64,000 nt of DNA from Candidatus Latescibacterota bacterium (GTDB lineage Bacteria; Latescibacterota; UBA2968; UBA8231), in the NCBI GenBank assembly GCA_965208105.1, contig OZ242318.1, positions 384,001-448,000 on the forward strand. Reading direction: 5' to 3'. A program made the position numbers and the translations under genes. Shown here piece by piece: positions 1-64,000 of this stretch. Numbering within the stretch: the first letter of the stretch is position 1; the number at the start of each line of letters is the position of its first letter. The notes under the pieces are model-generated. The model worked only from the letters and a program-made list of their open reading frames with translations. It searched no databases and was not told where the DNA came from.

Positions 1-351
1 AACTACCCTGTTCTCTTCATTTCAGGGCTCAAGGGCAGGCATGCCCTCAAGTGCCTCGAGCGCGCGGCCCAGGTATTTGAGAATCGCCGCAGCAGAATAC
101 CTACCTCAAGGTTGAACAAGTTCATACAAAAACTGAATGGCCACTGTTCTCATACACCGGTTGGAACCCCATTGAGGTTGTTGTTCGCGACCCAACATGC
201 GGTTGCTCCACCGACCTTCGTGGTTTTTTCCAATCGACCCGATCTTGTTTCGAGTTCCTACAGGCGGTTCATTGAAAATAACTTGCGACAGAATTTCAAT
301 TTTGAGGGAACCCCTGTCCGTATTCATTGGCGCAGAAAGGCAGGCGGATGA
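1..351 (+). CDS. der: Ribosome biogenesis GTPase Der (EngA), C-terminal part (5' truncated by window edge)
   Basis: Frame 1 is open from base 1: NYPVLFISGLKG...ATQHAVAPPTFVVFSNRPDLVSSSYRRFIENNLRQNFNFEGTPVRI, the KH-like C-terminal domain of Der. Confidence 0.9.
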   Translation, partial: NYPVLFISGLKGRHALKCLERAAQVFENRRSRIPTSRLNKFIQKLNGHCSHTPVGTPLRLLFATQHAVAPPTFVVFSNRPDLVSSSYRRFIENNLRQNFNFEGTPVRIHWRRKAGG

Positions 352-381
352 TCTCCAAATTGGCAATCCTGGAGTCTCCTC

Positions 382-867
382 GTGAAAAATTTATTCAGGA
401 ATAAGCTCTATTACAGCATAAGCGAGGTCGCCGAGTTGACGAACCTGCAGCCTTACACCCTCAGGTCCTGGGAGAAGGAATTTTCTTGCCTGCGTCCGCG
501 CCGTGTACGGGGGAAGAACCGCGCTTATCGCCAACGTGATATTTGTATCGTCCTGATGATCAAGCGGCTGCTCCACGAGGAGCGCTATACAATTCAAGGG
601 GTCAGGCAAAAGATCAAGAGCGAGCCCGAACTATTGCGACATGTGGTTGAAAATTTTTCAATCCAGCGGCAGGTCAATAAGCCCGGAGGCATGCGGGCTC
701 CAAACCCACCATCTACTCCGGCCGGCATCAATGGGCCTTCGCCGGTGGAGAAGGAAGAGAAGAGCACCGAACCTTCGGTTCAAGTAAAAGGGCAAAATCA
801 GAAGAAGGCCATGGAGGTGATCAGGATGACGCGAAATGAGCTGTATGACATACTGGAACTTTTATAA
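382..867 (+). CDS. MerR-family HTH transcriptional regulator
   Basis: KLYYSISEVAELTNLQPYTLRSWEKEF...GKNRAYR...LLHEERYTIQG, a MerR HTH pattern; low-complexity middle region. Confidence 0.85.
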   Translation: MKNLFRNKLYYSISEVAELTNLQPYTLRSWEKEFSCLRPRRVRGKNRAYRQRDICIVLMIKRLLHEERYTIQGVRQKIKSEPELLRHVVENFSIQRQVNKPGGMRAPNPPSTPAGINGPSPVEKEEKSTEPSVQVKGQNQKKAMEVIRMTRNELYDILELL

Positions 868-923
868 ATCATTGGCACAAAATTCTTTATGAGAAATACC
901 TTATAATTTTTTGTAAATAAATC

Positions 924-952
924 TTGCTTAATTCAAGAGATTGGTATATTTT
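924..952 (+). promoter_or_regulatory. Putative sigma70 promoter of the rimP-nusA-infB operon
   Basis: AT-rich intergenic region; TTGCTT (924-929) followed by TGG-TATATT (942-950) or TATTTT at 17-bp spacing. Confidence 0.4.
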
Positions 953-961
953 CGTTAGTAT

Positions 962-1456
962 ATGCCAGGGGTTAGTTATCCTCCACGAGGAATGGAAAGC
1001 TTCGGATCCGGAAATCTCGACCTGAGGGAAAGACTTTCCCGGCTTTTATTGCCTGTTGTAGAGAGAAGTGGCGCCACATTGGTCGATTTGGAGCTGGGCG
1101 GTTCGGCAGGAAATATGACGATTCGGTTGCTCGTGCATAAGGACCCCGCCACTTCAGTCGATCTATGCCAGGCCATAAGCCTTGGTGCAGGAGAGATTCT
1201 CGATGCCGAGGACCCGATCCCCGGGCACTATCGGCTCGAAGTCACTTCTCCGGGTTTATCCCGTTCTCTGCGTACTGACCAGGATTTTGGCCGTGCTTCC
1301 TCAAGGCGATTGAAGGTGGTCATGTCTTCCGGAAAGACATTCCACGGTCGGCTGCTGGAGTTTGGGAGTGACTATATTTCTCTGGAGAGTAAAGCAGGTA
1401 CCCGAAAGCTGACTCGTGGCGAAATTGCCAGAGCAACTATCCAGGCAGAGCTATAG
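962..1456 (+). CDS. rimP: Ribosome maturation factor RimP
   Basis: DPIPGHYRLEVTSPGLSRSL motif; first gene ahead of nusA-infB. Confidence 0.92.
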   Translation: MPGVSYPPRGMESFGSGNLDLRERLSRLLLPVVERSGATLVDLELGGSAGNMTIRLLVHKDPATSVDLCQAISLGAGEILDAEDPIPGHYRLEVTSPGLSRSLRTDQDFGRASSRRLKVVMSSGKTFHGRLLEFGSDYISLESKAGTRKLTRGEIARATIQAEL

Positions 1457-1500
1457 CCCCAAGGCCAGGGGCAAAACCAAACCTGATCTGATGAATAACG

Positions 1501-3012
1501 ATGAATAACTTTAATGTGCTGGAAGCATTGAGCCAGATTGCCCGTGAGAAGAATGTCGATCGTGATCTGGTGGTGCAGACTTTGGCGGAGGCTTTGATTT
1601 CTGCCGCCAAGCGGCGTTATGGAAATACAGATAATTTCGAGGTGAAGATCGATTCTGCCTCTGGACAAATGGAAGTTGTAGCACGCAAAATCGTAGTGGA
1701 GGAGATAAACGAGCCCAGCTTGGAAATCACCCTCCCGGAGGCTCTGGAACTCGATGCTGAAGCCCAGCTTGGCTCCGAGGTTGTTGAACGATTGGATTTT
1801 ACTGACTTCGGACGCAACGCCATTCAGACTGCCAAACAAATTCTTATTCAGCGGGTGCGAGAGGCCGAAAGAGAATACATCTATACTCAGTTTAGCGGGC
1901 GCAGCGGCCAAATAGAATCTGGGATCGTTCAACAAATAAGCAGAGGTGACATTATCCTGAATCTGGGAAGGGCTGAAGCGGCCATCCCATACAAAGAGCA
2001 GATTCGCCGCGAGCGCTATCGCCAGGGAGATGCGGTCCGGGGTTACATTTATGAGGTGCTGAGGTCGAGCCGCGGTCCTCAGGTCTTGCTCTCGCGAACC
2101 CACCCTGAATTTTTGCGAAAGCTGTTTGCAATTGAAGTGCCCGAGATCTCGGAGGGCATCGTAGAGATTCACGCGGTCTCCCGCGAGCCGGGAGAACGCG
2201 CCAAGATCGCAGTGAGTTCAAGTGACGAGCGGGTAGATCCCGTCGGGGCGTGCGTGGGGGTGAAAGGGTCTCGAGTTCAGGCAGTGGTGCGCGAGTTGAG
2301 CGGCGAGCGCATAGATATCGTTCCCTGGAGCGAAGAACCTGAAGTTTTCGTTTCCAGGGCACTGAGTCCTGCGGTCGTTTCAAGGGTGATCGTCGACCAC
2401 AGGCGTCACCATGCAACCGTCATCGTCGATGGGAGTCAGCTTTCCCTCGCCATTGGCAAGTCGGGACAAAATTCCAGACTGGCAGTTCAGCTTACGGGTT
2501 GGGGGCTTGACATAATCACGGAAGAAGAGTATCAGGAGCGGCGTGCCCAGATTGAAGCAAGTCAGCAGCAGCTCCGGTCACTCACAGGGGTCAGCGAGTT
2601 GATTGCCCTCAGCCTCGCCACCTCTGGATTTACATCGATCCGCTCGATAGCGGAGTCGGACCTGCAGCTGTTGCAAACTGTCCCCGGATTGGAAAGCGAG
2701 GAAGTGGCGAAAGGGTTGAAGGAAACGGCCGAGGTTTTCGTCTCCGAGCACGGAGACGAGGAACCGGAGAAGGGCGCCACGGCAGCAGCACCGGAGGATT
2801 CCGGTTCGGATTTGAGCACGGCCGGACCCGATTCGAGTATTATTGGAAAAGATGATGAAGTCAGCGCGAATCCCCAGCCCCTTACCCAGATACAGGGAAG
2901 CTCGGAGGTGGTTACCGGGGAAGTTTGCGAAAGTGAACTTGAAGGGCCGTTAGATAAGGCAATCGCCGAAAAGCAGGGCGAACCGTCCGTAGATCCGTCC
3001 GTAGAAGATTGA
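1501..3012 (+). CDS. nusA: Transcription termination/antitermination factor NusA
   Basis: FGRNAIQTAKQ, REPGERAKIAV, DPVGACVGVKGSRVQ, LAIGKSGQN; acidic disordered C-terminal tail. Confidence 0.97.
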   Translation: MNNFNVLEALSQIAREKNVDRDLVVQTLAEALISAAKRRYGNTDNFEVKIDSASGQMEVVARKIVVEEINEPSLEITLPEALELDAEAQLGSEVVERLDFTDFGRNAIQTAKQILIQRVREAEREYIYTQFSGRSGQIESGIVQQISRGDIILNLGRAEAAIPYKEQIRRERYRQGDAVRGYIYEVLRSSRGPQVLLSRTHPEFLRKLFAIEVPEISEGIVEIHAVSREPGERAKIAVSSSDERVDPVGACVGVKGSRVQAVVRELSGERIDIVPWSEEPEVFVSRALSPAVVSRVIVDHRRHHATVIVDGSQLSLAIGKSGQNSRLAVQLTGWGLDIITEEEYQERRAQIEASQQQLRSLTGVSELIALSLATSGFTSIRSIAESDLQLLQTVPGLESEEVAKGLKETAEVFVSEHGDEEPEKGATAAAPEDSGSDLSTAGPDSSIIGKDDEVSANPQPLTQIQGSSEVVTGEVCESELEGPLDKAIAEKQGEPSVDPSVED

Positions 3013-3072
3013 ATTTTTCCCAAGACGCGAACTTGCGTCTGCACTTCCCCCCGTTGGCAAGGGAGACTGTCC

Positions 3073-5487
3073 TTGGAAAAGCGCAGGGTATATCAGGTCG
3101 CCAGAGAGCAGAAGCTATCCAGCGACGCCCTGATTTCCATCCTCAAGGGTATGGGGCATGAAGTCAAGAGCCACATGAGCGTGGTAACTGATGAGATGCT
3201 CGAGGCGATTACCCTCAAAATCGAAAAAGAGAAAAAGAGTTCGATTGAAGAGGTAAAACGGCAAAAGGCCAAGGAGGAGAGTCGCAAGAAAGCCCAGGCA
3301 AGCGAAGCTACGACCCGCCGGCGGGGAGAAGCGCAGGCGAAGGCATCGCGACGACAGACCGGGTCGCCCGGTGGTGGTCGCAGTTCAGCACCCTGGAATT
3401 TGGCTTCCAACGTACCCTTTCCGGTAAAAGACGACGAAGAAAGGAAGCGGACCCGGCGTCGAAACAAGCGCCCAGGAGATCCCGTCGATGAAGGCCGCGA
3501 TAAAGGAGCTGCCCCGGGGAAAGAAGAAATCAAGGATGGTGAAGCCGGCGGCAGATGGCGCGGAAGGCGAGGCAAACGTCGCCGCCTGGTTGATTCCAGG
3601 ACCATACAGGACAACGTCCGAAAAACCCTTTCACAGCTCAGCGAAGGTCGCACTCGCCGGCGATACGACAGGTCGCGAAAGGAGGATGGCGAGGAAGACT
3701 TCGAGGCCCAGAAACAGCTGACCGTAAGTGAATTTATAACTGTCGCCGATCTCGCGGAACAGATGGGAGTCAAGCCGACCGAAGTAATTGCTGCATGCTT
3801 GGAACTGGGCTTGATGGCAACGATCAATCAGCGGCTTGACATGAGCACGATTGCCACCGTAGCAGACGAATTCGGTTACGAGGTCAAACCCCTTGACGCG
3901 CACGAAGATGCCATGGTTTTCGAGGAGGTGGAAGACGAAGAAGAGAGCGGGGAAACCGAACCGCGCCCTCCTGTTGTGACGGTAATGGGCCACGTTGATC
4001 ACGGCAAAACTTCCCTGTTGGACCATCTCCGGAAATCCAATGTTGTCGCCGGCGAATCCGGAGGGATCACCCAGCACATAGGGGCATATGTCGTGCATTT
4101 GCCCGACGGCCGCCGCATCACCTTTCTGGATACGCCCGGCCACGCGGCTTTTACCGCCATGCGGGCCCGGGGAGCCCGTGTCACCGACCTTGTAATTCTG
4201 GTGGCTGCCGCCGATGATCAAGTTATGCCTCAGACCATTGAAGCTATCGATCATTCAAAAGCCGCCCAGGTGCCAATGGTCGTGGCGATCAACAAGGTTG
4301 ATCTGCCCACCGCGGACCCAGACCGGATCAAGCGGCAGTTGGCCGAGCGGGACGTGCTGGTTGAGGAATGGGGTGGCAAGGTACCCAGCTCGGAGGTTTC
4401 CGCCATGACGGGGGCTGGGATCGAAAGGCTGCTCGAGTTGGTCCTGCTTGAGGCAGAATTACTGGAGTTGCGGGCAAACCCGAACAAGCGGGCGAGCGGG
4501 ACCATCATTGAAGCAAAGCTGGACAAGGGACGGGGACCGGTGGCTACGGTGCTGGTGCAAAAGGGCACCTTGAGAAAAGGAGATCCTTTCATAACCGGTG
4601 TGTTCCACGGTCGCGTGCGGGCATTGCAGGATGAAAACGGGAAGAACATCGAGGAGGCGACGCCATCAATTCCCGTCCAGGTTCTCGGATTGACCGGAGT
4701 CCCTCAGGCGGGAGACCGTTTCGAGGTAACCGCCGCAGAACGCGATGCCAGAGAGGTCAGCCAGAAGCGTCAGCAATTAAAAAGGGAGCAGGATTACCGC
4801 AATATCCACAATGTAAGTTTGAGTGACCTCCATTATCAGATCCAGCAAGGGCAGATCAAGGAACTCAAGGTGATCGTTAAGGGCGATGTGGACGGTTCCG
4901 TAGAAGCAATCACCCAGGAATTGGGCGGAATCGCTCATGAGGAAGTCCGCGTTGCGGTGATTCACAGTGGGGTTGGAGTAATCACCGAGACCGATGTCCT
5001 CCTGGCGTCTGCATCAAATGCCATAATTATCGGATTCCGGGTAAACATGGAGGCAACCGCTCGGGACATGGCCCTCAAAAACCACGTTGAAATTCGCCAT
5101 TACAAAGTCATCTACGAAGTGATCGAAGAGATAAGAGCAGCATTGTCCGGCCTTCTGGCTCCGGTCCTGGAGGAGCATGTTGTGGGAACCGCTCAAGTGA
5201 GGCAGGTCTTCACCTCCTCTCGCGTCGGCACCGTTGCCGGCTGTGTTGTTCAAAACGGTAGAATCTCCCGCAACAATCGCGTGCGGGTTGTGCGCGGAGG
5301 TGAGGTTGTCTTCACAGGCGATATGGCTTCGCTTCGACGTTTCAAGGACGATGTGCGGGAGGTGTTGGAAGGATTTGAATGCGGCATTGGAGTTGAAGGC
5401 TTCAGCGATATCCAGCAAGAGGATGTAATCGAGGTCCTTGAAGTCGTAGAAACCATCCGCAGTTTGGATGATAGCCAGGCCAGGTAA
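3073..5487 (+). CDS. infB: Translation initiation factor IF-2
   Basis: [38 protein letters not shown]. Confidence 0.98.
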
Positions 5488-5490
5488 ACG

Positions 5491-5772
5491 TTGGTCCTGC
5501 TGACGTGTCAGATACAGATCTACCTGCCCGAAAGCGGATCTCTCAAGAACAAGCGGCAAATCGTCAAGAGTTTGAAGGAACGGATCCGCAATCGATTCAA
5601 TGTGTCCGTGGCGGAAATTGATCAGGCCCAACTGTGGCAGCGCAGTACTCTGGGAGTGGCCACCGTCAGCACCGCCTTCCAACATGCCAATGAGGTCCTT
5701 TCGAAAGCGGTAAAATTTGTCGAACGAGACGGCCGGGTTCAGTTACTTGATTATTCCATTGAGCCCCACTGA
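5491..5772 (+). CDS. DUF503 (YlxP-like) protein
   Basis: SLKNKRQIVKSL...RFNVSVAEID..LWQR..LGVA; usual position between infB and rbfA. Confidence 0.88.
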   Translation: MVLLTCQIQIYLPESGSLKNKRQIVKSLKERIRNRFNVSVAEIDQAQLWQRSTLGVATVSTAFQHANEVLSKAVKFVERDGRVQLLDYSIEPH

Positions 5773-5778
5773 GAATTC

Positions 5779-6123
5779 ATGGGATCTCCGTACCGGGTGA
5801 ACCGCGTTCGCGAGTTGCTGCATCGCGAACTCAGCGATATTGTTCAGGGTCTCAAGGATCCGCGTACCCGCCTGGTAACTGTTGTTGATACGGAGATTAC
5901 CAGGGATTTGCGGCACGCAAAGATGTATGTCAGCCTTTTCGGTACTTGCGAAGAGCAAGAAGATGCCATGAGAGGTTTGTCAAGGGCGTTGGGCTTCATT
6001 CGAAGAGAGGTCTCCCGGCGGGTGAAGTTGAAATACACTCCCGAAATCCAGGTGATCTACGATGATACCGCAGAAAGGGCTTCGCGTATTTCAGCCATGG
6101 TTGATGGGTTCGAAAAAGCCTGA
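5779..6123 (+). CDS. rbfA: 30S ribosome-binding factor RbfA
   Basis: R..RV.ELL.RELS, KDPR, DLRHAKMYVS, LKYTPEI..YD. Confidence 0.95.
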   Translation: MGSPYRVNRVRELLHRELSDIVQGLKDPRTRLVTVVDTEITRDLRHAKMYVSLFGTCEEQEDAMRGLSRALGFIRREVSRRVKLKYTPEIQVIYDDTAERASRISAMVDGFEKA

Positions 6124-7023
6124 ATGAGGGATCGAAAGTACGATGGCCTGCTTGTGGTAGACAAGGAGCCGGGGCCTACATCTCACGATGTAGTTGCGAT
6201 GATACGACGCATAACCCGTATGCGCCGAATCGGACATTGCGGCACCTTGGATCCATCCTCCACGGGTGTTTTGCTGGTTTGCCTGGGCCGGTTCACGCGG
6301 CTGAACGAGTGGTTAAGTGCAGGCGAAAAGGAATACCGGGCAGTTCTTATGCTCGGTGCGGTCAGCGATACTTACGACTCCCAGGGCAGCATCTCCTCTA
6401 TGGGCGAGGTTGAAGTTCCCGAAGTCGACACTTTGCGGGATAGATTGCAAGAATTCAAGGGTGCCATCGAACAAATCCCTCCAGTATTCTCCGCTCTCAA
6501 AGTTCACGGCGTTCGCAGCTACAAGCTGGCCAGAAGCAACCGGGCGGTTCCCTTGAAGCCTCGGCAGGTCCACGTCGCGGCCATCGAGATAATCGAATAC
6601 GAATTCCCCCAGCTCGTATTACGCGTGGTTTGCTCTAAGGGGACGTATATACGATCTTTGGCTGCCGACCTCGGGACAAGGCTTGGTTGTGGAGCCTATG
6701 TGCAGGAACTGCGTCGTTTGCGAGTGGGAAACCTCGACTTGAGCAGGGCATTGAAGCTAGACGGGATAAGGGATGCGGAGATGGAAGGAAGACTGGAGCA
6801 GAGTTTTATTCCTCCGCACCAGGCGCTGAGTGGGTTGCCCAGTGTGCACCTCGAGCCCAGGCGCCTCATGTCTTTCGTCCATGGCCATTCCGTTCATTTG
6901 AGCCAGGCAGATGCGCACAAGGGACAGATTTGTGCCGTCTACGACCTGGAACAGGGGTTTTACGGAATGGGAAGGCGCGAGGGGGAGGAAGAATTGAGAC
7001 CTGTCAAGGTTTTGCGCAACTGA
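6124..7023 (+). CDS. truB: tRNA pseudouridine(55) synthase TruB
   Basis: DKEPGPTSHDVV, GHCGTLDP, CSKGTYIRSLAADLG. Confidence 0.96.
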   Translation: MRDRKYDGLLVVDKEPGPTSHDVVAMIRRITRMRRIGHCGTLDPSSTGVLLVCLGRFTRLNEWLSAGEKEYRAVLMLGAVSDTYDSQGSISSMGEVEVPEVDTLRDRLQEFKGAIEQIPPVFSALKVHGVRSYKLARSNRAVPLKPRQVHVAAIEIIEYEFPQLVLRVVCSKGTYIRSLAADLGTRLGCGAYVQELRRLRVGNLDLSRALKLDGIRDAEMEGRLEQSFIPPHQALSGLPSVHLEPRRLMSFVHGHSVHLSQADAHKGQICAVYDLEQGFYGMGRREGEEELRPVKVLRN

Positions 7024-7053
7024 TCCCCTGTCTAATGGAAGTGGAGAATCGAG

Positions 7054-7479
7054 GTGGGTTCTTGTGGTGCAGGAGACGGGATAATCGGGTGCGAACCTGT
7101 GAGGTTCTCGGGGGTCGTTTGCCCGGGAATGGCACGTGGACGAACCCTTGGATATCCTACCGCAAACCTGAAGGTTGGAGTCCAAAAGAAGAAAGCGCTC
7201 GCTCGTGGCGTATACGCGGGGTGGGTGATGTGGGAAGGAGGACCGCGTCGAGGCGCCCTGGTCAACATCGGGATGCGACCCACATTCGGCGGGCAGGGCC
7301 TTTCAATTGAACTTCATATTCTGGATTTTTCCGGCGATTTGTACGGGAAAACCCTGGAGGTCGAATTGGTAAAGCGCTTGCGCGACGAAAAGTTTTTTGA
7401 AGAAATTGAGGCACTCGTAAGGCAAATCGGGTTGGACATAAAGCAGGCACAACTTTTTTTGGCAGACAATGCCATTTAA
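7054..7479 (+). CDS. Monofunctional riboflavin kinase (RibF C-terminal domain only)
   Basis: GRTLGYPTANL, NIGMRPTF, ELHILDFSGDLYG, RLRDEKFF; no N-terminal FMN adenylyltransferase domain and only 30 bp from the truB stop. Confidence 0.88.
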   Translation: MGSCGAGDGIIGCEPVRFSGVVCPGMARGRTLGYPTANLKVGVQKKKALARGVYAGWVMWEGGPRRGALVNIGMRPTFGGQGLSIELHILDFSGDLYGKTLEVELVKRLRDEKFFEEIEALVRQIGLDIKQAQLFLADNAI

Positions 7480-7499
7480 TTTGATGGAGGGAAAAGAAA

Positions 7500-7769
7500 T
7501 TGGCCATCACAACCGAGAAAAAGAAAAAACTGATAGGCCAATACGGCCGTGACGAGGTGGATACAGGGTCTGCGGCCACGCAGATTGCGATCTTGACCGA
7601 GCACATAAGCAATTTGACAGCGCACTTGAAGAGGCATAAGAAGGATTTTGGATCCCGTCGAGGCCTGCTGAGGCTTATCGGAAGGAGGCGGCGTCTACAG
7701 AATTATCTCCGACGGGCAAACTCCGATGAGTATGCCGAGCTGATAAAAAACCTCGGCCTCAGGCGCTAG
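7500..7769 (+). CDS. rpsO: 30S ribosomal protein S15
   Basis: DTGSAATQIAILT..I..LT.HL..HKKDF.SRRGLL; TTG start with GGAGG upstream. Confidence 0.97.
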   Translation: MAITTEKKKKLIGQYGRDEVDTGSAATQIAILTEHISNLTAHLKRHKKDFGSRRGLLRLIGRRRRLQNYLRRANSDEYAELIKNLGLRR

Positions 7770-8924
7770 TGCGCTGTTAAAGAGTGGGCATTGAATTTTG
7801 TATTTTGGCGAGCTTGGCATCGTCCTGGTTTCGATTTCTCCATACGAGGTATTCCTGCATGCGCTGGCCGATGTCTCGATGGTCCCTTGGGTCGCTGTTC
7901 TTGATGACGAAGTAGTGGGCGGCGGTCAGATGGCATTCGAGACGGTTCATCCAGGAGGCGTTGGTAGCGGTGAAGACGAGGGAGACTCGATGCTGCCGAC
8001 ACCATTGCCGAATCTTTGGGGTCGCGTGCGTCGACAAATTGTCCAGAACGAGGTAGATGCGTTGGGCCTTGCGGTAGCGGTGCCGGATGGCCTTGAGGAA
8101 AGTGAGCACCTCCGAGGCGTGCTTCTTTCGCTTGTGATGCATCCACAGGACGTCCTCGTGGACGTTGTAGGCGCCGAAGAAATAGCTGACCCCGGCGTGC
8201 CGGGTGTAGGTGGCTCGGTGCCGCACCGGGTGCTTCTGCGGCGCCCAGGAGGAGCCGGCATGGGGCTTGATCTGCACGGGCCCCATTTCGTCGAAGCAGA
8301 CTACGACCGAGTCCTTCGGCGCACGCCGGTAGAGGCGGTCGATGCGTTTTTTTTCGAGGAGAAATCCGGATCCTTCGACTCCTTCCAGGTGCGGGTACGT
8401 TGGTAGGTGACCTTATGCCGGTCCAAGACCTTGGCGATGGTCACGTGCGAGACCTTGGGGATCATCTTGCGCCCGACCAGACAGTCGGTCAGCTTGCGCA
8501 GCGACCACTGGTTGAAGGGTTGGCCGAAAGCCCGAGGGGGCATCTTGGCGATCTCCACCACCACGGACTCGTCTTCGGGCGTCAGCGCTGGGGTGCGCCC
8601 CGGGTGGGCTCGCGTGCGAAGCGACGCCAGCCCTTCCTCGTTGTATCGTCGGACCAGGGAGCGGATGTATTCCTCGTGCAGATGCAGCGTCGCCGACAGC
8701 TCCTGGACCCGCATACCCTGGGCACTGAGGGAGATCAATTGCCCTCGTCGCATCTGTACGGCATTGCGTGGCCGCTTCAGCCATCGGCCCAGTTCTTTCG
8801 ATTCGGCAGCATCCGGTGTTCGAGCATGGAGGCACATGGCAGGACCCTCCCAGAAAAATGGACATATGTCCCCATGATACCAACATGTACGAAAAAGTAC
8901 AAGCCTGAATCCTTAACAGAGCAC
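7769..8924 (-). mobile_element. IS630-family insertion sequence (1156 bp)
   Basis: Imperfect terminal inverted repeats GTGCGCTGTTAAAGAGT (7769-) and GTGCTCTGTTAAGGATT (reverse complement, -8924); flanked by TA at 7767-68 and 8925-26 in CTAG context; two transposase ORFs. Confidence 0.92.
7777..8837 (-). CDS. IS630 transposase, ORF A (8301-8837, HTH) joined to ORF B (DDE) by a predicted -1 frameshift
   Basis: ORF A has HPGRTP..., WSLRKL and TYQRTRTWKESKDPDF; the A8 run at 8347-8354 shifts -1 into KKRIDRLYRRAPKDSVVVCFDEMGP...LVLDNLSTH...ASWMNRLE. Confidence 0.9.
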
Positions 8925-8926
8925 TA

Positions 8927-9088
8927 GTGTCCCGTCGCAGAGATAGGTTGACGCAATTGGGCCGCCGAGGCGCCCGGCTCACAAGGCGCCAGAGCGAGTC
9001 GTACCAGTGGTGTACGGCGAGTGAAGGTAACGCCGTGAGCCGGAATGGATCGGCGGAATAATGGCGACCTATTTCTGCGACGGGACAC
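8927..9088. mobile_element. MITE-like 162-bp inverted-repeat element
   Basis: 22-bp TIRs GTGTCCCGTCGCAGAGATAGGT and ACCTATTTCTGCGACGGGACAC (1 mismatch); TA on both sides (8925-26, 9089-90); nested internal inverted repeats; no credible ORF. Confidence 0.85.
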
Positions 9089-9142
9089 TAGGGTTGATGC
9101 CTTCATTGTTCGCTGGTTCTTTCACAATTTAACAGAAAGAGT

Positions 9143-11218
9143 ATGATGATTCACAAGCAGGAGTTGGAACTAGGAGGGCGTAGCCTCTCCATTGAGATGG
9201 GAAAGGTAGCAAAGCAGGCCAATGGTGCGGTCTGGGTTCAGTACGGGGAAACAGTAGTGCTGGTTACCGCTTGCAGGACGAATTTTCCAGAAGAACGAGG
9301 CTTTCTCCCCTTGATCGTCGACTACCGGGAGAAGGCGTACGCCGGGGGTCGCATTCCGGGCAATATCTTCAAGCGTGAGGCACGGCCCACAGAAAAAGAA
9401 ACATTGAGCGCCAGACTCACCGACCACCAGATCCGGCCGATGTTTCCCAAGGGTTTCCCCTATGAAATCCAGGTATACATAACCGTCCTCTCCGTTGACG
9501 GAGAAAACGATGCGGATGTGCTGGGAATGGTGGGGGCCTCTGCGTCGCTGTGCATTTCCGATATCCCGTTTGCCGGTCCCATGGGAGCAGTACGCGTCGG
9601 GAGGGTCGACGGAGAGATGGTCGTCAATCCGACCTATGAGCAGCTGAGCCGAAGCGATATCGACCTGATTGTCTCCGGCACTATGGATTCCATAGCCAGC
9701 GTCGAAGGAGGAGCCCACGAAATCTCGGAAGCCGACCTGCTGGAGGCCCTCAAGTTTGGACACCAGTTTATAAAGAGATTGGTCGTTTTCCAGAATGAAC
9801 TCGTGGAGGCGGCGGGGAAGGAAAAACTGAAACTGGAGCCGAAAGAGGTCGATCCACAATTGACCCAGGCAGTCGAGGAATTGGCATCGGCGCGGATCCA
9901 CGCAGCCAATCGCACGGCTGTCAAGGAAGAGCGGGGTGGATTGGTGGATGCCTTGAAAACCGAGGTGCAGGGAACCCTTTGCGAGCGGTTCCCCGAAATG
10001 GAAAAGGAAATTGATGATGTTTTGGAAAACCTCGTAAAGGTTGATATGCGTCGCATGATCCTGGCCGAGAAGCGGCGCATAGACGGCCGCAGCCTCGAGG
10101 AGGTGCGCCCCGTCACCTGCGAAAAGGGCATTTTAGTGCGGACTCATGGCTCCGCCCTTTTCACCCGTGGACAGACGCAGGCCCTGTGCGTGGCCACCCT
10201 GGGGACAAAGCCGGATGAGCGCATGGCTGATGACCTGCGGGGAAAAACCTTCAAACCCTACTTCTTAGACTATAACTTTCCACCATACAGCGTGGGCGAG
10301 GTCAAGTTCGAACGGGGCCCCGGACGCCGGGATTACGGACATGGGCACCTTGCCGAGCGCGCCCTTGAACCTGTCATTCCTTCAGTCGAAGCGTTTCCCT
10401 ATACGATCCGCCTGGTTTCGGATATAACCGAATCCAACAGTTCCAGCTCAATGGCCACGGTCTGTGGCTGTTCGCTGGCACTCATGGATGCTGGAATTCC
10501 GGTGCGGAAGCACGTAAGTGGGGCGGGGGTAGGATTGGTGATGGATGGAGAAGAGTGGGAACTGCTGACCGACATTCAGGGCGCCGAGGATTTCCTGGGC
10601 GACATGGATCTCAAGGTAGCCGGGACCGAGGACGGTATTACAGCTATTCAGATGGACATCAAGATCCAGGGCATCCGTTTCGACATCCTGGAGGATGCCC
10701 TGAGTCGCGCTCATGAGGGCCGCATGCATATTCTGGAGGAAATGAATGGGTGCATCACAAATCCCCGAGCCGAACTTTCTCCGCACGCTCCCCGCATTGA
10801 ATTCATGAAGATTGACCCGTCCAAAATTGGAGTGGTGATAGGGCCCGGAGGCAAAATGATTCGCGAGATCGAAACTACGGGCGCCAGTGTGAATGTGGAT
10901 GATGACGGCACAATCACCATCGCTTCAGTGGAGGCAGAACCTGCCCGGGTAGCGCGCCAGATGATTGAAGCCCTCACCTCGGACGCCGAGATTGGCAAGA
11001 TCTACAATGGCACCGTGCGCAGCATCAAGCCATTCGGGGCCTTTGTCGAGATATTGCCGGGAAAAGATGGGCTGCTCCATATATCCGAGCTGGCTCACCG
11101 CCGCGTCGGGCGCGTGGAAGATGTTGTAAAGGAAGGCCAGAATATCGAGGTCAAGGTCCTCGACATCGATACGGGTGGCAAGATTCGGCTCAGCCACAAG
11201 GCGTTACTCAAAAAGTAA
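9143..11218 (+). CDS. pnp: Polyribonucleotide nucleotidyltransferase (PNPase)
   Basis: Two RNase PH domains (RTHGSALFTRGQTQ, GDMDLKVAGT), KH domain (VIGPGGKMI) and S1 domain (GKDGLLHISEL). Confidence 0.97.
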   Translation: MMIHKQELELGGRSLSIEMGKVAKQANGAVWVQYGETVVLVTACRTNFPEERGFLPLIVDYREKAYAGGRIPGNIFKREARPTEKETLSARLTDHQIRPMFPKGFPYEIQVYITVLSVDGENDADVLGMVGASASLCISDIPFAGPMGAVRVGRVDGEMVVNPTYEQLSRSDIDLIVSGTMDSIASVEGGAHEISEADLLEALKFGHQFIKRLVVFQNELVEAAGKEKLKLEPKEVDPQLTQAVEELASARIHAANRTAVKEERGGLVDALKTEVQGTLCERFPEMEKEIDDVLENLVKVDMRRMILAEKRRIDGRSLEEVRPVTCEKGILVRTHGSALFTRGQTQALCVATLGTKPDERMADDLRGKTFKPYFLDYNFPPYSVGEVKFERGPGRRDYGHGHLAERALEPVIPSVEAFPYTIRLVSDITESNSSSSMATVCGCSLALMDAGIPVRKHVSGAGVGLVMDGEEWELLTDIQGAEDFLGDMDLKVAGTEDGITAIQMDIKIQGIRFDILEDALSRAHEGRMHILEEMNGCITNPRAELSPHAPRIEFMKIDPSKIGVVIGPGGKMIREIETTGASVNVDDDGTITIASVEAEPARVARQMIEALTSDAEIGKIYNGTVRSIKPFGAFVEILPGKDGLLHISELAHRRVGRVEDVVKEGQNIEVKVLDIDTGGKIRLSHKALLKK

Positions 11219-11327
11219 TCACATCAATCAGGGCGTCTGCGGTTATTTTATAGAAGGCTATCGGATGGTATTCGATAGTCTTTTGATTTTCAGAGGATAA
11301 TTTCTTCGGATAATTTGCCAGGGTATC

Positions 11328-12620
11328 ATGGAAGAGATCAGGATTGCCCAAATAGCTTCCTTTGAAGACCGGGAAGTCCACCTGAGTGGCTGGCTCTACA
11401 ACAAGCGTTCCAGCGGCAAGCTCCATTTCCTGCAACTGCGCGATGGCAGTGGCATCGTGCAGTGCGTGGTCTTCAAAGGCGATGTCTCTGAAGAGGTCTT
11501 TGAGCTCTGCTCGGAACTTTCCGATGAATCATCAATCAAGGTCAGGGGACGGGTGAGGAAGGACCCACGGGCGCCCATAGGGTTTGAACTCGGAGTGACA
11601 GGCCTGGAGTGCATCCATCTGGCCCGGCCATATCCCGTCACCCCCAAATCCCACGGTGTAGCCTTCTTGATGGACCACCGCCACCTGTGGCTGCGTTCGA
11701 GCCGGACTACGGCAATTTTAAGTGTGCGCAGCGAGGTGGTAAAGGCCTGCCGCGACTTTTTGGAGGAGCGTGATTTTATCCTGATCGACGCGCCCATCCT
11801 CACTCCGGCTGCCTGCGAGGGGACGACTACCCTTTTTGAGACTGATTACTTCGGCAACCCAGCTTATCTCACACAAAGTGGCCAGCTCTACATGGAAGCG
11901 GCGGCCATGGCCTTTGGGAAGGTGTATTGTTTCGGACCGACATTCCGCTCGGAGAAATCCAAGACTCGTCGGCACCTGAACGAGTTCTGGATGGTCGAGC
12001 CCGAGATGGCTTTCTGCGATTTGCAAGGAAGCATGAACCTTGCTGAAGATATGGTAACCTTCGTCGTTTCCAGAGTGTTGGAACGCAGAAGGAAAGAGCT
12101 TGATCTATTGGAAAGGGACGTCACCAGGCTGGAGAAAATCCAGAAACCATTTCCCCGCATATCCTATGGGGAAGCGGTCGATTTGTTACATGCCAAGGGC
12201 AGTGATATCCAGTGGGGAACAGATTTGGGCGGCGACGACGAGACCTTGATCTCCGATCAGTTTGAATCGCCTGTTTTGGTGCATCGCTATCCTCTCGAGA
12301 TCAAGGCCTTCTACATGAAGGCGGATCCCTCAGACGGAGGTCTGGCCTTGTGCATGGACATGCTGGCACCTGAAGGCTACGGGGAAATTATCGGCGGCGG
12401 ACAACGCGAAGACCAAATTGGTGCGTTGGAGCGAAGGATTGATGTGCATGGCCTTCCCAAAAAGTCCTTTGAGTGGTATTTGGATTTGAGGCGTTACGGA
12501 TCTGTCCCCCACGCTGGTTTCGGCATGGGCATCGAACGCGTAGTAGCGTGGATATGCGGGCTGCACCATGTGCGCGAGACCATACCATTTCCCCGGACTC
12601 TGCACCGTTTGTATCCATAG
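11328..12620 (+). CDS. asnS: Asparagine--tRNA ligase
   Basis: [57 protein letters not shown]. Confidence 0.95.
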
Positions 12621-12649
12621 TCTGTACAAATAGGAATAGGACGAGTTCG

Positions 12650-15526
12650 ATGAGTGAAGGCTCTTACAATTTCCGTGAAATTGAGAAGCGATGGCGGAAC
12701 TACTGGCTGGAGGCCGGAACCTTCAAGACCTGCGGCCCCGGCGAGGAAGGATTCAACCCGGAGCAACCCAAATATTATATCCTGGATATGTTCCCCTACA
12801 CCAGTGGGTCGGGATTGCACATGGGCCACCCCAAAGGGTACATCGCCAGCGATATTTACTGTCGCTACAAGCGGATGTGCGGGTTTAACGTGTTGCATCC
12901 CATGGGGTTTGACAGCTTCGGCTTGCCGGCAGAGCAGTACGCCCGGGAGAATAACATTCATCCCTCGGTGGCTACCGAGCGCAACATCGAGACCATCCGC
13001 GGTCAGCTCCAGTTTCTGGGTATGGCCTACGACTGGAACCGGGAGATAGCCACCTCCAGGCGGAACTACTATTGCTGGACTCAGTGGATCTTTCACCAGA
13101 TCTTTTCTAGCTGGTTTGATGGGGACTGCAAGTGGAAGGACGCCAGCGGCCGGGAAAACAACGGTAAGGCAAGGCCCATCGCCGAGTTGATCGCGGCTTT
13201 TGCGACAGGGCAACGTGGCTTCAGCGAGGCTGACAAAAAAGTGCTGGGTGAAGACGCCAGAAATGGGTGGGAAGCCCTGGATGAAGGTCAGCAGGCTGCC
13301 GTGCTCAATAATTATCGCCTGGCCTATCAAAAGGAAGTGATGGTAAACTGGTGTCCCGCGCTGGGCACGGTTCTGGCCAACGAGGAGGTGACCAACGAGG
13401 GCAGGAGCGAGCGGGGGGATCATCCCGTCTACAGGAGGCCCTTGAGGCAGTGGATGATGAGGATTACGGACTACGCCGACCGCCTGCTGGAGGATCTGGA
13501 TGCACCCGCGTTGCCGGATGGCGGGAGAACCTTCAGGCTGGAGTGGCCCGAATCCATAAAACTCATGCAACGCAACTGGATCGGCCGCAGTGCGGGTACC
13601 GAGGTTTTGTTCGATGTCCTCGGGCCGGGCGGCCAGGAAGTGGCGGATGAGTTGAATGTATTCACCACCCGCCCGGATACCCTGTTCGGAGTCACCTTCA
13701 TGGTGGTTGCTCCACAGCATCCACTCGTCGTCCAGGGCAGCGGCCATTACCTGGTGCCGGGGGAATGGCCTGGGGACATTGACCCGCGATGGAAGGGGGC
13801 GGGTCCGGGCCAGGAAATCCGGCAGGCTGTGGCCGCCTACATTGAAGAAGGCAATATTGCCACGCAGCGGGAAAGCCAGGAAAAGACGGGAATCTTTTCA
13901 GGAATAATGGCGCGCAATCCCGTGAATGGCCGGATTATCCCGATCTTCGTGGGGGATTATGTCAGCATGGAATATGGCTCTGGTGCGATCATGGCCGTGC
14001 CGGCGCACGACGAGCGCGACTTCGAGTTTGCCTGCAAGTACGGCCTGGAGATCGTTCGCGTGGTAGAAGGGCCTGACGGCATCGATGATGAATGTTATGC
14101 CGGAGATGGGATATCGATTAATTCCCCTGCAGCAGGGAAGGGCAACTTTGCAATCAACAGCCTTACGACTCCTGAAGCTAAAGCCAAAATCGCTGCAGAC
14201 CTGGAGCGTGTGGGCAGGGGAAAGAGGGCGGTCAATTACAAGCTGAGGGACTGGATTTTTTCGCGGCAGTGGTACTGGGGAGAGCCCTTTCCCGTGGCGG
14301 AACGGCCCGAGGGATTTTCCGTTGCCACGGATATGCCCGTTTACCTGCCCGAGATGGAGGATTTTCAACCACACACCTCGGAAGATCCCAACCGCCCGGT
14401 GACGCCGCCGCTGAGCCGGGCAGGGGACGATTGGAGGAAGGTTTTGGTGCAGGGGGTGGAGTGCCGGCGTGAAATCAACGTCATGCCTCAATGGGCGGGG
14501 TCGTGCTGGTACTACTTGCGCTTTATTGATCCTTCAAACGACCAGGTGTTTTGCCAGGAAAGCAAGGAGAAGTACTTCATGCCGGTGGACCTCTACATCG
14601 GCGGCGCTGAACACGCGGTCCTGCATTTGCTCTACTCCCGCTTCTGGCACAAGGTCCTCTTCGATCTTGGACACGTTTCCTCAGCCGAACCATTCAAAAA
14701 GCTGTTCAACCAGGGGATGATTACCGCAGATGCCTTTGCCGATGAGCGCGGAGTCTACGTTGACATACGCGAGGTGGAGTTCCGCGAGGGCGAACCCTTC
14801 AACGCGAGGACCGGTGAAAAGCTGCAGCGCTTGGCCGGAAAGATGGGAAAGCGCTACAAGAACGGGCTGCCCCCGGAGGAGGTGGGGTATGAGTTCGGGG
14901 TGGATACCTTTCGGCTGTACGAGATGTACATGGGGCCTCTGGAGGCCAGCGCGCCGTGGAGCATGGAAGGAATCCGCGGAATGCAGCGGTTCCTGCAGCG
15001 GGTATGGCGCAATTTCGTCGACCAGGGAAGAAATGCAAAGAGGGGAGGCCAGCTGACCCCGGAGCTTGAAAAGATCTTACATAGAACAATTAAGAAAGTT
15101 TCAGAACATATTGCTGGACTGAGGCTTAACACATCGATATCCACCCTGATCGAATTCAATAACAAGTTGGTGCAACTAAGGTCTCTGCCCCCTGAGGTGA
15201 CGCGAAATTTTCTTCTGTTGCTGGCGCCGTTTGCCCCGCACATCGCTGAAGAGATTTGGGAAATCTGGGGATTTGGCAGAGGAGATATATCCAGCGCAAG
15301 GTGGCCGGAGGCCGATGACGAATTGACCAGGGAGGAAACGGTAACCTTGCCCATTCAGATCAACGGCAAGGTGAGAGGCAGTGTGGATGTCGCGGTCGAT
15401 ATTGAGGAAGATGATTTGCGCCGGATAGTGCTGGGGATGGAGAACATCAAGCGCCACGTTGCCGATGAGGCGAGTGTAAAGCGCTTCATTGTCGTGCCCG
15501 GGCGCATCGTGAATATCGTAGTTTGA
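12650..15526 (+). CDS. leuS: Leucine--tRNA ligase
   Basis: ATG at 12650 (MSEGSYNF); DMFPYTSGSGLHMGH (HIGH), FTTRPDT editing domain, KMGKR (KMSKS variant), QINGKVR. Confidence 0.97.
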   Translation: MSEGSYNFREIEKRWRNYWLEAGTFKTCGPGEEGFNPEQPKYYILDMFPYTSGSGLHMGHPKGYIASDIYCRYKRMCGFNVLHPMGFDSFGLPAEQYARENNIHPSVATERNIETIRGQLQFLGMAYDWNREIATSRRNYYCWTQWIFHQIFSSWFDGDCKWKDASGRENNGKARPIAELIAAFATGQRGFSEADKKVLGEDARNGWEALDEGQQAAVLNNYRLAYQKEVMVNWCPALGTVLANEEVTNEGRSERGDHPVYRRPLRQWMMRITDYADRLLEDLDAPALPDGGRTFRLEWPESIKLMQRNWIGRSAGTEVLFDVLGPGGQEVADELNVFTTRPDTLFGVTFMVVAPQHPLVVQGSGHYLVPGEWPGDIDPRWKGAGPGQEIRQAVAAYIEEGNIATQRESQEKTGIFSGIMARNPVNGRIIPIFVGDYVSMEYGSGAIMAVPAHDERDFEFACKYGLEIVRVVEGPDGIDDECYAGDGISINSPAAGKGNFAINSLTTPEAKAKIAADLERVGRGKRAVNYKLRDWIFSRQWYWGEPFPVAERPEGFSVATDMPVYLPEMEDFQPHTSEDPNRPVTPPLSRAGDDWRKVLVQGVECRREINVMPQWAGSCWYYLRFIDPSNDQVFCQESKEKYFMPVDLYIGGAEHAVLHLLYSRFWHKVLFDLGHVSSAEPFKKLFNQGMITADAFADERGVYVDIREVEFREGEPFNARTGEKLQRLAGKMGKRYKNGLPPEEVGYEFGVDTFRLYEMYMGPLEASAPWSMEGIRGMQRFLQRVWRNFVDQGRNAKRGGQLTPELEKILHRTIKKVSEHIAGLRLNTSISTLIEFNNKLVQLRSLPPEVTRNFLLLLAPFAPHIAEEIWEIWGFGRGDISSARWPEADDELTREETVTLPIQINGKVRGSVDVAVDIEEDDLRRIVLGMENIKRHVADEASVKRFIVVPGRIVNIVV

Positions 15527-15548
15527 GTTCAGAGCATGAGCTGCATAA

Positions 15549-15576
15549 TTGCCCCATAAGATAAATTATGTAAATA
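15549..15576 (+). other. dif-like Xer recombination site 1
   Basis: TTGCCCCATAA-GATAAA-TTATGTAAATA has 11-6-11 geometry; arms resemble E. coli dif (GGTGCGCATAA / TTATGTTAAAT) and the B. subtilis dif right arm (TTATGTAAACT). Confidence 0.7.
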
Positions 15577-15594
15577 TTCGGGCTTGCTCCCGTT

Positions 15595-16539
15595 TCAAGA
15601 CATCCGAATATAATCCGATGCGTTGTTCACCAGATTCTCGCGGTTCTCATAATATCGCATGGTGGTCTTCAAATCTTTGTGGCGAAGATGCGCCTGTACT
15701 TGCTGTGGCTTGGCGCCGCCCTCAATTGCCAGTGTGCAACAGGTATGGCGAAACATATGCGCGGTGATCTGGTGGGGAATCCCCGCCGTTTTCGCCCGCT
15801 TTTTGACAATTAAATTAATCGACTGATCGGTCAGTGGTTTGCCGTGAGACAGGTTGGGGGACAGACTGATAAATACCTTGCCATTCGCATCGTAGCCCTT
15901 TCTTTCCAAAATCTCCCTGTAATTGTTCAAGTAGTGGGCCACAACCGGTTGAAGTTTAATGACCTGGGGAACTCCGGCCTTTGTCGCGGGCAGGGTGAGA
16001 ATGTAAAATGCACCTTCCTGGCTGATATCGCCCCAGGACATTTGGGCGGCCTCTGAACGACGCAGTCCTCCATAGGTAAGCAAAAAAACTATGGCCGCGT
16101 CCCTGGCCCGGGCCAATTCGTTTTTATCTTTTTCGATGCTTTGGAGGATCTCCTGCAACACCTTCGTAGAAATAGCCTTGTTGCTGAGAGTGCCTTCGAT
16201 CCGATAGCCGCGGACCAAAGCAGAGTCGGCCGGATTGTTTTCGATGAAGCCAGCAGCAACCAACATCTTGAAAAAGCTTTTTAAGCTGGCGAGTTTGCGA
16301 TTGATGGTACTGCGCTTGAGGCCACTGGCGGCCAGGCCGTTGCGGAAGGAGATGACCTCAGCGAAGGTGACTGCGCGGACCGTTTCTATTGAAACGGCGT
16401 TTGTGCCGAAAAACTGGCAAAGGTCCGCGTGATAAGCCCGCTTGGTTCGCTCAGAGAGCTGGCCGGCGATGAATTGCGCCAGAGGGTCGTCTGGATTGAC
16501 CGGGTGGTTTTGGCGAACTGCCGTAAGGTTGGCTTCCAT
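15595..16539 (-). CDS. Tyrosine recombinase (Xer/integrase family)
   Basis: N-terminal core-binding domain (SERTKRAY...STINRKLASLKSFF); catalytic residues in GLRRSE, TKAG, HMFRH, HKD..TTMRY. Confidence 0.92.
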   Translation of the reverse strand: MEANLTAVRQNHPVNPDDPLAQFIAGQLSERTKRAYHADLCQFFGTNAVSIETVRAVTFAEVISFRNGLAASGLKRSTINRKLASLKSFFKMLVAAGFIENNPADSALVRGYRIEGTLSNKAISTKVLQEILQSIEKDKNELARARDAAIVFLLTYGGLRRSEAAQMSWGDISQEGAFYILTLPATKAGVPQVIKLQPVVAHYLNNYREILERKGYDANGKVFISLSPNLSHGKPLTDQSINLIVKKRAKTAGIPHQITAHMFRHTCCTLAIEGGAKPQQVQAHLRHKDLKTTMRYYENRENLVNNASDYIRMS

Positions 16540-16718
16540 GGCCTGAAATTCGGATGGGAAACTCCGGGTGTGATATTTCCAAATATAAAGGCAGGAGGCA
16601 AAGTTGTCATTAAAAACAGGAGTGGTCCCGAGTGGACCATGGATTCAGCCGGTAATTATCTAGAACAGGCATTATCAGTAGTTTGATTTTGCAGTGGCAG
16701 CCGGGGGAAATCAGCATT

Positions 16719-16746
16719 TGTTTACATAGTTTTTATTATGCGATCA
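16719..16746 (-). other. dif-like Xer recombination site 2, inverted relative to site 1
   Basis: The minus strand reads TGATCGCATAA-TAAAAA-CTATGTAAACA, an 11-6-11 site with XerC-like and XerD-like arms. Confidence 0.7.
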
Positions 16747-16761
16747 AGTGCCGGGTCCCGC

Positions 16762-18573
16762 TCATGATCTGCCAAACATCCGATCCAACCTTTTTATTGG
16801 CACCTTCAGCATTATCGGCCTGCCATGGGGACACACAAAGGGTTCGCGGGCATTCAGAAGTTGGTGAATAATATTCTGCATCTCGTTTTCCGTGAGCTTT
16901 TGGCCGGCGCGGATGGAGGTGTGGCAGGCATAAGAGGCAGCCACTGCTTCCTGCAAGCTGTCCCTCTCTTCTTTTTCTTCCAGAAGTTCGTTGACGATTT
17001 TGTGGAAGATGTCTCCTTCTCCCCAGTCGGTCAAATTGCTTGGAATTGCATCGACAATTACTGTCCCGGGCCCAAAATCGCGGATCCCGAATCCCAATCT
17101 TTCAAATAACTCCCGCGCCTCCCGAATAACCTCCATTTCCAGGGCATTTGCATTGACTGTCAGAGGAAAGAGAAGTTGTTGGGAGGCAACCCCTTCCTCG
17201 GCAAAACACCGAAGAGCTTCCTCGTAGCGAATTCTCTCATGGGCTACGTGCTGGTCAATTATGACAACCCCATCCTCGATGGGTGAAAAAATATACTTTC
17301 TATGCAACTGCCAAAGCGCCGGAGCCGATTCGAGTTTTTTCAGGGAATTTAGATTGCTTTGCCCCTCCCGGCTGGTCCTTTCCAATCCCTCCGCCCCAAA
17401 ATCCGAAGGCTCCCGAAGAGATGGGGAGATCCGGTCAAGATGAGGCCGATCTTCTTTCGGATAATCAACTTCCAGGGTGTGAGCACCCTTCTCCTCTCCT
17501 GGAGGAAAGCTCATTCCCGGAGACTCCCCGATGGTGACGGGTTGATCCTCGGGCTCGTGTTGACGGTAAGACTGAAAACCGGTTTCAGGTCCATGTAGAG
17601 AACGCCGCACAGTCTCTTCTATGGCCTTGCTTACCCTTCTTTCATCGGCAAAGCGAACTTCCCTCTTTGTCGGATGTACGTTCACGTCGATCTTCCGCGG
17701 GTCCAGTTCGATCCATATTACGAAGGAAGGATGGCGGTCCCTGGGCAGCAATCCTCCATAACCTCGATAGACGGCCTGGCTGAGGGGACGGGAAGTTATC
17801 GGCCGTCCCCGCACGACCAGGAACTGCTTCGCCTTCGAACCTGTGCAAGCCGCCGGTAGGGAAAGAAATGCCTCGACGCCGATTCCATCATCATCTCCCC
17901 GGGCATGAAGCAGGGATTCGGCCGTGGGGCCCAATATTTCCTCCGCTCTCCCCTTTTGGCCGTTTGAAGCCGATAAATCGAGGATTTGCCGCTCTTCGTG
18001 TACCAGCCTGAATCCTGTCCGGGGATACGCTACAGCCAACCGCACCACAGCCTGGGTTATGTGGCGAGTTTCCGTTTCTATCCGCCGCAGGAATTTTCTC
18101 CGCGCCGGTGTGTTGAAGAAGATATTGCGCACCGACACAGTGGTACCTCGAGCCCGGCCGATTGAAACAGGGTCCCTGCGAATCCCTCCCTCGACAGCGA
18201 GGCGGGTGCCTTCCAGGGCTCCGGCTGCCCGTGTTTCGATGGTCATGCGGGAAATTGCGCCAATGCTGGCCAATGCCTCCCCTCTGAAACCCAGGGTGGC
18301 GATGGCGAACAGGTCAGAAGGAGAGGACAATTTGCTGGTGGAGTGGCGCTCAATGCATATTTCGAGGTCTTCCGGGGACATTCCCACCCCATCGTCCACA
18401 ATAGTTATGGACTGCCTGCCGCCTGCGACTACCTCGATGTGAACATGCCTGGCTTGTGCGTCGATGGCGTTCTCTACCAATTCCTTGACCACCGAAGCAG
18501 GCCTGTCGATTACTTCGCCCGCGGAGATTTTTTGAATCAAGTTTTCCGATAGTTTGTGAATTTTCACGGACAT
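16762..18573 (-). CDS. mutL: DNA mismatch repair endonuclease MutL
   Basis: ISAGEVIDRPASVVKELVENAIDA, GFRGEAL, DVNVHPTKREV, DQHVAHERIRYE, CPHGRP; alternative GTG start at 18588. Confidence 0.97.
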   Translation of the reverse strand: MSVKIHKLSENLIQKISAGEVIDRPASVVKELVENAIDAQARHVHIEVVAGGRQSITIVDDGVGMSPEDLEICIERHSTSKLSSPSDLFAIATLGFRGEALASIGAISRMTIETRAAGALEGTRLAVEGGIRRDPVSIGRARGTTVSVRNIFFNTPARRKFLRRIETETRHITQAVVRLAVAYPRTGFRLVHEERQILDLSASNGQKGRAEEILGPTAESLLHARGDDDGIGVEAFLSLPAACTGSKAKQFLVVRGRPITSRPLSQAVYRGYGGLLPRDRHPSFVIWIELDPRKIDVNVHPTKREVRFADERRVSKAIEETVRRSLHGPETGFQSYRQHEPEDQPVTIGESPGMSFPPGEEKGAHTLEVDYPKEDRPHLDRISPSLREPSDFGAEGLERTSREGQSNLNSLKKLESAPALWQLHRKYIFSPIEDGVVIIDQHVAHERIRYEEALRCFAEEGVASQQLLFPLTVNANALEMEVIREARELFERLGFGIRDFGPGTVIVDAIPSNLTDWGEGDIFHKIVNELLEEKEERDSLQEAVAASYACHTSIRAGQKLTENEMQNIIHQLLNAREPFVCPHGRPIMLKVPIKRLDRMFGRS

Positions 18574-18603
18574 TCGGCGAGACTCCACCTTAAAACGGGT
18601 GGT

Positions 18604-19515
18604 TCAGCTGATTTTTACCTCCGGTCTGGCGATTTCCTTGCCCAATCGCGCTGCCTGGTGAATCCAATGGGCCCAATAGAGCCCTTCCAGGGCTTCCTCT
18701 CCGCTCCAGACCGGCCTCCGTCCATGCGAAATACATTCGATGAAGTCCTCGTACTGAAGGCGAAGACCTTCCGGATTCTCTCCCCAGCCGTTATGGAATT
18801 TCATCGTGCCGTGGCGTCCGTACACCTGGAGGGAGACCTCGTTTTGCTCCCCCAGCCCATTTATTTGAACGATTCCTTCCAACCCGCTTTTAAACCACAG
18901 CTGGGCTACCGCGACATCTTCGGCGGGCCGATTCAAGCCCAGGCTTCGAGAATGGGCATATAGTGAATCCAAGGGGCCCAGGTGCCTTCCTATCAAGCTC
19001 AGGTATTCTAGACCATGGAGGAGAATCACTCCTTCTTTTTTGTTTCTCAGGCACTGCCTGGATACGGAAACTTTGAGGTCGAGAAATAGAAGTGGACCAA
19101 TGGTCTGCTCCTCCAGCAACCGGCGCATTTCCGCTTCGAGGGCGGATGACAGGTGCCTGGCTCTGACAGCCAGTTCAACTCCGGCAGAAGAACAGGAATT
19201 CACCACCTCGGAGGCTTGGGAAAAAGTCGCAGCGAAGGGCGACTCGCTGAATACGTGCTTTCCACTCGCCGCGGCCTGAATTATCCAGTAATTCCGTTGT
19301 GGCAAGGAGGTGCAAACAAGCACTGCCTGCACATCGGAGTGGTTTACCGCCTCGGCGTGGTCACCCAGGAGCAATTCCTGCGGCAATCCGCAATCGGAGG
19401 CATTTTCCTCCAGGGAGCATCCGACGAGCCTGGTGCCCTCCAGGCCTTCGAGTGCGGCCAGGTGGTTGTCCAGGCAACATTGCCCCAGGACAGCTAGGCC
19501 GACTGCCGCTCCCAA
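18604..19515 (-). CDS. Gfo/Idh/MocA-family oxidoreductase (divergent)
   Basis: DVQAVLVCT...AAASGKHVFSESP (EKP-like motif), EDVAVAQLWFKSG. Confidence 0.75.
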   Translation of the reverse strand: MGAAVGLAVLGQCCLDNHLAALEGLEGTRLVGCSLEENASDCGLPQELLLGDHAEAVNHSDVQAVLVCTSLPQRNYWIIQAAASGKHVFSESPFAATFSQASEVVNSCSSAGVELAVRARHLSSALEAEMRRLLEEQTIGPLLFLDLKVSVSRQCLRNKKEGVILLHGLEYLSLIGRHLGPLDSLYAHSRSLGLNRPAEDVAVAQLWFKSGLEGIVQINGLGEQNEVSLQVYGRHGTMKFHNGWGENPEGLRLQYEDFIECISHGRRPVWSGEEALEGLYWAHWIHQAARLGKEIARPEVKIS

Positions 19516-19524
19516 TGGCCCTAC

Positions 19525-20472
19525 CTACCTTTTCCCGGAAGCCTTCTGCTGCATGGTGCGGATCAGCCGGTTGTCGAATTCACGCGCCGAGTGATATCCC
19601 TTGATGCGCAGCAGGTAGTTCTGGGCGATGGTCTCGATTATAACCGTTATGTTCTTCCCAGGGAACAAGGGGACCGTAATTTCTGGAAGCTCAACCCCGA
19701 GGATAACTGCGATTTTATCGTCCAGGCCGATCCGCTCGTAGCCAACCTCCTCATCCCAGTCAACCAAGTGCACGATCACTTCGACCCGCTTTTGTTGCCG
19801 GGTCGCCCTGACCCCGAATAAGCGCTGCAAATCCAGAATGCCCACTCCCCTGATCTCAATGTGATCCTGAAGGATTTCAGTGCTGTGACCCACCAGGATT
19901 CCCTGCGCCATACGAGTGATTACAACCGTATCGTCGGCTACCAGCCGATGGCCCCGTTCTACCAGATCAAGGGCCACTTCACTTTTTCCAATGGCGCTCC
20001 TGCCTGTAAAAAGCAGTCCTATGCCGTGCACATCGACCAAGGTTCCGTGGAGGGTGACCTGCGGAGCGAATTTTGCATCGAGGTGAAAATGCAGCAGGCG
20101 AACCAGCTTCGGGGTATTGAATTCGGATTTCAACAAGGGGATATCATATCTATCCGCCAGTTCTCGCAATTCGGGCAGCATGCGCCCTCTTCCCGTTATT
20201 ACCACACAAGGTATATCGAATTGGAAGATGACCTGGAGGGCTTGGCTGCGCCGTTCCTTTGGCAGGCTGCGCAGGTACTCGATCTCGTGATTGCCCAGAA
20301 GTTGCACCAGATTGATCGTGAACAAATCGACGAACCCTGATAGAGCCAGCGCTGGACGATTGGTGTCCGCGCTATTTATCGTGCGATCCAATCCCCGCTC
20401 GCCGGCAATGAGGCGCAGGCCCAAAAGCCGTTCGTAGTTTTTCAACAGATTTCGTATGGAAATTTCGTTCAT
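19525..20472 (-). CDS. hprK: HPr(Ser) kinase/phosphorylase
   Basis: NRPALALSGF, HGTLVDVHGIGLLFTGRSAIGKSEVALDLVERGHRLVADD, HIEIRGVGI; ATG at 20472 overlaps the rsgA stop. Confidence 0.96.
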   Translation of the reverse strand: MNEISIRNLLKNYERLLGLRLIAGERGLDRTINSADTNRPALALSGFVDLFTINLVQLLGNHEIEYLRSLPKERRSQALQVIFQFDIPCVVITGRGRMLPELRELADRYDIPLLKSEFNTPKLVRLLHFHLDAKFAPQVTLHGTLVDVHGIGLLFTGRSAIGKSEVALDLVERGHRLVADDTVVITRMAQGILVGHSTEILQDHIEIRGVGILDLQRLFGVRATRQQKRVEVIVHLVDWDEEVGYERIGLDDKIAVILGVELPEITVPLFPGKNITVIIETIAQNYLLRIKGYHSAREFDNRLIRTMQQKASGKR

Positions 20473-21374
20473 GGCTGTTGCGACAGGTTTTCCATAATGC
20501 GCTGGTACCCTGTGTAGCGAGTGGGAGAAATCTCCCCCCGCCCGACCGCCGAGCGAATGGCACATCCAGGCTCGCTCAAATGCCTGCAATTCCTGAATTG
20601 ACAATTCATTGCCAGGGGTTTCATTTCGACGAAGTAATCAACCAGGGAAGAACAATCGACATCCCAAAGCCCCATCTCCTTGATGCCGGGTGTGTCAGCC
20701 ACATAACCACCCACCTGCAATCGGTGCAACTGCACCGCCGTGGTCGTATGGCGACCACGTCTATGCCTGATCATGATTCCGTGTGTTTTAATGGAAAGGC
20801 GGGGATCTACCCGGTTCAACAGTGATGATTTCCCTACTCCAGACTGACCAGCAACCGCTGAAATCCTGCCCTCGAGCACGGCCTTGAACTCCTCCATGCC
20901 TTCTCCTGTCACGGCGCTGGTGCAGCAGACCCGGTATCCCAGGTCCCGATAGACCCTTGCTATGGCGTCACTCTCATCCTCGCTGTCCAGGTCGATTTTG
21001 TTGAAACAAATGATGGGCTCCATCCCCCCCTTAAGCGCCATGACCATGGACCGGTCGACAAACCCAAGCCTGAGAGGCGGGCTATGGAGGGATGCCACTA
21101 CAACCAGCTGGTCGAGGTTGGCGGCCAGGACCTGCTCGCACGACCTCAGCCCGGTGGCCAGGCGAGAAAACTTGGATTTGCGGGGACGCACCTCCTCGAG
21201 CACCCCCGTGTGATGCTTCACCTGTTTTACCCTGACCAAATCTCCCACTACAACAGGGGTAGTAGCCGTCCGGGCTCCCCTCTTCAGCCTTCCGCGCAAC
21301 TCGCACTGCCAGAGATCATCACCGACCTCCACCAGGTGTTGCATGCCCGACACTCGAATCACTCGCCCAATCAT
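20469..21374 (-). CDS. rsgA: Ribosome small subunit-dependent GTPase A
   Basis: NKID, GQSGVGKSSLLN, RGRHTTT, DTPG, CQFRNCRHLSEPGC zinc finger. Confidence 0.95.
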   Translation of the reverse strand: MIGRVIRVSGMQHLVEVGDDLWQCELRGRLKRGARTATTPVVVGDLVRVKQVKHHTGVLEEVRPRKSKFSRLATGLRSCEQVLAANLDQLVVVASLHSPPLRLGFVDRSMVMALKGGMEPIICFNKIDLDSEDESDAIARVYRDLGYRVCCTSAVTGEGMEEFKAVLEGRISAVAGQSGVGKSSLLNRVDPRLSIKTHGIMIRHRRGRHTTTAVQLHRLQVGGYVADTPGIKEMGLWDVDCSSLVDYFVEMKPLAMNCQFRNCRHLSEPGCAIRSAVGRGEISPTRYTGYQRIMENLSQQP

Positions 21375-21387
21375 TGAATGAGCAGGC

Positions 21388-22110
21388 TCACTCTCCCTTT
21401 TCCAACCTCTCAGCAAGATAGTCCAGGCCGCCGGCTTCGTTGAGTTTTTTCTGGGTTACCTTCACAGGGTATTCCACAGCGTGGAGAAAGACGCACTCGA
21501 GGTCGACGTCCCATATGGCGAAAGCGGCCCGCTCGTCTCCGTTCCTCGGCTGGCCGACACTGCCGGGATTGACCAGGTACTTGTGAGAGCCGATGGCTAC
21601 TTTGGAAGATGTCAAAGGAAAGACCTGGCCGTCCGACTTACAATAAATTCCCGGGTGGTGGGTATGGCCCACAAATCCAATTCGCCAATCGAGACGCTCC
21701 ATACACCAAACTACCTGATCGTAGAGAAACAGGTGGTCCCACTCCTCTGGTTTTACCGGGTTGGCGTGTGAAAAAACGGCTCCAAATTCAACCCTGCGAA
21801 AGGGGTGGGAGGAAAGGAAGTCCAATTCACCGGTGGATAGGCATTCCTTCGAGTGCAGGATCGATTCCCTGGCCATGGGATTCAGGGTCTTCAGGTGTCT
21901 GGGATCTACCATGGCCTGGTCGTGATTGCCAAGGACGCAAGCAGCCTCGACTTCCCTGAGACGATGGATACAGGCCACCGGATCAACACCATAGCCAACA
22001 ATGTCTCCCAGGCAAATAAACCTGTCGACCTTTTCCTTTTCCGACCTGATCAGAACGGCTTCCAAGGCCTCTAAATTGGCGTGAATATCAGCGATAATCG
22101 CCAATTTCAT
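21388..22110 (-). CDS. Metallophosphoesterase (calcineurin-like)
   Basis: DIHAN, GDIVGYG, GNHD, GHTH, NPGSVGQPR. Confidence 0.9.
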   Translation of the reverse strand: MKLAIIADIHANLEALEAVLIRSEKEKVDRFICLGDIVGYGVDPVACIHRLREVEAACVLGNHDQAMVDPRHLKTLNPMARESILHSKECLSTGELDFLSSHPFRRVEFGAVFSHANPVKPEEWDHLFLYDQVVWCMERLDWRIGFVGHTHHPGIYCKSDGQVFPLTSSKVAIGSHKYLVNPGSVGQPRNGDERAAFAIWDVDLECVFLHAVEYPVKVTQKKLNEAGGLDYLAERLEKGE

Positions 22111-22243
22111 TTTGGATGCTCCATAGTAGATAGGAGAAAAGAAGCCTTCAGACCATTTGAATCATGGATTCAATTCTGAATACTCTTGCAAGGTCCGGCG
22201 TCTTCCTTTCCCGATGGAGAGGCATCAGCCCTCGGACGGGACC

Positions 22244-22912
22244 TCAAAGCATTCCGGCAAGGTCTTTCGCCCTTCTCGCTACAGGAGACTCGGAAAAATC
22301 CTTTGTAATTCGGACCAGGATTTCTTTCTGATTGGCCACGTCTCCAACTGCTCCAAAGCAACGCGCGGCTTCAAAAAGAGCCAGAGAGGCTTGCATGGTG
22401 GCGGCATGAGCTTCTGCATATTCCTGGTACAACTTGGCAGCGCGTTGGAATTCTCCCTCAGCCTCCAGGCAGGCGGCTACTCCGCTCCAGGCAGCGAAGA
22501 CCAGGACGTCCAGTGGTTCATAATCATCGAGGTAGGACTGGTAGAGCCGTTGGGCATCGGCGAAGCGTCCCAGAGCAAAGTATCGGTTTGCAAGCAACAA
22601 GGTGCCCTGGGCGGCGGCTGGAGTGCCGGCGTACTCTGCAATTAGCAGTTCGCACAGGCGTATGACCTCGTCAGCCTGCCGATTACCATCTGCGACTATG
22701 GCATCTCCCAATAACGCGCTGGCCTCGACCCTGGCTTCTCTTTGTGAGGAAAGGATGAAATTGATGGACAAGATAACGATGACTACGAAGATTCCTGCCG
22801 CTATAACCAACTGACTGTTCTTCCTGACAAATTCTGCAGCAGACATGGCCCACTCTACGAAGCGATCTTCTTTCAGCTCTTCCTTTGAAAGTTTTTTATT
22901 TGCCTTTGACAT
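22244..22912 (-). CDS. Membrane-anchored TPR protein (YfgM-like)
   Basis: MSKANKKLSKEELKEDRF, then one TM helix, then TPR-like helices. Confidence 0.75.
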   Translation of the reverse strand: MSKANKKLSKEELKEDRFVEWAMSAAEFVRKNSQLVIAAGIFVVIVILSINFILSSQREARVEASALLGDAIVADGNRQADEVIRLCELLIAEYAGTPAAAQGTLLLANRYFALGRFADAQRLYQSYLDDYEPLDVLVFAAWSGVAACLEAEGEFQRAAKLYQEYAEAHAATMQASLALFEAARCFGAVGDVANQKEILVRITKDFSESPVARRAKDLAGML

Positions 22913-22941
22913 AAATGGAATGTCTCCTTTTATGAACGGGC

Positions 22942-23469
22942 TCAATACCGGATGAGTGCTTCGACGCGAAATCCGTTCAAGTTCTGCCTGCCATTCAGAA
23001 ACTCCAATTCTACCAGGAAATTCAGTCCCACGACCTGGGCCCCGATTCGGTCCAGGAGCTGGCATGTAGCCCGGGCGGTACCTCCAGTAGCCAGCACGTC
23101 GTCGACCACCAGGACTCTCTGTCCCTTCCGAATGGCATCCTGGTGGATCTCGACGGCATTATTGCCATACTCGAGTTCGTACTCTTCACAAATTGTGGGA
23201 GCAGGCAATTTTCCCGCCTTGCGTATCGGCACGAAACCACATCCCAGTTCCACAGCCAGAGGGGCGGCCAGAATGAAGCCTCGCGCTTCAATGCCAGCGA
23301 CAAGGTCTATACGCGCGTCCGAGAAAGAGGCGAGCATGGCATCCACAGCCGTTCTGAGGCCCTTCCCGTCCTTGAGCAGGGTGGTAATATCCTTGAACCC
23401 GATTCCAGGTTTTGGAAAATCGGCAACTTCCCGTATTAGATCTTTAAGATAGGAAACAGAATCGGCCAA
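22942..23469 (-). CDS. apt: Adenine phosphoribosyltransferase
   Basis: DFPKPGI.FKDIT, GIEARGF, RKAGKLP, YELEYG, VVDDVLATGGT. Confidence 0.97.
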   Translation of the reverse strand: MADSVSYLKDLIREVADFPKPGIGFKDITTLLKDGKGLRTAVDAMLASFSDARIDLVAGIEARGFILAAPLAVELGCGFVPIRKAGKLPAPTICEEYELEYGNNAVEIHQDAIRKGQRVLVVDDVLATGGTARATCQLLDRIGAQVVGLNFLVELEFLNGRQNLNGFRVEALIRY

Positions 23470-23519
23470 GAGTCCCTGCTTGTTTGTGGCAAAGCCCCAG
23501 AAATTGATCGATCATCCTG

Positions 23520-23680
23520 ATGTCCCGCTGCAGAGACATGCCGCCATTTTCCGCCGGTCCATCCCGGGTCGCGGTGTTGTCATCACTCGCCGTGCATCAA
23601 TGGCAAGGCTCGCCTGGGCGACTGGTGAGCAGGCCGCCTCTGCGGTCCCATTTTGTCAACCAATCTCTGCTACGGGGCAC
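23520..23680. repeat. Diverged second copy of the 8927-9088 MITE (opposite orientation)
   Basis: Colinear over about 161 bp with the reverse complement of 8927-9088 (TGTCCCGCTGCAGAGA...CACTCGCCGT...GTCAACCAATCTCTGCTACGGGGCAC); decayed TIRs; flanks CTG/CAG. Confidence 0.8.
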
Positions 23681-23868
23681 CAGCCCTGATGGAAATCTAC
23701 GTCCTTCGTTCGATAGGATTTTGAATCCGCGCCATGGCCCAGGCACGGTCCACGGCGGCAGCCGGGGATCGATGCCATTGCCCTACCTTTTTGAAATATA
23801 GGAAGTTAGCAACTTCTGGCAAGTCTGGCCAGGCTGGCTCGTGCGGTCACCAGGAGAAGAGCATGATG

Positions 23869-25059
23869 CTAAATTTTTTTCAGAGCCTGGTCGATATCTG
23901 CGAGTAGCTCATCCTCATCTTCAATCCCTACCGCATACCGCACGAGTTCGTCCTTGATCCCGATGGCCAATCGTTCCTCCCTGCTCAGATCATAATATGA
24001 AACCGATGCCGGGTGAGAGACCAGGGTCTCAACTCCACCCAGGCTTGGGGCCAGGTAGGGAATCTTCAATGCATGAACGAAGTTCCGCGTGCGGTCCAGG
24101 TCACCGTCGATGTCGAAACTGACTACTCCACCATATCCGCCCATTTGCTCCTTGGCCACCTTGTGATCGGGATGGCTTTCAAGACCCGGATAGTATACTT
24201 GCTTCACCTTTTCGTGGTTTTCCAAATAGCGGGCGACTTTTTGCGCTGTCCTGTTTTGGCGGGCAACGCGCAAAGCCAGGGTTTTCATCCCCCTTATCAA
24301 TAGATAGGCCGCGTGGGGATCGACCACGGACCCCAGAACTCCTTGAAACTCCTTCAGAGCTTCTATGGTAGGGGTAGATCCGCAAACCGCGCCAGCCATA
24401 AGGTCATTATGTCCTCCCAGGTACTTGGTAGCGCTGTGGACAACCAGGTCGGCACCAAATTCCAAAGGTTTTTGGTTGATGGGCGTAGCGAAGGTGCTGT
24501 CGATGATCACCTTGAGCCGGTTCTTCCTCGCCCAGGGCACTAATTGCACGAGGTCGACGACGTGCAGGTGTGGATTGGTAGGTGATTCCGTCAGGAGAAT
24601 TCGGGTTTCGGGGCGAAGAGCAGCTTGCACTTCATCAAAGTCGCCGGGTTTCACAAAAGTGCTCTCAACACCGAACTTGCTGAAAATTTTGCAGAATTGA
24701 GTTGTCTTTCGATAGCAGTCTTCCATTACGATCAGATGCTGACCACTTCTCAGCATGGCCAACAACACAGTCGTTACCGCACTCATTCCAGTTGGAAACA
24801 AAAGGGCATCCTGCGCCCCTTCCAGCGCAGCGATTTTCAGTTCCGCTACCCTCTGGGTGGGATTGCCATACCTACCGTATTCGAAATGCCCCTTCTTCCC
24901 CGAGGATATATACGCCTCAACCTCGTCGAGGTCTTCGAATATGTAGGTTGCAGTCTGGGCGATGGGATTAACCAGGGACTTGGCGAACTTGATCCTATCC
25001 TCCCCACCGTGCACCGCCCGGGTGGATTGGCTGGCAGAGTTAGCTTTTTCACTACACAT
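23869..25059 (-). CDS. metB: Cystathionine gamma-synthase (Cys/Met PLP enzyme)
   Basis: [43 protein letters not shown]. Confidence 0.85.
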
Positions 25060-25099
25060 GAGAGTATCTTTCTATGATTCGCAATGAATGTTGAAAAGC

Positions 25100-26446
25100 C
25101 TATGCAAAATATTCATCGACAAGCCTCAACACGGCGCTTCGTACATTCTCGTAATGGGCATCCATTTCAAAAGGTTTGTTGGGATGGCGGGACTCGACCC
25201 CGTGCCCCCCGAGCTCTTTGCGGTGGTAGCTCGTCTTGAAGTCGGTGAATTTCAGCCCGTGGGCCGTCGAAACGACGATCACCTTGCTGTCCGCGGCGAT
25301 TACCTTCCTCTCAACTAACTTGAAAAGAGTGGCCAGGGCTACGCCGGTGTGCGGGCAAGTGAATAAGCCGGTACGGTCGGCAAGGGCAGATGCATTGGCG
25401 AGTTCATCCTCGGTAGCTTGCTCGACGACTCCATTGAACCTCCTCAGTGTCCTGATCGCCCGTTCCCAGCTTACCGGGGCCCCGATCTGAATAGCACTTG
25501 CCAGGGTAGAGCGGGCTTTCTGGGGTTCAAACCCCTCAAAGCCATTGAGGTAGCTCAGGTACAAGGGATTTGCATTGGCAGCCTGAGCCACAGCTATGCG
25601 TGGAAGGTGGTCTATAATTCCCATCTCCTCCATTTCCAGGAACCCTTTTCCAAGTGCGCTCACATTGCCCAGGTTCCCTCCGGGAATGACAATCCAATCC
25701 GGAACTTCCCAGTTGTCCTGTTGTTGTACCAACTCAATGGCAAGCGTCTTCTGCCCTTCGATCCTCAAAGAGTTCATCGAGTTCGCCAGGTAGATATTCT
25801 CTCTGTGGCTTATCTCAGTCGCCAGATTCATGCAGCCGTCGAAGTCCGTATTCAAAGACAGGGTCAGGGCGCCGTTAGCTATGGGCTGCACAAGCTGGTG
25901 CTGCGTTACCTTTTCTCTGGGAAGAAATACGATAGAGGGAATCCCTGCAGCAGCACAATAGGCGGCCAGTGCAGCAGAAGTGTCTCCGGTAGATGCACAG
26001 GCAACGGCCGGAATGTTCTGGCCATCCGCGATCATCTGCTTTACCATCGAGACCAGGACGGTCATACCCAGATCCTTGAACGAACCGGTATGGCTGTTGC
26101 CACACTGCTTGATCCACAGGTCTTCCATGCCGATCTGCCGTCCCAATCGCTCCGCCCAGAAAAGGTTGCTGCCTCCCTCTAAAATGGAAACCACGTTGTC
26201 ATTATCAACATGGGGACAGACCATTTCCTTCTTGCCCCAGACCGAGCTTCCATAGGGGTATTCCGTGCGCATATAACGCAGGTTGAATAGTTTTTTCCAG
26301 GAATCGGGAGGCTTCCTGCACAAAGCATTCATATCGTGACGCACCTCGAGGAGCCCCCTGCAATGCTTGCATTCGTAGACAACCTCGTCCAGGGGGTAGC
26401 GTTCGTCCTCACAACTCAGGCACTGGAACCAAGCCTTGTAGACCAT
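25100..26446 (-). CDS. thrC: Threonine synthase
   Basis: HTGSFKDLGMT (PLP lysine), CASTGDTSAA, RIEGQKT, PGGNLGN, STAHGLKF. Confidence 0.93.
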   Translation of the reverse strand: MVYKAWFQCLSCEDERYPLDEVVYECKHCRGLLEVRHDMNALCRKPPDSWKKLFNLRYMRTEYPYGSSVWGKKEMVCPHVDNDNVVSILEGGSNLFWAERLGRQIGMEDLWIKQCGNSHTGSFKDLGMTVLVSMVKQMIADGQNIPAVACASTGDTSAALAAYCAAAGIPSIVFLPREKVTQHQLVQPIANGALTLSLNTDFDGCMNLATEISHRENIYLANSMNSLRIEGQKTLAIELVQQQDNWEVPDWIVIPGGNLGNVSALGKGFLEMEEMGIIDHLPRIAVAQAANANPLYLSYLNGFEGFEPQKARSTLASAIQIGAPVSWERAIRTLRRFNGVVEQATEDELANASALADRTGLFTCPHTGVALATLFKLVERKVIAADSKVIVVSTAHGLKFTDFKTSYHRKELGGHGVESRHPNKPFEMDAHYENVRSAVLRLVDEYFA

Positions 26447-26636
26447 TTCCAATCCACAGGAGACCTTGCTGATCCAACCCCGTATTTCCAATGGGCCTGG
26501 CGGCGCTGGAGGAGGCGAGCAGCAAAGACATGGTATGCGCTACGAGCGACATTGCCTTCAGCATAGGGGCAGTATTCAACTTCAAACGCCGTTCAAAAAA
26601 TTTGGATGGAAAACAGGCTTCCTTGCCGCCACCAAC

Positions 26637-27200
26637 CTATTTTCTCCCGGGGGTCCAGATCCCATACAGGCGGCGCAATAAAATTTGCAACAGGAGAATG
26701 GTAATGATGGTCTCAGGAATGATATAACTGCCGTTATAGATCAGTGAATACAGCCATACTGGCTGGCCCGCCGGTGCGAGATGGCCGAAGAAGACCATGC
26801 CGGAAACAAAATGGGAACAAAACCTTGCCCCATTCCCAACGACCACTCCAAGGAGGATTCCCGCCCGCGTGCGGATGCTTGAAGAATTCTCCGGTCCAAG
26901 CCTTACAGCTGTCAACCCGGCAAGTCCCACGGCTCCAAATGCGACCGGGTAATCCAAAAGGACCTGGACGGGATGAAATAGAAAGGGACTGATCAGCAAT
27001 TCTGCCAAACCATAGATCGCACCGGCGGCGACACCTGCTTTCCATCCATGCCGAAAGGCAACGACGAATATGGGAAGCATGCGCAAGCTTATCGAGCCGC
27101 CGTATGGCAAGCGCGGAACCGGCAGCATCTTGGAGACCAAGTCCAGCACAATTGCAAGTGCAACCGCCATTGCCAACTCTGCAAGAAGTTGGATTCTCAT
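26637..27200 (-). CDS. thiT: ECF transporter S component ThiT (thiamine)
   Basis: LPYGGSISL.MLP, HPVQVLLDYPVAFG, HFVSGMVFF, WLYSLIYNGSY. Confidence 0.85.
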   Translation of the reverse strand: MRIQLLAELAMAVALAIVLDLVSKMLPVPRLPYGGSISLRMLPIFVVAFRHGWKAGVAAGAIYGLAELLISPFLFHPVQVLLDYPVAFGAVGLAGLTAVRLGPENSSSIRTRAGILLGVVVGNGARFCSHFVSGMVFFGHLAPAGQPVWLYSLIYNGSYIIPETIITILLLQILLRRLYGIWTPGRK

Positions 27201-27402
27201 TCAATGATTCAACGCCCCTGGTTGCGGATCAAATCCTCAGTTACGAATTTCCGTCAAATTCCGGGAGTCTTCAGATAGTTATCTTCCCTCCGGTACCCGG
27301 AACGACACCGGATCTTACCAGTGGACAAAGCGATGGTCGAAGGGCGGGTACTCCTTTCACCCATTCAAAGGGGATATGTTGCCTCGGTGAATTCGGCAAA
27401 AG

Positions 27403-28404
27403 CTAATTCATCCGCTGAATGATCATGAACCCCATTGACACCCGGACAATTTCGCTTATTTCACCCACCTGTAACTGCATAACGGCTGCTTCAAATTCCG
27501 ACATTAACTCTCCTGCTCCGAAAAAGTCGGTATCCCCTCCAAACTGGGCATTTGGTGCCAGGGAAAATTTCTGAGCAAGTGAACCAAAATCCTCCCCGCT
27601 TTCGATACGCTGCAGCAAATCCCTTGCAGCTGCCTGACTCTTGACCAGAATGTAGCGCGCCCGCACCTTCCCATCCATTATTGCCCTCACCGCCTCGATC
27701 TGGAGGTTGGTTGTGTGAGCTTCAAAGGCGTCCCCGGCCAGGTCTTTTGCGCGTTTGTAGTACTCGAGAGCCTGCCTGTATTGTCTTTGCCTGGCATGAA
27801 GAAAGGCAATGTTATTATGGGCTTCGAAGTCATTGGGCAAATAGTCCAGGATTTTCTCAAAATGCTTCCTGGCCGTATCGAAGGAATCGGCGTGGGTGAA
27901 GTAGAATCCGAGGAAGCGGTGGGCTTCGGGATTGCGCGTATCGATTCGGAGAGCGCTATCGAGATGGGCCTTGGCCTTGAGGTGCTCTCCGGCTTGAAGG
28001 TAGAGACCACCAAGCGAACTGTGAACCGCACCCGCATCCGGGGCAAGAACCAGGGCTTCCTTGACGTAGTGAATGGCCGAATCAAGCTTGCCGCTCGCCA
28101 GGTAAATTTCTCCCAAGCGGGAATAGACCGAAAGCTGGCCGGGCCTTTCCCTCAGTGATTTCCGGAAGGTGGTCACTGCCATGTTGAAGTTCTCGACCCT
28201 CAAATAGGCTTCCCCCAGGCGATTGAGGAATTGGGCGCTTCCGGCGCCAGCGGCCAGAGCCTTTTCATACTCTTCGATTGCCCTGTCCAGCTGACCCTGT
28301 GAAGCGAGCAGGTCCCCCTGCTGCACGTGCTTCAGGATTGATGATTCAGAAAATGCCGGGGCAAAGGCCAGGCATACCAAAAGAACAAAAAGAATGCTTC
28401 TCAT
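27403..28404 (-). CDS. Secreted TPR protein with C-terminal parvulin (PpiC) peptidyl-prolyl isomerase domain
   Basis: Signal peptide, several TPRs, then VRARYILVK...GEDFGSLAQKFS...GGD..FF...EFEAAV..LQVGEIS. Confidence 0.85.
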   Translation of the reverse strand: MRSILFVLLVCLAFAPAFSESSILKHVQQGDLLASQGQLDRAIEEYEKALAAGAGSAQFLNRLGEAYLRVENFNMAVTTFRKSLRERPGQLSVYSRLGEIYLASGKLDSAIHYVKEALVLAPDAGAVHSSLGGLYLQAGEHLKAKAHLDSALRIDTRNPEAHRFLGFYFTHADSFDTARKHFEKILDYLPNDFEAHNNIAFLHARQRQYRQALEYYKRAKDLAGDAFEAHTTNLQIEAVRAIMDGKVRARYILVKSQAAARDLLQRIESGEDFGSLAQKFSLAPNAQFGGDTDFFGAGELMSEFEAAVMQLQVGEISEIVRVSMGFMIIQRMN

Positions 28405-28410
28405 GTCTCC

Positions 28411-30117
28411 TCAGCTGCTTCCGAATATTTCCAGAAAGCGGTTTTCGGCTTCCACGCTGCCGATGAGTATCATTTCTCTACCTTGGGGCAGGGGCAGGGT
28501 CGGGTCAGGATTGATTTCCATTTGATCGCCATCGACGATCGCGATCACGGTACATCTGGTTTCCCTGCGAATTGATGAATTGGCCAAGCTCTTACCGACC
28601 AGGGAGGGAGGGATTTTTACCTTGAACACATCCAACCCTTCGTCCACCATCAGAATATCGCTGCGCTCGAGCAAATTGAAAATGGCGTTGGCTCCCATCG
28701 AGGCATATGACATGACGAAGTCCGCCCCGGCTCGATGAAGTGTCGAAACATTCCTTTCCAGTGTAGCCCGGCCGATGATTTGAATATCGGGCCTCAGGTG
28801 CCGGCAGTAAATCGTGAGGTAGATATTCGTCTCATCTTCGCGGGTCGTAATGAGCACTGTAGGGGCCTCAGTGATCCCTGCCTCCTTCAGAACCTCCAGG
28901 TCCGCCGCATTTCCTAGCAGGTACTTTTCAGTATTCTGAACGCGCTCCGGCAATTGCTCAACAATGAGGTAGTCAGTCCCCTGCTCCTCGAGAGTCCTGC
29001 CCGCTGCCCTGCCAACCCGGCCGCCGCCAATAATTATTACGGGAACATCAGAGGTATTGTCGGCGCGAAATTGCTGGTTGTAATTTTCCAGCTGGTTCTG
29101 GGAACCCGCCAGCACTAACATTGCACCCGGACCGACGAGAGTCTCGGGCCTGGCAGTTTTGAACTCCCCCCGTTCCCAGACCCCCACAACCGTCACTCCG
29201 ACTTTTCTGCGCAATCCGATTTCGGCGAGGGTCTGGCCGACAAGGGATGTCCCGGCCGCGGTGGCTTTGGCAATCAGGAGATGGCTGAATTGGCCTATCG
29301 GCCGTGCCGGGGCGCGGCCACCTCTTGCATGCCGCGCCAGAGATTGGCCCATCATCTCGCCCAGTTGGAGCACCCGGGAACAGCCTGCAAGTTCGAGGAT
29401 GTCCACAGAAGCAGGGTCCCGCGCGGTGGCGACGATTGGTACAGCTTCCGAGGTTTCTCGTACTGTAAATGCCAAACTGGTGTTGGTCGCGTCTGTGGAG
29501 GTCATGGCCACCAGTGCGGCCTTTTCTATCTGAACTTTGCGATAGGTTTCAGGATTGTCCAGGTCGCCGACCACCACCCTCAATCCCAGGTCGTACAGGC
29601 GCGACGCCTCCAATGGATCCGCAACCACCAAAACGTAAGGGTAACGGTACTGGGTTAATTTGTGAATCAAAGCACTTGTGACCGGATCGTAATACGTGAT
29701 CACAACATGGCCATGGGTGTCCTCGGAGAGTTTCCGGGGAATCCGGGAAGCGGACTGAGTTTCCATCCACGGCAAGTAGAAAAATTGAATGAATGTGAAA
29801 GGCAGAATGATCAGGATGAAGGCCACACCGGACAGGAGGACAACCATGGAGAACACACGACCCCAATCCTCAGTGAAGACAATATCTCCATATCCCAGGG
29901 TCGTCATGAGGGTCAGGGTCCAGTAGACCCCGGTAAACCAGCTGAAATCGCGCCCCTCATGAGCCATGAGAAGGTGAAAAAGGACGCTGTAAATACCCAC
30001 CAAAATGACCAAAGTCCCAAGCAACCAAAGCAATACCTTGAGTTTTTGGCGATTGGTGGGGTTGCGCGAAAAGCCGAGCAGATGGGGAACGAGATGTTTC
30101 ACGAGCTCGAACGGCAT
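28411..30117 (-). CDS. Potassium channel with TrkA-N/TrkA-C (RCK) domains
   Basis: TMs flanking the selectivity filter TTLGYGD; two Rossmann RCK domains (IIGGGRVG); alternative TTG start at 30153. Confidence 0.9.
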   Translation of the reverse strand: MPFELVKHLVPHLLGFSRNPTNRQKLKVLLWLLGTLVILVGIYSVLFHLLMAHEGRDFSWFTGVYWTLTLMTTLGYGDIVFTEDWGRVFSMVVLLSGVAFILIILPFTFIQFFYLPWMETQSASRIPRKLSEDTHGHVVITYYDPVTSALIHKLTQYRYPYVLVVADPLEASRLYDLGLRVVVGDLDNPETYRKVQIEKAALVAMTSTDATNTSLAFTVRETSEAVPIVATARDPASVDILELAGCSRVLQLGEMMGQSLARHARGGRAPARPIGQFSHLLIAKATAAGTSLVGQTLAEIGLRRKVGVTVVGVWERGEFKTARPETLVGPGAMLVLAGSQNQLENYNQQFRADNTSDVPVIIIGGGRVGRAAGRTLEEQGTDYLIVEQLPERVQNTEKYLLGNAADLEVLKEAGITEAPTVLITTREDETNIYLTIYCRHLRPDIQIIGRATLERNVSTLHRAGADFVMSYASMGANAIFNLLERSDILMVDEGLDVFKVKIPPSLVGKSLANSSIRRETRCTVIAIVDGDQMEINPDPTLPLPQGREMILIGSVEAENRFLEIFGSS

Positions 30118-30154
30118 CGATTGAGGGATGGAGTCCAGGGACGAGTCATGCAAT

Positions 30155-31102
30155 CTAACCTTTGGTCATCCATGGGGTTGTTGAGAGGATTTTGGATTGA
30201 GCTGGAAGACTTTGCACGCCGTTCAACTTGAAGATATTTCGAAAGACCAGGATCGAACCGCATGCTCCCGGAACCAGGACGTTGAGCGCAAAAATGAGGA
30301 TAGCCGAATTAAAGGCCGCAAGCGGATCAGCTTCGAGCATGCCGAGTACCAGCACGGCAGCCCCTTCGCGGACTCCCAGGTCCATGAAGCTTATGGGAAG
30401 AATGGACTTCAACCCAAAAATCACCGGGATTCCCCATAAGGCAATTCCAGGGACAGGTCCCCAGCTGCGAACCAGGATGTAGAACTGTGTGAAAAGGACC
30501 AGGTTGAAGAGAATTGACCAAGTCAACCCCCTTGCCCAAACTCCCCCGGGAGCTCGTTCGACCGCCTTCCAGACCCGGTGTATCCAACCATCCCCGCTCC
30601 CCGTCCCGGCCTTCGCTCCGGCCAAGGCCAAAATCACCAGTGATGCCAACAGGAGGACAAGACCAGGTTTGGCCCCGGGAAATATCACCCAAAGCCCCAC
30701 CCATGCCGCGGCAAGAGTTGCTGCCAGCGAACAGAGGCGGTCCACCCCTGCTGCCCCCACCCAGGTCGCGCGGTCTCCAACAAGAAATATCCCTCTTCCC
30801 AGCTCTCCCAATCGTCCCGGGGACACGAGGCCGAGGGCGAAACCAATCAGCAGGGAGTGCATCCCGTCCCCCCAGGTAGTCTGCGGACGATAGTGCCTGA
30901 GAAGCTGCTTCCATTTCACCCACTGTATTCCAAGTCCCAAGAGGGCAAGAAGCCCTGCCAAGGCTATCCACCCCGGGTCCATTTGTTTCCAGGCTTCCCA
31001 GAGACGGCCTGGCTTCAGATAGACCCCCAAGCTTCCCAGGAAGATGGCGGCAAGACCTATTTTCAGAATGGGAAGCCAGTGACCGGTTTGAAGAAGTTTC
31101 AC
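30155..31102 (-). CDS. Lysylphosphatidylglycerol synthase TM-domain (flippase-like, UPF0104) protein
   Basis: Multi-TM; KW..LL, PGRLGELGR, DRL, LPIS.MDLGVRE; start codon uncertain. Confidence 0.8.
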   Translation of the reverse strand: MKLLQTGHWLPILKIGLAAIFLGSLGVYLKPGRLWEAWKQMDPGWIALAGLLALLGLGIQWVKWKQLLRHYRPQTTWGDGMHSLLIGFALGLVSPGRLGELGRGIFLVGDRATWVGAAGVDRLCSLAATLAAAWVGLWVIFPGAKPGLVLLLASLVILALAGAKAGTGSGDGWIHRVWKAVERAPGGVWARGLTWSILFNLVLFTQFYILVRSWGPVPGIALWGIPVIFGLKSILPISFMDLGVREGAAVLVLGMLEADPLAAFNSAILIFALNVLVPGACGSILVFRNIFKLNGVQSLPAQSKILSTTPWMTKG

Positions 31103-31526
31103 AGGCAGGCTGCGGACGAGGGAATGAGGTGAGAGAGAAAGTCGCCGAAAAATCAGCGTAGAACACAGAAGATTCCCACCCGGCAAGCGCTCGTAAGGTA
31201 TAGCGGTCATGCGCTCTTCAGAGCACGAGCGAGAAGGCATCGAAAGCGGCAATGGAGGAGGGTGGACCCGCTCCCGCCTTACCAGACTGGAATGCCTCAA
31301 AAATTTGCTTCAGCCCGATGCTCCGTGGAACCAGAAGCATTAATGCGGCTAGGAAAAATAGATGGGAGCCTTTCCGAAGTCAAGCAATTACCTTCTTCCC
31401 TGTGAGTCGTCGGCTATCCGGCCTGGTCGCATGGGTAATGATTGCCAGGTTCCCCGTTCCATTCGCATCCGGTAATCCATTCAATTTCCAAGGGGAATGG
31501 ACAAAGGGAGATATCCAGACCGGGCC

Positions 31527-32618
31527 TCAGTCCCGAAAGAGGAAGGTGACCACATCTCCGTCCTGGACGATATAGTCTTTGCCTTCGGTGCGCAGTTTTC
31601 CTGCATCCTTCAGTCTTGCCAAACTGCCCGCAGATATCAAGTCTGCAGATGAAACTATTTCGGCGCGGATAAATCCGCGCTCCATGTCGCTGTGTATCCT
31701 GCCCGCCGCCCTGGACGCCTCCGTTCCCCTGGGCAACTGCCAGGCCTGGAGCTTGCGGTTTGCCACGGTGTAGAAGGTAATCAAATCGAGCAACTGGTAG
31801 CTGGCAAGAATGAGCCGCTCGATTCCATTGGCCTCCAATCCCAACTCGGCCGAAAATTCACCTCTTTCCCCGGCAGGAAGTTGCGCAATTTCGGCTTCGA
31901 GCTGGGCGGCGACGGGAAGCACCCTGCTCTTGCCTACTCGTTCTTCAAGAGGACCGATCTCCCCCTGCTCGACCTGGGTTGATTCTCCTTCGATATTGGC
32001 AACGTAGAGCACGGGTTTGGCGGTGAGAAAGCCGTAGCCCTGCAGGGATTCTTGTTCTTCCCGGCCGAGCCCAAGTGCGAAAACCGGAGTTCCCGCCCGC
32101 AGGCCTTCTAACACCTTTTCCAATGCTTCCCATGTCGGACGCTGCGAGGACCTCGGGTCTGTGCGCACGACCATTTCCAGCCGTGATTTGCTCCTTTCGA
32201 CGCTTTCGAGATCCGCCAGCATCAGTTCAGTCTCGATCGTATCCACGTCCCTGAGCGGATTGATTTCCCCATCCACGTGGGATACCTGCTGAGCGGCGAA
32301 ATATCGGACAACGTGCAGCAGGGCATCGGCCTCGCGCAAATGCCCGAGGAACTTGTTCCCCAGGCCTTCCCCTTTGCTGGCACCCCGCACCAGTCCTGCG
32401 ATATCGACAAACTGGATTGTGGTAGGAGTGGTACTGGAAGGCTGCAGGATCTGGGCCAGTCGCTGCAGGCGTGAATCTGGAACATCCACTACCCCGAAAT
32501 TGGGCTCGATTGTGCAGAAGGGGTAGTTTGACCCTTCTGCCGATCCTTCGGTCAACGCGTTGAAAAGGGTCGATTTTCCAGAATTCGGCAAGCCGATAAT
32601 GCCTAGACAAAGAGCCAT
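31527..32618 (-). CDS. ychF: Redox-regulated ATPase YchF
   Basis: [69 protein letters not shown]. Confidence 0.97.
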
Positions 32619-32667
32619 TATGTGCCGTTCCGATCAAGTCCTTTCTCTTTTCGACGAGGAACCATAT

Positions 32668-34398
32668 TCACCTGGCCTTTCTGGTTCCATCTCTCTCTTC
32701 GGGAAGCAGGCCAGGTTCGACCAGGAGGGTCTTTTCCCTTCTGATGGAGGCCGTACCCGGAGCACTTCCCCTGGGCTTCATAACATATTTCACCAGCGTA
32801 TAGACCACCGCCACCTTGCTGGAGGTCCTTCCCTTGCTCCAATAGGCGGCTACCCCCGCCGCTTCTTTCAGAGTTTGGGAGCCTGGTTCTTCGCGGCGGC
32901 CTTGCCGCCGCAGTATCACGTGGGATCCGGCATAGCCATGGGCGTGCAACCAGATGTCGTCCTTCGAGGCCATGCGATGGGTGAGCTGGTCGTTTTCCTT
33001 ATTGTTGCGGCCGGCCCAGACGCTCCAACCCGTTGCGGTGCAATAGCGCCGTGGATGGGCAAGGGGGTTTCTGCGGGCCTGCTTCCGTTCCTCCCGGCCT
33101 GCCACTCCATGCTCGTGCAGCCACCCTTCGATTTCGCCATGGTCCAAGTTCTTACCTTCTTCGAGTTCGAGCAGCAGCCTCCGGGTATTCCCGGCTTCCG
33201 ATTCGAGTTTTTGAAGGAAGTTTGGCAGGACCTGGCGCCGTCGCTGCAACTTCCTGGAGGTCTTTAAATACCACTTTCCGTTCTCTGCGGGCGAACGGCG
33301 CCGGTCGAGTTCGATAACCACCCGGGACCGGCCTGTAAGATCGAAAATGTCCGGCAACTCGACCTGGGAATATCCCTGCTTGACCGAGGATAGATGAGCC
33401 ATCAAAATGCTTCCCATCCTTTCCAGCTCCTCGGCACGGCCGGCTTCCTTCAGGTCCAGGCGAAGAGCATCGATTCTTTTCTCCATGCGCCTCAGTGCCA
33501 CCGTCAGACCTTTCTCGAGCCGTTGCTTTCGCCTCCTTTTTTCTTCGATCATGCGATCTTCGTTTTCCACCAGAATCAGAGCTTCGCTGATCGAAGAACA
33601 TTCTTTCCGCGCCCCGCCTTTGTGGGTGGGTTCGAGTGCAGAGAAAAACTTCCGGCATCCTTCCTGCCAAACGTATCCCCGCGGCGGTGGAACGGCACCG
33701 TAAAGTTCCCTGACCGCACCCCAGATCCTCGTCCATCTGAGACTGGTAATCTGGGCTGTAGTCTCATGTTCATTCAGGCCGAGGCGATGCAGGATTTCAG
33801 GTAGTATTTCATTGTCTATTCCCGCTAATATCCGTCCCAGGGCTGGCCCCACCTCATCATCTGGTTTCAACCTGGAAGAGAAGCTGGAAAAGGAGTCCTC
33901 TCCAGGTAAGATGCGGTCCTGGAGAGGAGGAGTTAGATAGGCCTTGCCAACGACGACACGGGCTTTTCCCCCTCTCCTCCTCCCTTCTCGGACCCATTTC
34001 CCCAGTACCGCGTTCGATTCCTCACTGATCAGCACGATCTGGACTCGGGACCGGATCAATTCACACACCAGTTGGCCATAGGTCGAGGATCCCGATCGGT
34101 TCCTTCGGACCAGCCTGACTCTGATAATACGGTCCCGCCTCTCCGCCCAGACGTCTTCAACGAAGGCGTTGCGCAGATAACGCTCAGGACCGCTTGATTC
34201 CCCCAATTCAGCGGGTAGCGGTCCCGGCAGATAGCAGAAATAGCCACCGGGACCGACCCGGGCATAGACATAACCGGATCGATCACGGGCAAACCCCACG
34301 CCCATGGCATCAGAACCCACCGCGGTAATCTTTTGGCCTTTTAAGTACTGGCGCACTTCACTCGCCAGTGCGCTGGTCGTAAAAAGGTCGAATGCCAT
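32668..34398 (-). CDS. rqcH: NFACT/RqcH ribosome quality control protein
   Basis: MAFD N-terminus, RDRII, coiled coil, GRNNKENDQLT, DIWLHA..YAGSHV, EAA.VAAYWSK. Confidence 0.85.
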   Translation of the reverse strand: MAFDLFTTSALASEVRQYLKGQKITAVGSDAMGVGFARDRSGYVYARVGPGGYFCYLPGPLPAELGESSGPERYLRNAFVEDVWAERRDRIIRVRLVRRNRSGSSTYGQLVCELIRSRVQIVLISEESNAVLGKWVREGRRRGGKARVVVGKAYLTPPLQDRILPGEDSFSSFSSRLKPDDEVGPALGRILAGIDNEILPEILHRLGLNEHETTAQITSLRWTRIWGAVRELYGAVPPPRGYVWQEGCRKFFSALEPTHKGGARKECSSISEALILVENEDRMIEEKRRRKQRLEKGLTVALRRMEKRIDALRLDLKEAGRAEELERMGSILMAHLSSVKQGYSQVELPDIFDLTGRSRVVIELDRRRSPAENGKWYLKTSRKLQRRRQVLPNFLQKLESEAGNTRRLLLELEEGKNLDHGEIEGWLHEHGVAGREERKQARRNPLAHPRRYCTATGWSVWAGRNNKENDQLTHRMASKDDIWLHAHGYAGSHVILRRQGRREEPGSQTLKEAAGVAAYWSKGRTSSKVAVVYTLVKYVMKPRGSAPGTASIRREKTLLVEPGLLPEERDGTRKAR

Positions 34399-34510
34399 GG
34401 AAATCGAGATGGATCAAATTTAAATGGTCTGCAGGCAGATGCCGTTTTGGCATCAATGATTGATTCTCGATCTGTTCCGGGGACTGTTCCGGGAAAGTGA
34501 AAGGACTTCG

Positions 34511-37279
34511 TCAGGTGCGCAGGATTTCCAGGTTGCCTTCCAATTTCGCCAAACTAACCATGTATTCCGCGTGGCGTTCACGCTCCTTTTCCACTATTTC
34601 CCTCGGGGCTTTCTGGAGAAAGCCCGAATTTCCCAGCTTTTTCTCCAGACCATTTAACAAGCCGCGGTATTTGGCTATTTCTTTTTGCAGGCGACGGCGT
34701 TCGACATCCAGATCGATCAATCCCTCCAGGGGGATGTAGACCTCGGTTTCCCCAACGATTGCGCTGACGGAAGCCTGCGGCCGACTCAGACCATGACCGA
34801 TTTCAACCTTTTCGGCTCGCGACAAAAATTCGATATAATCGCCCTGCCTGGCGAGCTGGCTCGCAGATTCCGGAGAGGCCGTCGCCAGCAGAAGATTCAC
34901 CCGTCTTCCGGGAGGAATATTCATATCGGCGCGCATGGTCCGCACCGCAGTCACGATATTCTGCATCCTGGCCACCTCTTCTTCGGCTCCATCATCGATC
35001 CGGGACGGATCCGGCGCAGGCCAGGGGGCCAACATGATGCTGGGCCCTCGTCCCGGCGACGCCGGCAGGACTTGCCACAGGGCCTCGGTGATAAACGGCA
35101 TGATGGGGTGCATCAGTCGCAGGGCCTGCTCGAGAACCTGGATCAGGGTGTGTTGCACCTGCAACCGGGCCTCGGGAGCCCCACCCTGCAGGCGGGCCTT
35201 GGCCATCTCCACAAACCAGTCGCAGTAGTCGCGCCAGAGAAAATCATAGACCACCCGGGTAACGTCGCTAAGACGGTATGCTTCGAGGTAACGGTTCACA
35301 TCCTCGATAGTGCGGGCGAACCGGCTCTCGATCCATCGGTCTGCCAGGTCCTGGCTCCGCACCCGATCCTGTGTACTCTCGTACCCCTCGAGGTTCATCA
35401 GCACAAACCGGGCGGCATTCCAGAGTTTGTTGCAAAAATTCCGCCCGTTCTCGGCGCTGACGGAGGATTGGACCACGCTGTTTTCCATCTCGGCATCGAA
35501 ACGCACATCCTGCAGGGTGCCGACTTGGTGCAGCAGGCTGTAACGTGTTGCGTCGGCGCCGTAAAGGCGGATCAGGTCCAGAGGATCGAGTCCCGTCCCC
35601 AGGCTCTTGCTCATGCGACGACCGTCCCTTGTCAATACCGTCGGATGAACGAGGACAACCTTGAAGGGAATCTCGTCGAGGAATTCAACCGCCGTCATTA
35701 CCATGCGCAAGACCCATAGATAGAGAATATCGCGGCCAGTTATCATCAAGTCGGTGGGGTAAAAATATCTCAAATCCGCTGTCTTTCGCGGCCATCCCAG
35801 GGTGGCAAAGGGCCACAGCGCGGAGGAAAACCAGGTGTCCAGGACATCGGGATCCTGCACCAGTTCCTCACTGCCACACTGGGAACAGGCATCCGGTCGA
35901 GTTGCACTTACCATGGGCCGTGCTCCTTTTTCCAGGTCCACGCGAAAGTTTCCCAGGTCCAGTGCTTCCTTCCATTCCAGACCTTCCAGCGGGATGAGCC
36001 CGGGCGCACTGCAGGATCGACAGTACCAGGCGGGGATCCTGTGTCCCCACCAGATCTGGCGGGAGAGAGCCCAGTCTCGAATGTTCCGCAGCCATTCGAC
36101 GGAATAGGCGGAAAAGCGATCCGGAATGAAGGATACGGCTCCACTTTCAAGATAGGGCAGTGCCAGTCGCGCCAGTGGTTTCATATCCATGAACCACTGC
36201 TCCATGGGAAGTGGCTCGATCACTGTGCCGCATTTGTCGTGGTGGGGAACCGAATGGAGGTGGTCTTCGACATCTTCGAGAAATCCGCCTTGCCGCAAGG
36301 CAGCTACCACGGCCTTTCTGCAGGCATATCGCTCCATGCCGCGAAAGGCGCCGGCTTCTTCCGTGCTAATGCCGTCATAACCGATGACTTGGATCTGCTC
36401 CAGTCCATGCCGCTGCCCGATCTCGTAGTCGTTGGGGTCGTGAGCTGGTGTGACCTTGACGGCTCCTGTCCCTACTTCCGGATCGGCGTACCCGTCGGCG
36501 ATAATGGGGATCCGGCGGCCCACCAATGGCAGGGATACCATCTTTCCCAGGCTTTCCCGCCAGCGACCGTCGTCGGGATGAACTGCCACTGCGGTGTCGC
36601 CGAGTAAGGTCTCCGGCCGGGTGGTGACCACCACCACCTCGGGACCACCATTCACACCGGGATAGCGGATGTGCCAGAGATTTCCCTGGAGTTCGCGCTC
36701 CTCCGTCTCCAGGTCGGAAATAACCGTTCTGCAGGCAGGACACCAATTGATCATGCGGGTCCCCCGGTAGATCCAGCCCTTTGAATGAAAGTGTTCGAAG
36801 GCGCCCAGCACACCCTCGACATAGGCTTCGTCGAGGGTGAAACGGGCGCGCTGCCAGTCGTAGCTGGCTCCCAGCTTGCGCAACTGCTTGTAGATAGCCT
36901 CCCCATATGTCTCCTTCCATGCCCAGACCCGGTCGAGAAAGGCGTCCCGTCCCAGGTCATGGCGAGTCCTGGCTTCGGTCCTGGCAAGCTCGTTTTCCAC
37001 CACCATCTGGGTGGCGATCCCGGCGTGGTCGGTCCCCGGCAAACAGAGTGTTTCGCACCCTTGCATCCGCTTCCAGCGGATAATCATATCGTGAACGGCG
37101 TGCTGAATCGCATGACCCATGTGCAAGGATCCGGTTACGTTCGGCGGTGGTATGGTAATGCAGTAGGACTTTTTGTCCTCGCGGACTTCAGCCCTGAAAA
37201 ATTCCTCCCTTTCCCAAAAGGCATACCATTTTTCCTCGGTGATCCCGGGATCGTAGACTTTGGACAAATGGGCCGGCAT
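34511..37279 (-). CDS. valS: Valine--tRNA ligase
   Basis: PPPNVTGSLHMGHA, DHAGIATQ, TTRPET, DVLDTWFSS, RMSKS, C-terminal coiled coil. Confidence 0.97.
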   Translation of the reverse strand: MPAHLSKVYDPGITEEKWYAFWEREEFFRAEVREDKKSYCITIPPPNVTGSLHMGHAIQHAVHDMIIRWKRMQGCETLCLPGTDHAGIATQMVVENELARTEARTRHDLGRDAFLDRVWAWKETYGEAIYKQLRKLGASYDWQRARFTLDEAYVEGVLGAFEHFHSKGWIYRGTRMINWCPACRTVISDLETEERELQGNLWHIRYPGVNGGPEVVVVTTRPETLLGDTAVAVHPDDGRWRESLGKMVSLPLVGRRIPIIADGYADPEVGTGAVKVTPAHDPNDYEIGQRHGLEQIQVIGYDGISTEEAGAFRGMERYACRKAVVAALRQGGFLEDVEDHLHSVPHHDKCGTVIEPLPMEQWFMDMKPLARLALPYLESGAVSFIPDRFSAYSVEWLRNIRDWALSRQIWWGHRIPAWYCRSCSAPGLIPLEGLEWKEALDLGNFRVDLEKGARPMVSATRPDACSQCGSEELVQDPDVLDTWFSSALWPFATLGWPRKTADLRYFYPTDLMITGRDILYLWVLRMVMTAVEFLDEIPFKVVLVHPTVLTRDGRRMSKSLGTGLDPLDLIRLYGADATRYSLLHQVGTLQDVRFDAEMENSVVQSSVSAENGRNFCNKLWNAARFVLMNLEGYESTQDRVRSQDLADRWIESRFARTIEDVNRYLEAYRLSDVTRVVYDFLWRDYCDWFVEMAKARLQGGAPEARLQVQHTLIQVLEQALRLMHPIMPFITEALWQVLPASPGRGPSIMLAPWPAPDPSRIDDGAEEEVARMQNIVTAVRTMRADMNIPPGRRVNLLLATASPESASQLARQGDYIEFLSRAEKVEIGHGLSRPQASVSAIVGETEVYIPLEGLIDLDVERRRLQKEIAKYRGLLNGLEKKLGNSGFLQKAPREIVEKERERHAEYMVSLAKLEGNLEILRT

Positions 37280-37519
37280 ATCGAACTTTCCCCCAAACCT
37301 GAAAAGTGCCTAACTAAATGAAATTGAATTGGTTAAATATACAAATACAGGGCAATTATGACAATTCCCAAGGAGTATCCTGCCCCCTCGCTCAATTATT
37401 TTTCCCTTTACATGCGGGTCTCCTTTTTGAATTTTTTCATTTTGTGCCGGGCGGAACATCCTCCGCTCCGCCGGCTCCATCCAACACCTGAATTGCTGGA
37501 CTACTGCTTTCCATTCAAG

Positions 37520-38443
37520 ATGACCAGGTGGGCTCACCTTCTCACTGAACGAAGAAACCCGGCAAGCTCACGCATTGACGAGGTGTCTACTCTGGAGATG
37601 CTCGCGATCATCAACCGCGAGGACGCCAAAGTATCTCCCGCATTGGAGCGCGAGCTGCCGGCGATAGCTCAGGCGGTGGACCTGGTAGTGGATGCACTGC
37701 GCAGCGGTGGGCGCCTCTTCTACCTCGGAGCGGGGACCAGCGGCCGGCTCGGCGTCCTGGACGCTGCCGAGTGCCCTCCTACCTATAACACGGATCCTGC
37801 CATGGTACAGGCAATTATAGCCGGCGGCACAGAGGCCGTCCGGGAGGCGGTAGAAGGTGCCGAAGACGACGCCAAGGCGGGAGTTCAAGACCTGAAAGCC
37901 CGGGACCTCTCCTCTGCTGACGCGGTGATAGGAATAGCCGCCAGCGGTGTCACCCCTTACGTCCGCAGCGGGATTGAATACGCCCGGGGGCTGTCTTGCA
38001 CGACCATTTTTTTTACCTGCAGCCCGAACGTCGTCCACCAGGTTGAAGCAGATGTCGCGATCGCACCCAAGGTGGGACCGGAAGTCATCACCGGGTCCAC
38101 GCGCATGAAAGCTGGAACGGCCACCAAACTATTCCTGAACATGGTCTCCACCTGTGCAATGGTGAGGCTGGGCAAAACCTATGGGAATTTGATGGTCGAC
38201 CTGCAGCCTAAGAGCGCAAAGCTCAGAGACCGGACCATTCGCATCCTTTCCAATTTGACCCATTTGCCCGAGGACAAGGCCCTTCAACGACTACAAGAGG
38301 CACAGGGTAATCTGAAGCTGGCTCTGGTCATGGAAATTTGTGGAGTCGGGCTCGGCACCGCCCGGACATTGCTCGCCTCCTGCCATGGCGTCGTCAGGGA
38401 TGCGGTGCGACGCTGGAGCGACACCAGATGTGATGATATTTGA
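37520..38443 (+). CDS. murQ: N-acetylmuramic acid 6-phosphate etherase
   Basis: LLTERRNP, GAGTSGRLGVLDAAECPPTY, GPEVITGSTRMKAGTATK. Confidence 0.95.
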   Translation: MTRWAHLLTERRNPASSRIDEVSTLEMLAIINREDAKVSPALERELPAIAQAVDLVVDALRSGGRLFYLGAGTSGRLGVLDAAECPPTYNTDPAMVQAIIAGGTEAVREAVEGAEDDAKAGVQDLKARDLSSADAVIGIAASGVTPYVRSGIEYARGLSCTTIFFTCSPNVVHQVEADVAIAPKVGPEVITGSTRMKAGTATKLFLNMVSTCAMVRLGKTYGNLMVDLQPKSAKLRDRTIRILSNLTHLPEDKALQRLQEAQGNLKLALVMEICGVGLGTARTLLASCHGVVRDAVRRWSDTRCDDI

Positions 38444-38527
38444 CTTGCGTTTCGCAGGGGTTTATCGTTGCCCGGCAGGCTTGGGGCAATTACAGACGAA
38501 GGCGTGCTGAACGGAAGGATCAGAAGC

Positions 38528-39466
38528 TTGGAGCATCGCAGGCTGGGGGCAACAGATTTACACGTTTCTCCAATCGGGCTGGGAACCGTGCAGATTGGCA
38601 TGCCGTATGGGATCGGCAAGCCTGTCCCTCCCCCCGACGAGGAATGCATCAGTCTTTTGCACCGGGCATGCGAGGCGGGGATAAATTACATCGATACGGC
38701 GGCAGGATACGGCCGCAGCGAAGAGTTAGTCGGCAAAGCCTTCGCCCGGTTTACCCCCAAGCCCGTAATTGCGACGAAAGTAACCCTGCGCAAGAACCAG
38801 CAGGACCCGGAGAATCTGAGGGGTGCATTCCTCCGCAAGCATATTGAAGAGTCGGTGTTGCGGAGTTTGAAGAACCTGGGATGCGAGACCCTGGACCTGT
38901 TGCAGCTCCACGTCGCAAGCGACAGCTTCATCGTTTCCGAACTCCTGGAAAGCATGGACGATTTGAGCTCCCGCGGTCTCGTAAGGTACTGGGGAGCATC
39001 GACATATGGCCTCGAAGCGCCTATGGAGGCCCTCGCCGACCCGAATCGATTCTACACTCTTCAGGTCGCTTATAACATTTTGGACAGGCGTCAGGAAGAT
39101 GTGGTGATTCCCCGATGCAAAGAGCAGGGAGTCGGCCTTGTTCTGCGATCGGTTTTTTTCTTTGGGGCGCTCTCGGAACGCGCTTACACCCTTCCGGACA
39201 GCCTTTCCGGTGTCCGCACTCCCGCGCTCAGAGCCGCCCAAGTCGCAGCGTCCGCGGGGATCTCGCTACCTGCCCTGGCTCTGCGCTATGCCGCTTTCTT
39301 CCCCCAGCCCTGCATCACGCTGTGCGGGACGACCAGCATCGAAGAAATTGAAGGCAACATAGCCGCTTTCGAGGCTGGACCTCTACCTGGCGCGATCAGG
39401 GAAGACTTGGATGATCTGAAATTATATGATGATTTCCTCTTGAATCCAGGAAATTGGGATGTATGA
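38528..39466 (+). CDS. Aldo/keto reductase
   Basis: RRLGATDL.VSPIGLGT, GINYIDTAAGYGRSEE.VG, SLKNL..ETLDLLQLH. Confidence 0.9.
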   Translation: MEHRRLGATDLHVSPIGLGTVQIGMPYGIGKPVPPPDEECISLLHRACEAGINYIDTAAGYGRSEELVGKAFARFTPKPVIATKVTLRKNQQDPENLRGAFLRKHIEESVLRSLKNLGCETLDLLQLHVASDSFIVSELLESMDDLSSRGLVRYWGASTYGLEAPMEALADPNRFYTLQVAYNILDRRQEDVVIPRCKEQGVGLVLRSVFFFGALSERAYTLPDSLSGVRTPALRAAQVAASAGISLPALALRYAAFFPQPCITLCGTTSIEEIEGNIAAFEAGPLPGAIREDLDDLKLYDDFLLNPGNWDV

Positions 39467-39496
39467 GGGAAGTCCGGTCTGGTCGTCCTTGACCTC

Positions 39497-40681
39497 GTGG
39501 AAATTTTGGAACCGGTCCCATCGGGAACTCGGGAAACGGCGTTGAACCTGCTGCTCATCTCGATAGACAGCTTGCGACTGGATTGCGTGGGGCGGACCAA
39601 CCCGAAAATCCGGACCCCTCGTTTCGACCTCCTGACCCGTCCTTATTGCTTCTACGAGCGCTTCTTCTCGGTGTCCTCGGCCACCCGTCCAGTGCATACG
39701 AGCCTGTTCACCGGCCTCTACCCTTTTGAACACGGCATTCTCGGCCAACACTATTCCCGCACTCGCCAGGGGCTCTCCCATATCTTCGGGTTGTTCCGCC
39801 AGAAGGGGTTCGCCGTGGGTGCATTCTCCGAAGTACCCCAGATCTTCGCCAACCTGGACTTCGGGATCGATTCCCTGCATTCGGCCCCGGGGTTTCTCCG
39901 CCGCAACCCCCACACTCCCAAGTGCCTTTTCCTGCACTACTGGGGCGCCCACACACCTTACGGCGCCGCCGACGGCAGAGCTCTCGGAGAGACCGCCCGA
40001 TTGCTGAACCGGGGCCAGACCCGGACTGTCATCGCCAGATACACGGCTGCGGTCCAATTTCTTTTCGAAAACAAGCTAGTTCCTCTCCTCGAGCGTCTGG
40101 ACCCCCGGGAATGGTGTGTAATCATTCTCAGCGACCACGGCGAAAGCTGGACGCGAGAAGAACCATACCACGGGCAGACCTTGAGAAACTCGGTTATCCG
40201 CATTCCTTTCTATTTTCATCTCCCCGGAAGCGGCAATCCCCCACCTCCACGACCGCTTCTCTCCATCGTCGACATATTCCCCACCCTGGTCAATCTCTTC
40301 CACCTGCCGGTAAATTACCAGGGCTACGGAATGGACATCCGCCAGGATGGCCAACCGGACTACTATCTTGCGCAGATACATCCCGTCTCCGGAGGGGATG
40401 CCTGGTCGCCAAATCCGCAGGGGACGCGGCAGAGGGGGGACAGGCAGTGGGCGCTGTTCGACCTTCGGGGGAAATTCACCTACAATGAGGACAGCAAGGA
40501 AGGCCGGTTGGAGGATCCCCTTACAGAGGAATCATTGGACGACAGGGAGAGTTTCCGTTACTTGGCCGCCTATGAGAAAATGCTGGCGCAATCGTCCTAC
40601 GGGAGGCTGTCTTCGGGGTCCTCTTCCGAAGAAGAGAGAAATCTTCTGGATGAGCGCCTGCGGGAGCTGGGCTACATCTGA
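39497..40681 (+). CDS. Sulfatase-like alkaline phosphatase superfamily hydrolase
   Basis: NLLLISIDSLRLD, TRPVHTSLFTG, HTPY, SDHGE, C-terminal ERLRELGYI. Confidence 0.8.
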   Translation: MEILEPVPSGTRETALNLLLISIDSLRLDCVGRTNPKIRTPRFDLLTRPYCFYERFFSVSSATRPVHTSLFTGLYPFEHGILGQHYSRTRQGLSHIFGLFRQKGFAVGAFSEVPQIFANLDFGIDSLHSAPGFLRRNPHTPKCLFLHYWGAHTPYGAADGRALGETARLLNRGQTRTVIARYTAAVQFLFENKLVPLLERLDPREWCVIILSDHGESWTREEPYHGQTLRNSVIRIPFYFHLPGSGNPPPPRPLLSIVDIFPTLVNLFHLPVNYQGYGMDIRQDGQPDYYLAQIHPVSGGDAWSPNPQGTRQRGDRQWALFDLRGKFTYNEDSKEGRLEDPLTEESLDDRESFRYLAAYEKMLAQSSYGRLSSGSSSEEERNLLDERLRELGYI

Positions 40682-40685
40682 TCAA

Positions 40686-41183
40686 TCAGCGCGAGTATAC
40701 GACCGCGATATGCTCCAGGGTGTCCCCATCCATGTCCAGCATGGCAAAAGTGCTCCTTCCAAAGCGGCCCATCAGCTCTCCCGGGTTGATCAGGCGGCTT
40801 CTTCCCACCTGCTCGTCGCAGGCTATGTGGTCGTGTCCATAACAAACCAGGTCGTAGTTGCCTGCGCGGACCAATCCGCGCGCGATTTCAGGATAGTGCG
40901 TCATGGCAACGTGCCTGCCGGCCAAATCCAATTCTGCCAGTTCGCCATGCAGGATCACATGGTCATGGCGGGTGGCCTGCTCCGTGAGCAGCCACCTGTC
41001 CCCATCGTTGTTTCCCCAAACCACGTGAATGGGACCAGGAAATCCCTGCGCCAGCTGGACCAAGGTGAAGGGGGCACAAAAGTCTCCACAAAACAGCAGC
41101 ATGTCGGCTTCCCGCACGAGGGGAAGGGCACTCTCCAGGGCCCAGATATTGTCGTGGATATCGGAGCAGATGGCAATTTTCAT
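40686..41183 (-). CDS. YfcE/MJ0936-family metallophosphoesterase
   Basis: MKIAICSDIHDN, CGD, GNND, GHDH, INPGE. Confidence 0.9.
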   Translation of the reverse strand: MKIAICSDIHDNIWALESALPLVREADMLLFCGDFCAPFTLVQLAQGFPGPIHVVWGNNDGDRWLLTEQATRHDHVILHGELAELDLAGRHVAMTHYPEIARGLVRAGNYDLVCYGHDHIACDEQVGRSRLINPGELMGRFGRSTFAMLDMDGDTLEHIAVVYSR

Positions 41184-41818
41184 GTGGCCGACCTTCCCCT
41201 TTGGGCGGAGATGGGCGGTCCGGCCCCGGCAAGGTCTCCATCTCCCAGCCGGGCATGAATGTCCTGCCACCGGCGCTTGTAAGAGGGGTGGGCAAAATCG
41301 GGCACGAAGCCAAGTTGGAGATAGACCTTGATTGCGGCCATTCTGAAATCATCCGTTCTCAGAAAGATGGGACGATCCGGCAAGGATCTCGCAGCCACCA
41401 CTGCAGCAGCCGTTGCCTGGCGGCCCAGTCCCTTCCCCCTGTGCTTCGGGTCGCTGGCAACCCAGCCGATCTCCCAGCAATCTTCTCCGTTCAACCGACC
41501 CTCGTAGACGCCAGCTGCAGCCACAATCTGCCGGCCTGAAAGTATGAAAAATTGGGCGCTGTGTACGAGGTTTCCGCGAATTTCCGCGTCAATCCTTTCC
41601 ATGGACCACTTCCCCAACTCGCCATTTGCGTTGAGCAGGTTCACCCATTCCTCCTCATCACCCTTGCAGTATGAGCGCAGGTGATACCCCTCTTCCAATG
41701 CGCAGAGGGCGGGCGGTTCCGGATGAGGATACCGCATCACGAGCTGAGGCGCATGGTCCTTTCTAAAGTGTCCTGCCTTTCCAGTCAGAAATTGAAAAAT
41801 GGTTTTGGCTCGTTTCAC
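41180..41818 (-). CDS. GNAT-family N-acetyltransferase
   Basis: WVASDPKHRGKGLGR acetyl-CoA motif, LRTDDFR..AIKVY..LGF; start uncertain. Confidence 0.85.
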   Translation of the reverse strand: MKRAKTIFQFLTGKAGHFRKDHAPQLVMRYPHPEPPALCALEEGYHLRSYCKGDEEEWVNLLNANGELGKWSMERIDAEIRGNLVHSAQFFILSGRQIVAAAGVYEGRLNGEDCWEIGWVASDPKHRGKGLGRQATAAAVVAARSLPDRPIFLRTDDFRMAAIKVYLQLGFVPDFAHPSYKRRWQDIHARLGDGDLAGAGPPISAQRGRSAT

Positions 41819-41819
41819 T

Positions 41820-42227
41820 TTATCGTTCCGGACCGACGCGGCGATAGATTGATGATTTATATTTCTGGGGATGGTGCGGCTGGAGAACGACGATTTCGCA
41901 ATCTGGAAATGCTTCTCGCAAACCGGAAGGAGCCTTCTGATCATAGCCAAGGGCAATTATGTCGGGATCGATTTCCTCCACGACCTTGAGGAAATTCCCA
42001 CCCGGGTAGCCCAGTTTTACCTCTATGGCGAGGTCCAGCTCGACGATGCGGGCTTTGCGCTGCTCCTCCACATGATCAGGATAGGCACCTTTGATCCGTT
42101 TGACGTTCTCGTCGCGCGCAACCACGACAACTAGTTCCGTGCCAAGGGCTCGGGCCTGCTCGAGGAAGAAAATGTGGCCAGGGTGAAGGTAGTCAAAGGT
42201 CCCACAGCACAATACGCGCTTGCCCAT
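41820..42227 (-). CDS. ribL: Archaeal-type FAD synthase (RibL-like cytidylyltransferase family)
   Basis: KRVL..GTFDYLHPGH..FL.QA..LG.ELVVVVARD..V..IKG...EEQR...PDIIALGYDQ...KYKSS. Confidence 0.75.
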   Translation of the reverse strand: MGKRVLCCGTFDYLHPGHIFFLEQARALGTELVVVVARDENVKRIKGAYPDHVEEQRKARIVELDLAIEVKLGYPGGNFLKVVEEIDPDIIALGYDQKAPSGLREAFPDCEIVVLQPHHPQKYKSSIYRRVGPER

Positions 42228-42248
42228 TAGCGAACCCTTCCCACCCGG

Positions 42249-42746
42249 CTACAATTTTTCATTGGATTTGCGATCGATCCAAAAATTCTGAGCCCTGTCC
42301 TGCTGGAATATCACCCCGAAGCGCCGGGCATCGAGCCTGGTCCGGAAGTATCCAATGCGTACTCTCACTGCTTCCTTTTCGGGGAAAGCGATGGCATAGG
42401 CAGGATATCCTTCGGCGCGAAGTTCGCGCACGATCCGGCTCGCCACCTGAGCATTTTTGTAAACGCCTATCTGGACGGTGAACTCCCCTTGCGGATCGTA
42501 GACGATGGGAGCCGTACTGTCAGGATCATCCCCTTGAATTTGGACTTCTCCATCCCTTTCCGGTTCGCCCTTGCTCCCATCTTCTTCAAGCATGACCAAC
42601 TCGTACTTGCCCTCGTCTTCCATGCCCAGCTCATCTCTGCCGTCGATCTCGCCGCCATCACATCCCAGCCAGCAAGTACACAGAATGGCACACAATTGCC
42701 ACCTCCAACCATCGAAAGAGAGTATACCGATTTTCAGGCTTTCCAT
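42249..42746 (-). CDS. SPOR-domain (peptidoglycan-binding) lipoprotein
   Basis: Lipobox-like WLGC, acidic linker, FTVQIGVY...A...LR..GYPAY...RVRIGYF. Confidence 0.8.
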   Translation of the reverse strand: MESLKIGILSFDGWRWQLCAILCTCWLGCDGGEIDGRDELGMEDEGKYELVMLEEDGSKGEPERDGEVQIQGDDPDSTAPIVYDPQGEFTVQIGVYKNAQVASRIVRELRAEGYPAYAIAFPEKEAVRVRIGYFRTRLDARRFGVIFQQDRAQNFWIDRKSNEKL

Positions 42747-42752
42747 GGGAGC

Positions 42753-44042
42753 TCAATGAATGGCCTGGAGGGCTTCGTAGTGAACGCGCAGAGTCTGTTC
42801 AACATCGTCGTCGGTGTGTACGGCCGAGGGAAAGATGCACTCGAATTGCGACGGTGCGAGGTAGATGCCACGCTGAAGTGATTCCCAGAAGTAGCGGCTG
42901 AAGAGAGCGGTATCAGCGGCGCTTGCGCTGCGAAAATTCACGATTTTTTCTTCGGAAAAGAACATGCACATCATTGATCCGACGCGGTTCAGGCCATACT
43001 CGAGGCCCAGGCTCTTCAGGTTGGCCTGCATCCCCTGTGCCAAACCGTGGGAAATATTCTCCAGGTTCTTGTAAACGCCAGGCTCGCACAACATCTTCAG
43101 TTGCTCGAGACCCGCCGCCATGGCCAGAGGATTTCCCGAAAGCGTGCCGGCCTGGGAAATCTTCATGCCCAGGGGAGCCACATTCTGCATGATCTCCTTC
43201 TTCCCTCCATACGCTCCTACGGGCAGGCCTCCTCCAACGATTTTTCCCAGACAGGTCATGTCCGGAACTACGCCATAGTACTCCTGGGCGCCACCGGCGG
43301 CCAGGCGGAACCCCGTTATTACTTCGTCGAAGATAAGGATGATCTCTTCCTCGGAAGAAACTCTCCTCAAGCCTTCCAAAAATCCCTCACGAGGCGGGAC
43401 GGTTCCCATATTTCCTGCCACGGGCTCGACGATAATAGCCGCTATTTCACCGCGATTGTCCTTGACGGCATGCTCGACGGCGGCCAGGTCGTTGTAAGGG
43501 AGGGCGAGGGTATTGGCGGCGACATCCCGGGGAACCCCAGGGCTGTCGGGCACTCCCATTGTAAGGGCTGATGAGCCGGCCTTTATTAGGAAACTATCCC
43601 CGTGTCCGTGCCAACATCCTTCGAATTTCAGGACCTTGGCTCGTCCGCTGTAACCCCTGGCCACCCGCACTGCGGACATGGTCGCCTCCGTTCCCGAGTT
43701 GACCATTCTCACCATCTCGATACCCGGGACCATATCGACGACCTGCCGGGCAAGGGAGGTTTCCACCAGTGTGGGCGCCCCGAAGCTCGTGCCGCGCTGG
43801 ATGGCATCCGTCACGGCATTTACGACCCTTGGATGTGCGTGGCCGAATATCAGCGGACCCCAGGAGCATACGTAGTCCACGTATTCGTTGCCGTCGATAT
43901 CGAACAGGTGAGACCCCGAGCCCCGCTGGATAAAGGGAGGAGTTCCCCCTACCGCGGAAAAGGCGCGGGCGGGACTATTGACTCCCCCGGGAGAATAGCG
44001 CTGGGCTTCGGCAAAGGCCTGTGCCGACTGTTCGGATTTCAT
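42753..44042 (-). CDS. hemL: Glutamate-1-semialdehyde 2,1-aminomutase
   Basis: PGGVNSPARAF, SWGPLIFGH, VNSGTEATMSA, FDEVITGFR, LGKIVGGGLP, GTLSGNP. Confidence 0.97.
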   Translation of the reverse strand: MKSEQSAQAFAEAQRYSPGGVNSPARAFSAVGGTPPFIQRGSGSHLFDIDGNEYVDYVCSWGPLIFGHAHPRVVNAVTDAIQRGTSFGAPTLVETSLARQVVDMVPGIEMVRMVNSGTEATMSAVRVARGYSGRAKVLKFEGCWHGHGDSFLIKAGSSALTMGVPDSPGVPRDVAANTLALPYNDLAAVEHAVKDNRGEIAAIIVEPVAGNMGTVPPREGFLEGLRRVSSEEEIILIFDEVITGFRLAAGGAQEYYGVVPDMTCLGKIVGGGLPVGAYGGKKEIMQNVAPLGMKISQAGTLSGNPLAMAAGLEQLKMLCEPGVYKNLENISHGLAQGMQANLKSLGLEYGLNRVGSMMCMFFSEEKIVNFRSASAADTALFSRYFWESLQRGIYLAPSQFECIFPSAVHTDDDVEQTLRVHYEALQAIH

Positions 44043-44280
44043 TTGGTTCTCCTCGGGGCTTCTCCGCCAATTTCACCGCGGGACCCGGTGCCGACGTGCT
44101 CCCGCCAAGCCAGGGAAAAATAGCACAAAACCGATTAAGAATCAACTCCTTACACCTTTTCCAAAACCACCTGCCCGGCGAGATACATCCCATCCTGGAA
44201 TAGGTGGAATAGGACCGGATATGGTTCCCGGATCGGCTTACTTGCCCGCCGCAATCATTACCTGTAGTTTTCCTTAACCT

Positions 44281-45015
44281 ATGAACCCGCTGGACCGCAT
44301 TACCGTAGTTCTCGTGGAACCGTCTACTCCGGGAAACATCGGCTCAACGGCTCGAGTCCTGAAAAACACCGGCATCTCCCGGCTCGTCCTGGTAAAGCCC
44401 TGTCCCTGGGATACCCCGGAAGCCCGCCGGATGGCCCACGGCTCCGGGGAAATCCTCGACGCATGCAGAACCTGCCCCGACCTGAACACTGCCGTGGCGG
44501 ACGCACACTTCGTCATCGGTACTACCCACCGCCTCGGCCGTTTCAGAGAGGTCTGCTCAACTCCGCGCCAATCCATCGCCAGAGTTGCTTCCCTTGCCCA
44601 CCACCATGAGGTTGCGATTGTCTTCGGCCGTGAGAAAGACGGATTGTGGCGCAATGAAATTGATTCCTGCCACCAGCTGATCCGCTTTCCGTCTGCGACC
44701 TCATTCCCTTCCTTCAACCTCTCCCATGCCGTTCTCCTGTTCACCTATGAGCTGTTTCATGCGGTTCGAGGGGCTGAAGTTCCCGAGAGAAAAAACCTTG
44801 CCACTGCAGCCGAACGCGAACGACTATACCAACACCTGGGAGAAGCCATGGACGCCGTTGAGTTCAACCACTTCAATGACAATCCCCGGCATTTCACCCG
44901 AATTTTAAGGGGTTTATTCAATCGTATCGAGCTGGAGAAGCGGGATGTAATGGCGGTCCACAAAATCTGCGGACAAATCCGGAAATTTGCGGCCAGGCAT
45001 AAGACCATTGCATAG
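44281..45015 (+). CDS. trmJ: SPOUT tRNA/rRNA methyltransferase, TrmJ family
   Basis: VVLVEP..PGNIGS.AR..KN.G, AIVFGRE..GL, PSFNLSHAV. Confidence 0.88.
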   Translation: MNPLDRITVVLVEPSTPGNIGSTARVLKNTGISRLVLVKPCPWDTPEARRMAHGSGEILDACRTCPDLNTAVADAHFVIGTTHRLGRFREVCSTPRQSIARVASLAHHHEVAIVFGREKDGLWRNEIDSCHQLIRFPSATSFPSFNLSHAVLLFTYELFHAVRGAEVPERKNLATAAERERLYQHLGEAMDAVEFNHFNDNPRHFTRILRGLFNRIELEKRDVMAVHKICGQIRKFAARHKTIA

Positions 45016-45216
45016 TTTGGTGAAGGCCAGCCCGCATCACAACCACCCAATCCGAATTTGGTCGGCCTCTCTTCCAGTCTCGTTCAGGCAATTGCCTGGA
45101 TCAGACCGTGGATACATTCCCCATCATCCTTGGCTGACGAGGGAACCTGCCGTGGTCCAAATTTCACATGGAGTCCAGCGAATTCCTATGGAGGGATTGC
45201 AAATTCCCCGGGAATC

Positions 45217-48087
45217 CTAATCGAATTCCTCCGGAGCAACGCAGGAACAAATGAATTGGCGATCTCCCAACGCGTTGTTTACTCGGCCAACCGAGGGCCA
45301 GAACTTGTGCTCCCTGAGCCAGGGAGCCGGCATGACCGCTTTCTGGCGGGTATATGGATAACCCCATTCATCGGAGACCGCCATGTCCTGGGTGTGTGGA
45401 GCATTCTTGAGAAGGTTGTCCTCCCGATCGGCGTCGCCTCTGATGATCTCTTCAATTTCGTCATGGATTGATGTCATTGCTTGGCAGAACCGGTCCAGTT
45501 CGGTCTTGGATTCACTCTCTGTAGGTTCGACCATCAGCGTTCCAACCACGGGAAAGCTGACAGTAGGTGCATGGTAGCCATAGTCCATGAGGCGCTTGGC
45601 CACATCCTCCACAGTGATGCCTGCCGGGGCTTTGAAATGACGAAGGTCGAGGATGCATTCATGGGCAACCAGGCCGTTCTTCCCCCTGTAAAGGACCGGG
45701 AAGAATGAACTTAGTCTGGCAGCCATGTAATTTGCACTCAGGATAGCGACCTGGGTCGCCCTGGTTAGACCTTCAGTTCCCATCAGCTTCAAATAGGCCC
45801 AGGAAATAAGCAATATTACCGCGCTTCCCCAGGGAGCGGAGGCGATGGCTCCTATGCCCCGTTCTCCGCCGGTTTGGACTACAGGGTGGGTGGGAAGGAA
45901 ATCTGCAAGGTGTTCTCCCACAGCTATTGGACCCATACCGGGTCCTCCGCCACCGTGGGGAATGCAAAAGGTCTTGTGAAGATTCAAGTGACACACATCT
46001 ATGCCGATTTCCGCCGGCCGGCATAGTCCCACCAGGGCGTTCATGTTCGCCCCGTCCATATACACCAGACCTCCACGTTCGTGCACTGCCTCGCAGATTT
46101 CTTTGATACCTGTTTCAAACACCCCGTGGGTCGAGGGATATGTAACCATCAGTGCAGCCAGCCTGTCGCCGTATTTGCCAGCTTTCCGGCGCAGATCCTC
46201 CAAATCGATATTGCCTTGTTTATCACAGGCCACAACCACTACCTGGCATCCTGCCATTACCGCGCTGGCCGGGTTGGTGCCATGGGCAGATGCAGGGATC
46301 AGGCATACGTCCCGGTGTGCCTGTTTTCTGCTCTCGTGGTACCTGCGTATGACGAGAAGTCCGGAGAATTCTCCCTGCGAGCCGGCGTTGGGCTGCAGAG
46401 AAACCGCATTGAAGCCGGTGATTTCCTTAAGCATCTCCGCCAGTTCGGCAAAGACCACCTGATAGCCATTTGCCTGGTCTTTCGGAACGAATGGATGCAA
46501 ACAGGCAAACTGCGGCCAGGTGGTCGGCATCATTTCTATTGTGGCATTGAGCTTCATTGTACATGAGCCCAACGGAATCATTGAGGTCGTCAGTGACAGA
46601 TCCCGCGCCTCCAGACGCCTCATGTAACGCAACATTTCTGTTTCCGAGTGGTAAGTGTTAAATCGAGGGTGAGTCAGAAAGGGGGATTGCCTCCTGTGGA
46701 CTTGATCCCAGGCCATCCAGCCGGACGGTACCTCGTCGGTCATGGAGAAACCGCATTCCTCTTCCCCTGCAAGAATTTTCACGATTAAATCGGCATCCTC
46801 CTCACTGGTAGTTTCGTCGAGAGTGATGCCTATATTCCGGGAATCTATCTGGCGGAAATTGACCTTGCAGGCAAGAGCTCTCCTGACCACCCTCTTGAGA
46901 TCCTCGGTTTTCATCCTCAGGCAAAGAGTATCGAAGAACTGCTTGTGTACCACTTCATAACCCAACTTCATTGCCCTGTGCGCCAGAGCACGTGCGATGG
47001 CGTGGGTACGTTCTGCTGTTCTCTTGAGTCCTTTTGGACCATGATAGACTGCGTACATGCTTGCGACCACGGCTGGCAGTACTTCGGCCGTGCATATATT
47101 GCTGGTAGCTCGCTCCCTCTTGATGTGCTGCTCGCGGGTCTGGAGCGCCATTCGCAGAGCCGTTTTCCCCTTGCAGTCCTGGGAAACGCCAATAATTCTC
47201 CCCGGAACAAAGCGTTTATAAGCTTCCCGGGTGGCGAAGAAGGCCGCGTGAGGGCCGCCGTAACCCATGGGCATTCCCAGGCGCTGAGTGTTTCCAACAA
47301 CCACATCGGCTCCGAATTCTCCAGGGGGAGTGAGCAAGGTCAGGCTGAGGACATCTGCGGCAACTGCCACCAGGGCGCTGTTTGCGTGCATCTGGTCACA
47401 GAAATCTCTGTAGTCGCATATTGCCCCTTTGGTCGTTGGATATTGCAAGAGTGCGCCGAATACAGGATCGCGGGAATCAAGCTCGGCAGGTTCCCCTACT
47501 ATTACCTTCCAGCCGCGCGCTCGGGCCCGAGTCCGAACGACGGCAATGGTCTGGGGGTGGCAATCGGCGGACACAAAGAAAGAATGCCCTTCTCCCTTCT
47601 TCTGGATGTCGTGCATCATTGCCATGGCCTCGGCTGCGGCAGAACTCTCGTCCAGCAAGGAAGCATTGGCGATTTCCATGCCCGTCAGGTCGATAATCAT
47701 GGTCTGAAAATTGAGCAGAGCTTCGAGGCGTCCCTGGGCAATCTCCGGCTGGTATGGAGTATAGTGGGTGTACCAGCTGGGATTTTCCAGTATATTGCGT
47801 TGAATTACTCCCGGGGTTATACAGCCGGCGTATCCCATCCCGATGAAGGATCGGTAAAGCATATTTTTTTCCGCAATATCGGTCATCTCCCCCAGCACTT
47901 GATACTCGGTCTTGCCTTTCCCGATGTCGAGCGGCTTTTTCAGGCGGATCTGCGCTGGCAGGGCACGGTTGGACAAATCCTCCAGCGAGTCAACGCCCAC
48001 CTGCTCGAGCATCCGGGCAATCTCTTCCCTGCCCGGCCCTATGTGGCGGTGGGAAAATCCATCGAGTTGGTCGGCCTCATTCTCCAT
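45217..48087 (-). CDS. gcvP: Glycine dehydrogenase (decarboxylating), P protein
   Basis: [60 protein letters not shown]. Confidence 0.97.
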
Positions 48088-48108
48088 AGCGTAAATCTCA
48101 ATTCCTCC

Positions 48109-49221
48109 CTATTTTCTCACCTTTGAGGCCACAAAGGGCAGGCGAACCACCTTTGCCCTCCGTAGCTTTCCCCGCATATCGATCTTCAGCGCTGTCCCTC
48201 TCTTTTTACACCCCGGCTCCACGAAGGCGAGCCCGATGCCTGCCTCAAGGCTGGGAGAAAAAGTTCCGCTGCTGACTGTTCCGATCTCCTCCCCCCGGCA
48301 GTTGCAGACTGTATACCCCGGCCTCGGGATTGCCCTTTCCAACATGCGGAAACCCACGAGACTCCGATAGCTTCTCTCCTTTTTTTTCTTCAACAGGGCA
48401 TTCTTGCCGATGAAGTTATCCTCCTTGTCGAGTTTCAAGGTCCAGGACAATCCAGCTTCGAGCGGCGATTTGTTTTGATCCAGTTCCTGGCCATAGAGGC
48501 AATAGCCCATTTCAGTGCGGAGCACATCGCGCGCGCCCAACCCGCAGGGCTGGGCTCCATAATTCCGCAGGGCTGACCATATCTTTCTCAAACTGCCTGA
48601 TTCACAGATCAGCTCAAATCCATCCTCACCGGTATAGCCGCTGCGGCTCACAAGCGCTTCTTCTCCCTCGATATCCACGCTGCAAAATCCGAAGTATTGC
48701 AAGTCGCGCAGATGGTTTCCACCGATGGAGCTCATCAGGCCTTCGGCTTGGGGCCCTTGAACAGTGAGCATTCCCTTTCCATCGCTGAGATTGCGGATCT
48801 CCACCCCGGAGAATTTCCTGGCCAATTCGAGCAACCACGCTTCGTCGGATTGAATTCGGCCGGCATTTACAATTAGCAGGTACTCCTTGCTTGAAAGACG
48901 ATAAACGGTCAGATCATCGAGGGTTCCGCCATGTTTATTGCAAAGAACCGCATACAGCATCTTTCCCTTCTCAAGACCAGCGATGTTCCCAGGCGATGAA
49001 TATTCGAGTAGCTCCAGACAATTTCTCCCGCTAACGAGGATCTGCCCCATGTGCGATACATCGAAGATGCCCGCGGAATTGCGAACGACCATGCATTCGT
49101 CGTGTATGCCGCTGTACTTGAGCGGCATTTCCCACCCGGCAAAAGCGGTCATGCTTGCGCCGATTCTCACATGGGAATGGTACAATGGGGTGCGTTGCAA
49201 TTGGTCACCATGCATGGACAT
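48109..49221 (-). CDS. gcvT: Glycine cleavage system T protein (aminomethyltransferase)
   Basis: RTPL, FAGWEMP..Y, FDVSHMG, SRSGYTGEDGFE, GLGARD.LR.E. Confidence 0.96.
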   Translation of the reverse strand: MSMHGDQLQRTPLYHSHVRIGASMTAFAGWEMPLKYSGIHDECMVVRNSAGIFDVSHMGQILVSGRNCLELLEYSSPGNIAGLEKGKMLYAVLCNKHGGTLDDLTVYRLSSKEYLLIVNAGRIQSDEAWLLELARKFSGVEIRNLSDGKGMLTVQGPQAEGLMSSIGGNHLRDLQYFGFCSVDIEGEEALVSRSGYTGEDGFELICESGSLRKIWSALRNYGAQPCGLGARDVLRTEMGYCLYGQELDQNKSPLEAGLSWTLKLDKEDNFIGKNALLKKKKERSYRSLVGFRMLERAIPRPGYTVCNCRGEEIGTVSSGTFSPSLEAGIGLAFVEPGCKKRGTALKIDMRGKLRRAKVVRLPFVASKVRK

Positions 49222-49232
49222 TGAAACTGTTT

Positions 49233-49862
49233 CTAAACCTGTTTGGCAACCGTGAATCCTTGAACCTGACCCGGATCCCTCAGCTTGGGCCACAGATGCT
49301 CCGCTTCCCTCCGCAGGTCCTGGAGACTGCCATTGTTTTCCACCACCCAATCCGCCCTGGCCGTCTTTTCTTCTACGGGCATCTGGCAGGCCATGCGCCG
49401 CCGGACCTCGGCTTCGCTGATCATGCCTCCCCTGATCAGTCGTTCGATCCTCACCTCCTCCTTTGCGTCGACTACCACAATTGCGTCGAAGCGCTGCAAA
49501 TCACCCCACTCGAAAATTAGAGCTGCATCAACTACGACCACATTCTCGCTGCCGGGGTTCCTTGCCCTGTCAATTTGATTTTTGAGTTCTTTTTCCAGAA
49601 GAGGATGGACAATCTGGTTCAAGCGGGTGCAGCTGGCTTCATCTGCAAAGGCACGACGTCCGAGTTCGCGCCTGTTCAGTTTGCCGGCAGGGTTGATCAG
49701 GTCCTCACCGAAGGCTGCCAGAAGATCCCTGAGGATTTCAGGCCTTTCGATTACCTGGTGACCGACGCGGTCGGCGTCGATGCGCTTCGCACCGAGCTCT
49801 TCGAGCTCGCGGGCAAACGAAGACTTTCCCGAACCCATGCCGCCGGTTATGCCGACAATCAT
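49233..49862 (-). CDS. coaE: Dephospho-CoA kinase
   Basis: VGITGGMGSGKS, IDAD, LN.IVHP, DAALIFE, AD.VVEN.GS. Confidence 0.95.
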   Translation of the reverse strand: MIVGITGGMGSGKSSFARELEELGAKRIDADRVGHQVIERPEILRDLLAAFGEDLINPAGKLNRRELGRRAFADEASCTRLNQIVHPLLEKELKNQIDRARNPGSENVVVVDAALIFEWGDLQRFDAIVVVDAKEEVRIERLIRGGMISEAEVRRRMACQMPVEEKTARADWVVENNGSLQDLRREAEHLWPKLRDPGQVQGFTVAKQV

Positions 49863-49988
49863 TTGGCAATTATTCTATGGGGATGAACAGGAATGGCCGG
49901 AATGCCACTGATTATATTGCGGGAAAACAGATTAATCTACACGGCAAAATTGAAGGAACGGAACCAGCTCTGAAATGACCGGGAACCT

Positions 49989-50846
49989 TTACCTGGCCCC
50001 TTGAAGATATTTCAGGAATTCGCTGTCCGCAGGGAGAACCAGTACCGTCTTTTCGTCGAGTGATTTCTCGTAGGCTTCCAGAGTCCGGACGAATTTGTAA
50101 AATCGCGCCGCATCTTTATAGGCCTCGGCGTAAATGCTCAGTGCTTCGGCATCGCCTTGCCCGCGAATGCCTTGAGACTTTTCATAGGCTTCGGCGTTAA
50201 TGCGGGTGGCCGCCAGGTCCGTCTCCGCCCGGATTTTCAACGCCTCCTCCTGCCCCTCTGCGCGGTATCCCTTGGCTTCCCGGTCGCGTTCGGCTCGCAT
50301 GCGATTGAATACAGCCGCCTCGTTCTCAGGGGGAAGATCCGCCCGCTTGATACGGACGTCGAGCACTTTGATTCCGTATACCTGGGCGGCCTCGTCCGAG
50401 CGCTGGGTCACCAACCGCATCAGCTCCTCCCGGTTGGTCGCGATTACCTCGGTCAATTCATGCTGCCCAAGCTCCTTGCGCATTTCAGAATAGATGATGT
50501 CGTCCAGCCGAGCCAAACCTTCGGCCGTTGTTCGCAATGTCTGCAAGAACAAAAGAGGGTCGACAATTCGCCAACGGGCATAGTTGTCGAGCACCAGGAT
50601 CTTCTTGTCCTTGGTGTAAATGTCCTCAGGGTTGGCGTCGTAATCAAGAAGGCGATCGTCAAACACCGTTATTCTCTGGATGGGGTTTGGAAGCTTGAAG
50701 TACAGGCCGGGGGCCTTGATTACCCGGATGGGCTCGCCGAACTGAGTGACGACCACCTGCTGCACCTCGTTGACTGTAAACACCACCAAATTGCCAATAA
50801 AGAGCAAGGCTACGACAGCGACTATAACCCCCACAGGACCCTTCAT
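49989..50846 (-). CDS. hflC: Protease modulator HflC
   Basis: SPFH domain; TKDKK.L..D.YARWRI.DP, DVRIKRADLP, RMRAER, F.RTLEAY. Confidence 0.95.
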   Translation of the reverse strand: MKGPVGVIVAVVALLFIGNLVVFTVNEVQQVVVTQFGEPIRVIKAPGLYFKLPNPIQRITVFDDRLLDYDANPEDIYTKDKKILVLDNYARWRIVDPLLFLQTLRTTAEGLARLDDIIYSEMRKELGQHELTEVIATNREELMRLVTQRSDEAAQVYGIKVLDVRIKRADLPPENEAAVFNRMRAERDREAKGYRAEGQEEALKIRAETDLAATRINAEAYEKSQGIRGQGDAEALSIYAEAYKDAARFYKFVRTLEAYEKSLDEKTVLVLPADSEFLKYLQGAR

Positions 50847-51841
50847 TGAATACCGTCCTTCTTGGTTAAATTGAGAATGTTCAACAACCCGCCGTTCGCC
50901 TCGTTTTCAATTATGTATTTCTGCAATTGTGGCAAGATCCGCTCCATGGTTTCCAGATACAGGCGGACCTCGGTGACTTTCGGAGCCTTCGTATATTCGC
51001 CATAAACGGCGGTGAAGCGGTCGGCGTCACCCTGGGCCCGCCGAACGCGCTCGACTTTGTAGGCTTCCGATTCTTTTATCATCTTCTCGGCCTCACCTCG
51101 GGCCTTGGGAATAACGTCATTCTGGTATCCCAGGGCCTCATTGATCAATCGTTCCTTGTCCTCCTTGGCGCTCGCCACATCCTTGAAGGCAGCGTCCACT
51201 TCCGCCGGTGCGCTGACGGTCTGCAGCTGCACGCTTTCCACCTTGAGGCCGCATTTGTACTGGGTGAACAACCTTTGCAGCTGTTCCTTTATCTCCGTCT
51301 GAATGAGCAGTTTCCCCTCGGTCAAAGCCTCTTCGATCTTGTGGCGACCAACCACCTGGCGCAAGGCCGCTTCACAGGCATCGTGCACCAAACCGTCGTT
51401 TCTCTCTTCGAATGCCCCGAGCCCGGCAACACTGAACAGGGCATCCACTACACTGGTAATGCGATACTGCACAACCATTTCCACGTCGATGATGTTCTCA
51501 TCTCCCGTCAGCATCAGGGATTCTTTAGGCACGTCTCTATAGCGAGCGGGGGGTCCCGGGTCAATCGTTCTGAAGCCGATTTCTTCCCGGTAAACCTTGG
51601 TAACCGAACGGACGATGCGGTCTTCGATTGGAAAGGGCAGATGGTAGTGCAAACCGGGTTGAACAACTTCCTTGAACTTGCCAAAGCGCAATACCACTGC
51701 CTGTTCGTCTGGTTCCACCGTGTAAATTCCGCTCAGTATCCACAATACCAGCAAGACCCCGAAGATGAAATAGGCCATCTTGGAGCTGAATTTGAACTGG
51801 GGAACGGACCTTTGGCTGGGAAATTCAAATTGCTGGGGCAT
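50843..51841 (-). CDS. hflK: FtsH protease activity modulator HflK
   Basis: VVLRFGK, MLTGDENI, IP.ARGEA, AQGDADRF, RLYLETME. Confidence 0.95.
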   Translation of the reverse strand: MPQQFEFPSQRSVPQFKFSSKMAYFIFGVLLVLWILSGIYTVEPDEQAVVLRFGKFKEVVQPGLHYHLPFPIEDRIVRSVTKVYREEIGFRTIDPGPPARYRDVPKESLMLTGDENIIDVEMVVQYRITSVVDALFSVAGLGAFEERNDGLVHDACEAALRQVVGRHKIEEALTEGKLLIQTEIKEQLQRLFTQYKCGLKVESVQLQTVSAPAEVDAAFKDVASAKEDKERLINEALGYQNDVIPKARGEAEKMIKESEAYKVERVRRAQGDADRFTAVYGEYTKAPKVTEVRLYLETMERILPQLQKYIIENEANGGLLNILNLTKKDGIQ

Positions 51842-51893
51842 GACTTCTATACCTCTCGATAATGGAACCGATGCAATTTATTTTCGATGGGAA

Positions 51894-51988
51894 AAGGTAT
51901 ATTCGACCCCTTTTCCTGTCAATGCGACCTCGGGGATCCGGACATGCCCGGGCAGTATCTTGACAGTGTGGGGAGACCGCTTTATCGT
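51894..51988. promoter_or_regulatory. Divergent sigma70 promoters for hflK (-) and clpP (+)
   Basis: Minus strand: TTGACA (51922-51917)-17 bp-TACCTT. Plus strand: TTGACA (51960-65)-17 bp-TATCGT. Confidence 0.55.
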
Positions 51989-52051
51989 TGTATAAATTTT
52001 CAATTTAGGGTTATGCTCAAGGCGGAATTTCCAAAAGGAATTGAATCTTAA

Positions 52052-52663
52052 ATGGCCATCGTACCTGTTGTAGTCGAAGAAACCGGACGCGGGGAGCGCA
52101 CTTATGACCTTTTCTCCATGCTGCTCAAGGAACGGATTATTTTCCTCGGCTACCCTCTTGACGACAGCGAAGCCAACCTGATCATCGCCCAGCTTCTATT
52201 CCTGGCCTCCGAGGACCCCCAGAAAGATATTTCCATCTACATAAACAGTCCTGGGGGAAGCCTCACCGCAGGTCTGGCCATCTACGATACTATGCAGCAC
52301 GTCCCCTGCAATGTCGCCACCCTGTGCGTTGGTCAGGCATATAGCATGAGCGCGATTCTCCTCGCCGGCGGGACCAAAAATAAGCGCCATGCCCTTCCGC
52401 ATTCGCGTCTGATGCTTCATCAACCTTGGGGAGGCGTCGGAGGTCAAGCTGCCGACATCGAGATCCACGCCCGTGAGATCGGGAAGTGGCGCCAAAAGCT
52501 CAATCAGATTCTGATGAGTGACACGGGGCAACCCCTTGATCGCATCGAGGCCGTCACGGAACGCGATTATTTCCTTTCCCCCGATGAAGCCATGGAATTC
52601 GGATTAATTGACGGGATACTCTCCTCGGACCGAGACCTCGAAGCTCCCACCAATTCGGCTTGA
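52052..52663 (+). CDS. clpP: ATP-dependent Clp protease proteolytic subunit
   Basis: YINSPGG, GQAYSM (Ser), MLHQP (His), ERDYF (Asp). Confidence 0.96.
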
Positions 52664-52711
52664 CAAGCCTTCGCGCATGGTTCTTGACGAGCCTCCGAGC
52701 ATGGTTGTCGA

Positions 52712-53938
52712 TCATCGTCCAAACGGGAAACCAATTACTTCGTCAATGGAAGCTGCATTGGCGATGAGCATGACCATGCGATCCGCGCCCAGGGCCATTC
52801 CGCCAGCAGGGGGCATGCCGTCCTCCATCATTGCCAGGAAGGCTTCATCCAGAGGAAATTCAGGATACCCCTTTCGCCGGCGATTCTCCTGTTCAATCGA
52901 AAACCTCCGTCTTTGTTCCCGTGGATCGTTCAATTCAGTAAACCCGTTGGATAGCTCCAGACCTGCAATATAGGTTTCGACCCTTTCCGCAACACCGGGG
53001 CGGGCGCCTTTCGCCTTAGCCATCGAAGCCATTCTCACCGGGTAGTCCCTCAGGAAAACAGGGCCCAATCGCCGGAGTGCAGGCTCAATATCATCTAAAA
53101 AAATTTTATAGAAGATTTCCTCCCAGGAATCATCCGGGCGGACGCTCAGATATCCACGGGACCGGGCCTGACGGCGAAAATCTTGCAAATCGTCGCATGC
53201 CTCGATCTCGATTCCTGCATAGTTCCAAAATGCCTCGCTCACACTCAACCGTTGCCAGGGAGGGGATAAATCGAGCGCCGTCCCCTGATATTCGATCCTG
53301 GTGGTACCCAAAAGGGTTGAGCACACATAAGCGACGAGCTCTTCCGTATCTTCCATGATTTCCTCGTAGCTCGCAAAGGCTCTGTACCACTCAATCATGG
53401 TAAATTCGGGGTTGTGAGTTGGGGAGTACTCCCTGTTGCGGAAACAGCGAGCGATCTGATAGATCTTTTCAAATCCGCTGCCGATCAGCCGCTTCATGTG
53501 GTGTTCCGGCGAGGTGATCAGATAGCATGGAACCGCTCCGGGGCCATGAAATTCCGTCTTGAAGGGATGTATTTCGGCATCCAGCCCTGGTGCCTCAACC
53601 AGCAGCGGGGTTTCTACCTCGAGAAAACCCTTGCTTTTCCAAAAGTCCCGGACGGCCTTGAAGGCGGCGGCCCGAATGCCAAGATTTTCTTTTAACGCCT
53701 CTCGCCGACCATTAAAGGATTGCCAGTCACCATACCCTTCCCGGCGTTTTTCGGCAGCTGGCGCCAATTGGTGAATCTGCTCCGCCAACAATTCGCCATC
53801 TACCATTCGACCCCGTATTCCTACCATGCCGCCGCAGCGTGGTTCCTGTTCAAGTGGAGGGAGCCTGAAAGAGACCACACCCTTGTCATCCATCAAACGT
53901 CCCCTTCTTCCTTCGAATTCTACAATTCGACCGTGCAT
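52712..53938 (-). CDS. epmA: EF-P lysine aminoacylase EpmA (GenX/PoxA) with N-terminal extension
   Basis: YLITSPEHHMKRL, HNPEFTMIEWYR, GLELSNGFTELND, GMPPAGGMALGADR. Confidence 0.88.
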   Translation of the reverse strand: MHGRIVEFEGRRGRLMDDKGVVSFRLPPLEQEPRCGGMVGIRGRMVDGELLAEQIHQLAPAAEKRREGYGDWQSFNGRREALKENLGIRAAAFKAVRDFWKSKGFLEVETPLLVEAPGLDAEIHPFKTEFHGPGAVPCYLITSPEHHMKRLIGSGFEKIYQIARCFRNREYSPTHNPEFTMIEWYRAFASYEEIMEDTEELVAYVCSTLLGTTRIEYQGTALDLSPPWQRLSVSEAFWNYAGIEIEACDDLQDFRRQARSRGYLSVRPDDSWEEIFYKIFLDDIEPALRRLGPVFLRDYPVRMASMAKAKGARPGVAERVETYIAGLELSNGFTELNDPREQRRRFSIEQENRRRKGYPEFPLDEAFLAMMEDGMPPAGGMALGADRMVMLIANAASIDEVIGFPFGR

Positions 53939-54069
53939 ATAGACAGTTTCTGAATTACAGGGCAGGAAATCTGTAGAGTGGGAGGCGGGTTGGCATCGCG
54001 GGGGAAATCGACTGTGGTCCACTCGCATCAATGGAGAAAATCACCTCCTGGTTTGGTTGAAAAATTACT

Positions 54070-54103
54070 AAAAATGCCGACACAGGTTCTCTGTAGTCGG
54101 CAT
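54070..54103 (-). terminator. Intrinsic terminator after clpX
   Basis: Minus-strand hairpin ATGCCGACTACAG-AGAAC-CTGTGTCGGCAT followed by a T run. Confidence 0.7.
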
Positions 54104-54128
54104 GTAATTGGCAAGGGTTGGAAAGGCT

Positions 54129-55355
54129 TCAGGCTATTTTCTTCCTTTTTATCAACAGGGGCGATCCTCTTGATGCAATACAATCTTTGGTAATAATGCA
54201 CTCTTTAACATCCTTACTGGCCGGCAATTCATACATTATTTCAAGCATAACCGTCTCCAGAACCGCCCGCAATCCACGTGCCCCCATCGCCTTCTTCTGC
54301 GCATGCTCCACGATCTTCTGGAGAGCATCCTGTTCAAATCGCAAGCTCATTCCATCCATTTCAAAAAGCTTTTTGTACTGTTTGATCAACGCGTTCTTGG
54401 GCTCGATCAATATTTCCATCATCACGGCATCGTTCAGTGGATGAAAGGTGCTAACCACCGGAAGTCTGCCAATGAACTCGGGGATCAGGCCATATTGAAT
54501 AAGGTCTTCTGGTTCAACACGTCCATAGGTCCGGTTAGAATCAAAATCCTCCACCTCCTCGTGGCTGCCGAAGCCGATTGCTCGCCTGCCTGTTCGTTGA
54601 TTTATGATCCGGTCCAGCCCATCAAAGGCTCCACCGCAAACGAACAAGATATTTCGAGTGTTGATCTGGACCAGAGGCTGCTCGGGATGCTTACGGCCTC
54701 CCTTGGGGGGCACTCCGGAAACCGTTCCCTCGAGGATTTTGAGCAATTCCTGCTGAACTCCTTCTCCCGAAACATCCCTGGTTATTGATGGGTTTCCAGA
54801 CTTTCTGGCAATCTTATCAATTTCATCTATGAACAATATTCCCCTCTCGGCCTGGCTGACATCATAATTCGCGGCCTGCAATATTCGAACCAGAATATTC
54901 TCCACATCCTCGCCAACATATCCCGCCTCGGTCAGAACAGTTGCATCGACTATGGCAAAGGGAACCTGAAGAATCCGCGCCAACGTTTCTGCGAGCAAGG
55001 TCTTGCCAGTTCCGGTGGGGCCTATGAGCAAGATATTGCTCTTGCTCAACTCAACATCGGATGCCCCGGAATAGACTCTCTTGTAGTGGTTGTATACTGC
55101 TACGGAAAGGGCCTTCTTCGCGCGGTCCTGCCCTATGATGTGTTCGTCCAAATGGGATTTTATTTCAATCGGCTTGGGAAGAGTTTTACCTTGCAGGCTG
55201 GGTTCCTGTTTCTTTTCCTCCTCCAAAACCTCGTTACAGAGGCCTACACACACATTGCAAATGTGCACTGAGGGCCCCTGGATTATTTTGTCTACCTGGT
55301 CGACTCCCTTTCCACAAAATGAGCAACTTACCGCATTGCGTGATTTCTTGAGCAT
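54129..55355 (-). CDS. clpX: ATP-dependent Clp protease ATP-binding subunit ClpX
   Basis: CSFCGK zinc finger, [27 protein letters not shown] loop, GARGLR. Confidence 0.97.
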
Positions 55356-55379
55356 TTCCCAGGGCTGTCCTTGGGGGGT

Positions 55380-56042
55380 TTAAGAGGGCTGTCCGGAGTT
55401 TTCCTGACTATCCTCGGAGGCGGGTTCGTTGGTTTCTTCGTCGCCTGCCTCACTATTCCGTCCTTCCTCCGCCTCAGAGTGAGAGGCGTCGGCAGTTTCA
55501 ATTTCTTCATCCGGACCCTCAGTGTCGGCTTCACCACTCTCTCCCCCTTCGGTGGCTTTCTTCTCTTCAAGCCCGGCTTTCATCACATTGACCGCCTGGA
55601 AACCCTTGGCGGTCTTGGTCACCATAAATTCGACTTCATCCCCCTGGCTGAGGCTTCTATCCCATGAGGAGATATCTCTCCAGTGCACGAAGACATCCGA
55701 ATCGCTCTCGGTAGAAATGAACCCATAACCTTTGTCGTCGTTGAACCACTTCACCACACCTTTGATCCATGTGTTTTCCGGGAGGCCATTTGTTTTCTTT
55801 TCCGAAACCTCCCCCCCTTCTTCGGGATCTTTTGAGGGCTTGCCGCTTTCGAATTTAAGGATGCGGTCGCGAAGCAATCGTTTGGTGGCTTCGCCTCCTT
55901 CGATCCCTTCCAGCAACCATTCAATACTGGTTATTAAGCCGATGATATAGGAACTGTCGGTGCCGTACAGCTTCCTCGCGTGAACAATCTTCTCGGCAAG
56001 CATGGAAATCCGGTCGCTGTTCAATGGTAGTGATTTCTCCAA
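55380..56042 (-). CDS. Cold-shock-domain protein with N-terminal extension and acidic tail
   Basis: GVVKWFNDDKGYGFI (RNP1) and DVFVH (RNP2) lie in the middle of a 220-aa ORF. Confidence 0.85.
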   Translation of the reverse strand: MEKSLPLNSDRISMLAEKIVHARKLYGTDSSYIIGLITSIEWLLEGIEGGEATKRLLRDRILKFESGKPSKDPEEGGEVSEKKTNGLPENTWIKGVVKWFNDDKGYGFISTESDSDVFVHWRDISSWDRSLSQGDEVEFMVTKTAKGFQAVNVMKAGLEEKKATEGGESGEADTEGPDEEIETADASHSEAEEGRNSEAGDEETNEPASEDSQENSGQPS

Positions 56043-56074
56043 GAGACTAACACCTCCTATTTATTAAACCTTTA

Positions 56075-57565
56075 TTATCTATGTAAATAGAAAAAATCCC
56101 CCGCCTGGTCAACTGACGAAGATCCTCGGCCCCTGATCCCCTGATAAATTGTCTGTCCGCTCACCTTGATTATGCCAGTCAGCGGAACGGCGACCAGCAT
56201 TCCAACAATTCCCATCAACTGGCTCCCTACCATTACAACGAAGAGGACCACAAGGGGGTGCAGATCAACATTTTTTGCCACAATGGCCGGCTGAACCAGG
56301 ACATTGTCAATCACCTGAACCACCAGGAACACAAGGATTACGTTGCCTACCATACCGAACCCTCCCCCCGTGGCCAAAGCGACTATCGAGCCTATCAAGA
56401 TCCCGATCAGTGGGCCCAGGTAGGGGATCATGTTGGCGAGACCGGCGAAAAGCCCAACTGGCAGCGAGTAAGGCATTTCAACCAGCAGGAGTCCAATAAT
56501 GGCCATCGTCGCTACAACGCTCACCGCCAGGAGTTGGCCTCGGATGTATCCTCCGATCTGCCCGTTGATTTGATGAAGGAGATTAAAGCAGAGTTCGAAG
56601 TATGCGTTTGGTACCAGGTCAATTAGTCCGTGGGTTATATGCCGGCCTTCCTTCAAGAAGAAGAAAGCGACAAATGGCACAATAACCAGAAGGGCGATCC
56701 CAGAGGTAATCCCGGAAACAAGCTCCTCGACGAATCCGGTAGTTCCACCAAAAAGGGTTTCCGCTAAATTCCCGCCATATTCCCGTACGACATTTGCTAT
56801 CACCAGATCTTCGCCCAGGAAGGGCTGAACCAAAGGTTGCGTCTCATTGGCTATTTCGCTTATTCGAGTAACCAGGTTGGGGCCGGCTCGGCCAAAGTCG
56901 ATTCCCCTTGCACCGAAGACAACGGACTCAACCACAGCCTCTTCGTGAAATTCTTCTTCCCAAAAATCGTCTAAAGTTGAATCTGCGACTCTCGATGAAT
57001 TCCCCCGCAGACGCAACCCAAATGGAGCGGTCAGATCGGGACTGGACAGAATCAGGAGTTTATGGACAGGCCTTGTTTGCGCCGGAGCGAAGTGAATCCT
57101 CAGGGCCTGGCTGTCTCCCGGCCCGAGCTTCAAAGGAAATACAGGGGGATCTGTCACTGAAAAGGGAGCCGCCCTGTTCAGGTCTTCGCGGTCGATATCT
57201 ATGAGGACCGGATTCTGGCCTTTGTTGGCTATGAGGAATTCCCTGTCTACTGTTTCCTGTCTGATGAACTCCTCGCCGAGATCGATCATTTCGGCCGTCA
57301 ACTTCCCACCTGCCTTTACAAGGCCAAATGACAATCCTCCGGCCACGACGATGAATACAGCCAGGATGCTCAGGGTTCTGTTCATTCCCCTGCCTTCCAT
57401 CCGATCTACCAGAGGCGCCAGGACATAGGCCATGACAAAGGCCAGGAGGAAAGGTGCAAGGATTCCCCGGAGAAAGAATATCAAGGTAATCAACGACAGA
57501 AAGATCCCAATCGCGAGGGCCACTCTGATCTGTTTTCCAAGGCTTGATGTCTGTTCCTGGTTCAT
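56075..57565 (-). CDS. AI-2E family transporter with large soluble insertion
   Basis: PFLLAFVMAYVLAPLVD, GYIRGQ, NMIPYLGP, DNVLVQP, LHPL, GMLVAVP. Confidence 0.88.
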   Translation of the reverse strand: MNQEQTSSLGKQIRVALAIGIFLSLITLIFFLRGILAPFLLAFVMAYVLAPLVDRMEGRGMNRTLSILAVFIVVAGGLSFGLVKAGGKLTAEMIDLGEEFIRQETVDREFLIANKGQNPVLIDIDREDLNRAAPFSVTDPPVFPLKLGPGDSQALRIHFAPAQTRPVHKLLILSSPDLTAPFGLRLRGNSSRVADSTLDDFWEEEFHEEAVVESVVFGARGIDFGRAGPNLVTRISEIANETQPLVQPFLGEDLVIANVVREYGGNLAETLFGGTTGFVEELVSGITSGIALLVIVPFVAFFFLKEGRHITHGLIDLVPNAYFELCFNLLHQINGQIGGYIRGQLLAVSVVATMAIIGLLLVEMPYSLPVGLFAGLANMIPYLGPLIGILIGSIVALATGGGFGMVGNVILVFLVVQVIDNVLVQPAIVAKNVDLHPLVVLFVVMVGSQLMGIVGMLVAVPLTGIIKVSGQTIYQGIRGRGSSSVDQAGDFFYLHR

Positions 57566-57655
57566 GCAGCTTGCTCGGCATAGGAATCGTCGGCCGGCGT
57601 CCCATCACCTGCTTTTGACCCATTTTTCGATCGGCGCGTGCGCGCGAAATTAAGC

Positions 57656-57726
57656 GCGAGCGAGGGCAACGACGCAGGACGGGATGCGGCGGCGGCGAAT
57701 TCAGGCGGAATTGCGCAGGCAGGCAC
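57656..57726 (-). repeat. Truncated, diverged relative of the MITE family
   Basis: Begins at CTAG (the stop of the cNMP gene); CATCCCGTCCTGCGTCGTTGCCCTCGCTCGC matches the MITE segment CATTCCGGCTCACGGCGTTACCTTCACTCGC at 22/31 and at the same distance from the end. Confidence 0.5.
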
Positions 57727-58253
57727 TAGGTCCCTTCAATTTCCTGCTGCCTGATCCGACCGTCCTTGAGCAGACGGCTGGTGTGTCGCCACCGGTTCAA
57801 TATCATTTGTGACAAACGTCTGACTATTTTCAATCCAATTTGCGGATCTTGTTTGAGCAGTTCGAGCAGGTCCGGCCTGCAGAAACCGATGGCCAGGCAG
57901 GGCCTTGAAGCAATTGCCGAAGCTGTGCTAGACACCTCTTCATCCAGAAGAGACTGTTCCCCGAAAACGTCTCCAGGTCCCAGGATGGCCAGTCGCCGGG
58001 ATTTCCCCTCGCCGTCTTTCTGGATGATCTCAATCTCTCCAGAAACAACGACATACATGCCAGCGCTCATTTCTCCTTCTCGCACGATGACTTCCCCCGA
58101 GGACAAGGAACGCCGGCGTAAAATTCCATCGATTTTCTGAAATTCGCGCCGACTCAAATCCTGGAAAATGGGCACTCTCCTCAGGACGGCAAGCGCGACA
58201 TCCTTCCCTGCATTCCTGCTGGGGAAAATGAAAGAGAAAAGACCGGCTCCCAT
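57726..58253 (-). CDS. Stand-alone cyclic nucleotide-binding domain protein
   Basis: LRRVPIFQDL, IVREGE...MYVVVSGEIEI, LGPGDVFGEQSL; no HTH. Confidence 0.85.
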   Translation of the reverse strand: MGAGLFSFIFPSRNAGKDVALAVLRRVPIFQDLSRREFQKIDGILRRRSLSSGEVIVREGEMSAGMYVVVSGEIEIIQKDGEGKSRRLAILGPGDVFGEQSLLDEEVSSTASAIASRPCLAIGFCRPDLLELLKQDPQIGLKIVRRLSQMILNRWRHTSRLLKDGRIRQQEIEGT

Positions 58254-58271
58254 CAGGTTCTCCCGGACCTG

Positions 58272-58313
58272 AAAGAAAAAACGACCCCTTCTGGAATCCG
58301 AAAGAGTCGTTTT
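58272..58313 (-). terminator. Intrinsic terminator after trxA
   Basis: Minus strand ACGACTCTTTC-GGATTCCA-GAAGGGGTCGT followed by TTTTTCTTT. Confidence 0.65.
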
Positions 58314-58354
58314 GCAGGTAAAAGTTCTAAGATTGGGAACACCAGCGCGGGGAA

Positions 58355-58684
58355 TCAACGGCCCAGGGCCGAATCCAATTTTTCGGTGATTTGCTGCTTG
58401 GGCAGGGCGCCAATCAACTGGTCGGCAACCTTCCCGCCTTTGAAAATCAGCATGGTAGGAATACTCCGGATACCAAATTCCACAGCGGTTTTCTGTGCTG
58501 AATCCACGTCCAGTTTGGCGATTTTCGCCCGTCCGGAATATTCGTCGGCCAACTCATCGACGATGGGGGCTACCATGCGGCATGGCCCACACCATGCGGC
58601 CCAAAAGTCGACGAGGACGGGTATGGAAGATTCCAGTACTTCTGCGGCAAAATTCTCATCAGTCAAGGCGATGGGTCGGCTCAT
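58355..58684 (-). CDS. trxA: Thioredoxin
   Basis: PVLVDFWAAWCGPC, IRSIPT. Confidence 0.97.
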   Translation of the reverse strand: MSRPIALTDENFAAEVLESSIPVLVDFWAAWCGPCRMVAPIVDELADEYSGRAKIAKLDVDSAQKTAVEFGIRSIPTMLIFKGGKVADQLIGALPKQQITEKLDSALGR

Positions 58685-58773
58685 CCAGATTCCTCTTTTC
58701 CACCATAACTAAAAAATTTTCAAAAGGTTATAAAGATATACAATTTTCAATATAACCAGTGAAGTCCCCTCTG

Positions 58774-59805
58774 TCAACCCCGGCCTGGCCGCGCCGCCGC
58801 ACACAATCGTTGCACCAACACGTCGGAAATTATTGCCTCCTGGCTCCGACTGTTGGATTTGAGTCCAAAGTCAGCTTTCCGGAGGGCCCCCAGGCCATCC
58901 CACAAGCGGTTTTCAGGATGAATCCTGGCCTGATCCAGGTAGGATTTGAGAAAGTAGGGAGAGATGCCCAGATCTGCAGCCATTTGCTTTTTGGACATTC
59001 CCCGTTCCATCAGTGCTCGAGTTTTCAACAGCCGTTGAATGTGCCGGCCGATCAAGGCGAAGGTCCGGGCGGGTTCCACCCCCTGGTCCATCAGGCCGCG
59101 CAGAAGAATGAAAGACTTGCGGCTGTCCCGGCTGCCAATGGCGTCTGCAAGTTCAAAAATGCTGGTCTTGTTGGACGATCCGACCACCTGTTCGACGGCG
59201 CCAGGTGTAATCTTTCCCTCGTCGCCGACAAAAATGCCGAGCTTGTCAATTTCACCAGCCAACTCCCGAAGGTTCGTTCCGATGTAGAATATCAACAAAT
59301 CGACAGCTTCCAGGTCTATTTTCAATTCCCTCCTTGTGGCCAGGGTGCGTATCCAGTGAGACAACTGATTTGCATAAGGAACGCGAAACTCGACGGCCCG
59401 GCCAAACTCCGCCAACTTCCGGAAGAACTTGCGCCGCATATCCACCTTTCCTCCAACTACAATCAGCCGGGTCGAGGCAGATGGCGAATCCAATATGCTC
59501 TCCAATCCCCTGCAACAATCGATATCGAGCTTTTCACAACGTTTAATTACAACCAGGCGATGAGCGGCCATCATGGGGTATGAGTCGTAAATCTTGAGAA
59601 AATCCTCAGGCGCCAGGGTGTCACCATAAAATGTATCGACATTGAAATCGGCCGCCTGGTCAGGGGAAAGCACTTTGGCAAGCCAGGTGGCGGCCTCGTC
59701 TCGTAGATAGTCTTCCTCGCCGTAGAGGAGGTAAAAGGGGTGAAACTTTGCTTCTCCCACCTCCTTGCGCAAATCCGCTACGGAGAGCCTCGAGCGTCTA
59801 CTCAC
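58774..59805 (-). CDS. holA: DNA polymerase III delta subunit
   Basis: FYLLYGEEDYL, PMMAAHRLVVIK, VDMRRKFF, EIDKL, IFELADAI, D..LKS. Confidence 0.9.
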   Translation of the reverse strand: MSRRSRLSVADLRKEVGEAKFHPFYLLYGEEDYLRDEAATWLAKVLSPDQAADFNVDTFYGDTLAPEDFLKIYDSYPMMAAHRLVVIKRCEKLDIDCCRGLESILDSPSASTRLIVVGGKVDMRRKFFRKLAEFGRAVEFRVPYANQLSHWIRTLATRRELKIDLEAVDLLIFYIGTNLRELAGEIDKLGIFVGDEGKITPGAVEQVVGSSNKTSIFELADAIGSRDSRKSFILLRGLMDQGVEPARTFALIGRHIQRLLKTRALMERGMSKKQMAADLGISPYFLKSYLDQARIHPENRLWDGLGALRKADFGLKSNSRSQEAIISDVLVQRLCAAARPGRG

Positions 59806-59975
59806 CCTGCTTCCTCAAATTTTTCTTTGTCTTCCACTTCATGATACTTGGCGTCTACTACCTGGCTCTTGTCAATTACCTGAGATTTACTTCGCGGATT
59901 GCCGATCAGCCTGGATTTCCGGAGGAAATAGGCGACCAAAACAGCCGCAAGTAGTAACAGCAAAACCTTGATCAA
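59802..59975 (-). CDS. Small single-TM membrane protein (57 aa; not in ORF track)
   Basis: MIKVLLLLLAAVLVAYFLRKSRLIGNPRSKSQVIDKSQVVDAKYHEVEDKEKFEEAG; GGAG 9 nt upstream of the TTG; stop overlaps the holA GTG (GTGA). Confidence 0.6.
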   Translation of the reverse strand: MIKVLLLLLAAVLVAYFLRKSRLIGNPRSKSQVIDKSQVVDAKYHEVEDKEKFEEAG

Positions 59976-60016
59976 AATTGACAGCTCCGAGGGACCTGGG
60001 TTGAGAGTTGATCAAA

Positions 60017-60796
60017 TCAGCAATTTAAACAGGATAGCACTGCGTCAAATAAATGACCATTGGTGGAAAAGGCGTTTTTCCCGTAGATTGTTGCCCTCCC
60101 CTCCCAATCGGTAAAGGTGCCTCCCGCTTCTTCCAAGATGGGCAATAAGGGGCCACAATCCCATGAATTCATGGCAGGGTCGAAACTGCCCTCGGCACGA
60201 CCTGTGGCCACCAGGACATGCCCGTAACAATCTCCCCACCCGCGCTGTATCCTGGTCGCGCGAGTAAGCGCCTCCCAACTGTTTGCCCGTCCTTCCGCCG
60301 CAAAACTGGATGCACTGGTATAGCAGATGCAGGCATCTTTCAATTCGCGCACGTCCGACACGGCCGCTCTGCGACCGTTCCACCAGCAGCCTTCACCTCT
60401 GGCGGCATAGACCATCTCGTCCAGGGCAGGCAGGTAGACTACGCCCAAAACTACCCCGTCGGGATTCTCCATGGCAACGAGCACTCCAAAGAATGGGACT
60501 CCTCTCAAAAATGAGTGGGTCCCATCAATTGGATCGATGATCCAGCGATTCCCCGAGGTGCCCTTCTTCTCGTTGAATTCCTCACCAACGATTCCGTCAT
60601 CGGGGAAAGCTTTCTGAACCAGGCCGCGCAAGAGTGTCTCAGCCTCCTTGTCGGCGATCGTCACCGGAGACCCATCCACCTTCCACTCCGGTTCTATACT
60701 GGTCTGAAAATAGGGTAATGTGCATTTCCCAGCCCGCCAGGCGGCCTCCGCTGCAAACTCCATCCGTTTCCCCAGCAGGTCGGTCATCCGCATCAC
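60017..60796 (-). CDS. hisN: Inositol monophosphatase family protein, probable histidinol-phosphatase
   Basis: K.DGSPVTIAD..AE, GEE, WIIDPIDGT.SF.RGVP, RGWGDCYG, WD. Confidence 0.8.
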   Translation of the reverse strand: MMRMTDLLGKRMEFAAEAAWRAGKCTLPYFQTSIEPEWKVDGSPVTIADKEAETLLRGLVQKAFPDDGIVGEEFNEKKGTSGNRWIIDPIDGTHSFLRGVPFFGVLVAMENPDGVVLGVVYLPALDEMVYAARGEGCWWNGRRAAVSDVRELKDACICYTSASSFAAEGRANSWEALTRATRIQRGWGDCYGHVLVATGRAEGSFDPAMNSWDCGPLLPILEEAGGTFTDWEGRATIYGKNAFSTNGHLFDAVLSCLNC

Positions 60797-60799
60797 CTC

Positions 60800-61636
60800 T
60801 CATCCCAGGATTTTCCGGCGCAGCCCCTCGAGAAGGTTCAGTGCAGCTTTCAAATCCGCGGCTTGATCTGGGGAGTATTCGCGCTCAATGGTCAGCGGCC
60901 CCTCGTAACCCACCTCCTTCAATTTGCGGAGAAAGGCCTCCATATCCACGTCTCCTGCACCCAATGCCTCGTCTTCGTACCAAGGCTGTCCAGGCTTGCG
61001 CTCCCAGCAGGCGTCCTTGCAGTGAACACTCTTGACATGGGTCCCCACAATGTCCAGTGCCTCCAGGGGCTCTCCCGATCCATAGAGAATCATATTTGCG
61101 GGATCAAAGTTCACTGCGAGGTTGTCCCGGTCTACGGCCTGAATAAATCGCAGCAACTCATCTGCGGTCTCTTGTCCCGTCTCCAGGTGAAACCGCTGCC
61201 CTAGCCCGAGGCAATGGTCGCAAACCTGACGGGTCACCCCGACTACTGAGGCATATTCCGGATGGGTTGGGTCGGATGGCACGAATCCCAGGTGCATGCC
61301 GATGGCATCTACTCCCAGCCCGTGGGCGAAGTCGGCGATTTCCAGCGTCTCCTGCAAACGCTCCCGGCGACGCTCGGGAGGAACCAACCCCACAGTTTTA
61401 ACCACCGAGTCTGTCGTCGAATAGTCGTCATCGGGGAAGCCCGCGAAGACCACGGAGATGACGACTTCCGCCTCGGCGAAGCGATCTTTCAGTTCGGCAA
61501 CCTGGCAAGGAGTCCGATACTCTGCAGACGGAGCGTGAAGATGAACCGTTGGCACTCCCAACCCCCGCACCGCATCAAGGCCCGCACCGAGGCCGCCATG
61601 CGTGGAGGTGAAGATGCCGGTCTCCCATTGATTCAT
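60800..61636 (-). CDS. Sugar phosphate isomerase/epimerase (xylose isomerase-like TIM barrel)
   Basis: HLETGQE, NFDPANMILYG, VHCKD, GY.GPLTIERE. Confidence 0.85.
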   Translation of the reverse strand: MNQWETGIFTSTHGGLGAGLDAVRGLGVPTVHLHAPSAEYRTPCQVAELKDRFAEAEVVISVVFAGFPDDDYSTTDSVVKTVGLVPPERRRERLQETLEIADFAHGLGVDAIGMHLGFVPSDPTHPEYASVVGVTRQVCDHCLGLGQRFHLETGQETADELLRFIQAVDRDNLAVNFDPANMILYGSGEPLEALDIVGTHVKSVHCKDACWERKPGQPWYEDEALGAGDVDMEAFLRKLKEVGYEGPLTIEREYSPDQAADLKAALNLLEGLRRKILG

Positions 61637-61648
61637 TACAGTTCTTTC

Positions 61649-61688
61649 AAAAGGAAAAGGGGTCAGAATTAAAATCCACCCCTTTCCC
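61649..61688 (-). terminator. Putative intrinsic terminator
   Basis: Minus-strand hairpin GGAAAGGGGT...ACCCCTTTTCC followed by TTTT. Confidence 0.5.
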
Positions 61689-61715
61689 GCAACGCAATTT
61701 GGCTCGAAGACCCGA

Positions 61716-61868
61716 CTATTTTACTTGATTTTTTACAGAGGGTCCATGCCGATCTTCAGGTTGAATATTTGCCAGTACGGCATTGAGCTTTTTGCGAAAA
61801 TTCAAAATCCGATTCTCGACTTCATCAATGGAGCGCAGCAGATCTTCCTCATTTCCTTTGTCAGCCAT
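61716..61868 (-). CDS. Hypothetical 50-aa helical protein (not in ORF track)
   Basis: MADKGNEEDLLRSIDEVENRILNFRKKLNAVLANIQPEDRHGPSVKNQVK; fills the intergenic gap co-directionally and is followed by a terminator-like hairpin. Confidence 0.45.
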   Translation of the reverse strand: MADKGNEEDLLRSIDEVENRILNFRKKLNAVLANIQPEDRHGPSVKNQVK

Positions 61869-61973
61869 GACAGGTCCGTTGGTTTTAAGCAGGGGAATGG
61901 GAGTATACTGCAGTCCGGATGCAAAATCCAGAAAGGGAGCAATGAGTTTTTCATGGTATGGGTGGAAACTGGC

Positions 61974-62834
61974 TCAGGCGGTGTTGTAGGATCTCAGCTG
62001 GTCGCATCGGCTGGGATGGCGAAGCCGGTGCAGAGCCTTCTCCTTGATCTGGCGGACTCGCTCCCGGGTGAGACCGAAACGGACGCCGATCTGATCCAAG
62101 GTCATGGGGTCTTCGCCGCCCAAACCAAAATAAAGCCGGAGAATCTCGGCCTCGCGACCCATCAAGCTTCCCAAGGCGGAGTCGATCTGGCCGCGCAGAC
62201 ACCCCTGCATCGCCTGGCTTTCCGGGGATTCCTGGCGGTCGTCGGGGAGAACGTCCAGCAGGCTGTGATCTTCTTCATCTTTAAATGTAGCGTCCAGCGA
62301 GCGGACAGAACGACCGCACATCAAAGTCTCTTTGACTTCCTGCACGGGAACGTCGAGCTGATTGGCAATCTCTTCCGGATTGGGATCGTCAGCGCGCTCC
62401 TGCTGCAACATGCGGGATGTTTTGGAGATTTTGTAGAGCAATCCAATCTTGTTGAGGGGAAGTCGAACGGTGCGTGATTGTTCCGCAAGGGTCTGGAGGA
62501 TGGCCTGACGAATCCACCAAACAGCATAGGAGATAAATTTAAATCCTTTGTTTTCATCGAAGCGCTCGGCAGCGGTGATGAGACCCATGTTCCCTGCGCT
62601 GACCAGATCTGATAGGGGAACACCGCGGTTCTGGTATTCCTTTGCAACGCTGACCACAAAGCGCAAATTGGCCTCCACAAGCCGGTTGCGCGCGCCACCG
62701 TTGCCCTTCTTGATCTGACGGGCTAATTTTACCTCCTCGCCGGCTGAAAGAGGCCTGGAATGGGCGATCTCGGCCAGGTAACTTCCCAGCGAGTCATCCA
62801 CATCCCAAAAGGAAGCTTTTGTCATTTCTGCCAT
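61974..62834 (-). CDS. RNA polymerase sigma70-family factor (RpoD/RpoS-like, no region 1.1)
   Basis: LVEANLRFVVSVAK, FD..KGFKFISYAVWWIRQAI, LTRERVRQIKEKAL. Confidence 0.93.
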   Translation of the reverse strand: MAEMTKASFWDVDDSLGSYLAEIAHSRPLSAGEEVKLARQIKKGNGGARNRLVEANLRFVVSVAKEYQNRGVPLSDLVSAGNMGLITAAERFDENKGFKFISYAVWWIRQAILQTLAEQSRTVRLPLNKIGLLYKISKTSRMLQQERADDPNPEEIANQLDVPVQEVKETLMCGRSVRSLDATFKDEEDHSLLDVLPDDRQESPESQAMQGCLRGQIDSALGSLMGREAEILRLYFGLGGEDPMTLDQIGVRFGLTRERVRQIKEKALHRLRHPSRCDQLRSYNTA

Positions 62835-62911
62835 AGGCTGAATCCTTCGTATGGAGGTAGGGAGGGCGAAGGAGGGAAAATCAATGGCACCCTGGGATCA
62901 AGGTTATCTAG

Positions 62912-62941
62912 AACATAAGAAGGCACGGGAAAGACTGTCAA
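62912..62941 (-). promoter_or_regulatory. Putative sigma70 promoter of the sigma factor gene
   Basis: Minus strand TTGACA-18 bp-TATGTT. Confidence 0.45.
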
Positions 62942-62969
62942 GCAATTTCTCTGAGGGCGACTGATCAAC

Positions 62970-63689
62970 TCACGCGACCTCTTGCTGCAGGGCGAGCAGG
63001 GTATTGATCCCCTCGTTGGCAACATCCAGCATGCGGTCTGCTTCGCGGCGGCTGAAAGGGCGTCCTTCGGCGGATCCCTGGATCTCGACGATGCCCCCGC
63101 GGCCGGTCATGGCTATATTCATATCGGTCTCTGCTTTCACGTCTTCCGCATAGCACAAATCGAGAAGGACGCGTCCTTCAACCAACCCTACACTGACTGC
63201 CGCCACCGCATCCAGTAGTGGGCTTTTATTTAAATTTTCTTCTCTAGTAATTTTTTTAATGGCCTCTGCCAGAGCAACATATGACCCGGTAATGGCAGCA
63301 GTCCGAGTTCCCCCGTCGGCTTGGATCACATCACAGTCGACATGGAGGGTGCGCTCTCCGAGACTCCCAAGATCGATGATTGCCCGAAGTGTGCGACCAA
63401 TAAGCCGCTGTATCTCCCTGCTGCGGCCATTGACCCTGCCGGTTGCGGATTCGCGGCTGATGCGCCTGCTTGAGGACCCTGGCAGCATTCCGTACTCGGC
63501 CGTGAGCCACCCCTTGCCGGTGCCGACGAGAAAGGCCGGTACGCGATCCTCCAAGGAGACCGTGCAAATCACCCTGGTATTCCCCATGGCGATTAGGGCG
63601 GATCCCGGAACAGTATCAAGGTATCCCTTGGTTATGGTTGCCGGACGCAGCTCATAGGGCCCGCGCCCGTCGACCCGCTCAGATTCCAT
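62970..63689 (-). CDS. rph: Ribonuclease PH
   Basis: GWLTAEYGMLP, GRSREIQRLIGR, DCDVIQADGGTRTAAITG, DLCY.ED..AETDMN. Confidence 0.97.
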   Translation of the reverse strand: MESERVDGRGPYELRPATITKGYLDTVPGSALIAMGNTRVICTVSLEDRVPAFLVGTGKGWLTAEYGMLPGSSSRRISRESATGRVNGRSREIQRLIGRTLRAIIDLGSLGERTLHVDCDVIQADGGTRTAAITGSYVALAEAIKKITREENLNKSPLLDAVAAVSVGLVEGRVLLDLCYAEDVKAETDMNIAMTGRGGIVEIQGSAEGRPFSRREADRMLDVANEGINTLLALQQEVA

Positions 63690-64000
63690 ATTTCCTGGAT
63701 TGCAGGTGTTGCCGGTAGTCCATACCTGCCATTTCCACCTGGTGGCACATCTCGGAGATGCGCGAGTAGATCCGTCCCCTGGAAAGCTGCTGAACTTCGT
63801 CTACCGATTGATTGGTGGTTATAACCGTAAAGCGGCCATCTGCATAACGGGAATCCAGCAAACCATAGAGCATCTCCTCTTCCCACTCTGTGTTGCGTTG
63901 GATTCCAAAATCGTCCACCACAAGGAAGGGGATATTACACAACTCCTCGATAATCTGCCAGGTTTGACCATAGTGTGCGCTTTCTTCGGAATAGGTGGCG
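63679..64000 (-). CDS. DnaC/IstB-like AAA+ ATPase, C-terminal part (5' end outside window)
   Basis: FLVVDDFG (Walker B), LLDSRY, TVITTN, RIYSRI.EMC, G.DYR. Confidence 0.8.
   Translation of the reverse strand, partial: ATYSEESAHYGQTWQIIEELCNIPFLVVDDFGIQRNTEWEEEMLYGLLDSRYADGRFTVITTNQSVDEVQQLSRGRIYSRISEMCHQVEMAGMDYRQHLQSRKYGI

Follow-up and report, generated by a model that had tools for sequence, protein, structure and literature searches.

The window, a stretch of 64,000 nucleotides from the chromosome of a Candidatus Latescibacterota bacterium, contains a compact unit in which a tyrosine recombinase gene lies between two inverted dif-like sites, the whole being wedged between the convergent genes leuS and mutL. 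The following features were recognized (window coordinates; PWM, position weight matrix):

12650-15526, + strand: leuS, leucine-tRNA ligase (TIGR00396, 888 bits; Pfam and NCBIfam), running toward the terminus
15549-15576, + strand: left dif-like site, TTGCCCCATAA-GATAAA-TTATGTAAATA; inward-facing XerD-type arm; 34.5 bits, the top PWM score of the genome
15595-16539, - strand: gene of the resident Xer-like tyrosine recombinase (P0001, 314 aa), with SAM-like N-terminal and Phage_integrase domains
16582-16610, - strand: promoter-like element ATGACA-17-TATATT, matching the consensus at 10 of 12 positions, 43 bp upstream of the recombinase start
16623-16639, - strand: terminator-like hairpin followed by a T-run (pattern match), located between the mutL stop and the recombinase promoter
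16654-16683, no strand assigned: lox-like 12-6-12 palindrome, AATTATCTAGAA-CAGGCA-TTATCAGTAGTT in the + strand reading, a candidate cognate site or operator of the recombinase
16719-16746, - strand: right dif-like site, TGATCGCATAA-TAAAAA-CTATGTAAACA; inward-facing XerD-type arm; 27.5 bits, the second PWM score of the genome
16762-18588, - strand: mutL (TIGR00585, 489 bits; Pfam and NCBIfam), running toward the terminus

Much of this anatomy had been claimed in a first-pass annotation of the same DNA, and it stands. The two inverted 11-6-11 sites were confirmed to the base, their inward XerD-like arms and differing spacers can be read directly from the letters, leuS and mutL were recovered as neighbors with both model collections, and all four distances hold: the left site lies 18 bp past the recombinase stop and 22 bp from the leuS stop, the right site 179 bp before the recombinase start and 15 bp from the mutL stop. 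The likely start codon of leuS is the ATG at 12650, the mechanical open reading frame beginning at 12473. Both dif-like sites are 28 bp long and carry the conserved XerD-arm consensus, and their spacers differ at two of six positions. Both inner arms, TTATGTAAATA on the left and CTATGTAAACA on the right, agree with the dif arm TTATGTAAACT found in four sister families, eight genomes of which possess one such site each, NNNNNGTATAA-GATAYA-TTATGTAAACT, with no adjacent recombinase. The GC content is 52% in the bracketed unit, 54.8% in the whole region extending 4 kb to either side and 61.6% in the genome.

No second pair of this kind was found in the chromosome. Across the 4,846,116 bp of the genome, the core CATAA-N6-NTATGNAAA is present at two places only, namely the two window sites. 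A genome-wide scan with a dif PWM, derived from 69 related sites including two from the window itself, placed the pair far above background, at 34.5 and 27.5 bits as against 18.0 bits for the next-best position. Because the seeds of this matrix come mostly from loci of genus g12, site counts in other genera are underestimates. Two matches at genome positions 384,870 and 384,896 (window positions of about 870-923; 18.0 and 17.6 bits) were considered as relics of an outer array and rejected on account of their weak scores and the lack of a junction homologous to a g12 site. The dif-like pair sits at the skew-defined replication terminus, the cumulative GC skew reaching its maximum at 401 kb (1-kb bins) and the sites lying at genome positions 399,549-400,746. 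Xer/dif systems are the textbook case of one site per chromosome; two inverted copies are present here and up to six in genus g12. In a set of 8.9-kb loci, the left flank has positive and the right flank negative skew in 37 of 46 cases, a pattern that is confounded by convergent gene orientation and shared ancestry and hence counts as weak support.

The resident protein has the two-domain layout of tyrosine recombinases (PF00589, 93.6 bits; PF02899, 47.3 bits; Pfam), so that its initial assignment is upheld, with the qualification that it is a diverged, Xer-like member of the group. The catalytic residues R160, K187, H261, R264, H287, and Y296/297 are invariant in all 34 members compared. Its scores are far below the curated cut-offs for XerC (TIGR02224; 126.4 against 335.15 bits) and XerD (TIGR02225; 120.1 against 329.6 bits) as well as below that for XerS (NF003462; 72.7 against 267 bits). 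Two traits of XerS systems, a sole Xer protein and an 11-bp central region, are not found either, as other Xer genes exist in the genome and the spacer measures 6 bp. Comparison with solved structures returned XerD (1.5e-9), XerA (1.3e-8), and XerH (2.6e-6), and neither these structures nor named homologues, whose source names are generic, yielded an identity narrower than Xer-like. The gene is single-copy in the window's genome, where no further copies were found. It is present in 59 of 75 genomes of GTDB family f1 (Latescibacterota), always in the leuS/mutL slot, and outside this family a single weak match of 34% was obtained among 92 other genomes of the phylum. The recombinase is inherited vertically.

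Comparison of the leuS/mutL junction across 56 related loci (56-82% identity) placed dif-like sites beside the orthologous recombinases; the sister-family genomes have a single dif and no recombinase next to it. An inward-facing inverted pair flanks the recombinase in 30 of 57 loci, and the position of the left site just past the recombinase stop is kept in 39 of 57 (PWM score of at least 19). While the window's genome and its sister G107 possess the inner pair only, five or six sites occur within about 30-44 kb in all seven complete g12 chromosomes examined. These sites point inward and are nested around the recombinase, lying on one strand on one side of it and on the opposite strand on the other, with conserved spacing; the g12 bracket takes in the housekeeping gene mutL. 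An additional outer pair is found in G102. In G135, which belongs to another genus, the skew peak of a 400-kb stretch falls at 420 kb, adjoining the recombinase stop, and the stretch contains six PWM matches in all. Genus g9 and G167 (genomes G103, G105, and G167) carry a different recombinase of about 30% identity in the same bracket, distinguished by a Cre-like HSLRVG...GRW...Y motif. The proposal of a lineage-specific dif system with a doubled site, one of two readings offered at first pass, thus came close to the evidence: the pair is located at the terminus, its members are the only dif-like sites of the genome, and the arrangement is conserved family-wide.

The DNA upstream of the recombinase contains several further elements. 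A TGACA-N17-TATATT motif occurs at the equivalent place in relatives, its conservation having been judged by eye, and constitutes a putative promoter. The terminator-like hairpin is not conserved in the related locus L010. The palindrome is a variant of a family palindrome, ACTAACGATAA-CAGGCA-TTATCGTTAGT, which lies within 1 kb upstream of the recombinase in 49 of 56 loci and is matched elsewhere in the same loci at 0.022 matches per kb; at zero mismatches it occurs a single time in 400 kb of G135. It is absent from the sister-family loci and from the rec2 loci. In G167, the different recombinase is accompanied by a different palindrome while the flanks are still dif-like. Because the recombinase has a lox-like palindrome of its own, its cognate site is probably not one of the dif-like pair, and the palindrome is the candidate target. 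One arm of the window palindrome bears a TTCTAG variant shared with L010 and L012. With a diverged arm (five mismatches to the 14-position core), the window palindrome may be an operator only.

The bracketed segment exists in both orientations among the relatives, with 13 loci in state A and 10 in state B. At least seven orientation changes are required on a tree of 29 rows, at least four of which are forced by starred branches, and the state differs even between sister genomes separated by about 0.03-0.04 substitutions per site. Homology of the flanks stops at the dif-like site. These comparisons indicate that the DNA between the inverted pairs has inverted repeatedly in relatives. Within a genome, the two spacers of a central pair resemble each other more than they resemble those of other genomes, being identical in 6 of 18 pairs (permutation p of about 0.003-0.006). 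Two variants in the outer arms follow the segment rather than the flank (position 6 C in five loci versus one; position 1 T in two loci); an exchange within the central 6 bp would not predict this. For the window's species, no flipped form spanning both sites was seen in Logan contigs from four runs of three studies, contigs being a form of data that hides rare variants; those contigs are collinear with the window and contain no strand-changing joint.

Separate Xer genes, for which a search of the whole genome had been suggested at first pass, are present, as is FtsK. For the XerD-like protein the score is 317.6 bits, short of the cut-off of 329.6, and for the gamma domain of FtsK it is 103 bits. 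The XerC-like protein (260 bits) has lost the catalytic tyrosine and two histidines, the substitutions being Y to H, H to N, and H to Q in the window's genome and Y to F and H to N in a sister genome. This catalytic decay is confined to genus g1, to which the window belongs; the protein is intact in other genera, most of which have it in addition to XerD. A loss of XerC in g9, g10, g13, g14, and g16-g18, first read from single matches, was rejected since XerD and the XerC-like gene lie at separate loci there (at 321 kb and 2.24 Mb in G167) and both are therefore present. No match to Tus (PF05472) or RTP (PF02334) was obtained in the genome, the E. coli and B. subtilis controls being positive. 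The palindrome at 16654-16683, the repeated inversion in relatives, the XerD, XerC-like, and FtsK proteins, and the arrays of six sites all go beyond what had been noticed at first pass.

On balance, and with some reserve, it seems probable that the region represents a composite terminus unlinking locus in which doubled dif sites of the XerC/XerD type bracket a self-contained resident module, namely a third, lineage-specific Xer-like recombinase together with a promoter-like element and a site of its own. The dif-like sites would be served by XerD, joined by the XerC-like protein where the latter is intact, and the lox-like palindrome by the resident recombinase; which protein uses which site is a division of labor that we infer. 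Both systems could resolve chromosome dimers at the septum. As the XerC-like protein of the window's genus is without its catalytic tyrosine, the resident recombinase probably performs dimer resolution there or shares the task with XerD. Inversion of the bracketed DNA would be a tolerated by-product of two compatible sites in cis. The expectation voiced in PMC5345009, that a pair of inverted dif sites should make dimer resolution more difficult, counts against the composite reading.

Alternatively, the resident recombinase could act directly on the dif-like sites, either alone or as the partner of XerD replacing XerC; the module would then be a XerS-like system of gene and adjoining site in which the site is doubled, with the palindrome serving only as an autoregulatory operator. 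This appears a distinctly weaker, though serious, candidate. In most loci, one dif-like site lies 12-37 bp beyond the recombinase stop, doubled or nested sites are seen only alongside a resident recombinase, the catalytic tyrosine of the XerC-like protein is gone precisely in the window's genus, and the palindrome, about 40 bp upstream of the promoter, occupies a typical operator position. However, the dif-like sites show asymmetric XerC/XerD arms and match the single dif of families that do not have this protein, whereas a single protein species would be expected to target a symmetric palindrome; it is moreover the palindrome, and not the flanks, that changes with the recombinase in G167, and most genera have an intact XerC-like protein plus XerD. 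The other reading offered at first pass, a minimal mobile unit, corresponds to a pdif-type cassette that host XerCD flips and exchanges, the recombinase being its selfish cargo. While the anatomy proposed at that stage stood and a doubled-site chromosomal dif locus resulted, the mobile unit is weakly supported at best: the gene is single-copy, with no copies elsewhere in the genome, and keeps to the leuS/mutL slot at the terminus, the 52% GC of the unit is not distinctive in a surrounding region that is also low, and the bracket in g12 encloses a housekeeping gene. A recently mobile unit of the pdif kind is thus unlikely, and the cassette reading as such is doubtful, notwithstanding the boundaries formed by inverted sites with differing spacers, the recurrent flipping, the distant recombinase with its Cre-like motif in the same bracket in G103, G105, and G167, and the apparent travel of entire 28-mers, outer arms included, with the segment.

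The nested arrays raise a further question, namely whether the inward dif-type sites, of which there are two here and as many as six in g12, each having a spacer of its own, form a device made from Xer components that organizes the terminus, a set of polar bookends at which FtsK or replication forks would halt. We give this little credence, and still less to the version in which they form a fork trap or FtsK stop centered on the recombinase, instead of or besides recombining. In Tus/Ter of E. coli and RTP/Ter of B. subtilis, the terminus lies between groups of polar sites of opposite orientation, and a gene adjoining the innermost site, that of the binding protein, is a hallmark of both known fork traps. 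The g12 arrays, with opposed strands on either side of the recombinase in seven of seven complete chromosomes, share this layout, to which the outer pair of G102 may be added; the absence of a Tus or RTP homologue from the genome fits the barrier idea and at the same time sets the locus apart from the two known traps. On the other hand, the sites are dif-type and, to judge from the comparative inversions, recombine, the protein retains the full catalytic set, and the inner pair is all that the window genome and G107 contain. If bookends were nevertheless at work, sister unlinking would take place in a protected central segment around the recombinase and its lox-like site, and the arrays would stand beside the Tus/Ter and RTP/Ter traps as a third such device of independent origin; to our knowledge, no terminator protein is known in the phylum Latescibacterota. 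A phase-variation switch of mutL or of the recombinase, acting as a reversible mutator, could be imagined for g12, where mutL lies inside the invertible segment, and is in our estimation highly improbable. Inversion does not alter the connection between promoter and gene: in either orientation, an operon running in the same direction stands immediately upstream of the segment (orf267 in state A, leuS in state B), and the recombinase has an internal promoter-like element. The bracket of the window does not include mutL, and an on/off switch of this gene was rejected on gene layout.

The composite reading invites comparison with several known systems. In Cre/loxP of phage P1, the recombinase gene lies near a 13-spacer-13 palindrome used for dimer resolution, and the system can substitute for XerCD/dif at the terminus of E. 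coli. The locus described here likewise joins a tyrosine recombinase gene to a nearby palindromic site, and the replacement protein of g9 and G167 has a Cre-like motif; it differs in its 6-bp spacer, its location at a chromosomal terminus, its distant protein, and the position of the module between dif-type sites. XerS/difSL of streptococci and lactococci, a single-recombinase system for dimer resolution whose gene is immediately beside the terminus site and behaves with it as one module (PMC5357621), resembles the present locus, as do XerH/difH and the archaeal XerA/dif, in that an Xer-like gene adjoins a terminus site. In contrast to XerS/difSL, XerD and an XerC-like gene are present here as well, dif is doubled and inverted, the spacer is 6 rather than 11 bp long, and a separate palindrome exists. 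In IMEX such as the CTX phage and the gonococcal genetic island, foreign DNA is found at dif between two dif-type sites (PMC5357621), but those flanks are direct repeats that allow excision, whereas the flanks here are inverted. The pdif modules of Acinetobacter plasmids are delimited by inverted Xer-type sites whose central regions differ, and such modules can invert and be exchanged. The latescibacterotal unit is likewise bounded by inverted sites of the XerC/D type. It nevertheless occupies one fixed chromosomal terminus slot, is transmitted vertically as a single copy in 59 of 75 family genomes, and shows no mobility across contexts; its cargo is a recombinase, or mutL and a recombinase, instead of accessory or resistance genes, and varies only in g9 and G167. 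A doubled and inverted arrangement at a terminus has been reported for Lactobacillus delbrueckii ssp. bulgaricus, where two putative dif sites of opposite orientation were called unexpected by the authors and form a by-product of a decaying 47.5-kb inverted duplication (PMC5345009). Here, by contrast, only the 28-bp sites are repeated, the arrangement is conserved throughout a family, and a recombinase gene is bracketed.

Neither a short inverted dif pair enclosing a recombinase gene nor a nested dif array was described in the literature searched, which also contained no Xer work on Latescibacterota. A whole bacterial family keeps two inverted dif sites, or a nested array of them, right at its replication terminus, tolerates repeated flipping of the intervening DNA, and adds a third recombinase with a site of its own; in one genus, the catalytic center of the canonical XerC has decayed. 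Should the division of labor hold, it would amount to natural redundancy between two dimer-resolution systems, and it may also represent a replacement in progress. Such a replacement is thought to have been the origin of the single-recombinase systems of the XerS and XerH types. The locus also offers heterospecific dif sites and a new pair of recombinase and site, both amenable to plasmid assays in E. coli.

The replication terminus of this genome carries two dif-like sites that stand above chance and enclose a single gene. The elements concerned are, in window coordinates:

15549-15576, + strand: left dif-like site, TTGCCCCATAA-GATAAA-TTATGTAAATA
15595-16539, - strand: resident recombinase, 314 aa, the sole open reading frame between the sites
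16654-16683: lox-like palindrome upstream of the recombinase gene, AATTATCTAGAA-CAGGCA-TTATCAGTAGTT
16719-16746, - strand: right dif-like site, TGATCGCATAA-TAAAAA-CTATGTAAACA

Both sites were found exactly as the first-pass annotation had described them in sequence, position, and strand, and its four distances are correct: 18 bp from the recombinase stop, 179 bp from its start, 22 bp from leuS, and 15 bp from mutL, the two flanking genes, which are both transcribed toward the unit. In the genome, a single contig of 4,846,116 bp with 61.6% GC (the window being its bases 384,001-448,000), the pair occupies positions 399,549-400,746, that is, the maximum of the cumulative GC skew (1-kb bins; maximum at 401 kb, minimum at 2.98 Mb). 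Genome-wide, these two sites are the only occurrences of the core CATAA-N6-NTATGNAAA, and a whole-genome scan with a dif weight matrix seeded with 69 related sites, two of them the window's own, scored them at 34.5 and 27.5 bits, against 18.0 for the next best place.

The resident recombinase combines a Phage_integrase domain (93.6 bits) with an N-terminal SAM-like domain. Its nearest NCBIfam models are XerC (126 bits, cut-off 335) and then XerD (120 bits, cut-off 330), and since both scores fall below the cut-offs the protein lies outside both equivalogs; XerS gives 72.7 bits against a cut-off of 267. The closest solved relatives are distant (XerD, 1.5e-9; XerA, 1.3e-8; XerH, 2.6e-6). Among the 120 homologues listed, all are at least 59% identical and carry generic names only, and they form a tight family; R160, K187, H261, R264, H287, and Y296/297 are invariant in 34/34 aligned members. 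Within the window's GTDB family, 59 of 75 other genomes in a survey of 168 from the phylum encode the protein, each in single copy; outside the family the survey gave one weak 34% match. Relatives are labelled Candidatus Latescibacterota and in some cases Gemmatimonadota. The top sequence match among solved chains (1.1e-15, over residues 68-297) is to PDB 9i5v_14, which is 401 aa long and labelled ribosome-associated inhibitor RaiA, a name at odds with its tyrosine-recombinase-like sequence.

Upstream of the recombinase gene, and about 40 bp before its conserved promoter-like TGACA-N17-TATATT element, lies a lox-like 12-6-12 palindrome, exemplified by the copy ATACTAACGATAA-CAGGCA-TTATCGTTAGTAT in locus L029. 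At a cut of at most 3 mismatches in 14 specified positions, it is found upstream of the gene, at a distance of no more than 1 kb, in 49/56 loci, against a background of 9 matches across the remaining 404 kb of those loci; at 0 mismatches it is unique in 400 kb of genome G135. Its asymmetric spacer faces either way with respect to the gene, reading CAGGCA in 20 loci and TGCCTG in 8. The window's copy has 5 mismatches and lies outside the cut; the TTCTAG variant in one of its arms is common to L010 and L012.

Comparison of 56 related loci and the window revealed a conserved inward-facing bracket: an opposite-orientation upstream site with XerD-type arms pointing inward is present in 30/57 loci and a stop-proximal site (at least 19 bits, within 400 nt past the recombinase stop, mostly 12-37 bp) in 39/57, figures that are minima outside genus g12 because the matrix seeds come mostly from g12 loci. 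Among the 18 loci lacking a scored stop-proximal site, two have no downstream sequence and several have divergent sites by eye. The upstream site is 150-500 bp from the gene in some loci, the window among them; in others it lies beyond orf174-mutL, and the bracket encloses ~3.5 kb. Some high-GC relatives and genome G167 have a tight inward-facing pair with inner arms ~24 bp apart. The stop-proximal site of L027, ~35 bp beyond the stop codon, has a spacer of 7 bp (ATGTCTTATAA-AATGTTA-ATATGTAAACA), and no dif-like site was found at this position in L025; both may represent inactivated sites. A single dif without a recombinase, a state the first-pass annotation had envisaged for related genomes, does exist in 8/8 sister-family genomes (four families). 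Each has one dif, NNNNNGTATAA-GATAYA-TTATGTAAACT, with a local skew switch in 6/8, leuS within a few kb in 7/8, and a recombinase beside it in 0/8. A terminus close to leuS is therefore old, whereas the doubled site and the resident recombinase are peculiar to the family of the window. In 6/8 of these genomes (L119-L126; e.g., L122:3283-3951, L120:4072-4740), the dif adjoins a gene whose 140-230-aa product bears an HTH_17 (excisionase/MerR-like) domain at its N-terminus, the 3′ end of the gene being ~50 bp from dif where checked (L120, L122); the product may be a dif-associated DNA-binding factor.

A search for separate xerC and xerD genes in the window's genome recovered a XerD-like protein (317.6 bits, cut-off 329.6) and another XerC/D-like protein scoring about 260 bits; FtsK with a gamma domain is encoded too. 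XerD orthologues occur in 74/76 family genomes, and an apparent XerC loss in several genera was ruled out, both genes being found there at separate loci. In the XerC-like protein of the window's genome, the first His of HxxR is replaced by N, the later His by Q, and the catalytic Tyr by H; the orthologue from G107, the sister genome, carries N at the first His and F at the Tyr, and those of other genera retain all three residues. The XerC-like paralogue (genome 2,155,326-2,156,285; L003/L066) is an intact reading frame in the genus's two genomes (69% identical). Such a catalytically decayed but intact frame suggests retention in a non-catalytic role. A further 250-aa integron-integrase-like frame at genome 2,061,438-2,062,187 (L002; TIGR02249, 210.8 bits, cut-off 265) is seemingly N-terminally truncated.

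Gene order around the bracket indicates that the enclosed DNA inverts in relatives. Two states occur in g12 (S+ and S-, dif-like sites on the + and - strand; rec, resident recombinase):

State A, 13 loci: hprK> orf267> [S+] orf174> mutL> rec> [S-] <leuS
State B, 10 loci: leuS> [S+] orf174> mutL> rec> [S-] <orf267 <hprK

On an IQ-TREE phylogeny of 29 rows (3′ part of mutL plus recombinase DNA), whose bootstrap is not fully settled and which has two rows on long branches, at least seven changes of state are needed and at least four are forced by starred branches. The states cluster no more tightly than shuffled labels (173/500 shuffles as low), and sister genomes ~0.03-0.04 substitutions per site apart differ in state. 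The recombinase-only unit of L012 is inverted relative to the window. Homology of the flanks stops at the site, the spacer and inner arm moving with the segment; the two central-pair spacers of a genome resemble each other more than they resemble those of other genomes (permutation p about 0.003-0.006) and are identical in 6/18 genomes. If exchange took place in the central region, the outer arms would be expected to stay with the flanks; contrary to this expectation, two outer-arm variants follow the segment (position 6 C, five loci vs one; position 1 T, two loci), the result of either parallel changes or exchange at the outer margin of the 28-mers. For the species of the window itself, contigs from four runs of three studies span both sites, every one in the window's orientation and so without a sign of flipping; they include strains carrying 55 and 77 differences in 2.4-2.9 kb.

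The simplest reading assigns the dif-like sites to XerD and XerC, since the sites share the asymmetric pattern of the single dif in families possessing these two proteins alone; the target of the resident recombinase would be its own palindrome. Dimers at the septum could be unlinked by either system, and such redundancy would accord with the decayed XerC catalytic centre seen in the window's genus. In the main rival reading, the dif-like sites are themselves targets of the resident recombinase. A tyrosine recombinase still fills the slot in family genomes scored as without the resident one: in G103 and G105 (genus g9) and G167 this is a roughly 310-aa protein, 30% identical to the resident recombinase over 146 aa, with a Cre-like HSLRVG...GRW...Y motif. 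The replacement is also bracketed by inward-facing dif-like sites, the leuS-side one degenerate in G103 and G105. The family palindrome is absent from these and the sister-family loci, apart from two 3-mismatch matches away from dif, and G167 has a different one upstream of its replacement gene, GTTACTTGGTATAA-TATCCC-TTATAGAAAGTAAC. In this one clear case, the palindrome has changed along with the enzyme and the flanks have stayed dif-like.

The first-pass annotation had offered a mobile unit or a lineage-specific doubled-site system. A recently mobile pdif-like element is unlikely, as the slot is fixed and inheritance vertical, although cargo replacement shows exchange on long time scales. 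The second proposal comes close to what was found: the doubling and the recombinase are both family-specific, and sister families have a single dif. The recombinase's probable target is its own palindrome. A mutL switch is not supported, the operon upstream of the segment being co-directional in both states. No description of an inverted dif pair bracketing a recombinase was found in the literature searched; in the nearest layout found there, that of L. bulgaricus (PMC5345009), dif is duplicated by a 47.5-kb inverted repeat.

In g12 the bracket is nested. The pattern ATAA-N6-WTATGTMAA has five or six matches within about 30-44 kb in 7/7 complete chromosomes examined (G128, with five, G129, G132, G134, G135, G141, and G144), with conserved spacing (about 17.3, 5.6, 3.5, 2.9, and 14.5 kb); three genomes have one extra unrelated distant match each, and the reversed pattern gave 0 or 1 matches. 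All sites point inward, on one strand per side of the recombinase and on opposite strands across it. In G135 the six are the only weight-matrix matches of at least 17 bits across a 400-kb stretch, whose skew peak (at 420 kb with 2-kb bins) coincides with the site beside the recombinase stop. The sites occupy very tight junctions between co-directional housekeeping genes, and two overlap translation starts (L029:7898-7925 and equivalents; G135 438,033-438,060): at leuS the GGATAA spacer is the ribosome-binding site and the ATG inside the inner arm TTATGTCAAC the start codon, and the other site serves a 324-aa gene likewise. The spacer differs from site to site (GGATAA, CATATA-like, and others), which would preclude recombination among sites and still let each pair with its sister copy. 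In their nested, polar layout these arrays are reminiscent of fork traps. Homologues of Tus and RTP were looked for in the window's genome and not found; that genome, like G107, has the inner pair only. Two weak matches on opposite strands, 26 bp apart in an AT-rich intergenic stretch (window 870-923; 18.0 and 17.6 bits), were rejected as array sites: the junction is homologous to no g12 site, and they are probably chance. Genes beyond the outermost leuS-side site of G135 (411,571-441,990) have orthologues on the mutL side in the window (22,945-36,754), a difference that would follow from a larger inversion spanning the terminus, though its junctions are not clean. In L012 and L127 (G102), the terminus-type leuS is absent between asnS and the module, and the sole leuS match in the G102 genome is 47% identical and about 675 kb away; its absence would be consistent with loss of the segment carrying leuS, a segment that lies between directly repeated sites in g12.
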